The notes under the pieces are model-generated. The model saw only the letters and a list, made by a program, of their open reading frames with translations, ran no database searches and was not told where the DNA came from. A DNA stretch of 62,370 nt, the filler included, from Nemertoderma westbladi (Eukaryota > Animalia > Xenacoelomorpha): NCBI GenBank assembly GCA_032718475.1. It is 3 parts of 3 records of this genome, joined end to end, with 100 filler letters (N's around TTAATTAATTAA, not from the genome) between each part and the next. Parts side by side here need not be neighbours in the genome. Positions count along the whole stretch, not along the records: positions 24,443 to 51,127 come from JAUCBJ010007781.1; 2 more parts are not named here. One strand, given 5' to 3'. Of this stretch, positions 1 to 62,370 are shown piece after piece (the first letter of the stretch is position 1; each line of letters begins with the position of its first letter). The translations under genes and the position numbers were made by a program.

Positions 1-2202
1 TATAGGCCTAATATAGACACTACTAACCGCACACTGTTAATGTTCATAGAGTGTATGGGAGTGGATGGGTATATGGATGGAGGAGCCGAGCCTAGACCAT
101 TGAATAATTAATTTAGTGCAGGGAGATGTCGCGCCATTAGTCTGACACCGAGAGGGCACAGAGAAACACCAGAAGATGCCTTAACATCACCAACTATAGG
201 CCTGCCTATACTAGACACTATTAACCGCACACTATAAAGGTAAACAAAATCCTTATCGCATTTCCAGCTGCAGTGAGTGACAGTTAGCGGCAAACTACAG
301 AGAGTTTCCAGATTACTAAGTGTTTCAACAGTATTCAATTGTATCCTTTGGCGAAAAAATTTTGGTTGTTGCCAATTTAATTATGTTCAATTATGTTCAA
401 TTGTCCCGTTCAACAACATTACATTACACTGGTACACATTTGATAAAATGTGTTCACAATTGTACAAGTCTGCGTTTTCTGGTGGCCTGTACTGTACCGT
501 TATGAAATGTCAATCATTCAATGGGAAGTACTCGGATGTGTGTGGTGGGTGGGCTGTGCGTCTAAAAGGGCGCTAAAATGGCTGGCTCTGCTAACTGCTA
601 ACTAACTATGTTATGTGGACTGCTGTAGCAGCAGTGCACATAACATAGTCTTCCTTCCACCTGTGCCTTTATAATGTATAATGTTTTAAATCGTTTCCTA
701 ATAAACCATAATTCATGTAAATGGCGCTGTTATAAACAAAAAATGTATTAGTTACCATAAGTTATTAGTAAACAAGAAGTGTATTTACTTTCATATAATA
801 TCCTGAACTCGATTCAAATTACATTATTAGTTTACACTTTAAAATTAAACTATAAAAACGTGACATTAAAAGCGAGTAAAATAAATAAATTAAAAACACA
901 GAAATACAAACGAGTACAAACATAGAAATGAGATTTGAATATATCTACCAACATGTCGATATATAACTTAGTTGAAATACGTAACATGAAATAAAATAAA
1001 CTAAAATTGATAAAATTAAATCACCATTAAACCACATTAAACCTACTGTAGATTGTATTATTATCTATATTTTTGTTCGTCACCATTTCTATGTTTTTTC
1101 CATGAATAGCTCGACCCTTTAGGGTCGAGCTCGACCATTGTATTCCTGGCTGCTGTTGGTAGTTCGGAGTTTCACTGCTGCTTAGAATGGAATGTACAGT
1201 ATGTAAAAAAAGGCCCCGCAAACCACCTGTTGTTAACCAGAGTTGTACTTATGTCAATCAACCCAAAGGGAGCCTAAACGCGGTAGGTTCAAAGTCATTG
1301 AACCTGTGAGTTGTAACAAAACGTAACTCCGGGTATATCCAAGTGCCATAATGTCTGGTTTCAAGGGTAGTTTGGCTTTCCAAGTAGTTACAGGTCTACA
1401 TTGTATTCGCTCTCCCTATGATGACTCAATCAATAGGAACTCCGGTAGTCTACTGAATGAACGTTGGATTCCTGCTATTGCCAACTCAATTCCCAATTAA
1501 GGGCCTCCCTTTTTTTATTTACTCTTGGTATTAAATTTTTACTTCATTTTTATTTTGTAAATTTAAACTAATAATTTAAATCCTATTTAACTCCAATTTT
1601 TGTCGTATAGTATATTATTACTGTATAATGTACACGTGTACACTGTACAGTATATTCGATATATTGAATTATTGTCTAATTTTGCTGTACAGTACTGTAT
1701 GTTGTAAAGTATCTATGAATCTAATAGTCTCATTTTTGTTGTATACATTGTACATTACTGTACGAATATTCGATATTTCAATTGTCTAAATTTGTTGTAC
1801 AGTATATTGCTGTAGTATGTGGAGTATATTCGGTATGTCGTGTCATTCACTGTATGTACCGGTACTGTACGTGTACAACGTTCATCAGTGGCAGTCAATT
1901 CTTACAATTCTGTACACTTACTACCGCATTGATAAAGATAAACATTGTTTATTGAAACGTTTGTAATAACCTAACATTTTCTTGTGGCTGAAAGTCCTTA
2001 CACCGCTGTTTTCCTAATATTCTCGCCACATTCTATTTATCATGTCTTTTAATTTAGTATATTATCTCTTACAACCGACAACCACTGCCAAAAACCAGAC
2101 TCCGCAGGTTGTCGGTTATTGTCAGAGTGTGTTTTATTCACATGTTGAAATAATTCTGGGCAAGTTTGTACCCGCCCGGTTATTTCTGGCAAGTTGTCAC
2201 AT

Positions 2203-2275
2203 GCCCGGTTAGCTCAGATGGTAGAGCGTGGGACTTTTAATCCTAAGGTCAAGGGTTCAATCCCCTTATCGGGCG
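2203..2275 (+). tRNA. tRNA-Lys (anticodon UUU)
   Basis: GCCCGGTTAGCTCAGATGGTAGAGCGTGGGACTTTTAATCCTAAGGTCAAGGGTTCAATCCCCTTATCGGGCG. Acceptor stem GCCCGGT/ATCGGGC, D stem GCTC/GAGC, anticodon stem TGGGA/TCCTA with loop CTTTTAA, T stem AAGGG/CCCTT. A T-run Pol III terminator follows at ~2279-2287. Confidence 0.95.
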
Positions 2276-4912
2276 AAATTTTTTTTGTGATATTATGAAT
2301 CACTTCTGAGGAAATATTCACCCTGCTTAACGTAAGTGGTATATAGTTAATTTAAAAAATTATTTTATTTTTTCTTTTAACTATTGTCCACCTAAGAACA
2401 AATTAGGAAATCAGAAATGACTAAAATTTGTGTTTTTATTTCTCCAAAATCTCCTTTAATATTATCTAAAGTAAAGTAGTCTGATAACTAGTAAGCAATT
2501 AATTAATTGCACTGTATTTCTACTTTAATATTTAATAAATTAACATTATTATTATTATTATTATTAGAAAATTAATGTTATAATAATTCATTATTATAAA
2601 TGAACTAAAATATATATAATACTAAAACAAAAAATACATATATTATAATATTAATTAATGTATATAAAAAATTACATAGATTGATTATTACAATTTATAT
2701 ATCTTTTATTTTATTACTGTATTATTATTTATATTAAATATTGAGGTATTTTAAATTTGTAATAATTTGCCTCTATTTCAATTCAATTTTCCCGCCGAGA
2801 ATAACTCACCAGTAACCAATAGGAAAGTAGGTCTAGAAGACAACTATATTTTATTAGTGCCTCCATCCCATCACATTAATTATTATAAAACATCATCAAG
2901 CGTCTATCTCTACCAATAAATCTTGGCCACAGCAGGAGTGCGCCCACTCATGAAATCCACGAAAATGTCAACCAAGGAACAAAAAAAGTAACTTTCTCTA
3001 ATCCCAATTTTTTTCCCCTGGGTCGAAACTGTAAACATTTAGGTTCTCAAAAATGGTTATATTACAGAAATTGCATCATTGGGTGAATTTTTATAGCCTC
3101 TGAAACTTTTGGCAAAATATTTTAAAATTTTCTACTTTCTATTTGCGATTATTTGGGAAGTTTATGTGTCTTTTTTCTCATAATAATCACATGTCTAGGT
3201 CAATAGAACAGTAAAACATTTCTCTTTGGCCTTTCTACTAACGATTACAAAGGTCACTTCATCTAATATCTTGTGATTTCTATATTTTTTTTTCAATTTC
3301 AAAGAAAATAGATACACCCCTGCGAATTTTGTAATTCCGTTACGAAAATGTTCTATTTTTCTTGGTATTACAAGTTCTACTACCATCAGATATGTCATGT
3401 TCAATAATCTCTGCATTGGTTACCAGAGCTACCATTTCACCAAGTAGTGGAATATCTGCAACGTCACAGAAGGCTACAAACAGTGTAACGGATTTACATA
3501 TTTTGGTAACGGAATTACTTATCCCATTGATTAGTTATTTGAATATTGCGGGTTATTTAAATTCAGACGGGGCCCTTGGATTTTCTGCATCACTACTGTA
3601 CTGCCTTAAGGTTAGACGTTGACATTAGGTCTTGCGACTTTAGGTCCAGCGACCTTAGGTCCAATAGATGATAGGTCATGACGTGATGTTAGGTTCAATA
3701 GACATTAGGCCCTGCGACGTTAGGTCCTGGTTCTGTAAAGATCTAATGTCTCAAACATATTTGGTTGAAAGATATTTCATGTAAAGACGGACGAGATGTA
3801 ATTGAACGCAATAATGGTTTAGTATTTTGTGTGGTTGGGCAGTTGTGGCAGGTCTGTTAGGCTGTCTTCAATGATTTCATGTAGTGGTAGCTGGGTAGGC
3901 CTATGGCAACCCTACACAGCTACATACAGTCCTAACCCGAAGTTAGGCTTCTATAATCGAAGAAATTTTGCTCAATTTCGTCAATTAAAAGTTTTGCAAC
4001 TGATTGCAGTGTAAATTAGGTTAAAAATTCGCACAGTAATTCCGTGACGTTCAGTTTTGTAATTACCGTTACGATCAGAAACCTTTGAAACTCGAAATTG
4101 TTAAATTTATTAATTATAATAGTTTATAAAAAGTGAGCAGCAAATATTAGGAAGTACTAGAAGTAAGTTTTACAACTCAAATTTGCATCCAATTCGCAGC
4201 AATTCTTGTTTACAAAACACCAGTTTTTTATATTCGTTTTGCCGTGTAATTACCGTGACGATTTTTTAAACAACAAATACGCAGTAATGAAATTAAATTT
4301 TGACTAATTTTTTCGATTTCCATAACTAAATATAGAATTGTCTTTCCCCTCACACCAGTCGCATTGAATATACTTTTGAGGAAGATACATTTCCACCCTT
4401 GTGAATCTGAAAATTACTTGCGAAATGTAATTCCGTTATCGTGGAATTCATGCTACTGGTGTCACTCACTGTACTGCATAGTAACCTATGCTGTCTGTAT
4501 ACTGGTACTGTACTGTAGTTATAAAAATACTTGCTTGTTTGTGAAGCAAGCATCAATCAATGTAGACCGAACCTTTGGCCTTGTAAGACTTCTCATATTA
4601 CCATGATTTTGTTTGTTATTTATATATTATATATAATTAGGCCTACTGTTAATTATATATTTTTTTATTTATAATAAAGTTAATAATAATTATTATTATT
4701 ATTTAGACCCCCCTGCGAAACAGATTCTCGACACTTCCAGAGTCGCAGAGTGTATGAGACCATGTAGTGGGAAGCCAGTTTAGCCAATCAGAGCATCCCA
4801 TTCCTAGACCTTTTTCCGATGATCCTAGGCCTAGCAAGAATTGAATTATTTACGCCTATAATATTTGGATGGTCATATTTATAGTACCAATCAATCAATT
4901 GAGCTCATATCA

Positions 4913-5030
4913 AAAGCAAGCAAGCAAACAGTCGGCCGAAGCCGGAGGCGACCCGAGGGCTCCTCTTTCGATAGCTGCTACCCGAGGGTAGGGGTGGGCG
5001 CTACTCCTATCCCAAGATTTTCTCCCAGTT
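4913..5030 (-). mobile_element. Probable SINE/LINE 3'-end fragment with (TTGC)n tail
   Basis: GC-rich island in AT-rich DNA. The minus strand reads GGATAGGAGTAGCGCCCACCCCTACCCTCGGGTAGCAGCTATCGAAAGAGGAGCCCTCGGGTCGCC and ends in TTTGCTTGCTTGCTT. It resembles 3' tails of invertebrate SINEs (recalled similarity, not searched). Confidence 0.4.
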
Positions 5031-6090
5031 ATTTAACTGGTACTCAACTTTATAAATTGAAATATCATTTAAATATATATATGGATATATATCCAATATT
5101 TATTAGAATATTATATGTAAATTATATTATGAACAATTATTTGCAATTTGTGTAGCCTTTGTGTAGCCCAAATTGTGTGTTATTTAATTAAGCAAAGAAA
5201 GCAGTAGCATAGCTAGTGTTGCTTTCTTTGGTCTAAAAGAGAAAAAAATATTAATATTAATTCGCCAAGGTGGGATTTGCATCCAGTCCCATCCATCCAT
5301 CCATCCAGGGTAATGAGCTGAGGTGGTGAGTATCGTGGGAGATGGGGTAATGAGCTGAGGTGGTGAGTATCGTGGGAGATTGGGTAATGAGCTGAGGTGG
5401 TGAGTATCGTGGGAGATGGGGTAATGAGCTGAGGTGGTGAGTATCGTGGGAGATGGGGTAATGAGCTGAGGTGGTGAGTATCGTGGGAGATGGGGTAATG
5501 AGCTGAGGTGGTGAGTATCGTGGGGGATGGGGTAATGAGCTGAGGTGGTGAGTATCGTGGGGGATGGGGTAATGAGCTGAGGTGGTGAGTATCGTGGGAG
5601 ATGGGGTAATGAGCTGAGGAGGTGAGTATCGTGGGAGATGGGGTAATGAGCTGAGGTGGTGAGTATCGTGGGAGATGGGGTAATGAGCTGAGGTGGTGAG
5701 TATCGTGGGAGATGGGGTAATGAGCTGAGGTGGTGAGTATCGTGGGAGATTGGGTAATGAGCTGAGGTGGTGAGTATCGTGGGAGATGGGGTAATGAGCT
5801 GAGGTGGTGAGTATCGTGGGGGATGGGGTAATGAGCTGAGGTGGTGAGTATCGTGGGAGATGGGGTAATGAGCTGAGGTGGTGAGTATCGTGGGAGATGG
5901 GGTAATGAGCTGAGGTGGTGAGTATCGTGGGAGATGGGGTAATGTGCTGAGGTGGTGAGTATCGTGGGAGATGGGGTAATGAGCTGAGGTGGTGAGTATC
6001 GTGGGAGATGGGGTAATGAGCTGAGGTGGTGAGTATCGTGGGGGATGGGGTAATGAGCTGAGGTGGTGAGTACGTGGGAGATGGGGTAAT

Positions 6091-7387
6091 ACTACTAGGA
6101 TCGGCATGCTGCATTGCAGCTGCATTTTTAAGAATGCTGTGCCGGCTTGTCAACAAAATTGCACCGCCACAACTCCCTATCACCCATGACATTTGCTAGA
6201 TCATCCGCATCTTTAAGGCCAGTGTCCTTTAAGATGCGTCTCAAGAAAGTCATGGGCTGTCCACCATGCTTATTCACTCCATGAGGCTGCCAAAGTACAA
6301 GATTATGCACTGGCTGGTCCTCACGGCGAAAGCAATGTCCTGCAAAGCGGAGGCGATTTTGTTCTAGTGTCAAGCTTGGGGGAACCAATGAGACACCTCC
6401 AATGTTATATAGTGTCTGGTTGGAGATGTGTGCATTGTACTTGACACAATGAACCCGGCGTAGCATTCTTGTGAATGTGCCATCCAGAGATTTGGTGTCC
6501 TCAGCAGTTAGAGCCCAGCATGGACTCCCGTAGAGGAGTACTGGAACTACTGCTGCTCTAAATAATCGGACCTTAAGTTTCCGATTAATTCTCGGTGACT
6601 TCCAAATCCTGGAAAGCCTATTCAAGGCTGCCCATGCCTTTCCCTTACGTATTCGAAGGTCCTCACCTGACTTCCGGATCCATGATCCCAGGTAACAGAA
6701 GTCGTCCACATGCTCAAGCATACCTTCCTTTGAGCTTATGCTCATCCGATCAGAGACTTGCTGAGGACTTTCAAAGTTAACTGTCAGAATTTTGGTCTTT
6801 CTGGAGTTAATAAAAAGACCAACACTAGAAGCAGCATGTTCTAATGAGCTGAGGAGCCGTTGGGCTCCCTCTAATGATTCTGAGAGTACTCCTAAGTCAT
6901 CAGCAAAGTCTAGATCAGTTAGGTACTTGGCAGGATTTCCTCGACTTCTGGAGCCAGTAGGTGGAGTTATCAATCATCACCCCATCATCATTATAATGAT
7001 CTAAGGACATGCGTAGAACATAGTCAACCACAATAATGAACAAGAATGGTGCAAGTGTGTCTCCTTGGAGGACGCCCCATAACACTTCAAATGGTTCTGT
7101 GTCACCATCAACAGTAGACACAAATGTTGTCGAACCATCGTATACTGATCTGATTGCTGTAATAATTTCATCAGGAATCCCATATAATGAAAGTATGTTG
7201 AACATACGTGAGCGAGAGACTGAATCAAAGGCCTTGAAGAAGTCAACAAAGATAACAGCCAGATGCCTGTCTTTCTTTTTTGATAACTCTTCAATTATCC
7301 TTCTAAGTGCCAAAATGGGCTCCATGGTCCCACGACATTTACGGAACCCATTCTGATTTCCACGGAGCAGTCTCTCAATGGGATCCC
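6091..7387 (-). mobile_element. 5'-truncated RTE-clade non-LTR retrotransposon (RT with frameshift), copy 1
   Basis: RT motifs NQNGFR, FVDFFKAFDSV, GVLQGDTLAPFLF, LDFADD, FCYLGS, VLLYG, RLRFAGHC, split over ORFs 6915-7325 and 6128-6973 (frameshift near 6960-6975). Short 3' UTR ends in a TAGTAGTA tail at 6091. Confidence 0.93.
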
Positions 7388-8866
7388 TGAGCTGAGGTGG
7401 TGAGTATCGTGGGGGATGGGGTAATGAGCTGAGGTGGTGAGTACGTGGGAGATGGGGTAATGAGCTGAGGTGGTGAGTATCGTGGGAGATGGGGTAATGA
7501 GCTGAGGAGGTGAGTATCGTGGGAGATGGGGCAATGAGCTGAGGTGGTGAGTATCGTAGGGGATGGGGTAATGAGCTGAGGTGGTGAGTATCGTGGGAGA
7601 TGGGGTAATGAGCTGAGGAGGTGAGTATCGTGGGAGATGGGGTAATGAGCTGAGGTGGTGAGTATCGTGGGAGATGGGGTAATGAGCTGAGGTGGTGAGT
7701 ATCGTGGGAGATGGGGTAACGAGCTGAGGTGGTGAGTATCGTGGGGGATGGGGTAACGAGCTGAGGTGGTGTGTATCGTGGGAGATGGGGTAACGAGCTG
7801 AGGTGGTGTGTATCGTGGGAGATGGGGTAATGAGCTGAGGTGGTGAGTATCGTGGGAGATGGGGTAATGAGCTGAGGTGGTGTGTATCGTGGGGGATGGG
7901 GTAACGAGCTGAGGTGGTGTGTATCGTGGGAGATGGGGTAATGAGCTGAGGTGGTGAGTATCGTGGGAGATGGGGTAATGAGCTGAGGTGGTGAGTATCG
8001 TGGGAGATGGGGTAATGAGCTGAGGTGGTGTGTATCGTGGGAGATGCGTTAATGAGCTGAGGTGGTGAGTATCGTCGGAGATTGGGTAATGAGCTGAGGT
8101 GGTGAGTATCGTGGGAGATGCGTTAATGAGCTGAGGTGGTGAGTATCGTCGGAGATTGGGTAATGAGCTGAGGTGGTGAGTATCGTGGGAGATGGGGTAA
8201 TGAGCTGAGGTGGTGAGTATCGTGGGAGATGGGGTAATGAGCTGAGGTGGTGAGTATCGTGGGAGATGGGGTAATGAGCTGAGGTGGTGAGTATCGTGGG
8301 GGATGGGGTAATGAGCTGAGGTGGTGAGTATCGTGGGGGATGGGGTAATGAGCTGAGGTGGTGAGTATCGTGGGAGATGGGGTAATGAGCTGAGGAGGTG
8401 AGTATCGTGGGAGATGGGGTAATGAGCTGAGGTGGTGAGTATCGTGGGAGATGGGGTAATGAGCTGAGGTGGTGAGTATCGTGGGAGATGGGGTAATGAG
8501 CTGAGGTGGTGAGTATCGTGGGAGATTGGGTAATGAGCTGAGGTGGTGAGTATCGTGGGAGATGGGGTAATGAGCTGAGGTGGTGAGTATCGTGGGGGAT
8601 GGGGTAATGAGCTGAGGTGGTGAGTATCGTGGGAGATGGGGTAATGAGCTGAGGTGGTGAGTATCGTGGGAGATGGGGTAATGAGCTGAGGTGGTGAGTA
8701 TCGTGGGAGATGGGGTAATGTGCTGAGGTGGTGAGTATCGTGGGAGATGGGGTAATGAGCTGAGGTGGTGAGTATCGTGGGAGATGGGGTAATGAGCTGA
8801 GGTGGTGAGTATCGTGGGGGATGGGGTAATGAGCTGAGGTGGTGAGTACGTGGGAGATGGGGTAAT

Positions 8867-10163
8867 ACTACTAGGATCGGCATGCTGCATTGCAGCTGCA
8901 TTTTTAAGAATGCTGTGCCGGCTTGTCAACAAAATTGCACCGCCACAACTCCCTATCACCCATGACATTTGCTAGATCATCCGCATCTTTAAGGCCAGTG
9001 TCCTTTAAGATGCGTCTCAAGAAAGTCATGGGCTGTCCACCATGCTTATTCACTCCATGAGGCTGCCAAAGTACAAGATTATGCACTGGCTGGTCCTCAC
9101 GGCGAAAGCAATGTCCTGCAAAGCGGAGGCGATTTTGTTCTAGTGTCAAGCTTGGGGGAACCAATGAGACACCTCCAATGTTATATAGTGTCTGGTTGGA
9201 GATGTGTGCATTGTACTTGACACAATGAACCCGGCGTAGCATTCTTGTGAATGTGCCATCCAGAGATTTGGTGTCCTCAGCAGTTAGAGCCCAGCATGGA
9301 CTCCCGTAGAGGAGTACTGGAACTACTGCTGCTCTAAATAATCGGACCTTAAGTTTCCGATTAATTCTCGGTGACTTCCAAATCCTGGAAAGCCTATTCA
9401 AGGCTGCCCATGCCTTTCCCTTACGTATTCGAAGGTCCTCACCTGACTTCCGGATCCATGATCCCAGGTAACAGAAGTCGTCCACATGCTCAAGCATACC
9501 TTCCTTTGAGCTTATGCTCATCCGATCAGAGACTTGCTGAGGACTTTCAAAGTTAACTGTCAGAATTTTGGTCTTTCTGGAGTTAATAAAAAGACCAACA
9601 CTAGAAGCAGCATGTTCTAATGAGCTGAGGAGCCGTTGGGCTCCCTCTAATGATTCTGAGAGTACTCCTAAGTCATCAGCAAAGTCTAGATCAGTTAGGT
9701 ACTTGGCAGGATTTCCTCGACTTCTGGAGCCAGTAGGTGGAGTTATCAATCATCACCCCATCATCATTATAATGATCTAAGGACATGCGTAGAACATAGT
9801 CAACCACAATAATGAACAAGAATGGTGCAAGTGTGTCTCCTTGGAGGACGCCCCATAACACTTCAAATGGTTCTGTGTCACCATCAACAGTAGACACAAA
9901 TGTTGTCGAACCATCGTATACTGATCTGATTGCTGTAATAATTTCATCAGGAATCCCATATAATGAAAGTATGTTGAACATACGTGAGCGAGAGACTGAA
10001 TCAAAGGCCTTGAAGAAGTCAACAAAGATAACAGCCAGATGCCTGTCTTTCTTTTTTGATAACTCTTCAATTATCCTTCTAAGTGCCAAAATGGGCTCCA
10101 TGGTCCCACGACATTTACGGAACCCATTCTGATTTCCACGGAGCAGTCTCTCAATGGGATCCC
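8867..10163 (-). mobile_element. 5'-truncated RTE-clade retrotransposon, copy 2 (duplicate of 6091-7387)
   Basis: Identical translated ORFs (8904-9749, 9691-10101) at an exact offset of 2776 bp, with the same truncation point, frameshift and tail. Confidence 0.93.
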
Positions 10164-13100
10164 TGAGCTGAGGTGGTGAGTATCGTGGGGGATGGGGTAA
10201 TGAGCTGAGGTGGTGAGTACGTGGGAGATGGGGTAATGAGCTGAGGTGGTGAGTATCGTGGGAGATGGGGTAATGAGCTGAGGAGGTGAGTATCGTGGGA
10301 GATGGGGCAATGAGCTGAGGTGGTGAGTATCGTAGGGGATGGGGTAATGAGCTGAGGTGGTGAGTATCGTGGGAGATGGGGTAATGAGCTGAGGAGGTGA
10401 GTATCGTGGGAGATGGGGTAATGAGCTGAGGTGGTGAGTATCGTGGGAGATGGGGTAATGAGCTGAGGTGGTGAGTATCGTGGGAGATGGGGTAACGAGC
10501 TGAGGTGGTGAGTATCGTGGGGGATGGGGTAACGAGCTGAGGTGGTGTGTATCGTGGGAGATGGGGTAACGAGCTGAGGTGGTGTGTATCGTGGGAGATG
10601 GGGTAATGAGCTGAGGTGGTGAGTATCGTGGGAGATGGGGTAATGAGCTGAGGTGGTGTGTATCGTGGGGGATGGGGTAACGAGCTGAGGTGGTGTGTAT
10701 CGTGGGAGATGGGGTAATGAGCTGAGGTGGTGAGTATCGTGGGAGATGGGGTAATGAGCTGAGGTGGTGAGTATCGTGGGAGATGGGGTAATGAGCTGAG
10801 GTGGTGTGTATCGTGGGAGATGCGTTAATGAGCTGAGGTGGTGAGTATCGTCGGAGATTGGGTAATGAGCTGAGGTGGTGAGTATCGTGGGAGATGCGTT
10901 AATGAGCTGAGGTGGTGAGTATCGTCGGAGATTGGGTAATGAGCTGAGGTGGTGAGTATCGTGGGAGATGGGGTAATGAGCTGAGGTGGTGAGTATCGTG
11001 GGAGATGGGGTAATGAGCTGAGGTGGTGAGTATTGTGGGAGATGGGGAAATGAGCTGAGGTGGTGAGTATCGTGGGAGATGGGGTAACGAGCTGAGGTGG
11101 TGTGTATCGTCGGAGATGGGTTAATGAGCTGAGGTGGTGAGTATTGTGGGAGATGGGGAAATGAGCTGAGGTGGTGAGTATCGTGGGAGATGGGGTAACG
11201 AGCTGAGGTGGTGTGTATCGTCGGAGATGGGTTAATGAGCTGAGGTGGTGAGTATTGTGGGAGATGGGGTAATGAGCTGAGGTGGTGTGTATCGTGGGAG
11301 ATGGGGTAATGAGCTGAGGTGGTGAGTATCGTGGGAGATGGGGTAACGAGCTGAGGTGGTGAGTATCGTGGGAGATGGGGTAATGAGCTGAGGTGGTGTG
11401 TATCGTGGGAGATTGGGTAATGAGCTGAGGTGGTGAGTATCGTGGGAGATGGGATAACGAGCTGAGGTGGTGAGTATCGTGGGAGATGGGGTAATGAGCT
11501 GAGGTGGTGTGTATCGTGGGAGATTGTGAAATGAGCTGAGGTGGTGAGTATCGTGGGAGATGGGGTAATGAGCTGAGGTGGTGAGTATCGTGGGAGATGG
11601 GGTAATGAGCTGAGGTGTTGAGTATCGTGGGAGATGGAGTAATGAGCTGAGGTGGTGAGTATCGTGGGAGATGGGGTAATGAGCTGAGGTGGTGAGTATC
11701 GTGGGAGATTGGGTAATGAGCTGAGGTGGTGAGTATCGTGGGAGATGGGGTAATGAGCTGAGGTGGTGAGTATCGTGGGAGATGGGATAATGAGCTGAGG
11801 TGTTGAGTATCGTGGGAGATGGAGTAATGAGCTGAGGTGGTGAGTATCGTGGGAGATGGGGTAATGAGCTGAGGTGGTGAGTATCGTGGGAGATTGGGTA
11901 ATGAGCTGAGGTGGTGAGTATCGTGGGAGATGGGGTAATGAGCTGAGGTGGTGAGTATCGTGGGAGATTGGGTAATGAGCTGAGGTGGTGAGTATCGTGG
12001 GAGATGGGGTAATGAGCTGAGGTGGTGCGTGGTGAGTATCGTGGGAGATGGGGTAATGAGCTGAGGTGGTGAGTATCGTGGGAGATGGGGTAATGAGCTG
12101 AGGTGGTGAGTATCGTGGGAGATGGGGTAATGAGCTGAGGTGGTGAGTATCGTGGGAGATGGGGTAATGAGCTGAGGTGGTGCGTGGTGAGTATCGTGGG
12201 AGATGGGGTAATGAGCTGAGGTGGTGAGTATCGTGGGAGATGGGGTAATGAGCTGAGGTGGTGAGTATCGTGGGAGATGGGGTTATGAGCTGAGGTGGTG
12301 AGTATCGTGGGGGATGGGGTAATGAAAAAGCTGAGGTAGTTAGTAGGCTGCTAAATGTTGTGAGTGGCTTGCCGAGGTGGATGGTATAACAGGGCTATAA
12401 AAATTATGGCTTTCTATTGGTTGTTATAAATAACAACCTACTCAACTAGAAGTACCTGGTAGAGGAGAGCTAATTTGGCAAACTAAATCTTCTGGGGTTG
12501 GCTGATTCGCAGGTTGACAGAAGCTCCTTGACAATTATTGAAAGTTAATCTTACAGACTCCCTTGTATTCCCCTGCCTGAGTGTCTGCCTCCTTCTGTAC
12601 AAAACAATTTAGGGAGGAATTCCTTGAGTCATTTCAATAGGCCTATAAATTCAGCATTCAAAAGACGATTAGTTGAAACAAATGTAAGACAGAAAAGAAC
12701 AAGTAGTGAAGTATTGAAGTAGTGCGGTTTGAAATAATATCGTATATTACTTCGCGTATAGACAAGGCATTTCATTCCCTCTACACCTATTTAAATAATG
12801 CTATTTCAGTATCTGATTATTATTTTATATACAATTAAACTTTATCTATCCCCAATATTTTGTACCAAGTCGGTAAAAATACAGTCGGGTTGAGGAAGCG
12901 GAAAATTTTTGAACTGTGAAGAAATATATTATTGATATGCACTGTTATGTGTAGTGTAGAATGCTGATTTTGCTATTTTAACACACAAATAATGTAAGGT
13001 TTTGATTTTGAGTGCATGACGTCACTAACACTAGACTACTCGACTTTAAATATTTTTATGTAATTGTATTGTTATGTAATTTTAAAATTTACAAATTTCC

Positions 13101-14470
13101 AGTCACCCTCTAGCGGCCTTTGAATGAAACACGATTAGCGGTTAAAATGCTTACTAAAAGTATTTCAATCTGAGGTGAAATTAGCTGAAACAAGTTTTTT
13201 TCGAATTACGGAGGTCAGCTCCACAAAAGTTAGTGGTTAACATTTCCGCTCGAGAACATGTATCTTTTCAATGTATAGTTTGAATGTTTATAACTTGTAA
13301 ACATTATCGGTATAAAGTTCTAATATATACCTACTGTTGAATATCATACTTGCTAATTAACAAAAATGCCTAACAAAAACATAAACCGTTGCGCTGACTG
13401 ACCTTTTAACCTCAATCACAATAACCAATCGCTAATGATCTCATTCTTTAATGTTGTAAATACCGTTCTGTGATCTGTAAAAATGTTAAAATAATAAAAT
13501 GCCCTTTCTCACGGCACAATTTTGCGTAATTATTTTTCTACAAATAGAGACATACTTTTTCTTATTTCAAATTCGAAAATTGTTTTTGATTCCTTCATTC
13601 GCAAATCTATGCTTATAGTAGAATACAAGTTGATATGCTTTAATTAAATACATATATATTTTGTTGCAAGATATTGATAATAAATCGCAAGCTATTAATT
13701 CTCTAAACATAATCCGAGACAGGAGAGGGGAAACTGGACGCAAATCCCATCTTTCCGAACTAATATCCCGCCTCAAATGTGAAATTCACAATTTAGGGAA
13801 AGGAGCAGGTTAGAGTGGCACGTTATTTTAACCAAAACAATAAACTACTGCGAAGCACAATAGAACAGGTTACAGTTTTATTTATTTGCGTCCAATTTCC
13901 CCTGGAGAGGGATGAATTTTTATTGCTTCCAGTTCCCCCCCCCCCCCCCCCCCCCCCCCCCTATCTGCATAATCCACGAATTGTAATAACTTATCAAAAA
14001 CGTGTTTTATTTATAATTTATTGATGATGATTTATTATTGTATGTTTCCCTTCGCCCATATGACGAATACCAGGTTTTCACTCTTCGGTCAAAATTTTAT
14101 TGGAATTTATAGGCCTATGGAGAATTTGTATTTTTTAAATTTCTGCATTAAATGTCTAATATTAATATAAATGTTAAGTGTTTTACGGCGCTTACTTTCT
14201 ATATTACAGTATAACCTGTACAGATATTTAATCGTTTATTATTTTGGTTAGATTCAGCTTATCTGTAACAACCAGGATTTTTAGCGAAAACCTGGTGCGG
14301 TATTCTTCACATGGCTGCATGTAGTATACTGCAAAGTGAAATATAACATTATTATGTTATTTTATTTATTATGTTATTTTTATGTTATTATTGCAAGGGG
14401 AAGGGGATAGAGATTAGCTGTCTGTGTTATCTTAGTGAAATCCATTCCATATATTATTAAATATTAAATA

Positions 14471-14576
14471 ATGGACAGAAGACCTCAGAAAGCAGAGATG
14501 TTTAATAGGGGTTCAGTGTTCCCTAAAACCAGAGCCATGAATCAATTGGAGAGCATGCTGGGACCCGAAGACTCAG
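14471..14576 (+). CDS. Probable coding exon of the LIM-domain gene
   Basis: ATG-initiated MDRRPQKAEMFNRGSVFPKTRAMNQLESMLGPEDS, ending at the donor CAG|GTATGA in phase 1, which matches the phase-1 acceptor of the LIM exon at 20973. PKTRAMNQLESML loosely resembles the motif preceding the LIM domain in PDLIM/ALP proteins. Confidence 0.55.
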
Positions 14577-14735
14577 GTATGATACAGTAGTAGCGTAAAA
14601 TGATTATATCTGACCTGATACTGCTACACTATGACAGATAATACTGTACTACAATTATTATTTCTTATTTATTATAATATTAAAGAGTCATCGAAGATAC
14701 TAACTGTCTTCCACATGATATACAATTGCCAGCTA

Positions 14736-15139
14736 CAGAGGCATAGCGACAGGGGGGGGGGGGGAACTCACCTGGGCGCACTCACCCAGGGGCGCTGAAA
14801 TATCAGAGTAAATATCAGGTAAATTCTTGTAAAAATAGGACAAATCATTGAAAATTCAGGGATTGTGATACAGTATTTACAGGTCATGTCATAAGCGAAA
14901 ATATGGAAAAATTTTCCCTGCTCGCTTCGCCCGCCATTCTATATATTATAAGTGCACTATATCAAACTTGTTTAAAATAGATTTGATATAATTATATAGT
15001 ATACTGTTAGATATACTGTATAATATTTAAGAAAACAACATCATAAAAGAAAAGTTAAAATTATTGAAGGTGGGGGAGGGGTGGGGGCGCCATCTCAGCT
15101 TCATTCCCCTGGGCGCCAGAAGGGGGCCCTATGCCTGTC
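14736..15139. mobile_element. hAT-like MITE (degenerate)
   Basis: Ends CAGAGGCATAG ... CTATGCCTGTC (imperfect TIR), flanked by near-identical 8-mers GCCAGCTA (14728-14735) and TCCAGCTA (15140-15147). Confidence 0.5.
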
Positions 15140-15439
15140 TCCAGCTAATCACAATAGGATTGCTAAATTCTAATTACATAAATAAACAATCATTATGAAC
15201 AAATATTCGTAGCATATACATTTTTTTATTTATCCACAATAATGGTGGTACCAGGGGGAATAGAAACGCATTCAGTGGACTACAAACCAACTGAGTCCCA
15301 GCGAATGGGAGTGAATACGGACACATTGAAAGAGGGCAGTCAGAGTCTACAGCAAAGCCAAGAAACCAAAAGTAAAACCTATGGGATTATATCGGCGAAT
15401 CCTGCAGCTGCATCTGTATTCAGTGCTGAGAGAACAGGA

Positions 15440-17900
15440 AAGGAGACAGCACTGGTACGGGAGAAAGACAAGAGAGGTGGGTATAGGGAGAGATACAGCA
15501 CTGGTACGGGAGAAAGCCAAGAGAGGTGGGTATAGGGAGAGAGACAGCACTGGTATGGGAGAAAGACAAAAGAGGGGGTATAGGGAGAGAGACAGCACTG
15601 GTACGGTAGAAAGACAAGAGAGGTGGGTATAGGGAGAGAGACAGCACTGGTATGGAGGTTGGTAGGGAATAGACACAGCACTGGTACGGGGGTTAGTAAG
15701 TGAGAGAGACAGCATTGGTATGAGGTTGGTAGGGGGGAGATACAGCACTGGTACGGAGGTTAGTAGGGGAGAGAAACAGTACTGGTACGGGAGAAAGACA
15801 ACAGAGGTGGAAACAGGGAGAGAGACAGCACTGGTATGTGAGAAAGACAAGAAAGGTGGTTACTGGGAGAAGACAGCACTGGTATGGAGGTTGGTATGTG
15901 AGAGAGATAGCACTGGTACGGGAGAAAGACAAGAGAGGTGGGTACTAGGAGAGATACATCACTGGTACAAGAGAAAGACAAGAGAGGTGGATACTGGAAG
16001 AGAGCACTGTTATTGGAGAAAAAAAGAGAGGTGGCTACTGGAAGAGAGACAGCACTGGTACGGAGAAAGACAATAGAGGTGGGTACTGAGAGAGAGATAG
16101 CACTGGTACGGGAGAAAGACAAGAGGGGTGGGTACTGGGAGGGAGACAGCAATGGTACAGGGAGAAAGACAAGACTAGAGAGGTGGGTACTGGGAGAAAG
16201 ACTACACTGTTACAGCAGAAAGTCAAGAGCAGTGGGTACTGGGAGAGAGGGAGTACTGGTACAGGAGAAAGACAACAGGGGTGGGTACTGGGAGAGACAC
16301 AGCACTGGTATGGGAGAAAGTAAAGATAGATGGGTAGTGGGAGGGAGACAGTACTGGTACGGGAGAAAGACAAGAGAGGTGGGTACTGGGAAGGAGACAG
16401 CACTGGTACAGGGAGAAAGACATGAGTAGAGAGGTGGGTACTGGGAGAAAGACTGAACTGTTACAGCAGAAAGTCATGAGAGGTGGGTACTGGGAGAGAG
16501 TGAGTACTGATACAGGAGAAAGACAACCAGGGTGGGTACTGGGAGAGAGGGAGTACTGGTACAGGAGAAAGACAACAGAAGTGGGTACTGGGAGAGACAC
16601 AGCACTGGTATGGGAGAAAGTAAAGATAGATGGGTAGTGGGAGGCGACAGTAGTGGTACAGGAGAAAGAAAAGAGGGGTGGGTACTGGAAGGGAGACAGC
16701 ACTGGTACAGGGAGAAAGACAAGAGTAGAGAGGTGGGTACTGGGAGAAAGACTGCACTGTTACAGCAGAAAGTCAAGAGCGGTGGGTACTGGGAGAGAGG
16801 GAGTACTGGTACAGGAGAAAGACAACAGGGGTGGGTACTGGGAAAGACACAGCACTGGTATGGGAGAAAGTAAAGATAGATGGGTAGTGGGAGGGAGACA
16901 GTACTGGTACGGGAGAAAGACAAGAGAGGTGGGTACTGGGAGGGAGACAGCACTGGTACAGGGAGAAAGACAAGAGTAGAGAGGTGGGTACTGGGAGAAA
17001 GACTGAACTGTTACAGCAGAAAGTCATGAGAGGTGGGTACTGGGAGAGAGTGAGTACTGATACAGGAGAAAGACAACCAGGGTGGGTACTGGGAGAGACA
17101 CAGCACTGGTATGGGAGAAAGACAAGAGAGGTGGGTAATGGGAGAGAGGCTGTACTGGTATGGGGGAACGTAAAGATAGATGGGTAGTGGGAGGGAGACA
17201 GTACTGGTATGGGAGAACGACAAGAGAGGTGGGTACTGGGAGGGAGACAGCACTGGTACAGGGAGGAAGACAGAGTAGAGAGGTGGGTACTGCGAGAAAG
17301 ACTGCACTGTTACAGCAGAAAGTCAAGAGCGGTGGGTACTGGGAGAGAGGGAGTACTGGTGCAGGAGAAAGACAACAGGGGTGGGTGGGTACTGGGAGAG
17401 ACACAGCACTGGTATGGGAGAAAGACAAGAGAGGTGGGTAATGGGGGAGAGGCAGTACTGGTATGGGATAAAGTAAAGATAGATGGGTAGTGAGAGGGAG
17501 ACAGCACTGGTATTACAGTCTTACAGTAATACTGGTACGGGAGAAAAACAAGAGAAGTGGGTACTGGGAGGAAGACAGCACTGGTATGGGAGAAAGTAAA
17601 GATAAATGGGTAGTGGGAGGGAGACAGCACTGGTATTACAGTCTTACAGTAATACTGGTACGGGAGAAAAACAAGAGAAGTGGGTACAGGGAGGGAGACA
17701 GCACTGGTATGGGAGAAAGTAAAGATAGATGGGTAGTGGGAGGGAGACAGCACTGTTACAGGAGAAAGTCACTGTTAGTCAGTATGTCGGTACATTCAAT
17801 TATCACAAGAAATGTTGGCACTGGGAGAGAGGCAGCACTGGAATGGAGGTTGGTAGGGAAGAGAGAGACAGCACTGATACGGAGGTTGGTAGGGGAGATA
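15440..17900. repeat. Degenerate purine-rich ~49-bp minisatellite with ~550-bp higher-order repeat, intronic
   Basis: Recurring core GAGACAGCACTGGTACGGGAGAAAGACAAGAGAGGTGGGTA. The block at 16141 recurs at 16691. Confidence 0.9.
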
Positions 17901-19989
17901 AACAAGATATGTTGGTACGGTATGCTGTTGTGGGTTATCTGCTAAATGGTACTCCAACGTATAGGATAGGCCTAATATATATATTGCAATGTAAAATAGA
18001 AGTCTACTCAAATATTCCCCCACAATCTTTTAGTCCTCAAATCAACCAACGAAAAATCCTCTAAAAACTATATATCTATTTATTTATATATTTGTAAGCA
18101 TAAAATAATAAATAAATAAAATATTATTTTAAATAAACCTAGTAAAAATAAACCTAATATTACTTTATCACTAGCTTTCGATATAATATGTATATCTTTT
18201 TCAAGTGTTGAAAACCAACTATTTATAAATTAAATAAATTAATAACAATATAAGCACAATTTAAAATTATAGAAAGTTTGTATACGTCTTTCCTATTTCC
18301 TGTTTCTCAGGCGAACCGATTTAACTATGGGTTGAATACATCTACACCGTAATCATTCACTACTGCCTCGTTGATGGTGTTCAACCCGAATGGTTGCACT
18401 GTTAGCAGAGTATGTTCGCGCTTTCAGACCTTTAGCAGTTTAACCTGCCAAATTTAGGTGTCTTCTAGATTATAAATCGACTTTAGCCTATGACGAGTAT
18501 TTGATACACTACATTAGCCGAAGCCAGTCTATGCGCGACCATTCACCCGCTGGATATACCCGGGAGACTGGATTCGGAAGCTTTGACCTAATTGCGGTGT
18601 AGGCCTACTGTATTATTCGACTGATCGTTAATATATAATTTCTGACAAATATTATTCACTTTCGGGAAATATTAACAGTTCCTTTAGGACGTGGCGCTCT
18701 AAATATGTAAACAGAGTTATGACTTATACTAGACACAACGGGATGGCTATGGATTCACGTATAAAGCGCATTCTTTAGGACATGCTTTGTTATCAGTCAC
18801 AATCATGCACACTACCGCACAATGCTGCACACCGATCTGCCGACCTTCACTAATTTTAGTCACATATAAAGAGAACAACAACCGACTCATGTAGTGCCTA
18901 TGAAATAGCATTAGATTCACTCCAAAACCACTTTAATGTAAGTCGCAATTGTTATATGTAACCGGTCTCTCTAACCTTCAGTATATCAAGAAGATTGGGG
19001 TTTTCTGATTATTTATAGATATTATCCAAATATAACAAGATTCCATCAACTGATATAATTAATAACCGAATAAACCATAAATAGCAGTGAAATAATGCGG
19101 TGAAAGCATAATGCATATGTACTGAGTTGGTTTGAGATTGGTTTGATAACAGTTATACGTTTCTCTGACCAAAGCCTACTAATGTTTGGCTAAAGCCTGA
19201 AACACAGTAACTCCAAAGCCGGTCTTCTGGCTGTGGACAAAATACACATACTGACTCAATTGCATGAGTTTCTGTATACAATCTCCAACACAGAGTGAAA
19301 ACCGCTCTGATTGGTCGACCGAACAAAGAAAGAACAAAGAACAAGAAATGTTACACGTGGACATATCAGCTGTTAGATGTCGTCATGGTAACTACACTGT
19401 ATCAAGAGGATATTGGCTATTGCGACATAAGATCGCTAGTTATGTCCGCTAAAGTACACAGCTAGTTATGTCCGCTAAAGCACACATACAGAAGAAATGG
19501 CTCTTTATATCCACTAAAACGCCTACAGAGTACTTTGCGGGGAAAATAACTAGCTAGATCCGCAAAAGCCTTTACAGAGTACATTGCCAAAAGCCCTCCC
19601 TGTTCCTTAGTTCGACGGTTTGATCTATTTTGTTTCTCGATTTAAATTTGACGTTCTCAATTGGTGTTATTTTGAAGTCCGCAAATTTGTGTCCAACCTG
19701 TTTACAGAAATGACGTTCAATTGAAGTCATGGGGTTATTGTTTACTATCTTGCTTTCATAATTTCTAATTCTTGCTTTTAGGTTCGGTTGTCGATCCTAC
19801 CCCTTGTAAGTGGCATTTTTCACACTTTACCAGATAAATAACATTCTTAATGTCACAAGTAAAATTTCCTTTGTATATCTCTTTTTGTTCAGTGGGGTCG
19901 TTGTTGTAAAATTATTTAAAGGTTGAATAGATTCACCAGGATTACATCTTCTTCGTTTACACTTCGTACCAACAACCAAGTCACTTCTA

Positions 19990-20209
19990 TTACTGTAGTT
20001 ATTGGTTTGAGGATGCAATCATTGTTTTCAAAGTTTGGGGCCCTTCGATGTACTACTCTAAACTCATAATTCCTATTGAGCTCACGTGTAATTACGTTGT
20101 CATTCAATATACTTGCGTAGTACATCGAAGGGCCCCAACTTTGAAAACAATGATTGCATCCTCAAAACTACATACAGAGACAGAAACATGGGCCAATAAC
20201 TACAGTAAT
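19990..20209. repeat. Inverted repeat / MITE-like foldback
   Basis: ATTACTGTAGTTATTGG-TTTGAGGATGCAATCATTGTTTTCAAAGTTTGGGGCCCTTCGATGTACTAC is mirrored by GTAGTACATCGAAGGGCCCCAACTTTGAAAACAATGATTGCATCCTCAAA...CCAATAACTACAGTAAT. Confidence 0.75.
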
Positions 20210-20972
20210 GTGTTGTAGCGAAATTAGTTCTAGTAGCATTGATTGTGCAGTGGAAAAATTTTTACCCCGCCCCGCCAGGTGTTGTACATAACAATACCGG
20301 TATTTTAATATAATAATAATATAAATAATAATATATAATTATATAAATATGTCTATAAAGCATTAATTTTAGCATAATTAATATATTTTATGATATATCT
20401 TATTATATGATATATAATCGTATTAAGACTGACGATGTAATTTTAGTGGTGGCTAAATTAACCCCATTAATTTAATGGAGAATTTCCCCACCAGGATGCT
20501 AAGGTAAGTTGGTTAGTTGGTTAGTACAGTTGGAAGTAACTCGAGCTGACAATCGAAATGATAATTACTGTACAGATGGCCTTGGTTTAATATTTCATTC
20601 GGTCAGGGACACACGCCGAAGAGGCTTCATAGTAAATTATTTGTTAAAAGGTTAAGGAATATATTTATTGAATTCGAGTCAGTACAAAATCTCATCTCAA
20701 GATCAAAACATGACAAAATAGAAAGCATTATTTTGGCTGCATTTACTAAACTATGTAAGATCTCTAAGTAAAGTCATTCAGATATGAGCTACTATGGCGC
20801 ACTGGTAAAACCGAGCAGCATCATACAGAAACAACCCATTTGTGTTTGGCAACGTTGCTGCACGAGCGGTCATCTTTTATAATAACATATGCCGAAAAAG
20901 TACCCTTACCCCTTCGTAATTTTATATTACAGCCATTGTTAAATGCAATACAAATACATTATCTGCTTTCAG

Positions 20973-21193
20973 GTCCCGTAGGTCACGTATCCGAAGTCGC
21001 TCACCCTTCTGACCCAACAGTTTGTCAGGGTTGTTATTCTGAACTGAAAGGACGTCATATAAAGATTAAAGGGAGGGGATTCCATCCAAACTGCTTTGTT
21101 TGCGAAGAATGTGGAATTTGTCTGAAGAACGCGGGTTATTGCGAGAAGAATGGAGTGTTTCTATGCAAGAAGTGTGTTGGGCGACCATTTTAA
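20973..21193 (+). CDS. Terminal exon encoding a LIM zinc-finger domain (PDLIM/ALP-like)
   Basis: Acceptor CTGCTTTCAG|GT. Translation CQGC-x16-HPNCFVCEEC-x17-CKKC matches the LIM consensus, and HPNCFVC..C...LK..GY resembles the C-terminal LIM of PDLIM1-4. Stop TAA at 21191-21193. Confidence 0.88.
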
Positions 21194-24100
21194 TTATTAA
21201 CTAAGCAGGCAGCAGGCAGCAGGCAGCACTTAACGCATGTTGGTTCGTGTTTTTTTATGTCAATTTTAGTACAGTTTTATTTATTTGTTCATTCAAAATT
21301 AAAGTAGGTAATGTAAGTCTATGATTGCAGTGCTTGGTATATTGTAGAAAGAAAATCTGATCAAATACTCTTTATATTCATTTTCCTATGTTTATTATTA
21401 CTTATTTACCTATACAGTAAGTAATGGAAGATCTAAAATGAATCTTGTCAAAATTAAGGTGGAAGCTTCTCCTTGTGAATTTAATGTTATATTTCTAATT
21501 ACACATTGTTTTTAACAAAACTGTGTTATGTTGTTTAATTGGTTAGAGAATGGTACTCTATTCAAGAGAGACAGGTGGGTGGGCTGAGAAATTGAATGTA
21601 ATAATAAACCAGTAATAATTATATAAAAATATAACCTAATTCTACAATACTGTATTTGGCAAGGGTAAGTAAAAAAAGAGATGGTTTCTCTTATGGGAGG
21701 AGGTGGGGGGTACAGTAGTTGTGCCATGGTATGTTCTATTATATAGAGAATACAAATATATATATAGTCGGATATGAATGGTGGGGGGGGGGGGGGGGGG
21801 TGGGGAATTTCACCTCAACAACTGTAGTATCTGCCGCAATTAAGTTCCGCCATCCTGTCAAATGTGAACAGTGTTTACATTTATAAAGGAAGCACTGCTC
21901 TCACTAAACAGAGGAGCATACACTTGTAGGATATTGTAGGGGAATAAAGGAACATCAATGATAAAAAGATAGAAAAATTGCGAGGTGTTTTAGGAATCTT
22001 TCTCATAATTATTAAATAATTGGGAAAATTGTTTGCCGGGAAAAAAGAAAAGAAAGAAAAGAAAAGTTTGAAACATTGCTAAGAAATATTTTATATGAAA
22101 AGTATAAAATTTAAAATAATTTTGTAGTTTAGTTGCCTTTAGTTGATTTTCAATATTTGTAAATATAAGACAAAAGACGCAAAATTCGGTAACTAAGGCT
22201 AGTCTAAGGCCATAAGACATTAGCACCTATAAAAAAAATGGTAGGCCTAGTATTAAATAATAGCGGGAAAAGTTAGGATTTATTATATACTGTAGAGTAG
22301 AGTACAGCCCGCCATCGCCAGTAAATATCAAACCTCCATGGCTCATCATTCGTCCTGAAACCTTCATCACTTAGCGTTCGATATGTTTAGCGGAGGGAGG
22401 AGACGGACGGACAGTAAGACACGAAATACTGTAGTATCGAACACCTAGAATTCCAGACAGAATAAGCTGCACAAACTTATCAACAACACCGGTCCTATAT
22501 TTGACGTAACAGACAAACTCCCTTTATTTTTTAGTAGTTAATATAGCATGTAATTTAACTATATAAATATAAGTACGTACCTACTGTTAAATTAAAGCTT
22601 GTTTGCTCAGCTGCAGATAAATTGATTACTAAATAAACAAACATTTACTTATAAATGGAGAGATACAGTTTGTATAAAACTTATAAATACTTTAATTATT
22701 AATGCTAGGTGCACTGTTGGTACAGTGCAGTGCGAATATGACAATGGTTTTACGTATACAATGCACCCAAGCCTCATTATATTGCCTAATACTTTGAAGG
22801 AGAAGCAGGTGCATAACTGGGCATAGTTGCCCAGCAACCCCCCTAATAGTGCGGTGCTTTAATAATAACAGCTGATAATAAAATAGCAATAATAAATTAG
22901 CGCAGGACTTCAGGCACATATAAATGAAGGGAGGATGTGGGGGGATTCCTGTGTTTGCCAAGTTAAGAAGAAGTAAGGATGACGCTATTGGTGCAACCTG
23001 GTTGCCCCTGACGACATTCTTTTGGCCTGGCTCAAAAGATAACAGGCCAAGTAAGTAAGCTGTGGGTTCTCAGGAAAAGCCTTAGTGCTGAATGCAGGGG
23101 GGTGAAGTGTGGGATAGGCCGAGGTTCTGACTCGGGCGTGTTCGGATAGGAGGGGGTAGCCCAGCCCTATCCGCTACCCAACTCCCTAGTATGCTGTACA
23201 TCCCTCCCGTCATCTCTGGACTGCCTCATCTCTGCTTTCCCTCGCTTCAGGGTCAGAACACAATACATTCCGATAAACGTTCTCTTGATTGCCATGAATT
23301 AGAAGCAATGCTTGTCAGGGTCATTGTCCTTCGGATAACTTAATTACATGAAATAATATACTGTATTTCGATTAAAACGTACAGTACTACTGTATATTCC
23401 CGATAGAACTTCTGTATTATAATTGGTTCTTCATGACAGTAGGTTATGACGGTTTCGATTGCCCTGTAAAATTACTGTGTGCAATGTACCCGCATACTTT
23501 GTTGTATAGGTAAGTTGCAGTCGTGTTCCTTCTTTTCTCCTCTTTGTATAAAATAACTATAATTTAATTTAATTTACAACATATTCGGCGCAACCTTCAC
23601 TGTTCCACAACCTTCAGCAACAAGAATTAATGACATATTGGATGACAATAAATCATTAAATTGAAGGAGAAATTGATGGGGATGGAGGGGGATGTCATTT
23701 CAAGGATTATGATTAGTAGGCCTATCTTAATCCTGTCGTGGGACCATGAAACCCATTTTAGGGGGTGAAACCCATCCGGGCAGGTTGCAGGGGGCAGGGG
23801 GCTGAGGGCAGGGGAAAGGAGCACATTACAATGGCACGTTAATCGAACTAAAGCAATAAAAGAAAGTCAATGGAACAGGATACAGTTTTATTTTTGGGGG
23901 TAATCTACCTACTTAGCTAGAAAAAATCATGCGCGAATGTTCTAACTCACATAATGCCTACTCTATGTGGTGTTTTATAACTTTAGGTCGATTGGTGGTA
24001 AATAAATGTTTAATATTTTTTTATTAATTTATGAATTTTTTTACATACATGTAAAAAAATACAGTACAGACGCGTATATTGATTGGTAAGCCATATACCC

Positions 24101-24342
24101 CTACTTTGCGCCCTGTTTTAGTTTTGGTAGGGCCTACGGTATCCTCCGCATATCTTTCTTGGCGGGTAGGGCAGTACCGGAAGTTATCCTTTATCCAGTT
24201 TACTATTACTGTAATTACGGAATAACAACTTTCTGACGTATGACTGTATGAGAATGACCTATCCTGCTGCATGCTGTATTATTAAATCCATCAACAACAG
24301 ACAGCAGGACAGTACCGTACCGGTACCAGCCGTTAATCACAA

Positions 24343-24442
24343 NNNNNNNNNNNNNNNNNNNNNNNNNNNNNNNNNNNNNNNNNNNNTTAATTAATTAANN
24401 NNNNNNNNNNNNNNNNNNNNNNNNNNNNNNNNNNNNNNNNNN
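24343..24442. other. Artificial contig linker (N44-TTAATTAATTAA-N44)
   Basis: 100-bp spacer with a six-frame stop core; an identical copy lies at 51128-51227. Confidence 0.97.
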
Positions 24443-27400
24443 AGGAATGGGTTTTATAGACGAACATTTACTATAATATCTCGCGCTTATATCTGTAGGA
24501 ATGGGTTTTATAGACGAACATTTACTATAATATCTCGCGCTTATATCTGTAGGAATGGGTTTTATAGACGAACATTTACTATAATATCTCGCGCTTATAT
24601 CTGTAGGAATGGGTTTTATAGACGAACATTTACTATAATATCTCGCGCTTATATCTGTAGGAATGGGTTTTATAGACGAACATTTACTATAATATCTCGC
24701 GCTTATATCTGTAGGAATGGGTTTTATAGACGAACATTTACTATAATATCTCGCGCTTATATCTGTAGGAATGGGTTTTATAGACGAACATTTACTATAA
24801 TATCTCGCGCTTATATCTGTAGGAATGGGTTTTATAGACGAACATTTACTATAATATCTCGCGCTTATATCTGTAGGAATGGGTTTTATAGACGAACATT
24901 TACTATAATATCTCGCGCTTATATCTGTAGGAATGGGTTTTATAGACGAACATTTACTATAATATCTCGCGCTTATATCTGTAGGAATGGGTTTTATAGA
25001 CGAACATTTACTATAATATCTCGCGCTTATATCTGTAGGAATGGGTTTTATAGACGAACATTTACTATAATATCTCGCGCTTATATCTGTAGGAATGGGT
25101 TTTATAGACGAACATTTACTATAATATCTCGCGCTTATATCTGTAGGAATGGGTTTTATAGACGAACATTTACTATAATATCTCGCGCTTATATCTGTAG
25201 GAATGGGTTTTATAGACGAACATTTACTATAATATCTCGCGCTTATATCTGTAGGAATGGGTTTTATAGACGAACATTTACTATAATATCTCGCGCTTAT
25301 ATCTGTAGGAATGGGTTTTATAGACGAACATTTACTATAATATCTCGCGCTTATATCTGTAGGAATGGGTTTTATAGACGAACATTTACTATAATATCTC
25401 GCGCTTATATCTGTAGGAATGGGTTTTATAGACGAACATTTACTATAATATCTCGCGCTTATATCTGTAGGAATGGGTTTTATAGACGAACATTTACTAT
25501 AATATCTCGCGCTTATATCTGTAGGAATGGGTTTTATAGACGAACATTTACTATAATATCTCGCGCTTATATCTGTAGGAATGGGTTTTATAGACGAACA
25601 TTTACTATAATATCTCGCGCTTATATCTGTAGGAATGGGTTTTATAGACGAACATTTACTATAATATCTCGCGCTTATATCTGTAGGAATGGGTTTTATA
25701 GACGAACATTTACTATAATATCTCGCGCTTATATCTGTAGGAATGGGTTTTATAGACGAACATTTACTATAATATCTCGCGCTTATATCTGTAGGAATGG
25801 GTTTTATAGACGAACATTTACTATAATATCTCGCGCTTATATCTGTAGGAATGGGTTTTATAGACGAACATTTACTATAATATCTCGCGCTTATATCTGT
25901 AGGAATGGGTTTTATAGACGAACATTTACTATAATATCTCGCGCTTATATCTGTAGGAATGGGTTTTATAGACGAACATTTACTATAATATCTCGCGCTT
26001 ATATCTGTAGGAATGGGTTTTATAGACGAACATTTACTATAATATCTCGCGCTTATATCTGTAGGAATGGGTTTTATAGACGAACATTTACTATAATATC
26101 TCGCGCTTATATCTGTAGGAATGGGTTTTATAGACGAACATTTACTATAATATCTCGCGCTTATATCTGTAGGAATGGGTTTTATAGACGAACATTTACT
26201 ATAATATCTCGCGCTTATATCTGTAGGAATGGGTTTTATAGACGAACATTTACTATAATATCTCGCGCTTATATCTGTAGGAATGGGTTTTATAGACGAA
26301 CATTTACTATAATATCTCGCGCTTATATCTGTAGGAATGGGTTTTATAGACGAACATTTACTATAATATCTCGCGCTTATATCTGTAGGAATGGGTTTTA
26401 TAGACGAACATTTACTATAATATCTCGCGCTTATATCTGTAGGAATGGGTTTTATAGACGAACATTTACTATAATATCTCGCGCTTATATCTGTAGGAAT
26501 GGGTTTTATAGACGAACATTTACTATAATATCTCGCGCTTATATCTGTAGGAATGGGTTTTATAGACGAACATTTACTATAATATCTCGCGCTTATATCT
26601 GTAGGAATGGGTTTTATAGACGAACATTTACTATAATATCTCGCGCTTATATCTGTAGGAATGGGTTTTATAGACGAACATTTACTATAATATCTCGCGC
26701 TTATATCTGTAGGAATGGGTTTTATAGACGAACATTTACTATAATATCTCGCGCTTATATCTGTAGGAATGGGTTTTATAGACGAACATTTACTATAATA
26801 TCTCGCGCTTATATCTGTAGGAATGGGTTTTATAGACGAACATTTACTATAATATCTCGCGCTTATATCTGTAGGAATGGGTTTTATAGACGAACATTTA
26901 CTATAATATCTCGCGCTTATATCTGTAGGAATGGGTTTTATAGACGAACATTTACTATAATATCTCGCGCTTATATCTGTAGGAATGGGTTTTATAGACG
27001 AACATTTACTATAATATCTCGCGCTTATATCTGTAGGAATGGGTTTTATAGACGAACATTTACTATAATATCTCGCGCTTATATCTGTAGGAATGGGTTT
27101 TATAGACGAACATTTACTATAATATCTCGCGCTTATATCTGTAGGAATGGGTTTTATAGACGAACATTTACTATAATATCTCGCGCTTATATCTGTAGGA
27201 ATGGGTTTTATAGACGAACATTTACTATAATATCTCGCGCTTATATCTGTAGGAATGGGTTTTATAGACGAACATTTACTATAATATCTCGCGCTTATAT
27301 CTGTAGGAATGGGTTTTATAGACGAACATTTACTATAATATCTCGCGCTTATATCTGTAGGAATGGGTTTTATAGACGAACATTTACTATAATATCTCGC

Positions 27401-30400
27401 GCTTATATCTGTAGGAATGGGTTTTATAGACGAACATTTACTATAATATCTCGCGCTTATATCTGTAGGAATGGGTTTTATAGACGAACATTTACTATAA
27501 TATCTCGCGCTTATATCTGTAGGAATGGGTTTTATAGACGAACATTTACTATAATATCTCGCGCTTATATCTGTAGGAATGGGTTTTATAGACGAACATT
27601 TACTATAATATCTCGCGCTTATATCTGTAGGAATGGGTTTTATAGACGAACATTTACTATAATATCTCGCGCTTATATCTGTAGGAATGGGTTTTATAGA
27701 CGAACATTTACTATAATATCTCGCGCTTATATCTGTAGGAATGGGTTTTATAGACGAACATTTACTATAATATCTCGCGCTTATATCTGTAGGAATGGGT
27801 TTTATAGACGAACATTTACTATAATATCTCGCGCTTATATCTGTAGGAATGGGTTTTATAGACGAACATTTACTATAATATCTCGCGCTTATATCTGTAG
27901 GAATGGGTTTTATAGACGAACATTTACTATAATATCTCGCGCTTATATCTGTAGGAATGGGTTTTATAGACGAACATTTACTATAATATCTCGCGCTTAT
28001 ATCTGTAGGAATGGGTTTTATAGACGAACATTTACTATAATATCTCGCGCTTATATCTGTAGGAATGGGTTTTATAGACGAACATTTACTATAATATCTC
28101 GCGCTTATATCTGTAGGAATGGGTTTTATAGACGAACATTTACTATAATATCTCGCGCTTATATCTGTAGGAATGGGTTTTATAGACGAACATTTACTAT
28201 AATATCTCGCGCTTATATCTGTAGGAATGGGTTTTATAGACGAACATTTACTATAATATCTCGCGCTTATATCTGTAGGAATGGGTTTTATAGACGAACA
28301 TTTACTATAATATCTCGCGCTTATATCTGTAGGAATGGGTTTTATAGACGAACATTTACTATAATATCTCGCGCTTATATCTGTAGGAATGGGTTTTATA
28401 GACGAACATTTACTATAATATCTCGCGCTTATATCTGTAGGAATGGGTTTTATAGACGAACATTTACTATAATATCTCGCGCTTATATCTGTAGGAATGG
28501 GTTTTATAGACGAACATTTACTATAATATCTCGCGCTTATATCTGTAGGAATGGGTTTTATAGACGAACATTTACTATAATATCTCGCGCTTATATCTGT
28601 AGGAATGGGTTTTATAGACGAACATTTACTATAATATCTCGCGCTTATATCTGTAGGAATGGGTTTTATAGACGAACATTTACTATAATATCTCGCGCTT
28701 ATATCTGTAGGAATGGGTTTTATAGACGAACATTTACTATAATATCTCGCGCTTATATCTGTAGGAATGGGTTTTATAGACGAACATTTACTATAATATC
28801 TCGCGCTTATATCTGTAGGAATGGGTTTTATAGACGAACATTTACTATAATATCTCGCGCTTATATCTGTAGGAATGGGTTTTATAGACGAACATTTACT
28901 ATAATATCTCGCGCTTATATCTGTAGGAATGGGTTTTATAGACGAACATTTACTATAATATCTCGCGCTTATATCTGTAGGAATGGGTTTTATAGACGAA
29001 CATTTACTATAATATCTCGCGCTTATATCTGTAGGAATGGGTTTTATAGACGAACATTTACTATAATATCTCGCGCTTATATCTGTAGGAATGGGTTTTA
29101 TAGACGAACATTTACTATAATATCTCGCGCTTATATCTGTAGGAATGGGTTTTATAGACGAACATTTACTATAATATCTCGCGCTTATATCTGTAGGAAT
29201 GGGTTTTATAGACGAACATTTACTATAATATCTCGCGCTTATATCTGTAGGAATGGGTTTTATAGACGAACATTTACTATAATATCTCGCGCTTATATCT
29301 GTAGGAATGGGTTTTATAGACGAACATTTACTATAATATCTCGCGCTTATATCTGTAGGAATGGGTTTTATAGACGAACATTTACTATAATATCTCGCGC
29401 TTATATCTGTAGGAATGGGTTTTATAGACGAACATTTACTATAATATCTCGCGCTTATATCTGTAGGAATGGGTTTTATAGACGAACATTTACTATAATA
29501 TCTCGCGCTTATATCTGTAGGAATGGGTTTTATAGACGAACATTTACTATAATATCTCGCGCTTATATCTGTAGGAATGGGTTTTATAGACGAACATTTA
29601 CTATAATATCTCGCGCTTATATCTGTAGGAATGGGTTTTATAGACGAACATTTACTATAATATCTCGCGCTTATATCTGTAGGAATGGGTTTTATAGACG
29701 AACATTTACTATAATATCTCGCGCTTATATCTGTAGGAATGGGTTTTATAGACGAACATTTACTATAATATCTCGCGCTTATATCTGTAGGAATGGGTTT
29801 TATAGACGAACATTTACTATAATATCTCGCGCTTATATCTGTAGGAATGGGTTTTATAGACGAACATTTACTATAATATCTCGCGCTTATATCTGTAGGA
29901 ATGGGTTTTATAGACGAACATTTACTATAATATCTCGCGCTTATATCTGTAGGAATGGGTTTTATAGACGAACATTTACTATAATATCTCGCGCTTATAT
30001 CTGTAGGAATGGGTTTTATAGACGAACATTTACTATAATATCTCGCGCTTATATCTGTAGGAATGGGTTTTATAGACGAACATTTACTATAATATCTCGC
30101 GCTTATATCTGTAGGAATGGGTTTTATAGACGAACATTTACTATAATATCTCGCGCTTATATCTGTAGGAATGGGTTTTATAGACGAACATTTACTATAA
30201 TATCTCGCGCTTATATCTGTAGGAATGGGTTTTATAGACGAACATTTACTATAATATCTCGCGCTTATATCTGTAGGAATGGGTTTTATAGACGAACATT
30301 TACTATAATATCTCGCGCTTATATCTGTAGGAATGGGTTTTATAGACGAACATTTACTATAATATCTCGCGCTTATATCTGTAGGAATGGGTTTTATAGA

Positions 30401-33400
30401 CGAACATTTACTATAATATCTCGCGCTTATATCTGTAGGAATGGGTTTTATAGACGAACATTTACTATAATATCTCGCGCTTATATCTGTAGGAATGGGT
30501 TTTATAGACGAACATTTACTATAATATCTCGCGCTTATATCTGTAGGAATGGGTTTTATAGACGAACATTTACTATAATATCTCGCGCTTATATCTGTAG
30601 GAATGGGTTTTATAGACGAACATTTACTATAATATCTCGCGCTTATATCTGTAGGAATGGGTTTTATAGACGAACATTTACTATAATATCTCGCGCTTAT
30701 ATCTGTAGGAATGGGTTTTATAGACGAACATTTACTATAATATCTCGCGCTTATATCTGTAGGAATGGGTTTTATAGACGAACATTTACTATAATATCTC
30801 GCGCTTATATCTGTAGGAATGGGTTTTATAGACGAACATTTACTATAATATCTCGCGCTTATATCTGTAGGAATGGGTTTTATAGACGAACATTTACTAT
30901 AATATCTCGCGCTTATATCTGTAGGAATGGGTTTTATAGACGAACATTTACTATAATATCTCGCGCTTATATCTGTAGGAATGGGTTTTATAGACGAACA
31001 TTTACTATAATATCTCGCGCTTATATCTGTAGGAATGGGTTTTATAGACGAACATTTACTATAATATCTCGCGCTTATATCTGTAGGAATGGGTTTTATA
31101 GACGAACATTTACTATAATATCTCGCGCTTATATCTGTAGGAATGGGTTTTATAGACGAACATTTACTATAATATCTCGCGCTTATATCTGTAGGAATGG
31201 GTTTTATAGACGAACATTTACTATAATATCTCGCGCTTATATCTGTAGGAATGGGTTTTATAGACGAACATTTACTATAATATCTCGCGCTTATATCTGT
31301 AGGAATGGGTTTTATAGACGAACATTTACTATAATATCTCGCGCTTATATCTGTAGGAATGGGTTTTATAGACGAACATTTACTATAATATCTCGCGCTT
31401 ATATCTGTAGGAATGGGTTTTATAGACGAACATTTACTATAATATCTCGCGCTTATATCTGTAGGAATGGGTTTTATAGACGAACATTTACTATAATATC
31501 TCGCGCTTATATCTGTAGGAATGGGTTTTATAGACGAACATTTACTATAATATCTCGCGCTTATATCTGTAGGAATGGGTTTTATAGACGAACATTTACT
31601 ATAATATCTCGCGCTTATATCTGTAGGAATGGGTTTTATAGACGAACATTTACTATAATATCTCGCGCTTATATCTGTAGGAATGGGTTTTATAGACGAA
31701 CATTTACTATAATATCTCGCGCTTATATCTGTAGGAATGGGTTTTATAGACGAACATTTACTATAATATCTCGCGCTTATATCTGTAGGAATGGGTTTTA
31801 TAGACGAACATTTACTATAATATCTCGCGCTTATATCTGTAGGAATGGGTTTTATAGACGAACATTTACTATAATATCTCGCGCTTATATCTGTAGGAAT
31901 GGGTTTTATAGACGAACATTTACTATAATATCTCGCGCTTATATCTGTAGGAATGGGTTTTATAGACGAACATTTACTATAATATCTCGCGCTTATATCT
32001 GTAGGAATGGGTTTTATAGACGAACATTTACTATAATATCTCGCGCTTATATCTGTAGGAATGGGTTTTATAGATGAACATTTACTATAATATCTCGCGC
32101 TTATATCTGTAGGAATGGGTTTTATAGACGAACATTTACTATAATATCTCGCGCTTATATATGTAGGAATGAGTTTTATAGACGAACATTTACTATAATA
32201 TCTCGCGCTTATATATGTAGGAATGAGTTTTATAGACGAACATTTACTATAATATCTCGCGCTTATATCTGTAGGAATGAGTTTTATAGACGAACATTTA
32301 CTATAATATCTCGCGCTTATATCTGTAGGAATGGGTTTTATAGACGAACATTTACTATAATATCTCGCGCTTATATCTGTAGGAATGGGTTTTATAGACG
32401 AACATTTACTATAATATCTCGCGCTTATATCTGTAGGAATGGGTTTTATAGACGAACATTTACTATAATATCTCGCGCTTATATATGTAGGAATGGGTTT
32501 TATAGACGAACATTTACTATAATATCTCGCGCTTATATCTGTAGGAATGGGTTTTATAGACGAACATTTACTATAATATCTCGCGCTTATATCTGTAGGA
32601 ATGGGTTTTATAGACGAACATTTACTATAATATATCGCGCTTATATCTGTAGGAATGGGTTTTATAGGCGAACATTTACTATAATATCTCGCGCTTATAT
32701 ATGTAGGAATATGGGTTTTATAGAGGAACATTTACTATAATATCTCGCGCTTATATCTGTAGGAATGGGTTTTATAGACGAACATTTACTATAATATCTC
32801 GCGCTTATATCTGTAGGAATGGGTTTTATAGACGAACATTTACTATAATATCTCGCGCTTATATATGTAGGAATGGGTTTTATAGACGAACATTTACTAT
32901 AATATCTCGCGCTTATATCTGTAGGAATGGGTTTTATAGACGAACATTTACTATAATATCTCGCGCTTATATCTGTAGGAATGGGTTTTATAGACGAACA
33001 TTTACTATAATATATCGCGCTTATATCTGTAGGAATGGGTTTTATAGGCGAACATTTACTATAATATCTCGCGCTTATATATGTAGGAATGGGTTTTATA
33101 GACGAACATTTACTATAATATCTCGCGCTTATATCTGTAGGAATGGGTTTTATAGACGAACATTTACTATAATATCTCGCGCTTATATCTGTAGGAATGG
33201 GTTTTATAGACGAACATTTACTATAATATATCGCGCTTATATCTGTAGGAATGGGTTTTATAGGCGAACATTTACTATAATATCTCGCGCTTATATCTGT
33301 AGGAATGGGTTTTATAGACGAACATTTACTATAATATCTCGCGCTTATATCTGTAGGAATGGGTTTTATAGACGAACATTTACTATAATATCTCGCGCTT

Positions 33401-33596
33401 ATATCTGTAGGAATGGGTTTTATAGACGAACATTTACTATAATATCACGCGCTTATATCTGTAGGAATGGGTTTTATAGACAAACATTTACTATAATATC
33501 TCGCGCTTATATCTGTAGGAATGGGTTTTATAGACGAACATTTACTATAATATCTCGCGCTTATATATGTAGGAATGGGTTTTATAGACGAACATT
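24443..33596. repeat. 54-bp satellite (AGGAATGGGTTTTATAGACGAACATTTACTATAATATCTCGCGCTTATATCTGT)n, ~170 copies
   Basis: Direct reading. Apparently invariant until ~32070, then point variants. It explains the 2778-aa ORF with an 18-aa period. Confidence 0.98.
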
Positions 33597-33651
33597 CATT
33601 GGATGTTACTTCAGCGGCCTCTGATGGACAATCGACATCAATTCAACCGGG
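33573..33651 (+). CDS. Candidate internal exon of an unidentified gene (GMGFIDEHSLDVTSAASDGQSTSIQPG)
   Basis: Acceptor TGTAG|GA in the last satellite unit, open frame, and strong donor GG|GTGAGT at 33652. The phase-2 end is compatible with the candidate exon at 41472. Confidence 0.35.
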
Positions 33652-33667
33652 GTGAGTAGAAATAGAT

Positions 33668-33960
33668 GCGACACATAGGTGTGGTGCGACACCTATAGTG
33701 TGTGTAGTGCGACACATAGGTGTGGTGCGACACCTATACTGTATGTAGTGCGACAAATAGGTGTGGTGCGACACCTATGACACTTATATACTGTATGTAG
33801 TGCGACACATAGGTGTGGTGCGACACCTATACTGTATGTAGTGCGACACATAGGTGTGGTGCGACACCTATACTGTATGTAATGCGACTCATGTGTGGTG
33901 CGGCAGCGACACCTATTCTGCAGTTTTTTGGTAAAACACTGTTTCTCGAAAATTTACGAT
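33668..33960. repeat. GCGACAC-type minisatellite plus arm of a non-autonomous DNA transposon
   Basis: ~41-bp units GCGACACATAGGTGTGGTGCGACACCTATACTGTATGTAGT followed by CTGCAGTTTTTTGGTAAAACACTGTTTCTCGAAAAT, which is the reverse complement of the arm at ~44580-44613. Confidence 0.7.
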
Positions 33961-34105
33961 TTCAATTTTTACATCGATTCTGGCTAATTCGAAGCTGCTC
34001 TTTCTCGTGGTGCCATCAGTTTTATACTAATAGTAATAGATTACAAGTAAGCAGCGTCGCTAAAACACTCTCTCCAAATTACAGGAAATGTTACTACGGT
34101 AAAAC

Positions 34106-37100
34106 ATCAAAATATATTTAACTAGTGATCCCAGTAACAGTGGGGCCCTGTTAGCTCCATCTCAATATATCAAAATATATTTAACTAGTGATCCCAGTAA
34201 CAGTGGGGCCCTGTTAGCTCCATCTCAATATATCAAAATATATTTAAATAGAATCCCAGTAACAGTGGAGCCCTGTTAGCTCCATCTCAATATATCAAAA
34301 TATATTTAAATAGTGATCCCAGTAACAGTGGAGCCCTGTTAGCTCCATCTCAATATATCAAAATATATTTAAATAGAATCCCAGTAACAGTGGAGCCCTG
34401 TTAGCTCCACCTCAATATATCAAAATATATTTAAATAGTGATCCCAGTAACAGTGGGGCCCTGTTAGCTCCATCTCAATATATCAAAATATATTTAAATA
34501 GAATCCCAGTAACAGTGGGGCCCTGTTAGCTCCATCTCAATATATCAAAATATATTTAAATAGTGATCCCAGTAACAGTGGGGCCCTGTTAGCTCCATCT
34601 CAATATATCAAAATATATTTAAATAGAATCCCAGTAACAGTGGGGCCCTGTTAGCTCCATCTCAATATATCAAAATATATTTAAATAGTGATCCCAGTAA
34701 CAGTGGAGCCCTGTTAGCTCCATCTCAATATATCAAAATATATTTAAATAGTGATCCCAGTAACAGTGGGGCCCTGTTAGCTCCATCTCAATATATCAAA
34801 ATATATTTAACTAGTGATCCCAGTAACAGTGAGACCCTGTTAGCTCCATCTCAATATATCAAAATATATTTAAATAGAATCCCAGTAACAGTGGAGCCCT
34901 GTTAGCTCCATCTCAATATATCAAAATATATTTAAATAGTGATCCCAGTAACAGTGGGGCCCTGTTAGCTCCATCTCAATATATCAAAATATATTTAACT
35001 AGTGATCCCAGTAACAGTGAGACCCTGTTAACTCCATCTCAATATATCAAAATATATTTAACTAGTGATCCCAGTAACAGTGGGGCCCTGTTAGCTCCAT
35101 CTCAATATATCAAAATATATTTAAATAGTGATCCCAGTAACAGTGGGGCCCTGTTAGCTCCATCTCAATATATCAAAATATATTTAACTAGTGATCCCAG
35201 TAACGGTGGGGCCCTGTTAGCTCCATCTCAATATATCAAAATATATTTAAATAGAATCCCAGTAACAGTGGAGCCCTGTTAGCTCCATCTCAATATATCA
35301 AAATATATTTAAATAGTGATCCCAGTAACAGTGGGGCCCTGTTAGCTCCATCTCAATATATCAAAATATATTTAACTAGTGATCCCAGTAACAGTGAGAC
35401 CCTGTTAACTCCATCTCAATATATCAAAATATATTTAACTAGTGATCCCAGTAACAGTGGGGCCCTGTTAGCTCCATCTCAATATATCAAAATATATTTA
35501 AATAGTGATCCCAGTAACAGTGGGGCCCTGTTAGCTCCATCTCAATATATCAAAATATATTTAAATAGTGATCCCAGTAACAGTGGGGCCCTGTTAGCTG
35601 CATCTCAATATATCAAAATATATTTAACTAGTGATCCCAGTAACAGTGAGACCCTGTTAGCTCCATCTCAATATATCAAAATATATTTAACTAGTGATCC
35701 CAGTAACAGTGGGGCCCTGTTAGCTCCATCTCAATATATCAAAATATATTTAAATAGTGATCCCAGTAACGGTGGGGCCCTGTTAGCTCCATCTCGATAT
35801 ATCAAAATATATTTAACTAGTGATCCCAGTAACGGTGGGGCCCTGTTAGCTCCATCTCAATATATCAAAATATATTTAAATAGTGATCCCAGTAACGGTG
35901 GGGCCCTGTTAGCTCCATCTCGATATATCAAAATATATTTAACTAGTGATCCCAGTAACGGTGGGGCCCTGTTAGCTCCATCTCAATATATCAAAATATA
36001 TTTAAATAGTGATCTCAGTAACAGTGGGGCCCTGTTAGCTCCATCTCAATATATCAAAATATATTTAACTAGTGATCCCAGTAACGGTGGGGCCCTGTTA
36101 GCTCCATCTCAATATATCAAAATATATTTAAATAGTGATCCCAGTAACAGTGAGACCCTGTTAGCTCCATCTCAATATATCAAAATATATTTAACTAGTG
36201 ATCCCAGTAACGGTGGGGCCCTGTTAGCTCCATCTCAATATATCAAAATATATTTAACTAGTGATCCCAGTAACGGTGGGGCCCTGTTAGCTCCATCTCA
36301 ATATATCAAAATATATTTAAATAGTGATCCCAGTAACAGTGGGGCCCTGTTAGCTCCATCTCAATATATCAAAATATATTTAACTAGTGATCCCAGTAAC
36401 AGTGGGGCCCTGTTAGCTCCATCTCAATATATCAAAATATATTTAAATAGTGATCCCAGTAACAGTGGGGCCCTGTTAGCTCCATCTCAATATATCAAAA
36501 TATATTTAACTAGTGATCCCAGTAACAGTGGGGCCCTGTTAGCTCCATCTCAATATATCAAAATAAATTTAACTAGTGATCCCAGTAACAGCGGGGCCCT
36601 GTTAGCTCCATCTCAATATATCAAAATATATTTAAATTGTGATCCCAGTAACAGTGGGGCCCTGTTAGCTCCATCTCAATATATCAAAATATATTTAACT
36701 AGTGATCCCAGTAACAGTGGGGCCCTGTTAGCTCCATCTCAATATATCAAAATATATTTAAATAGTGATCCCAGTAACAGTGGGGCCCTGTTAGCTCCAT
36801 CTCAATATATCAAAATATATTTAAATAGAATCCCAGTAACAGTGGAGCCCTGTTAGCTCCATCTCAATATATCAAAATATATTTAAATAGAATCCCAGTA
36901 ACAGTGGAGCCCTGTTAGCTCCATCTCAATATATCAAAATATATTTAAATAGTGATCCCAGTAACAGTGGGGCCCTGTTAGCTCCATCTCAATATATCAA
37001 AATATATTTAAATAGAATCCCAGTAACAGTGGGGCCCTGTTAGCTCCATCTCAATATATCATAATATATTTAAATAGTGATCCCAGTAACAGTGGGGCCC

Positions 37101-40100
37101 TGTTAGCTCCATCTCAATATATCAAAATATATTTAAATAGAATCCCAGTAACAGTGGAGCCCTGTTAGCTCCATCTCAATATATCAAAATATATTTAACT
37201 AGTGATCCCAGTAACGGTGGGGCCCTGTTAGCTCCATCTCAATATATCAAAATATATTTAAATAGTGATCCCAGTAACAGTGAGACCCTGTTAGCTCCAT
37301 CTCAATATATCAAAATATATTTAACTAGTGATCCCAGTAACAGTGGGGCCCTGTTAGCTCCATCTCAATATATCAAAATATATTTAAATAGTGATCCCAG
37401 TAACGGTGGGGCCCTGTTAGCTCCATCTCAATATATCCAAATATATTTAACTAGTGATCCCAGTAACGGTGGGGCCCTGTTAGCTCCATCTCAATATATC
37501 AAAATATATTTAAATAGTGATCCCAGTAACAGTGAGACCCTGTTAGCTCCATCTCAATATATCAAAATATATTTAACTAGTGATCCCAGTAACGGTGGGG
37601 CCCTGTTAGCTCCATCTCAATATATCAAAATATATTTAACTAGTGATCCCAGTAACGGTGGGGCCCTGTTAGCTCCATCTCAATATATCAAAATATATTT
37701 AAATAGTGATCCCAGTAACAGTGGGGCCCTGTTAGCTCCATCTCAATATATCAAAATATATTTAACTAGTGATCCCAGTAACAGTGGGGCCCTGTTAGCT
37801 CCATCTCAATATATCAAAATATATTTAAATAGTGATCCCAGTAACAGTGGGGCCCTGTTAGCTCCATCTCAATATATCAAAATATATTTAACTAGTGATC
37901 CCAGTAACAGTGGGGCCCTGTTAGCTCCATCTCAATATATCAAAATAAATTTAACTAGTGATCCCAGTAACAGCGGGGCCCTGTTAGCTCCATCTCAATA
38001 TATCAAAATATATTTAAATTGTGATCCCAGTAACAGTGGGGCCCTGTTAGCTCCATCTCAATATATCAAAATATATTTAACTAGTGATCCCAGTAACAGT
38101 GGGGCCCTGTTAGCTCCATCTCAATATATCAAAATATATTTAAATAGTGATCCCAGTAACAGTGGGGCCCTGTTAGCTCCATCTCAATATATCAAAATAT
38201 ATTTAAATAGAATCCCAGTAACAGTGGAGCCCTGTTAGCTCCATCTCAATATATCAAAATATATTTAAATAGAATCCCAGTAACAGTGGAGCCCTGTTAG
38301 CTCCATCTCAATATATCAAAATATATTTAAATAGTGATCCCAGTAACAGTGGGGCCCTGTTAGCTCCATCTCAATATATCAAAATATATTTAAATAGAAT
38401 CCCAGTAACAGTGGGGCCCTGTTAGCTCCATCTCAATATATCATAATATATTTAAATAGTGATCCCAGTAACAGTGGGGCCCTGTTAGCTCCATCTCAAT
38501 ATATCAAAATATATTTAAATAGAATCCCAGTAACAGTGGAGCCCTGTTAGCTCCATCTCAATATATCAAAATATATTTAAATAGTGATCCCAGTAACAGT
38601 GGGGCCCTGTTAGCTCCATCTCGATATATCAAAATATATTTAAATAGAATCCCAGTAACAGTGGGGCCCTGTTAGCTCCATCTCGATATATCAAAATATA
38701 TTTAAATAGTGATCCCAGTAACAGTGGGGCCCTGTTAGCTCCATCTCAATATATCAAAATATATTTAAATAGAATCCCAGTAACAGTGGAGCCCTGTTAG
38801 CTCCATCTCAATATATCAAAATATATTTAAATAGTGATCCCAGTAACAGTGGGGCCCTGTTAGCTCCATCTCAATATATCAAAATATATTTAAATAGTGA
38901 TCCCAGTAACAGTGAGACCCTGTTAGCTCCATCTCAATATATCAAAATATATTTAAATAGTGATCCCAGTAACAGTGGGGCCCTGTTAGCTCCATCTCAA
39001 TATATCAAAATATATTTAACTAGTGATCCCAGTAACGGTGGGGCCCTGTTAGCTCCATCTCAATATATCAAAATATATTTAACTAGTGATCCCAGTAACG
39101 GTGGGGCCCTGTTAGCTCCATCTCAATATATCAAAATATATTTAAATAGTGATCCCAGTAACAGTGGGGCCCTGTTAGCTCCATCTCAATATATCAAAAT
39201 ATATTTAACTAGTGATCCCAGTAACAGTGGGGCCCTGTTAGCTCCATCTCAATATATCAAAATATATTTAAATAGTGATCCCAGTAACAGTGGGGCCCTG
39301 TTAGCTCCATCTCAATATATCAAAATATATTTAACTAGTGATCCCAGTAACAGTGGGGCCCTGTTAGCTCCATCTCAATATATCAAAATAAATTTAACTA
39401 GTGATCCCAGTAACAGCGGGGCCCTGTTAGCTCCATCTCAATATATCAAAATATATTTAAATAGTGATCCCAGTAACAGTGGGGCCCTGTTAGCTCCATC
39501 TCAATATATCAAAATATATTTAACTAGTGATCCCAGTAACAGTGGGGCCCTGTTAGCTCCATCTCAATATATCAAAATATATTTAAATAGTGATCCCAGT
39601 AACAGTGGGGCCCTGTTAGCTCCATCTCAATATATCAAAATATATTTAAATAGAATCCCAGTAACAGTGGAGCCCTGTTAGCTCCATCTCAATATATCAA
39701 AATATATTTAAATAGAATCCCAGTAACAGTGGAGCCCTGTTAGCTCCATCTCAATATATCAAAATATATTTAAATAGTGATCCCAGTAACAGTGGCGCCC
39801 TGTTAGCTCCATCTCAATATATCAAAATATATTTAAATAGAATCCCAGTAACAGTGGGGCCCTGTTAGCTCCATCTCAATATATCAAAATATATTTAAAT
39901 AGTGATCCCAGTAACAGTGGGGCCCTGTTAGCTCCATCTCAATATATCAAAATATATTTAAATAGAATCCCAGTAACAGTGGAGCCCTGTTAGCTCCATC
40001 TCAATATATCAAAATATATTTAAATAGTGATCCCAGTAACAGTGGGGCCCTGTTAGCTCCATCTCGATATATCAAAATATATTTAAATAGAATCCCAGTA

Positions 40101-40506
40101 ACAGTGGAGCCCTGTTAGCTCCATCTCGATATATCAAAATATATTTAAATAGTGATCCCAGTAACAGTGGGGCCCTGTTAGCTCCATCTCAATATATCAA
40201 AATATATTTAAATAGAATCCCAGTAACAGTGGAGCCCTGTTAGCTCCATCTCAATATATCAAAATATATTTAAATAGAATCCCAGTAACAGTGGAGCCCT
40301 GTTAGCTCCATCTCAATATATCAAAATATATTTAAATAGTGATCCCAGTAACAGTGGGGCCCTGTTAGCTCCATCTCAATATATCAAAATATATTTAAAT
40401 AGAATCCCAGTAACAGTGGAGCCCTGTTAGCTCCATCTCAATATATCAAAATATATTTAAATAGAATCCCAGTAACAGTGGAGCCCTGTTAGCTCCATCT
40501 CAATAT
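34106..40506. repeat. 62/63-bp satellite (ATCAAAATATATTTAACTAGTGATCCCAGTAACAGTGGGGCCCTGTTAGCTCCATCTCAATAT)n, ~100 copies
   Basis: Direct reading. Variant units recur in higher-order blocks. Each unit has an internal hairpin TAACAG-N7-CTGTTA. Confidence 0.97.
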
Positions 40507-40940
40507 ACTACTACTAGGTCGAGCGAACTCGGACAGTGGAAATGAGATCCTTCCAGGCTTCGTGATTCTCCATAGTTGTCGCAATTTCGTTTCTCCTAAG
40601 TTCAGTATCCCTTTCAAGTTGATCTATATAAGTTATGGCTGGTCGTCCACGACTACGCTTTTCATGAGTTGGTTGCCAGAAAAGTAGATCTGGTAAGACC
40701 TCGTCTTTACTTCGCCAGCAGTGCCCACTGAATCTTAATCTGCGTTCACCTAGGGTGGTTGATACAGGTGGTATTGTACCATAAAGCTCGGCGTTTGTCA
40801 TGTGTTGTCTCCAGCTGATGTTTAGGGCTGCCCTTAGTAGTCTTGTGTAGCAACAATCAATTCGTTGTTCGAGTGATTTAGTCAGTGTCCAGGTCTCACC
40901 CCCATATAAAAATGGGCAGCTTTCTATTGGCACCATCAAA
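40507..40940 (-). mobile_element. Severely 5'-truncated RTE-clade LINE (second family)
   Basis: ORF 40514-40939 has LYGGETWTLT, CYTRLLRAALNISW, RRLRFSGHCWR, WQPTH..RSRGRP, the RTE RT C-terminus. The stop codon is the first unit of a (TAG)n tail abutting the 63-bp satellite. Confidence 0.9.
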
Positions 40941-40989
40941 TCACTAGAAGGTTGAAGAATAACTGTAGTGTAACTGGTGAAATATCACC

Positions 40990-41188
40990 AGAGACACCTT
41001 TTTTAAACGCTTGTAGCTAAAGAATGAAAGCAAAAATAAAAATTCTGGCTCACCCAGCAAGGAGGAGGGAGGTTAAACTATCTCTGTTTCAAATTTCATG
41101 CAATCTCATTAAGATTTGTAGAAAAATTTGGGGGGGGGGGGGGTGGCAGGTACCTGAATAACGACACTATATTCCAGGACATGGTGTA
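40990..41188. mobile_element. Terminal fragment of a TA-flanked MITE related to 43659-44497
   Basis: AAGATTTGTAGAAAAATTTG-polyG...GACACTATATTCCAGGACATGGTG-TA resembles the right TIR of the 43659-44497 element. Confidence 0.6.
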
Positions 41189-41471
41189 ATGTACTATAAA
41201 GTAGTTTATTGTTAATTTTCGCATATTGCTACGGAAACTAGCTAAAATTAGAATCGTACAATTTTAAAAAAATGTTCTATAAATATTGTATAATACCATT
41301 TTTTCCTAAAATTATACTGTTTTCTTAGAAATTGCTCTGTTACGGGATTCTAGAAAATATATGTTGCTGTATATTCATATAATTTTATGTATTATCCTAA
41401 GGTACAGCAATATACCAAACTTGCTACGGTTTCTTTCAATAATGTACTGTAGCTATATATTTCACATTCAG

Positions 41472-41530
41472 TAAAATGACCATCTCAATAAGATTCACAG
41501 ATTGGCACTTTAAATTCTACTCCAGTATTC
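41472..41530 (+). CDS. Candidate exon (KMTISIRFTDWHFKFYSSI)
   Basis: Acceptor TTCACATTCAG|T, open in phase 2 (compatible with 33573-33651), donor C|GTAAGA. No family recognised. Confidence 0.25.
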
Positions 41531-41994
41531 GTAAGAATGATAACTCTTATTCCAATTGACCTCACCAAAAGCCATGCGAGCACCATTAAATTAGATAGAA
41601 ACGGCATAAAAAAACTGAAGATCTTGTCGTTGTTTGCCATCTTATTAATTTCATTAAATTTTACTGGGGGGGGGGGTGGTACTAGTGTAACCCGTGTCAC
41701 CATTATTCTGCCTTTGTATAGTTGTTTTCTAGCTGTTTTGGCTATTGATTTATGTTCTGGGGCCGGTTGCATAGAACCGACTTATCTCTAAGTTCGAATT
41801 AACTTTAAGATAAGTCCATTACGTTAACTAAGTCAGTTGCAAAAAATTATTAAAATGTAAGTGGGACTTAAATATATAACTTACCTTAAGTGCGATAAGT
41901 TTCACTTAAAATCTGAGAACGGCCTAGGGTTTATATAGTTGGGATAGCAACACTAAGCTTATTGAAGTAATATTGTGGTTTTGTTCAGAAATTG

Positions 41995-42097
41995 AAAAAA
42001 TTAGATAGCGCGTCACCGGGGGTTGAACCAGCGCTATACGTATGTTTCAGCCTATCAGGCCTCATCAGTAGCGCTAACCAGTTCAGCCACTTGCCCC
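41995..42097 (-). ncRNA. Pol III-type small RNA unit containing a type I hammerhead ribozyme
   Basis: Minus strand: GGGGCAAG-TGGCTGAACTGG (box A)-TT-AGCGCTA-CTGATGA-GGCCTGATAGGCT-GAAA-C-ATAC-GTA-TAGCGCT-GGTTCAACCCC (box B)-CGGTGACGCGCTATCTAA-TTTTTT. Stem I AGCGCTA/TAGCGCT, stem II GGCCT/AGGCT, minimal stem III, GUA cleavage triplet. Confidence 0.8.
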
Positions 42098-42200
42098 TGA
42101 CAATTCACTATCCCACCTAATCCACTTCTATTGAACAGGCAGTCTTAAGTTGCATATCCTATGGAGTAATAGAAGTTTCAGTTGGGAATCGATGTCTTAG

Positions 42201-43340
42201 TACAAACAATAGCGCAAAAGCAATAAAAAATATTTTAATAGTCCGAAACGTTTCGATATATTAACTTTATATCATCATCAGTGGAGTTACAAATAAACAA
42301 AAAAACTGTAAACTAGATTAATACAAGTTGGTATTAATCTAGTTTACACTAGATCTAGTTTACTTTATATCACCATCAGTGGAGTTACAAATAAACAAAA
42401 AAACTGTAAACTAGATTAATACAAGTTGGTATTAATCTAGTTTACACTAGATCTAGTTTACTTTATATCACCATCAGTGGAGTTACAAATAAACAAATTA
42501 AAGTTAAATTTAAAACTGTAAACTAGATTAATACAAGTTGGTATTAATCTAGTTTACACTAGATCTAGTTTACTTTATATCACCATCAGTGGAGTTACAA
42601 ATAAACAAATTAAAGTTAAATTTAAATTTAAAACTGTAAACTAGATTAATACAAGTTGGTATTAATCTAGTTTACACTAGATCTAGTTTACTTTATATCA
42701 CCATCAGTGGAGTTACAAATAAACAAAAAAACTGTAAACTAGATTAATACAAGTTGGTATTAATCTAGTTTACACTAGATCTAGTTTACTTTATATCACC
42801 ATCAGTGGAGTTACAAATAAACAAATTAAAGTTAAATTTAAAACTGTAAACTAGATTAATACAAGTTGGTATTAATCTAGTTTACACTAGATCTAGTTTA
42901 CTTTATATCACCATCAGTGGAGTTACAAATAAACAAATTAAAGTTAAATTTAAATTTAAAACTGTAAACTAGATTAATACAAGTTGGTATTAATCTAGTT
43001 TACACTAGATCTAGTTTACTTTATATCACCATCAGTGGAGTTACAAATAAACAAATTAAAGTTAAATTTAAAACTGTAAACTAGATTAATACAAGTTGGT
43101 ATTAATCTAGTTTACACTAGATCTAGTTTACTTTATATCACCATCAGTGGAGTTACAAATAAACAAATTAAAGTTAAATTTAAAACTGTAAACTAGATTA
43201 ATACAAGTTGGTATTAATCTAGTTTACAGTTTTTTTGTTTATTTGTAACTCCACTGATGGTGATATAAAGTTAATATATCGAAACGTTTCGGACTATTAA
43301 AATATAATTTATTGCTATTGCTATTGCGCTATTGTTAGTA
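42201..43340. mobile_element. Penelope-like (PLE) pseudo-LTR inverted structure with minimal hammerheads and internal tandem amplification
   Basis: Outer arms are reverse complements. The left arm (minus strand, 42240-42286) reads CCA-CTGATGA-T-GATATA-AAGTTAA-TATATC-GAAACGTTTC-GGA. The right arm (43249-43295, +) has CTGATGG. Nine 98-118-bp palindrome-containing units lie between them. Confidence 0.65.
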
Positions 43341-43658
43341 GTGTTCAGGGAGCCAAATACAGTATGCTGTGACACCGGTATACTATTGACCAACTATACC
43401 TCTACAATCGACATACCTACCTCCACTATCATTCCAATTTTTACATTTTCAATACACTAATACACAGTAAAACAGAGTCAGAAAGATGGATATAGCATAC
43501 TGTAGGATAGTGACTGATAACAACCTCGGCCTGCGGCCTCCGTAATAATACAGGATAATTTGCTTCTGGAACGGCATCAGTGATTATTCAGTTTTATTCG
43601 CTTCAGGTTATTATTTCCGTATATTAACTCTAGAACATTGCGATATTGTATGTATATA

Positions 43659-44497
43659 CACCATGTCCCGTAATATAATGTCATTTTCTGATGACATGGA
43701 CCCCCCCCCCCAAATTTTTCTACAAATCTTTATCATATTGCTTGAAATTTGAAACACAACTAGTTCCACTCACCGTCGTTGACCCCATGAAGCCGGAATT
43801 TTCGATTTCGCCTTTAATTTTTTTTAATGAGCGTTTTAAAAAAAGTCACATCATTAGAAAGCATGCGTTGCAAGGATTCCAAATATGTAACAATATATGA
43901 ATTTCGTTGAGAAACAACTGAGATATAGGTGTTCAAAGATTGCAAGAAGTATCGTTCGCTAGATGCCATTTACTCTTTATTAAATTAACAATGTTCTGGA
44001 ACATTTAGTTTAAGTATGAATAGCTACGCAATAGATATATTGGATAGGAATACCGCTGTTGCCCACCAACTCATAAAATAAACAACACATTCTAGAATTT
44101 TGTGTATTTATTAGATAGAATAAATGGCCTTCAGCGAAGGATAATTATTGCAATCTTCGAACGCCTATATCTCAGCTGTTTCTCAACGAAATTCATATAT
44201 TGTTTCATATTTGGAATCCTTGCAACGCAAGCTATTTAATGATATGAAAAAATACGACTAATGTGAAGAATGGCCACGATACGGAGGGTGCGATTTCGCA
44301 AAAGACACTTTTTTAAAACGCTTATTAAAGAAATTTAAAGGCGAAATCGAAAATTCCGGCTTCATGGTAACAACCACGGTGAGGGGAACTAGTTGTGTTT
44401 CAAATTTCAAGCAATATGATAAAGATTTGTAGAAAAATCTGGGGGGGGGGGGGGGTCCGTGTCATCAGAAAATGACACTATATTACGGTTCGTGGTG
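43659..44497. mobile_element. Foldback MITE with long TIRs and TA target duplication (Tc1/mariner-type target)
   Basis: TA|CACCATGTCCCGTAATATAATGTCATTTTCTGATGAC... mirrored by ...GTCATCAGAAAATGACACTATATTACGGTTCGTGGTG|TA. Inverted similarity extends over >300 bp. Confidence 0.88.
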
Positions 44498-44619
44498 TAA
44501 ATTGTTCCTTCATCGTAACCTCATTGCGTTTTAACCCTTTGAAGATTGACCGGAGGCAATAATTAGCAGTAGCAGTAGCATTTTCGAGATAGTGTTTTAC
44601 CATACAACTGCAGTATATG

Positions 44620-46585
44620 TAATGCGACACAAAGGTATGGTGCGACACAAAGGATTAGTGCGACACTTAGATATATTGCGACACCACGATGTAGTGCAAT
44701 ATATAGGTGGGGTGAGACACCTATATGTAGTGCGACACCTATATGTACTGCGACACCTATATGTACTGTGACACCTATATGTACTGCGACACCTATATGT
44801 AGTGCGACACCTATATGTACTGCGACACCTATATGTACTGTGACACTGGTGCGACACCTATATGTACTGCGAAACCTATATGTACTGCGACACCTATATG
44901 TAGTGCGACACCTATATGTACTGCGACACCTATAAGTACTGTGACACCTATATGTAGTGCGACACCTATATGTAGTGCGACACCTATATGTAGTACGACA
45001 CCTATATGTGGTGCGACACCTATATGTAGTGCGAAACCTATATGTACTACGACACCTATATGTAGTGCGACACCTATATGTACTGCGACACCTATATGTA
45101 CTGTGACACCTATATGTACTGCGACACCTATATGTACTGCGACACCTATATGTAGTGCGACACCTATATGTGGTGCGACACCTATATGTACTGCGACACC
45201 TATATGTAGTGCGACACCTATATGTAGTGCGACACCTATATGTACTGCGACACCTATATGTACTGCGACACCTATATGTAGTGCGACACCTATATGTAGT
45301 GCGACACCTATATGTAGTGCGACACCTATATGTGGTGCGACACCTATATGTACTGCGAAACCTATATGTACTGCGACACCTATATGTAGTGCGACACCTA
45401 TATGTACTGCGACACCTATAAGTACTGTGACACCTATATGTAGTGCGACACCTATATGTAGTGCGACACCTATATGTAGTGCGACACCTATATGTAGTGC
45501 GACACCTATATGTAGTGCGACACCTATATGTAGTGCGACACCTATATGTACTGCGACACCTATATGTACTGCGACACCTACATGTAGTGCGACAATTATA
45601 TGTAGTGCGACACCTATATGTAGTGCGACACCTATATGTAGTGCGACACCTATATGTAGTGCGAAACCTATATGTATTGCGACACCTATATGTAGTGCGA
45701 CACCTATATGTACTGCAACACCTATATGTAGTGCGACACCTATACCGAATCTAGTGCACACATAGGTGTGGTGCGACACCTATATGTAGTGCGACACCTA
45801 TATGTAGTGCGGCACCTATATGTACTGCGACACCTATATGTACGGCGACACCTATATGTACGGCGACACCTATATGTAGTGCGACACCTATATGTACTGC
45901 GACAGCTATATGTAGTGCGACACCTATATGTAGTGCGACACCTATATGTACTCCGACACCTATATGTAGTGCGACACCTATATGTACTGCGACACCTATA
46001 TGTAGTGCGACACCTATATGTAGTGCGACACTTATATGTACTGCGACACCTATGTAGTGCGAAACATATGTCATTCGACACAGGTGTGGAGCGACAGAGC
46101 GACACTTATATGTAGTGCGACACCTATATGTAGTGCGACACCTATATGTAGTGCGACACCTATATGTAGTGCGACACCTATATGTACTGCGACACCTATA
46201 TGTAGTGCGACACCTATATGTACTGCGACACCTATATGTACTGTGACACCTATGTAGTGCGAAACATATGTCATTCGACACAGGTGTGGAGCGACAGAGC
46301 GACACTTATATGTAGTGCGACACCTATATGTAGTGCGACACCTATATGTAGTGCGACACCTATATGTAGTGCGACACCTATATGTACTGCGACACCTATA
46401 TGTAGTGCGACACCTATACGGTATCTAGTGCACAAGGTGTAGTGCGAAACCTATATCCAGTGCGACACCAAAATGGAGTGCAACCCATAGGTGAGGTGAG
46501 ACACTATATGTATTGCGACACCAAAATGTAGTGCGACACATAAGTATGGGACACAATGCGACACAATATGGTGTGGTGCGACACT
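44620..46585. repeat. 18-bp minisatellite (GCGACACCTATATGTAGT)n
   Basis: Direct reading; it explains the ATPICS/HIGVAL ORFs. It is preceded by TTAACCCTTT (44531) and an arm inverted relative to 33918-33955. Confidence 0.95.
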
Positions 46586-48012
46586 TACTTTGGCGTTGTG
46601 GGAGTATATTTGTGGTGGGGATAGTAATATGTAGGTAATCTAATAAATAGGGTGCAAAAGTTTAATAAAAATTTATATTACAATGAAAATGAACAATTAT
46701 TTTTTGGAGTTATTATTTATTTATTAGACTTATTCAACGAACAAATCGACAATGGTGATACAGTTGCATGCGAAACTACCGGTACCTCCAAAACACAATA
46801 ATGCAATGTTTCTTAACAATAAGTTATTAATCGGGGGTATTACAAATTTACTAATGGTTTGAAATGGTTTGATAGATGGTCTTTCATGTGGTGACATCGG
46901 TTTTCACAATTGAATAATTTTTCACCACAAAACAGAACTTTTCAACAAATTTATTGCTTATATTCATGACACTCTGTATAAAACAACATTTTTCTCAGTT
47001 TGCCGATTTTGACATATTTCATCACAAAATCCCCTCTACTTTTTTATTTTTCACTCAATTTTTATCAAACATATACCAAAATGTTCAGCATCTAGGGCGA
47101 CAATCATCATGAGTATTGGTTTTGAAAACTGCCCATTTGGATGTTCTATGATCCATTATGTAACTGTTTCTCTTCGTCTACCGCAAAATATATGAAGCCC
47201 GAAATATAGCTCGAACATACAAAAACCCCCATAAATTTTTCAAAAACAATAATTTTGTGTTGAAATTTTCACAGAAGATAGCCTACATATCTAAGTTCAT
47301 TGGACCAAACTCTTGGACTGAGAACTCCAACCCAGTTGGTACTACAGAGCCTTCTACATGAGATCATTTTCATAAAAAAAAGCCTCAAAATCTTTATAAA
47401 TTTTGAAAAAAACAGACTTGCACAAAAAGTGTCATATTTTTCGAACAAATTGGATTGCGAAGGTATCCATACTCCGTTTTCTTAGTTAAAGATCACAGAT
47501 CATTGTATTAAAATAGAATAGAATAAAAAAAATCGGTTTGGGGTGATTCTCCCCTTAACAATGCTGAGCTTAAATCAGACTCTTTCTGCAAAGATCTAGG
47601 CTTGACAATTTCGCCAGACCTTAAATTCAACAAAGTAATAAACATTCTGTTCAGAAACATAATAAGTAGCAACAAGTCTGCTTTACTCACAGCGTAGCGT
47701 ATAGATCTATGATGCGTCCCTTATTAGAATATTATTATTAGAATATTTGACTGACCTGCTTTGTTATCTGTGTGTCAGTCTTTTACAGTATTTTTCGCTG
47801 TTTTACCTACAACACTGTAAGTTCACTGAGCCTTGTGATGGCCTCCCTCAAAAAATGTTACCGCGCTTAAGTTTACATTATTGTTGTGTTGTTTGTTTGT
47901 TTTTACATGGAATAAATAAATAAAATGATAAATAATAATGCTCGTAGTAGGCCGGTGTCAATCAGACTGTATAGCCTACTACTGTACTACCGGTACCGCT
48001 ACTGTTAACTAA

Positions 48013-49947
48013 ATGATATTGTTGCGTATTCTACGACTTTCAACTAAACCCCGCGGAATGGCTTCCTTTTCCGCTTGTTGCAATAAATCCACCACGGAGA
48101 ATAAAACCTTGGAGACGCTGAACTTCGACAACCGGGCCTTAAAACTCCTCCCGTTGGACCCGGTAACCGATAACTACGTGCGAACTGTGAGGGAGGCGTG
48201 TTTCTCCTTGGTGGACCCCACCCCGGTAGAGAACCCTCGACTGGTTGCCGCGTCGCCCCAAGCCATGTCGCTCCTCGAACTCCCTCCGTCGGAGGTCCGA
48301 CGGCCGGAGTTCCTCCGCTACTTCTCCGGGAACGCGAAGCTGCCGGGTTCCCGCACAGCCGCGCACTGCTACTGCGGCCATCAGTTCGGCCACTTCTCGG
48401 GCCAGTTGGGCGACGGTTGCGCGATCTACCTCGGGGAGTTGCTCAACTCGAAGGGCGAGCGGTGGGAGATTCAGTTGAAGGGCGCGGGAATGACGCCCTA
48501 CAGTCGGCAGGCGGATGGCCGGAAGGTGCTCCGCTCCTCCATCCGGGAGTTCCTCTGCTCGGAGGCGATGCACGGCCTCGGGATCCCGACGACTCGCGCG
48601 GGTTGTTGCGTCGTCGCAGACACCCGCGTACTCCGGGACGTCTTCTACGACGGACATCCCGCCACCGAACCCGTCGCTCTCGTGCTGCGTGTAGCCCCGT
48701 CATTCCTCCGATTTGGTTCCTTCGAGATCTTTAAACCGCAGGACCGGTTCACAGGCCGCGCGGGGCCGTCTGTCGGTCGGACCGCCGTGTTCGACAAGCT
48801 CTTTGACTACGTCGTCGCCACATTCTTCCCGGAGTCTCTCCGGAGCGCTCCGACCGACCGCCGGGCCCAATGCCGCTCCGTGTTCCGACGGATATCGGAG
48901 ACGACGGCCCGTCTGGTCGCCGCCTGGCAGTCCGTCGGTTTCTGCCACGGCGTGTTGAATACCGACAACATGTCGCTTCTCGGACTCACTATAGACTACG
49001 GCCCCTTCGGGTTCCTCGACGTCTACGAGGCCGGACACGTCTGCAACGCGTCGGACACCAACGGGAGGTACGCGTACGACCAGCAGCCCACCGTCTGTAG
49101 ATGGAACGTGGAGCGACTGGGGGAGGCTTTGCGACCGTTGCTGGGCGAGGGCGAGGCCGCTGAGGCGGTGGGAGCCTTCGACGAGGAGTACAAACGGGAG
49201 TACCTGCGGAGGATGAGGGGGAAGTTGGGGTTGGTTGTGGAGCGGGAGACGGACGGGGAGCTGGTCGCTGTGCTGCTCCGGACGATGGAGGCCACCGGGG
49301 CCGACTTCACCAACACCTTCCGGAGACTGGCGGACATTCCGATTCCGGGGGTCCCCGACTATCCGACGACCTTCCCACGCGGCGTCCGCGGGATCCTTGC
49401 GCAATGCGCCAGTCTCGAGGAACTCCGCAGACGGTCTCGGCCGTCCATGGAGGAGGCCGAGTTGGCCACGCTCGTACAACTCGCGCGCACGCAGCCCCAA
49501 CTGCTCGCTATGCTCGGCGGCAGTGTCGCCAAGCTGGACAGCGAGTTGGGGAAGTTGGAGAGGAGTCGGGAGCTGGAGGGGATGTCGGCGGACGCGAAAG
49601 GGGAGCGGGATCGGGAGCGGTGGGAGCAGTGGTTGTCGGCGTACACGGAGCGGCTGCGGGTGGAGGTTGGGGAGCGGGACCCCCGGGAGGTTGGGGCGGA
49701 GCGACGGCGGTTGATGGAGGCGAGCAACCCGCGGTTCGTGCTGCGGAACTACATCGCCCAGAGGGCCATCGACGCGGCCGAGCGGGGGGATTACTCGGAG
49801 GTGGAGAGAGTGCTGGAGGCGCTGGCGGACCCGTACGGGGGGGAGACCGGGGTAGACGAGACTGCTGGCGCCTCTAGCGGCCCTGTACCGTACGACTCGA
49901 GACCGCCGCTGATTTCCCTTGATCTACGCGTCAGCTGATCTTCCTAG
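48013..49947 (+). CDS. SELENOO: Selenoprotein O (pseudokinase protein adenylyltransferase/AMPylase), single exon, Sec at TGA 49936-49938
   Basis: Motifs AHCYCGHQFG, QLGDG, QLKGAG.TPYSRQADGRKVLRSSIREFLCSEAM, RFGSFE, GFCHGVLNTDNMS, IDYGPFGF, DFTNTFR, NPRFVLRNYIAQ. The 3' end GTC AGC TGA TCT TCC TAG reads V-S-U-S-S-stop, matching the USS/CSS terminus of the family. The Arg/Leu-rich N-terminus resembles a mitochondrial presequence. Confidence 0.96.
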
Positions 49948-49999
49948 TCGGTTTATCTCGCTTCGCTTCGATTCCTTTGGACGGATTAATTCACCGATT

Positions 50000-50046
50000 A
50001 TGACGGGATCTCAGCCAACCAGTTTCTCTGGACTGGAATCCCCGAA
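50000..50046 (+). promoter_or_regulatory. SECIS element (form 2) in the SELENOO 3' UTR
   Basis: ATGAC-GGGATCTCAG-CCAA-CCAG-TTTCT-CTGG-A-CTGGAATCCC-CGAA: AUGAN/NGAN quartet, 10-bp helix II with one mismatch, unpaired CCAA, apical mini-stem. It starts 61 nt after the UGA. Confidence 0.88.
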
Positions 50047-50129
50047 AACCAAACGATATCGAACGAAACTATTAATTTATTTAAATTTAAATTAATTTAA
50101 TTTAACTTCAGTCGTTTAGTGACTATTGG

Positions 50130-50204
50130 AATAAATATCGGGAATTCCTATTAACATCGGCTTTAGTATCATAATTCAGTATTCTGTACGACTTGATAAA
50201 TAAA
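50130..50204 (+). promoter_or_regulatory. Candidate polyadenylation signals for SELENOO
   Basis: AATAAA at 50130-50135 and 50199-50204, downstream of the SECIS. The context is AT-rich, so the motif alone is not specific. Confidence 0.4.
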
Positions 50205-50829
50205 GTGCAGGCCAGTTTCATATTATAGCGATTGGAGTTTCCCTAAAAGCGAATGAAGTTGTTCACCTAGACTCACACCTTCATTTTTACTTTAAGATTT
50301 TTTTCATTTTATTTGAAGTTAAATTGTTGTTTTCATATTTTATTTTCGGATAATATAAAATAGTAATAATTGAAAGCGAAGTTCTCTTCCCGATTGTATT
50401 GATAGGATATTGAGTTTTAGCTGCATAACTTAGACCTTAATGTAGACGGATTTTGTCTGCTGTCTATGTAGTGGGTGCGATATTGTAAATGTAAATAATG
50501 CCTCTGTGTTGTGCTATTTAATTATTATTATGTATTATTTTATAAAAAAAAAAAACGTTATAAAAAGTCAAAATCTTTAATTTCTTTGGCTTCATAAAGG
50601 TGAGACTGTAGGCATATGGCCTGAACACGTAGTCATGGGGTAACGTGAATGGCTCAACTAAAATCCTTACATTTATAAACGTTGTCGATGGAACTTTTCA
50701 AAGAAACTTAATTAACTAACACTTACCTCCCATACCCCCCACCCCCCCCCCCCCCTCCCCCCCCCCCCCCCCCCCTCCCCTCCCCTCCATCCCCTCCTCT
50801 CTTGGCTGTTACTTATAAGGAGGGAGGAC

Positions 50830-50985
50830 ACCAAGGTCCAATACTTAACTATTCAGCCATTTTCTTTACACCCCCAGCATTACAGCTGGGTTGTCTGAAG
50901 CTAGTTCGTTAAGAGTTAACCTTAGCGATACCTGGGTAGGGACTCGAACTCACGAATTTGGGTCTGTTTGCGAGGCAAACAATAA
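50830..50985 (-). mobile_element. Degenerate tRNA-derived SINE
   Basis: Minus-strand box B GAGTTCGAGTCCC followed by ACCCAGCTGTAATG, a motif typical of conserved SINE central domains. Confidence 0.4.
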
Positions 50986-51127
50986 TTGATCAACAAACGC
51001 ATCGTAGTCTGCTACTGGAGTTATTCACGCATCGTAGTCCGCTACTGAAGTTATTCATTACGATAACTATATGTCTTAACGTCCCATGTTTAATATAGGT
51101 AGATACATTAGTTAACGAACCATTGTT

Positions 51128-51227
51128 NNNNNNNNNNNNNNNNNNNNNNNNNNNNNNNNNNNNNNNNNNNNTTAATTAATTAANNNNNNNNNNNNNNNNN
51201 NNNNNNNNNNNNNNNNNNNNNNNNNNN
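51128..51227. other. Artificial contig linker (N44-TTAATTAATTAA-N44)
   Basis: Same structure as 24343-24442. Confidence 0.97.
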
Positions 51228-52729
51228 TCATATTGACCCCCCCCCCCTATCTAAAATCTACAAATTTTTACGAAAACGTCTGATTTTATGTTTGTACGTA
51301 GCGTAGGAATCAATAGTCTGGATCCGACCGAAAAAAATGTACTGGGGTGGTTATATTGCAGCATCAAAATTACAAGTAGTGCACAATTTTCACAAAATTG
51401 GAAAGTTGCATTTTTCGGTTAATTGTTTTTCAATACAGGTTTTCTTGGGCGCAAAATACATTTGAAAATATTTAAAAATTATATGATTACTATAAATGGC
51501 TGTTTAGTCCTATCTGCGTAGGAAAAAAATGAAAAAAACAAGTAACAAGCACTTTTCAGTTAGAACACTAAATTTTTAATTCACTTATACGATGCTATAA
51601 ATTCACATTTTCAGGTTTTCTAGGGGCTGATTCTAATGGAATACATTTCTAACATGCCAGATCATTGCTACTTGTATTTTTCGGCGTAATTTGGCAAATT
51701 TTGGTGCTAGCACCAAATTTCGTACCCATCACCAAAAAGAACAAGTTTTGCGATGTCCAGTGCTGTTTTTATTGATTCCATCGGATTCAGGACCATCATA
51801 AACCCGTATAACGCAAGAAACAAGGTGACACTATCTAATGATAAATTTGCTTAATTTCCAAAATTTGGTGCTGGCACAACAATTTTCACCCACCGGCGAA
51901 AAATACAAGTTTGAAAACACTTATTAATTTTTTACTGATTCCATTGGCTTCAGAACCCCCAAAAACTCGTATAACGCGTATAACTCGTATAACAAGGTGA
52001 CACAATCAATTGATATATTTGATGGTTTTCAAAATTTGGTGCTAGCACCACATTTTGCACCCACTTCCGAAAAATACAAGTTTGAGATGTCTAGTTCGAT
52101 AATTATATATTCCATTGAATTCAGAACAACCATAAACCTCTAAAACGCATGAAATAAATTGTCACAAGCTATTTTATCTATTGAATGGATTTTCAAAATT
52201 TTGTGCTAGCACCAAAATTTGCACACAGCACCGCTAAATACAAGTTTGATACGCTTGGTGCAACTCGTATATATTTCATCGAAACCAGAACCCCAAAAAT
52301 CCCCAATTGCGTAAATAACAAGTTTCAAACAATCAATTTACAAAATTGACATATTTCAAAATTTGGTGCTGGCCCGAAAAAAACAAGTTTGAAATTTCAA
52401 AATAAATTTATATGAATTCCATCCAATTGCTAACACCAAAAACCGATGTAAATCAAAAATAGAGATGTTACAATTCCTATTTAATTAAATGTCATTTTCA
52501 AAAAACGTCTCCTAAAAAAGTCCCAAAAGTAGGGTTAAAAAATGGTGCTATAACTCGAAAACTACCCAATATTTTTGAAAACGGTTTTCACTACTAGGAA
52601 GACAATAGATTATTAGGAAAAGTCATAAAATTTCAGATTCCCAACTGCGTTTGTTTCAGAATTATAATAAAAAAACCACGGTGGGGGGGGGGGGTCACAT
52701 TGACCCCCCCCCCCCCGGGTTTAATAGGG
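51228..52729. mobile_element. Non-autonomous piggyBac-like DNA transposon (left end cut by the gap)
   Basis: Ends ...CCCGGGTTTAATAGGG|TTAA. Internal degenerate subrepeats contain the palindrome AAATTTGGTGCTAGCACCAAATTT. A second copy lies in inverted orientation from 56695. Confidence 0.75.
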
Positions 52730-53257
52730 TTAAACACACCCCGCCACTCGATTCAGGGCACCTTGTTTCTCCTTATTCGATTGTTTCTAGCCCAAAAATG
52801 TTTTCGCACACCAACCCTATTTATATAAACTTACCCTCTTGTTATGTGCTACATTATTAAAACCTTGTTATGTGCTACATTATTAAAACCTGAACTAGAG
52901 TTATGTTTATTTCTTTGGCCATTAGGCCTGGGATTACGCACAAGGTCTGAGTACTTATTTTCAGAGGGGTCCCCAGTACTATACTCGCCAGAGGAAACTT
53001 ACTCATTTAGGCTACCGTTTAAGGATGCAAGGCAGAGATCGCCCTGAAATTTTTGAAATTTCATAAAGAAACTTGATGCTATTGTTGAAAATTACACAAA
53101 CACGCGATTTTGTCATCACTCACCACGTTTGAGCATTTGCTGAAACTCTGCTTTAACCCACTGTATATTTATTCTGGCTGGCAGGAATTGTTGAAAAATA
53201 TCGCGAGTAAAAGTACGGAGTATCTCCGTGTCGGTGGTATCGAGACCTTTTTCGGCA

Positions 53258-54009
53258 TCTTTGATAGATGAATGTGTTTCTTTAGGTACTTGTTTGCTGG
53301 TCTAGGCTCTTTGATAGATGAATGTGTTTCTTGAGGTACTTGTTAGCTGGTCTAGGCTCTTTGATTTGATGAATGTGTTTCTTTAGGTATTTGTTTGCTG
53401 GTCTAGGCTCTTTGATAGATGAATGTGTTTCTTGGGGTACTTGTTAGCTGGTCTAGGCTCTTTGATAGATGAATGTGTTTCTTGGGGTACTTGTTAGCTG
53501 GTCTAGGCTCTTTGATAGATGAATGTGTTTCTTTAAGTACTTGTTTGCTGGTCTAGGCTCTTTGATTTGATGAATGTGTTTCTTTAGGTACTTGTTAGCT
53601 GGTCTAGGCTCTTTGATAGATGAATGTGTTTCTTTAGGTACTTGTTTGCTGGTCTAGGCTCTTTGATAGATGAATGTGTTTCTTTAGGTACTTGTTAGCT
53701 GGTCTAGGCTCTTTGATAGATGAATGTGTTTCTTGGGGTACTTGTTTGCTGGTCTAGGCTCTTTGATAGATGAATGTGTTTCTTTAGGTACTTGTTAGCT
53801 GGTCTAGGCTCTTTGATAGATGAATGTGTTTCTTGAGGTACTTGTTTGCTGGTCTAGGCTCTTTGATAGATGAATGTGTTTCTTGAGGTACTTGTTTGAT
53901 GGTCTAGCCTCTTTGATAGATGAATGTATTTCTTGAGGTACTTGTTAGCTGGTCTAGGCTCTTTGATAGATGAATGTGTTTCTTGAGGTACTTGTTTGCT
54001 AGTCTAGGC
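53258..54009. repeat. 50-bp minisatellite (CTCTTTGATAGATGAATGTGTTTCTTTAGGTACTTGTTTGCTGGTCTAGG)n, ~15 copies
   Basis: Direct reading; the period of 50 is confirmed by matching text at 53261 and 53311. Confidence 0.95.
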
Positions 54010-55759
54010 ATCGCTCAGATGTCCTAACGGTATGTACCATTACTAAACGTACCATCATATAGCTGTCTTTAAACGACCAGAGTGTTTGTAGCTCATTACC
54101 CTACCGTAATAGACATATCCCAAACAAAGAGAGTCCCACAAGAAATTAATGCAAATCCTCAAATTCTACAAATTCTATTTGTATTATTTATTTTCCTTTG
54201 TGTGCTGTAAATAATACGTGTCCGATACCCAATGCATTTTAATATATTTAATACCTCCTACAATTAAACTATTATTTTGCAACATCCTGATTTGTAACTG
54301 TAAACTCCAATTCGTAAAATTAAATACGAATTCGTAAACCGATGTTCAGATTTGTAATTAAAAATCGTAACTTGGTGGTGAGATTCATAACCTGACACAC
54401 TGATTCATAGAATGCGATTGGTAATCGCATTTGTTCTAGAACAAATGCCAAAGTGCCTTGTCCCACTCATATTGACATTACTGAACATTTTTAAAAAGAA
54501 ACTGAATTTGGTAAAGAGATCAAATGTAATTTCCATAGCTGGTCGGGAACTGTAGATGTGTTGTGTTGTATAGTCTGTGTCAATGCATCCTAACGAAATG
54601 ATGATGCAACATTATTTAACGTCATCACCTCGGAAACTAAAACTGTTGCTCCAATAGAATGCGTCCTCATACCAACACAACGTGGGTTTGTTATCCATAA
54701 ACACGTTATCCAATGAGATTAGACCACGTTTAAATGTGCAGGTGCAGTAGAACCCTATACTGTTACTGTAGTTGTGGTACCGTGGATTGAGTTGCATTGC
54801 AATTACATCCAATTATATAGTTATCGCAGCTCGTTTTCGCCATGACAAGAATAAAACCTTATAATGTTATTATAGCATAAGCTTGTTGCAATGGGTGATA
54901 GGAATGCATTGCAATTATATGAAATGATTTTAATTATCTAACATACCCGCAATTGTATAGCCTTCCCTTCCAGTTCTAAGTATTACACCATGTACGTTTG
55001 TGTGGGGAGGGCGTGGGGAGGGGGGGGGGGGGATCAGGTTCTCAGATCAGGTTCTAGTGTGAGGGTGTGTGATGGCAATAAGGATATTTAGTTTTAACAC
55101 AATCAAAGTGGTCAAAATAGAAAAATTCGAGTGTAGCCACAAATAAATATTTAATAATAATTATTACTAAAGTGTGAAAAAACAGGATATCGATTATAAC
55201 CAAACAAAATAGTATGTTCTACAGTCACGCTCTCCACCACAATCCTTTTATTCCAATCCAATTATTTGTTCCACCTACTCCACCTAAAATCCATCTGAAT
55301 CCACATTAATGGCCACTTCCACCTGATATCCATCCATAGTCCACGTACTCCACTCAACTTGTATCTTAATGTTGTTTGTCTGTCAATCATGCAACAGAAA
55401 TAAGTAACATTAATTAAAATTTACTCTGGAAAAGTGTATAATAAACCAATGAGGATCTGATTCTGCCCCAACCACAGTCTCTGTCTGACAGTTGGCAGTG
55501 TGATCATAAGGGGCGCTCGCACAATGGTCACTGCAATTTCCGGGATCATGGTGACTCTTTCACGTAATGGACACTCTAGAATTAATCCTCCTTCCTTCTA
55601 GAATTAATGACCATAGGGTATCTATTTAGATACATATGTATACATATATATTTAGTTATAAAAATATAAAAATTTTGTAACGTGCTAATAAACTATAATG
55701 ACTATGTAACTATGTAACAATAATAATAACTATGTAACGTGTAACTCATTTTAAACAGC

Positions 55760-56400
55760 AAGGTAAATCGGATTTTCATGCCTAAATAATTAATCTCGCA
55801 ATTTGCGTTTAATACGGTTTTTGACTTTATTTCCACTATATTTTGAGGTAATTTGTATCATAGAATGGCGCCGCTGTATGCCAGTGATGCCTGTCCGACA
55901 AGTTTTTTCTGGCCGATCGTGTTCCATAGTCATGTATATTACTGGATTGCGAAAAAAGCCTGAATAGTTCTGTCCTATCGTATTCGTAAAATATGTACTT
56001 AGTGCATAAACATTCCTAATTGATGTCGGTAAAGATGCCGAATGGGCAGAAAATTTAATTTCTTATAAATCGGGAAAGAATGACTCTCTTTATCAGCGTG
56101 TAATACACCGACCGGAGTTGTTACTTTTACCTGAACTTTCATTATACTGTACGACTTTTTCATGCGCTTCCCCAGACCATCAGACAATACTGCACATAGG
56201 GATTAATTAAAGAGTATTATAGCGACTTTAAAATTTATAGTGGAAACAAATTCCTTAGTTTATAAAAATTCCAGACAACTTTGAAATTTTATTTAAAATA
56301 TTCCATGTGCGCTTTCCATGATATTTTTTTCATCTATTATAATCCCTAAATACTTACTTATATCGATTTGTACAGTGCAGAGTGACTCGCCGTTGTCGAT
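55760..56400 (-). mobile_element. Decayed CR1/L2-like LINE 3' fragment
   Basis: Broken minus-strand translation includes LGIIIDEK, YKLRNLFP, LKSL, and FPIYKKLNFLPIRHLYRHQLGMFMH, typical of the post-RT region of CR1/L2-group elements. Confidence 0.6.
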
Positions 56401-57539
56401 GGCATCACTTCTTTAACTTCGTTTACATTGCTGATTTTTTACTAGAACGCTGCTTAACAAATATCAGATATTATATTCTTAGTTTCAATCGATTTGGTAA
56501 TCCCTTTTGTTATCTAAAAGGTAAGCGTAAGCGTAGTGGTTTCGAATAATTGTGAATTCTCAATTCTCAATTTTACATGTACATAGCATATTTTTAAGTC
56601 GCTATAAAAAACATCACATTATTTATTTTGGGGGACATTGTTGCTGTCCAACTGCACGGATTGGCTAAATCATGCAAAAAGTTAAATTCATTAACCCTAC
56701 TAAACCCGGGGGGGGGGGGGGGGTGGGGTCAATATGACCATTCCCGTGGTTTTTTTGTTATAACTCTGAAACAAACGCAGTGGGGAATCTGAAAATTTGT
56801 GACTTTTCCTAAAAATCTATTGTTTTCCTAATAGTGAAAACGGTTTTCAAAAATATTGGGAAGTTTTCGAGTTATGGCACCATTTTTTAACCCTACTTTT
56901 GGCACTTTTTTTAGGCGTTTTTTGAAAATTACATTTCATGAAATAAGATTTGTAACATCTCTATTTGATTTTTTCTATGATTGATTTTGATTTATACCGG
57001 TTTTTTGGTATTCGCAATTAGATGGAATTCATCTAAATAAATTTAGAAATTTCAAACCTGTTTTTTTCGGCTGGTGCCAATTTTGGTGCCATCTGTTCTA
57101 CGCACAGAGCTTAGCTTAATAATGTTATCACCTACTGTATTATACCATTATACTGTATATTAGATATGGTGAAGGGGTTTTTGCTTTATAAAATATTTAC
57201 GGTCTGTGATCAGCTGATTTTATTGCAGTACCGGTATTGCTATTCTATTACAGTATTACTTGTTCTTCTATATTCTGTGTGTCAGTCAGTCATTATGTTC
57301 AAGATTAACTGAATTGTTAATTATTATAAAAATGCTGGAAGTGACAAATTACTATATTGTTGTCCTTATTTATGTATTTTATATTAGTGGAAACAGTCTG
57401 CAACATTTCTTCGAACCGGAAAGTTTGCACCAAGAGTGCAAGCCATGAGTTCTAAACGTGGTGTGGATAATGTATTATTTTTTATTGGTGCTGCTCTTGA
57501 TTTTCCAAATAATAAATTGGGAATACTTCCAAGAATACA

Positions 57540-60141
57540 TTATCCACACCACGTTTAGAACTCATGGCTTGCAGCTTGCATTCTTGGTGCAAACTTTGCC
57601 AGTCATATGATTAGGAAGTTATTTATACCAAAGCAAATCGTTTTATGGAGTGATTCAATGCGTGCCTTACAATGGATACGTGGTGGTGCAACAAAACGTG
57701 ATGTATTTGTAGCAAATCGAGTTGAGTCAATTACGAATAATACAGATCCTCACCAATGGCATCATGTGCCTTCTGAATTAAATCCTGCGGATATCCCTTC
57801 TAGGGGATGTGATCTTATTAAACTTACTACAAATAACTTTTACAAACATGGTCCATCATTCTTGCAAGAACCAGAATATTTGTGGCCTTCTGAACCAACT
57901 TCCCCTCCACAACTTTTGATAACCGACTCTCAACAATTAAATTCATTTTCAGAGTGTAATTTAATTTCCATTCCTTCATACTCCAGGCTCTCGAAACCTG
58001 TTCGGGTATTGTCCTGATAAAGCGTTTTATTCATAACGCCCACAACCCAAAAGATAAGATAGTGGGTAATCTTTACTATTTTGAGCTTCGTAAGTCTCTG
58101 CATTTCCTTATTCTGTTTGAGCAACATTTGTTTTTCCAATGTGAAATTAATTCTCTGAAATGTAAAATGAATGGTTCTGTATCTCCCGCTTCTTCTATTC
58201 ATAAACTTCACCCCATTATTCATAATGACCTACTAGTTATGTCACCATGTACTGGCGAACCATATCTAATAATATTGCCAAAGCGAAGTCATTTAACGAA
58301 ATTAATTGCTATGGACTACCATTGTGAATTAATGCATCAAGGACCAGATGCGACATTAGCCCAAATTAGAACAAAATATTGGATTCCTGGTGGCCGTTCG
58401 TTCACTGGTGCGCCAAATGATTCATAAATGTAATGCATGTAAACGCTATCATGCCCTACCATATAAGGCTCCCGCATCAGAGTTGCAACCATTTCGACGT
58501 CAAGCTATTATTGCTCCTTTCATAGTTTCTGGAATGGAACATTTTGGCCCTATTTATGTAACAGGAGGTGAAAAAGCAGAGTGTCTTCTCTTCACATGTT
58601 CCTCTACACGAGATAAACATCTAGAACTTGTCGATAATTGTTCAACTCGTGGAACATATTTAGCTATGCGGAGATTTCTTTCATTGAGAGTACCTCCCTT
58701 TACTCATATAAGTGTCCACTCAGATAATGCAAAGGCATTCCATGCATTATCGTCCATGAAATTTCCAAATCACACTGTTACTCATCATTTTATACCAGCA
58801 CGTTCACCCCATTGGGGAGGCTGGTGGGAGAGAATGGTTCGTGTTGTAAAAACTTGTCTACGAATAACTTTCCACAAACGTCTATTTACAAAGGCTGAAC
58901 TTCGAGCTATTTTAATAGAAGTTGCAGCTGTTGTTAACATGAAACCAATTACTCCTACTACCTCGTTTGATATCAGTGATGATGCCTGTTTAACGCCCAG
59001 CCATTTCCTATATGGTATTCCTCCACCTGACAATGTTTTGGATTATCATGCCTGTAATGTTGATTCAACTACACTTCGAAAAAGTCTTCTATCACGAGAT
59101 CTAATATCTAGGCGTATTTGGAAAGCCTGGAGTGATAAATATTTGGCAGAACTACGTACATGGAATACTAAGGTGTCACCGTCATATCTACCAAAAGTGG
59201 GGGATATTGTTCTTGTAAAAGAATCTTCACCTCGAGGGAAATGGCCATTAGCACATGTAACCAAAATATTTCCAGGACGTGATAACATTCCCCGAGCTGC
59301 AGAAATTAAACTTCATGGAAAAACTCTATCCAGGTCAATACATCTCGTATTTCCTTTGGAAACTGATGTTAATGGTTTGAATGTGTCTCCTGAAACATCT
59401 ACTCAGAATTGTGGGGGTATTGATCAGTGGGTACTTTTGCACTTTAGGTCCCCACCCCTAGATTTTTTGTGTGTGTGTTTTTTATGCAAATTACACTACT
59501 ACAAGGTTAGTGTGACTATCTAGGAACATTTTTGGTATAAAAAATGTTAGATTATGTTGCACCCCCGATCAACCCTAACCCAAAACAAAAAGGTTTATTT
59601 ATTTATTTTTATTTAAAATAGTCAAGCGTTAAATCATTTTATGTAATTAAATAGCTAAAAAAAAGTACCGGTAAATTTATTTAATAAAATAGAATTCCTT
59701 GACATCGCTGAAAAATGCCTCCATCTTGTTCAGCTTTGTTTTATTTTTTTCCCTCCACATGAACTCGATGAGATAACTTTCTAGCAGTAGTCTATGAGTT
59801 CCGCATTCTCTCTTGTTTCGTTTCTTTGCACGCATCCACATATTCTCCACTGACTGCGTATGAGCTCCAGTGTCAGGATCAACGAAATTTTTGCTGTGGT
59901 TGACTGTCTCGTGATGTTCTCAGATAATGCTATTCATATTCTAGAACATAATAATATTATGTTTCCTTGATATAAAAAAATCTGGGTGGTGGGGACCTAA
60001 AGTGCAAAAGTACCGACCGATCAGTGTGCTCTACGCATCATTGGTAATCCAACCACTCCAGTTGATATGCCGTGCATTACTGACCCTCCTAAATCGAATT
60101 ATACCACTAGGTATGGACGTACTGTGAAACCACCTAAGTGA
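57540..60141 (+). pseudogene. Frameshifted BEL/Pao pol remnant (RNase H-integrase)
   Basis: ORFs 57607-58017, 58062-58427 and 58390-59429. After removing the Merlin insertion the frame continues to TRYGRTVKPPK-stop (60139-60141). Confidence 0.85.
59430..60018 (-). mobile_element. Merlin (IS1595/ISXO2-like) DNA transposon deletion derivative
   Basis: TIRs GGTACTTTTGCACTTTAGGTCCCCACC / GGTGGGGACCTAAAGTGCAAAAGTACC with 8-bp TSD GATCAGTG (59422-59429, 60019-60026). Minus strand 59677-59919 encodes HETVNHSKNFVDPDTGAHTQSVENMWMRAK...YLIEFMWR, the Merlin transposase C-terminus. Confidence 0.9.
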
Positions 60142-61619
60142 TCTTAAAATTGGACTATATCATTAGGTACAAGATACCTCCAACATTGTTTTCTTTTGCA
60201 GCATTAGAATGTCTGCAACGTGGGGGTGTGTTCTACACACAGAACTTAGCTTAATAATGTTATCACCTATTATACCATTATACTGTATATTAGATATGGT
60301 GAAGGGGTTATTGCTTTATAAAATATTTATGGTCTGTGATCAGCTGATTTTATTGCAGTACCGGTATTGCTATTCTATTACGGTATTACTTGTTCTTCTA
60401 TATTCTGTGTGTCAGTCAGTCAGTATGTTCAACATTATCTGAATTGTTAATTATTATAAAAATGCTGGAAGTGACAAATTACTATATTGTTGTCCTTATT
60501 TATGTATTTTATATTAGTGGAAACAGTCTGCAACACCATCACCAAATTTTGAAATATGTCAAATTTGTAATTTGATTGTTTGAACCTTTTTTTGCGCAGT
60601 AGGGGTTTTTGGGGCTCTGATTGCGATGGAATATATCCGAGTTGCACCAGGCGTATCAAACTTGTATTCTTCGGCGCTGTGTGCAAAATTTGGTGCCAGC
60701 ACGAAATTTTGAAAATCCATTCAATAGTTATGTAAATTGATTGTTACAACTTATTTCTCGCGTTTTAGAGGTTTATGGCAGTTCTGAATTCAATGAAATA
60801 AATAATTATCTAACTAGAGATCTCAAACTTGTATTTTTCGGAAGTGGGAGCAAAATTTGGTGCTAGCACCAAGTTTTGAAAACCACCAAATATTTCATTT
60901 GGTTGTATCACCTTGTTTCTTGCGTTATACGGGTTTATGTGGGTCCTGAATCCGATGGAATCAATAAAAACCGCACTGGACATCTCAAACTTGTACTTTT
61001 TGGTGATGGTTACGAAATTTGGTGCTTGCACCAAAATTTGCCATATTACGCCTAAAAATACGAGTAGCAAGGATCTGGTATATTAGAAATGTATTCCATT
61101 AGGATCAGCGCCCCAGAAAACCGAAAAAAATTTGTGTTCAAACTGAATAGTGCTGGTTACTTGTTTTTTTTTTTCACTTATTCCCTAAGTAGAGGACTAA
61201 AACAGCCATTTATTAACATTAATTAGCTTTAATAATGGTTGTCGGCGTTGGTTGTCGGCTGTCGGTTGTCGGCGTAGCGTTTACACCCAACTCAAACCCC
61301 ACTTTTATTTGTTAAATCAGCAGTCTACACTAAAATAAAGTTTACAGTGAAATACTCACAAAACAACAAAAGTGACCGCATTTATTGCGCACTATTAGAG
61401 CACGAGTTATAAGTAATATTCACCCCTCCTCTACCATATGCAACTTCGCGAGACTTCAAGGTATGAGACAAGGTCATTCGCCACCTCTTCCAACGTTATC
61501 AGTCATGCTGTGGCGTGGGAACTTTCCCCTCTCAAAAAAAGTAAAAAAAAAACGATCGACTCGACGAGCCGCTCTCACTCAATAGAATTTTCTGATTTAC
61601 CCATTTCTGTGTCATGTTA

Positions 61620-61712
61620 ATAGGGTTGCGGTTGGTGCGCGAAAAAATTGTTGGGCTAGAAACAATGGAATAAGGGGTAACAAGGTGCCCTGAATCGAGT
61701 GGCTGGGTGTAT
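61620..61712. repeat. Dispersed repeat, inverted copy of ~52735-52820
   Basis: TTGGGCTAGAAACAATGGAATAAGGGGTAACAAGGTGCCCTGAATCGAGTGGC is the reverse complement of GCCACTCGATTCAGGGCACCTTGTTTCTCCTTATTCGATTGTTTCTAGCCCAA, with few mismatches. Confidence 0.75.
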
Positions 61713-61993
61713 TTTTGGTGAAAACACGAGAAACGGTCGAAATGGCCGGTTTAAGGAAGACCGGGAAGCCAATTTTAAAAATCGGCTGTGATTGGCTGCT
61801 ACATATTAGACGTCACTAGGCAGTGCTCAGATTATATTGGTTTCTATGGAGGGTGATTTTCGATCGCTTTAAATACACATTTAATCTCAATCATTTCACA
61901 TGTGGCTTATATCAATTGAAAGCGGAGAGTCGTGCGCGTCTTTTGAAACTATAATTACTTAAATTCATGGGTGATGAACATTGATAAAGTGAA

Positions 61994-62070
61994 TCAATTC
62001 ACAATTATAAACTCGCAGATTGCCTGACCATACCGGTCAGGTAATCTGCGAGTTTATAATTGTGAATTGA
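61994..62070. repeat. Near-perfect 36-bp hairpin
   Basis: TCAATTCACAATTATAAACTCGCAGATTGCCTGACC-ATACC-GGTCAGGTAATCTGCGAGTTTATAATTGTGAATTGA, with one G-T pair. Confidence 0.9.
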
Positions 62071-62370
62071 AACTGAAACCACTCAATTGAACCACTCAGC
62101 CCTTTCCACCTATTGCATTAGAGTATCTGAGAATTGCTGTATTACAGCTAAAGTTGATTAAGTTGAAATGTGTACCAGTCAGCAGTAGTGTAATAGTGGT
62201 ACAGCGGTAGGTTTACTCAACCTAATGAACTTAACCAACAATACAGCAATAGGCCTACTCCGATACTGCAATGCAATAGGTGTTAGGGCTGAGTTGGTGA
62301 GTGACTGAGTGCTTGCATACGGGGTCAGGCATTCTATCAAGTTTGCAAAATATATTCAAATCAATGCAAA

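Follow-up and report, generated by a model that had tools for sequence, protein, structure and literature searches.

A hammerhead ribozyme between tRNA-type promoter boxes in a mobile, high-copy repeat of Nemertoderma westbladi, a probable non-LTR retrozyme

The minus strand of a 62,370-nucleotide stretch of Nemertoderma westbladi DNA (the window; three parts of assembly GCA_032718475.1 joined end to end) contains a complete type I hammerhead between a tRNA-type A box and B box, in an inserted copy of a very abundant, protein-free and young repeat family. The element is mobile, and the insertion is flanked by a 7-bp target duplication. The hammerhead motif appears to take the place of the anticodon and variable arms between the two promoter boxes. 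We consider it probable that the family is a young, high-copy, protein-free non-LTR retrozyme, in which a tRNA-type promoter is split by the hammerhead and which is copied via a self-cut RNA circle of ~220 bases.

The coordinates of box A, the hammerhead, box B and the T6 run on the minus strand were all re-checked and agree with those of a first-pass annotation of this DNA (Table 1). As read from the sequence, the motif has the CUGANGA, GAAA and NUH elements of the core and three putative helices, and it ends in helix I. It is the only strict hammerhead found by a pattern scan of the whole window. None of 100 simulated windows contained a hammerhead with at least 7 bp in stem I and at least 5 bp in stem II, and looser criteria produced one match in 100 simulated windows. 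In 400,000 shuffles, box A was found upstream of the core in 884 cases and box B downstream in 96, and the joint rate gives a chance of ~5e-7 for both boxes flanking a fixed core. The boxes are spaced 48 nt apart, and the only other pair of A and B boxes in the window is that of a tRNA-Lys gene. The T6 run, located at a terminator-like distance after the boxes, is the sole run of at least four T residues on the minus strand of the copy.

Table 1. Coordinates of the inserted copy and of its ribozyme, promoter and fold features (positions along the window)
Feature	Position	Strand	Evidence or remark
Left 7-bp target duplication, AGTAATA	41966–41972		Loose ends before 41967
Inserted copy, 192 bp, truncated on the 5′ side	41973–42164	−	Empty-site joint, depth jump, loose ends
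Predicted long rod, hammerhead at tip	41986–42130	−	42130–42106 pairs with 42010–41986
T6 run, candidate Pol III terminator	41995–42000	−	Also paired within the predicted rod
Pol III box B	42019–42029	−	Full consensus match; predicted partner of box A in distal stem I
Type I hammerhead (stem I of 7 bp, core, stem II of 4–5 bp, GAAA, short helix III, GUA)	42030–42075	−	Motif and fold
Hammerhead stem I	42075–42069 / 42036–42030	−	
Hammerhead core CUGAUGA	42068–42062	−	
Hammerhead stem II	42061–42057 / 42053–42049	−	
Hammerhead GAAA	42048–42045	−	
Helix III, 2 bp in the window copy, AUAC loop	42038–42045	−	With the family letter at 42043, a perfect 8-nt palindrome
GUA cleavage triplet	42039–42037	−	Cut predicted between 42037 and 42036
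Pol III box A	42078–42089	−	Full match to consensus
Two extra bases at the 5′ junction	42163–42164	−	Family contigs diverge behind 42162; target resumes at 42165
Right 7-bp target duplication, AGTAATA	42165–42171		The 7 letters fit either side of the joint

The locus was also considered as a tRNA gene, and this reading was rejected. The acceptor stem of the box A/B region has only two of seven pairs (one Watson–Crick and one G.U), and the locus is therefore not a tRNA, as the first-pass annotation had already concluded from the unpaired acceptor stem. A 3-bp D-stem can form between box A and 42075–42073 and three of five T-stem pairs are possible, but forcing the D and T arms costs 8.4 kcal/mol. 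Neither Rfam nor ARAGORN recognized a cloverleaf, and ARAGORN reported no tRNA at the locus. The Rfam scan, which had been proposed as a check on the hammerhead, returned no hammerhead or tRNA match there at the gathering score, nor any among the 37 matches with E ≤ 10.

The predicted cut separates box A from box B, in line with the earlier proposal that cleavage would part the two promoter halves. Because of this position of the cut, the promoter would be permuted in a linear monomer and restored only by copying across the junction. In the window copy itself, the 8-nt palindrome of helix III contains two A.C mismatches; modelled as a monomer, helix III has a pair probability of 0.01 and the active hammerhead fold lies 2.9 kcal/mol above the minimum free energy. 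This copy is likely to be a dead end because its helix III has decayed and it contains only one ribozyme, and it could at most make an RNA of ~104 nt.

An empty-site joint, found in three (X1, X2 and X3) of four public runs and representing two samples from two studies, connects 41965 directly to 42165 and thus skips 199 bases, i.e. the 192 bases of the copy plus 7 (values: side, 55; both, 7; tagged ‘between: not known’). Together with AGTAATA on both sides, this joint shows that the copy is a 192-bp insertion with a 7-bp duplication, of which an empty-site version exists. In the contigs behind the variant table, 42165–42190 has no cover, which would fit absence of the insertion from those samples, although lack of cover proves nothing. 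Loose ends before 41967 were found in 25, 28, 35 and 4 contigs of X1, X2, X3 and X4, respectively. Other copies match up to 41967, so that six of the seven duplication bases (41967–41972) equal the family sequence; this 6-nt match is likely to represent priming microhomology. The two extra bases at the other junction are likely to be untemplated. The insertion has 75 nt ahead of box A and about 65 nt ahead of the predicted Pol III start; it then crosses the predicted cut site and finishes 22 nt beyond the T6 run. Its GC content is 45% and its longest ATG-initiated ORF encodes 26 amino acids. No second copy of the element is present in the window, where the 192-bp copy stands alone.

Family copies are known from DNA contigs of the four runs. 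Contigs less than 80% alike were left out, and variants are depth-weighted and unlinked. The numbers of contigs matched to the element region were 1,961, 1,380, 1,199 and 85 in X1, X2, X3 and X4, respectively. Summed depth in X1 is 44,000–301,000 over 41968–42149, compared with 107–436 and 311–611 in the nearest flanks. Summed depth is itself no copy number, and the rough bounds derived from it are 400–12,500 copies; the high depth and the 1,846 distinct X1 contigs together point to at least hundreds of copies. In the contigs, many copies carry the boxes and the hammerhead together, and no joint removing the hammerhead alone (box A joined to box B) was present among the 15 of 33 and 15 of 25 joints listed. 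The suggestion in the first-pass annotation of a mobile ribozyme family is supported.

Copies that continue beyond 42162 share sequence there (21–31 contigs per run, agreement 0.53–0.57). One X1 contig joins 42162 to 41977, tail to head, over 34 letters, which agree with the opening of the consensus built from loose ends behind 42162 in X1, X2 and X3. The unit is therefore about 220–227 nt and able to stand head to tail. This tandem junction was seen in one contig of the 1,846 in X1 (depth 25.7) and is among the 12 of 17 ‘between’ rows listed; 12 of 25 rows were listed in the other set. Many contigs leave the element into unlike flanks near 41967–41981 (agreement 0.45–0.69), with ends varying between copies. 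The agreement of only 0.45–0.57 among loose ends indicates that many copies are dispersed.

The minus strand is predicted to fold into a long rod with the hammerhead at its tip. Over a 151-nt stretch, picked after seeing the fold, the value is −49.1 (z −2.6) with G.U in 9 of 51 pairs, against −34.9 (z −2.0) for the plus strand; the z-score is weak for the whole copy (−1.61) and for the first test of 121 nt (−0.75). The statistical support that a single modelled sequence lends to the rod is thus modest. Family letters were then compared pair by pair with the fold of the window copy rather than as a full folded consensus. All five letters with a majority in the three runs of the variant table add or keep pairs: those at 41993 and 42002 close G-C pairs, that at 42049 changes G.U to G-C and strengthens stem II, that at 42043 (91–99% of depth) makes helix III a perfect palindrome, and that at 42006, with a common G at 42110, would give G.U where the window copy has U-A, both letters being read from unlinked variants. 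Of the 13 common variants in X1 and X3, three break a pair, compared with a simulated mean of 7.5 (P = 0.005), and two of these three are the partners 42006 and 42110. None lies in the core, box B or T6, but with only 13 variable sites the absence from the core carries no significance by itself. The predicted energy of helix III in a dimer is −9.8 kcal/mol for the family majority, −8.8 for the variant at 42041 (pair kept via G.U) and −2.1 for the window copy. Decay is more pronounced in X4 (84 contigs), where 9 of the 27 variants disrupt pairs of the window copy and three fall in the core, at 7–9%. A subfamily is represented by one X4 contig of depth 1108: four bases are inserted next to the core and position 42035 is changed, which would displace stem I. 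Variants at 42014 and 42016, whose depth matches, would recreate one pair in the acceptor stem and one in the T stem. Family letters also favour a helix in which the T6 region pairs with sequence lying ahead of the predicted start, and since one side of this helix lies outside the start-to-T6 segment, the conserved fold needs an RNA longer than ~100 nt.

These fold data bear on the role of the promoter boxes. An extension of stem I across a GGUU bulge, which had been proposed earlier, is recovered in the predicted fold (42085–42080 with 42024–42029), where the pairing between box A and box B has probabilities of 0.71–0.96. It is possible, although we lean against it, that both boxes were inherited from an ancestral tRNA or tRNA-SINE and now persist mainly through this mutual pairing, with Pol II transcribing the element from outside. 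The pairing of T6 within the rod is compatible with such an origin, and in a young family the lack of box variants says little. On the other hand, both boxes fit the consensus fully, and T6 lies where a terminator would be expected. Box B has no variant at ≥6% in any of three runs and none is listed for T6 at that level, while the one common variant in box A, at 42082, falls on a degenerate purine position of the consensus. This alternative concerns the promoter only and overlaps the retrozyme reading.

The start of the copy ~65 nt upstream of the Pol III start, its passage beyond T6 and its spanning of the cut make a circle or multimer the likely template. A start-to-T6 Pol III RNA or a cut-to-cut linear monomer would be unable to template the copy, whereas circular, multimeric or longer uncleaved RNA could do so. 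The last of these would be used by a dispersed, SINE-like passenger with fixed ends, made from an uncleaved linear RNA of ~225 nt, with a slow or dispensable hammerhead and no circle. The many exits into unlike flanks and the single tail-to-head contig are what such a passenger would leave, and in the Penelope element PAc unprocessed RNA is reported as the dominant insertion substrate in vitro (PMC11167929). This explanation is nevertheless unlikely: Pol III starting near 42100 would leave out at least 65 nt upstream, the family keeps its palindromic helix III, and no A-tail was found on the copy, whose best match to the LINE pieces of this window is 9 nt.

Tandem or dispersed, the element is best compared with known short repeats that carry either a ribozyme or an internal promoter. 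Internal A and B boxes, a T-run, target duplication and high copy number characterize tRNA-derived SINEs, and all of these are found in the present element. It differs from SINEs in that its 5′ end is not located at the Pol III start: upstream DNA travels along, and other copies reach even beyond the start of the window copy. Furthermore, it carries neither an A-rich nor, as judged against the LINE pieces of the window, a LINE-derived 3′ tail, and a ribozyme fills the spacer between the boxes.

In published descriptions, animal non-LTR retrozymes have units of 150–450 bp (220–240 bp in corals), a GC content below 50% and target duplications of more than 4 bp (PMC7229834), and occur as solo monomers beside multimers, with circularization by RtcB and mobilization by Penelope or LINE enzymes proposed (PMC7229834; bioRxiv 10.64898/2026.07.22.740005), the latter work linking retrozymes to Penelope elements. 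The type I hammerhead, unit size, non-coding nature, GC content and duplication length of the present element all fit this description. Pol III is mentioned 0 times in the main texts of these two papers, which do not take up how retrozymes are transcribed, and neither ‘promoter’ nor ‘tRNA’ is present in the main text of the bioRxiv paper. The closest known element is schistosome Sm-alpha. Sm-alpha and Sj-alpha of Schistosoma are likewise described as short, non-coding, high-copy repeats combining a tRNA-derived Pol III promoter with a type I hammerhead (PMC6765202, PMC2770079 and PMC8490949). Because promoter plus hammerhead is thus known from schistosomes, the present element is not a new class. 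In Sm-alpha, the reported order is ‘a promoter followed by a hammerhead’, which leaves the promoter at the 3′ end of cleaved RNAs (PMC6765202). The present element departs from this order: its ribozyme is nested between box A and box B, the two boxes contribute to the putative stem I, and the predicted cut splits the promoter.

Penelope elements share further features with the present family, including type I hammerheads with a minimal helix III in their terminal repeats (PMC4209133) and, for PAc, reverse transcription starting inside the RNA and AT-rich targets; PAc, however, is reported to start on RNA without homology to the cut DNA, whereas the window copy shows the 6-nt match (PMC11167929). 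Could the copy be a pLTR, the terminal repeat of a protein-coding Penelope-like element with a tRNA-type promoter of its own? The hammerheads of Penelope terminal repeats and the presence of a Penelope-type minimal hammerhead ~75 bp from the copy would agree with this, but with the tail-to-head contig the unit is closed at about 220 nt, the hammerhead is canonical and not of the minimal type with a long helix II, and the repeat unit contains no ORF. No RT plus GIY-YIG ORF adjoining the copy was recognized in the window, nor any Penelope ORF among the window ORFs of at least 120 amino acids (inspected by eye, with 5 of 58 scanned against Pfam). We therefore regard a pLTR as quite improbable. 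The Penelope-type hammerhead itself is located at 42281 on the minus strand, with an inverted copy at 43254 on the plus strand whose core carries one change, and about eight units of a ~112-bp palindrome-rich repeat built from the 5′ half of the hammerhead lie between them; the region 42200–43340 is likely to be a Penelope terminal-repeat remnant.

The first-pass annotation had favoured a self-cleaving Pol III RNA of ~100 nt, or a SINE-like retrozyme, as the element and mobile unit. Neither an RNA of that size nor a plain SINE is supported as the mobile unit. Box A, box B and T6 are indeed placed as in a Pol III gene and such an RNA may be made, yet it cannot be the template of the window copy: the 192-bp insertion and the unit of about 220–227 nt extend well past both of its ends, and family letters support pairing outside it, which leaves this proposal very little room. 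Least credible of all is a MITE or Helitron-like, non-autonomous DNA transposon in which an RNA rod is only mimicked by internal inverted repeats, since the 7-bp duplication and a plus strand that also folds better than shuffles are outweighed by ends that vary between copies, strand-biased and G.U-rich pairing, an intact ribozyme core and the lack of visible terminal inverted repeats at the copy ends, including among the 25 longest of 47 inverted pairs.

For the retrozyme reading, which we prefer, the following cycle can be envisaged. Tandem units would be transcribed through, either from an external start or by Pol III initiating at the internal boxes and reading past T6. Neighbouring hammerheads would pair via the palindromic helix III, short palindromes of this kind being associated with the dimer type of hammerhead cleavage (PMC4209133), and would then cut after GUA, yielding a cut-to-cut monomer with box B at its 5′ end and box A at its 3′ end. 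Stem I would hold the monomer ends together for an RtcB-type ligase, and ligation would restore the order A–hammerhead–B in the circle. A retrotransposon enzyme of the Penelope or LINE type may then prime inside the circle at a nicked, AT-rich target, copying from a circle into a target being a step proposed in the Discussion of PMC7229834 (Cervera and de la Pena 2020). In the window insertion, 190 nt would have been copied, stopping short of one full round. The T6 run is the main difficulty for Pol III-driven multimers and speaks against them: being retained, it would end a Pol III transcript ahead of the second ribozyme.

More tentatively, and with considerable doubt, the element may be a tRNA gene turned into a self-promoting RNA replicon by a hammerhead that replaced the anticodon arm. 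The ribozyme would take over the task of the tRNA splicing endonuclease by making its cut between the D arm and the T arm, and would present tRNA-half-like ends to RtcB. An intact promoter would exist only in DNA that had been copied across the ligated junction, so that selection would favour insertion templated by a circle, and the start-to-T6 RNA may act in trans as a dimer partner that lets longer transcripts cut. Such a history would offer a route from a tRNA gene to a viroid-like RNA circle. The family may also serve as a compact case, at ~220 nt, for the transcription of animal retrozymes, with a tRNA promoter built around the ribozyme, and its junctions (internal priming, 7-bp duplication and cut site spanned) may be read as the mark left in the genome by copying of a circular or multimeric template.

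No description of a hammerhead nested between A and B boxes was found in the open literature as screened by title and start of abstract, Repbase, Dfam, subscription journals and supplements lying outside this scope. Pattern scans covered viral contigs (39 of 64 parts, plus one complete scan), metagenome contigs (15 of 64 parts) and prokaryote genomes (one scan with 0 matches and another over 19 of 64 parts). None of the 387 loci obtained combines a pairing hammerhead with both boxes, and none of the first 267 gave a BLAST match to the element; because these collections hold few animals, the scans say little on distribution. One metagenome contig (L128) contains a pair of nearly identical type I hammerheads in inverted orientation that lack A and B boxes and are likely to be a Penelope or retrozyme end in animal DNA.

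The window contains several other features. The tRNA-Lys(TTT) gene (2203–2275, plus strand) is preceded by a 29-bp duplication overlapping its 5′ end, and its box B region differs from that of the element at 1 of 12 bases. LINE-type RT fragments (Pfam RVT_1) at 6128–8048 and 8904–10824 on the minus strand are interrupted by a 37-bp minisatellite; the two stretches, 2,776 bp apart, have identical translations and may reflect recent duplication or an artefact of assembly. Another LINE-like 3′ piece is located at 40514–40984. Long inverted repeats of 58, 143 and 131 nt (89–94%) at 43654–44502 form a MITE-like palindromic element, with a related arm at 41076–41188. A broken LTR-retrotransposon remnant with integrase-like sequence and DUF5641, perhaps of the BEL/Pao type, occupies 57559–59523 on the plus strand. 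An intronless selenoprotein O gene (48013–49938, plus strand) has a GC content of 64% in a background of ~35% and ends in an in-frame TGA two codons before the stop, which likely encodes selenocysteine. Its product is 48–55% identical to the 120 listed relatives, the named ones being animals, and a quick tree with 41 rows, including 40 relatives hand-picked from the 120, left its position unsettled. Two satellites were also identified, one of 54 bp with 169.5 copies (24443–33596, 99% matches) and one of 63 bp with 102 copies (34106–40507, 96% matches).
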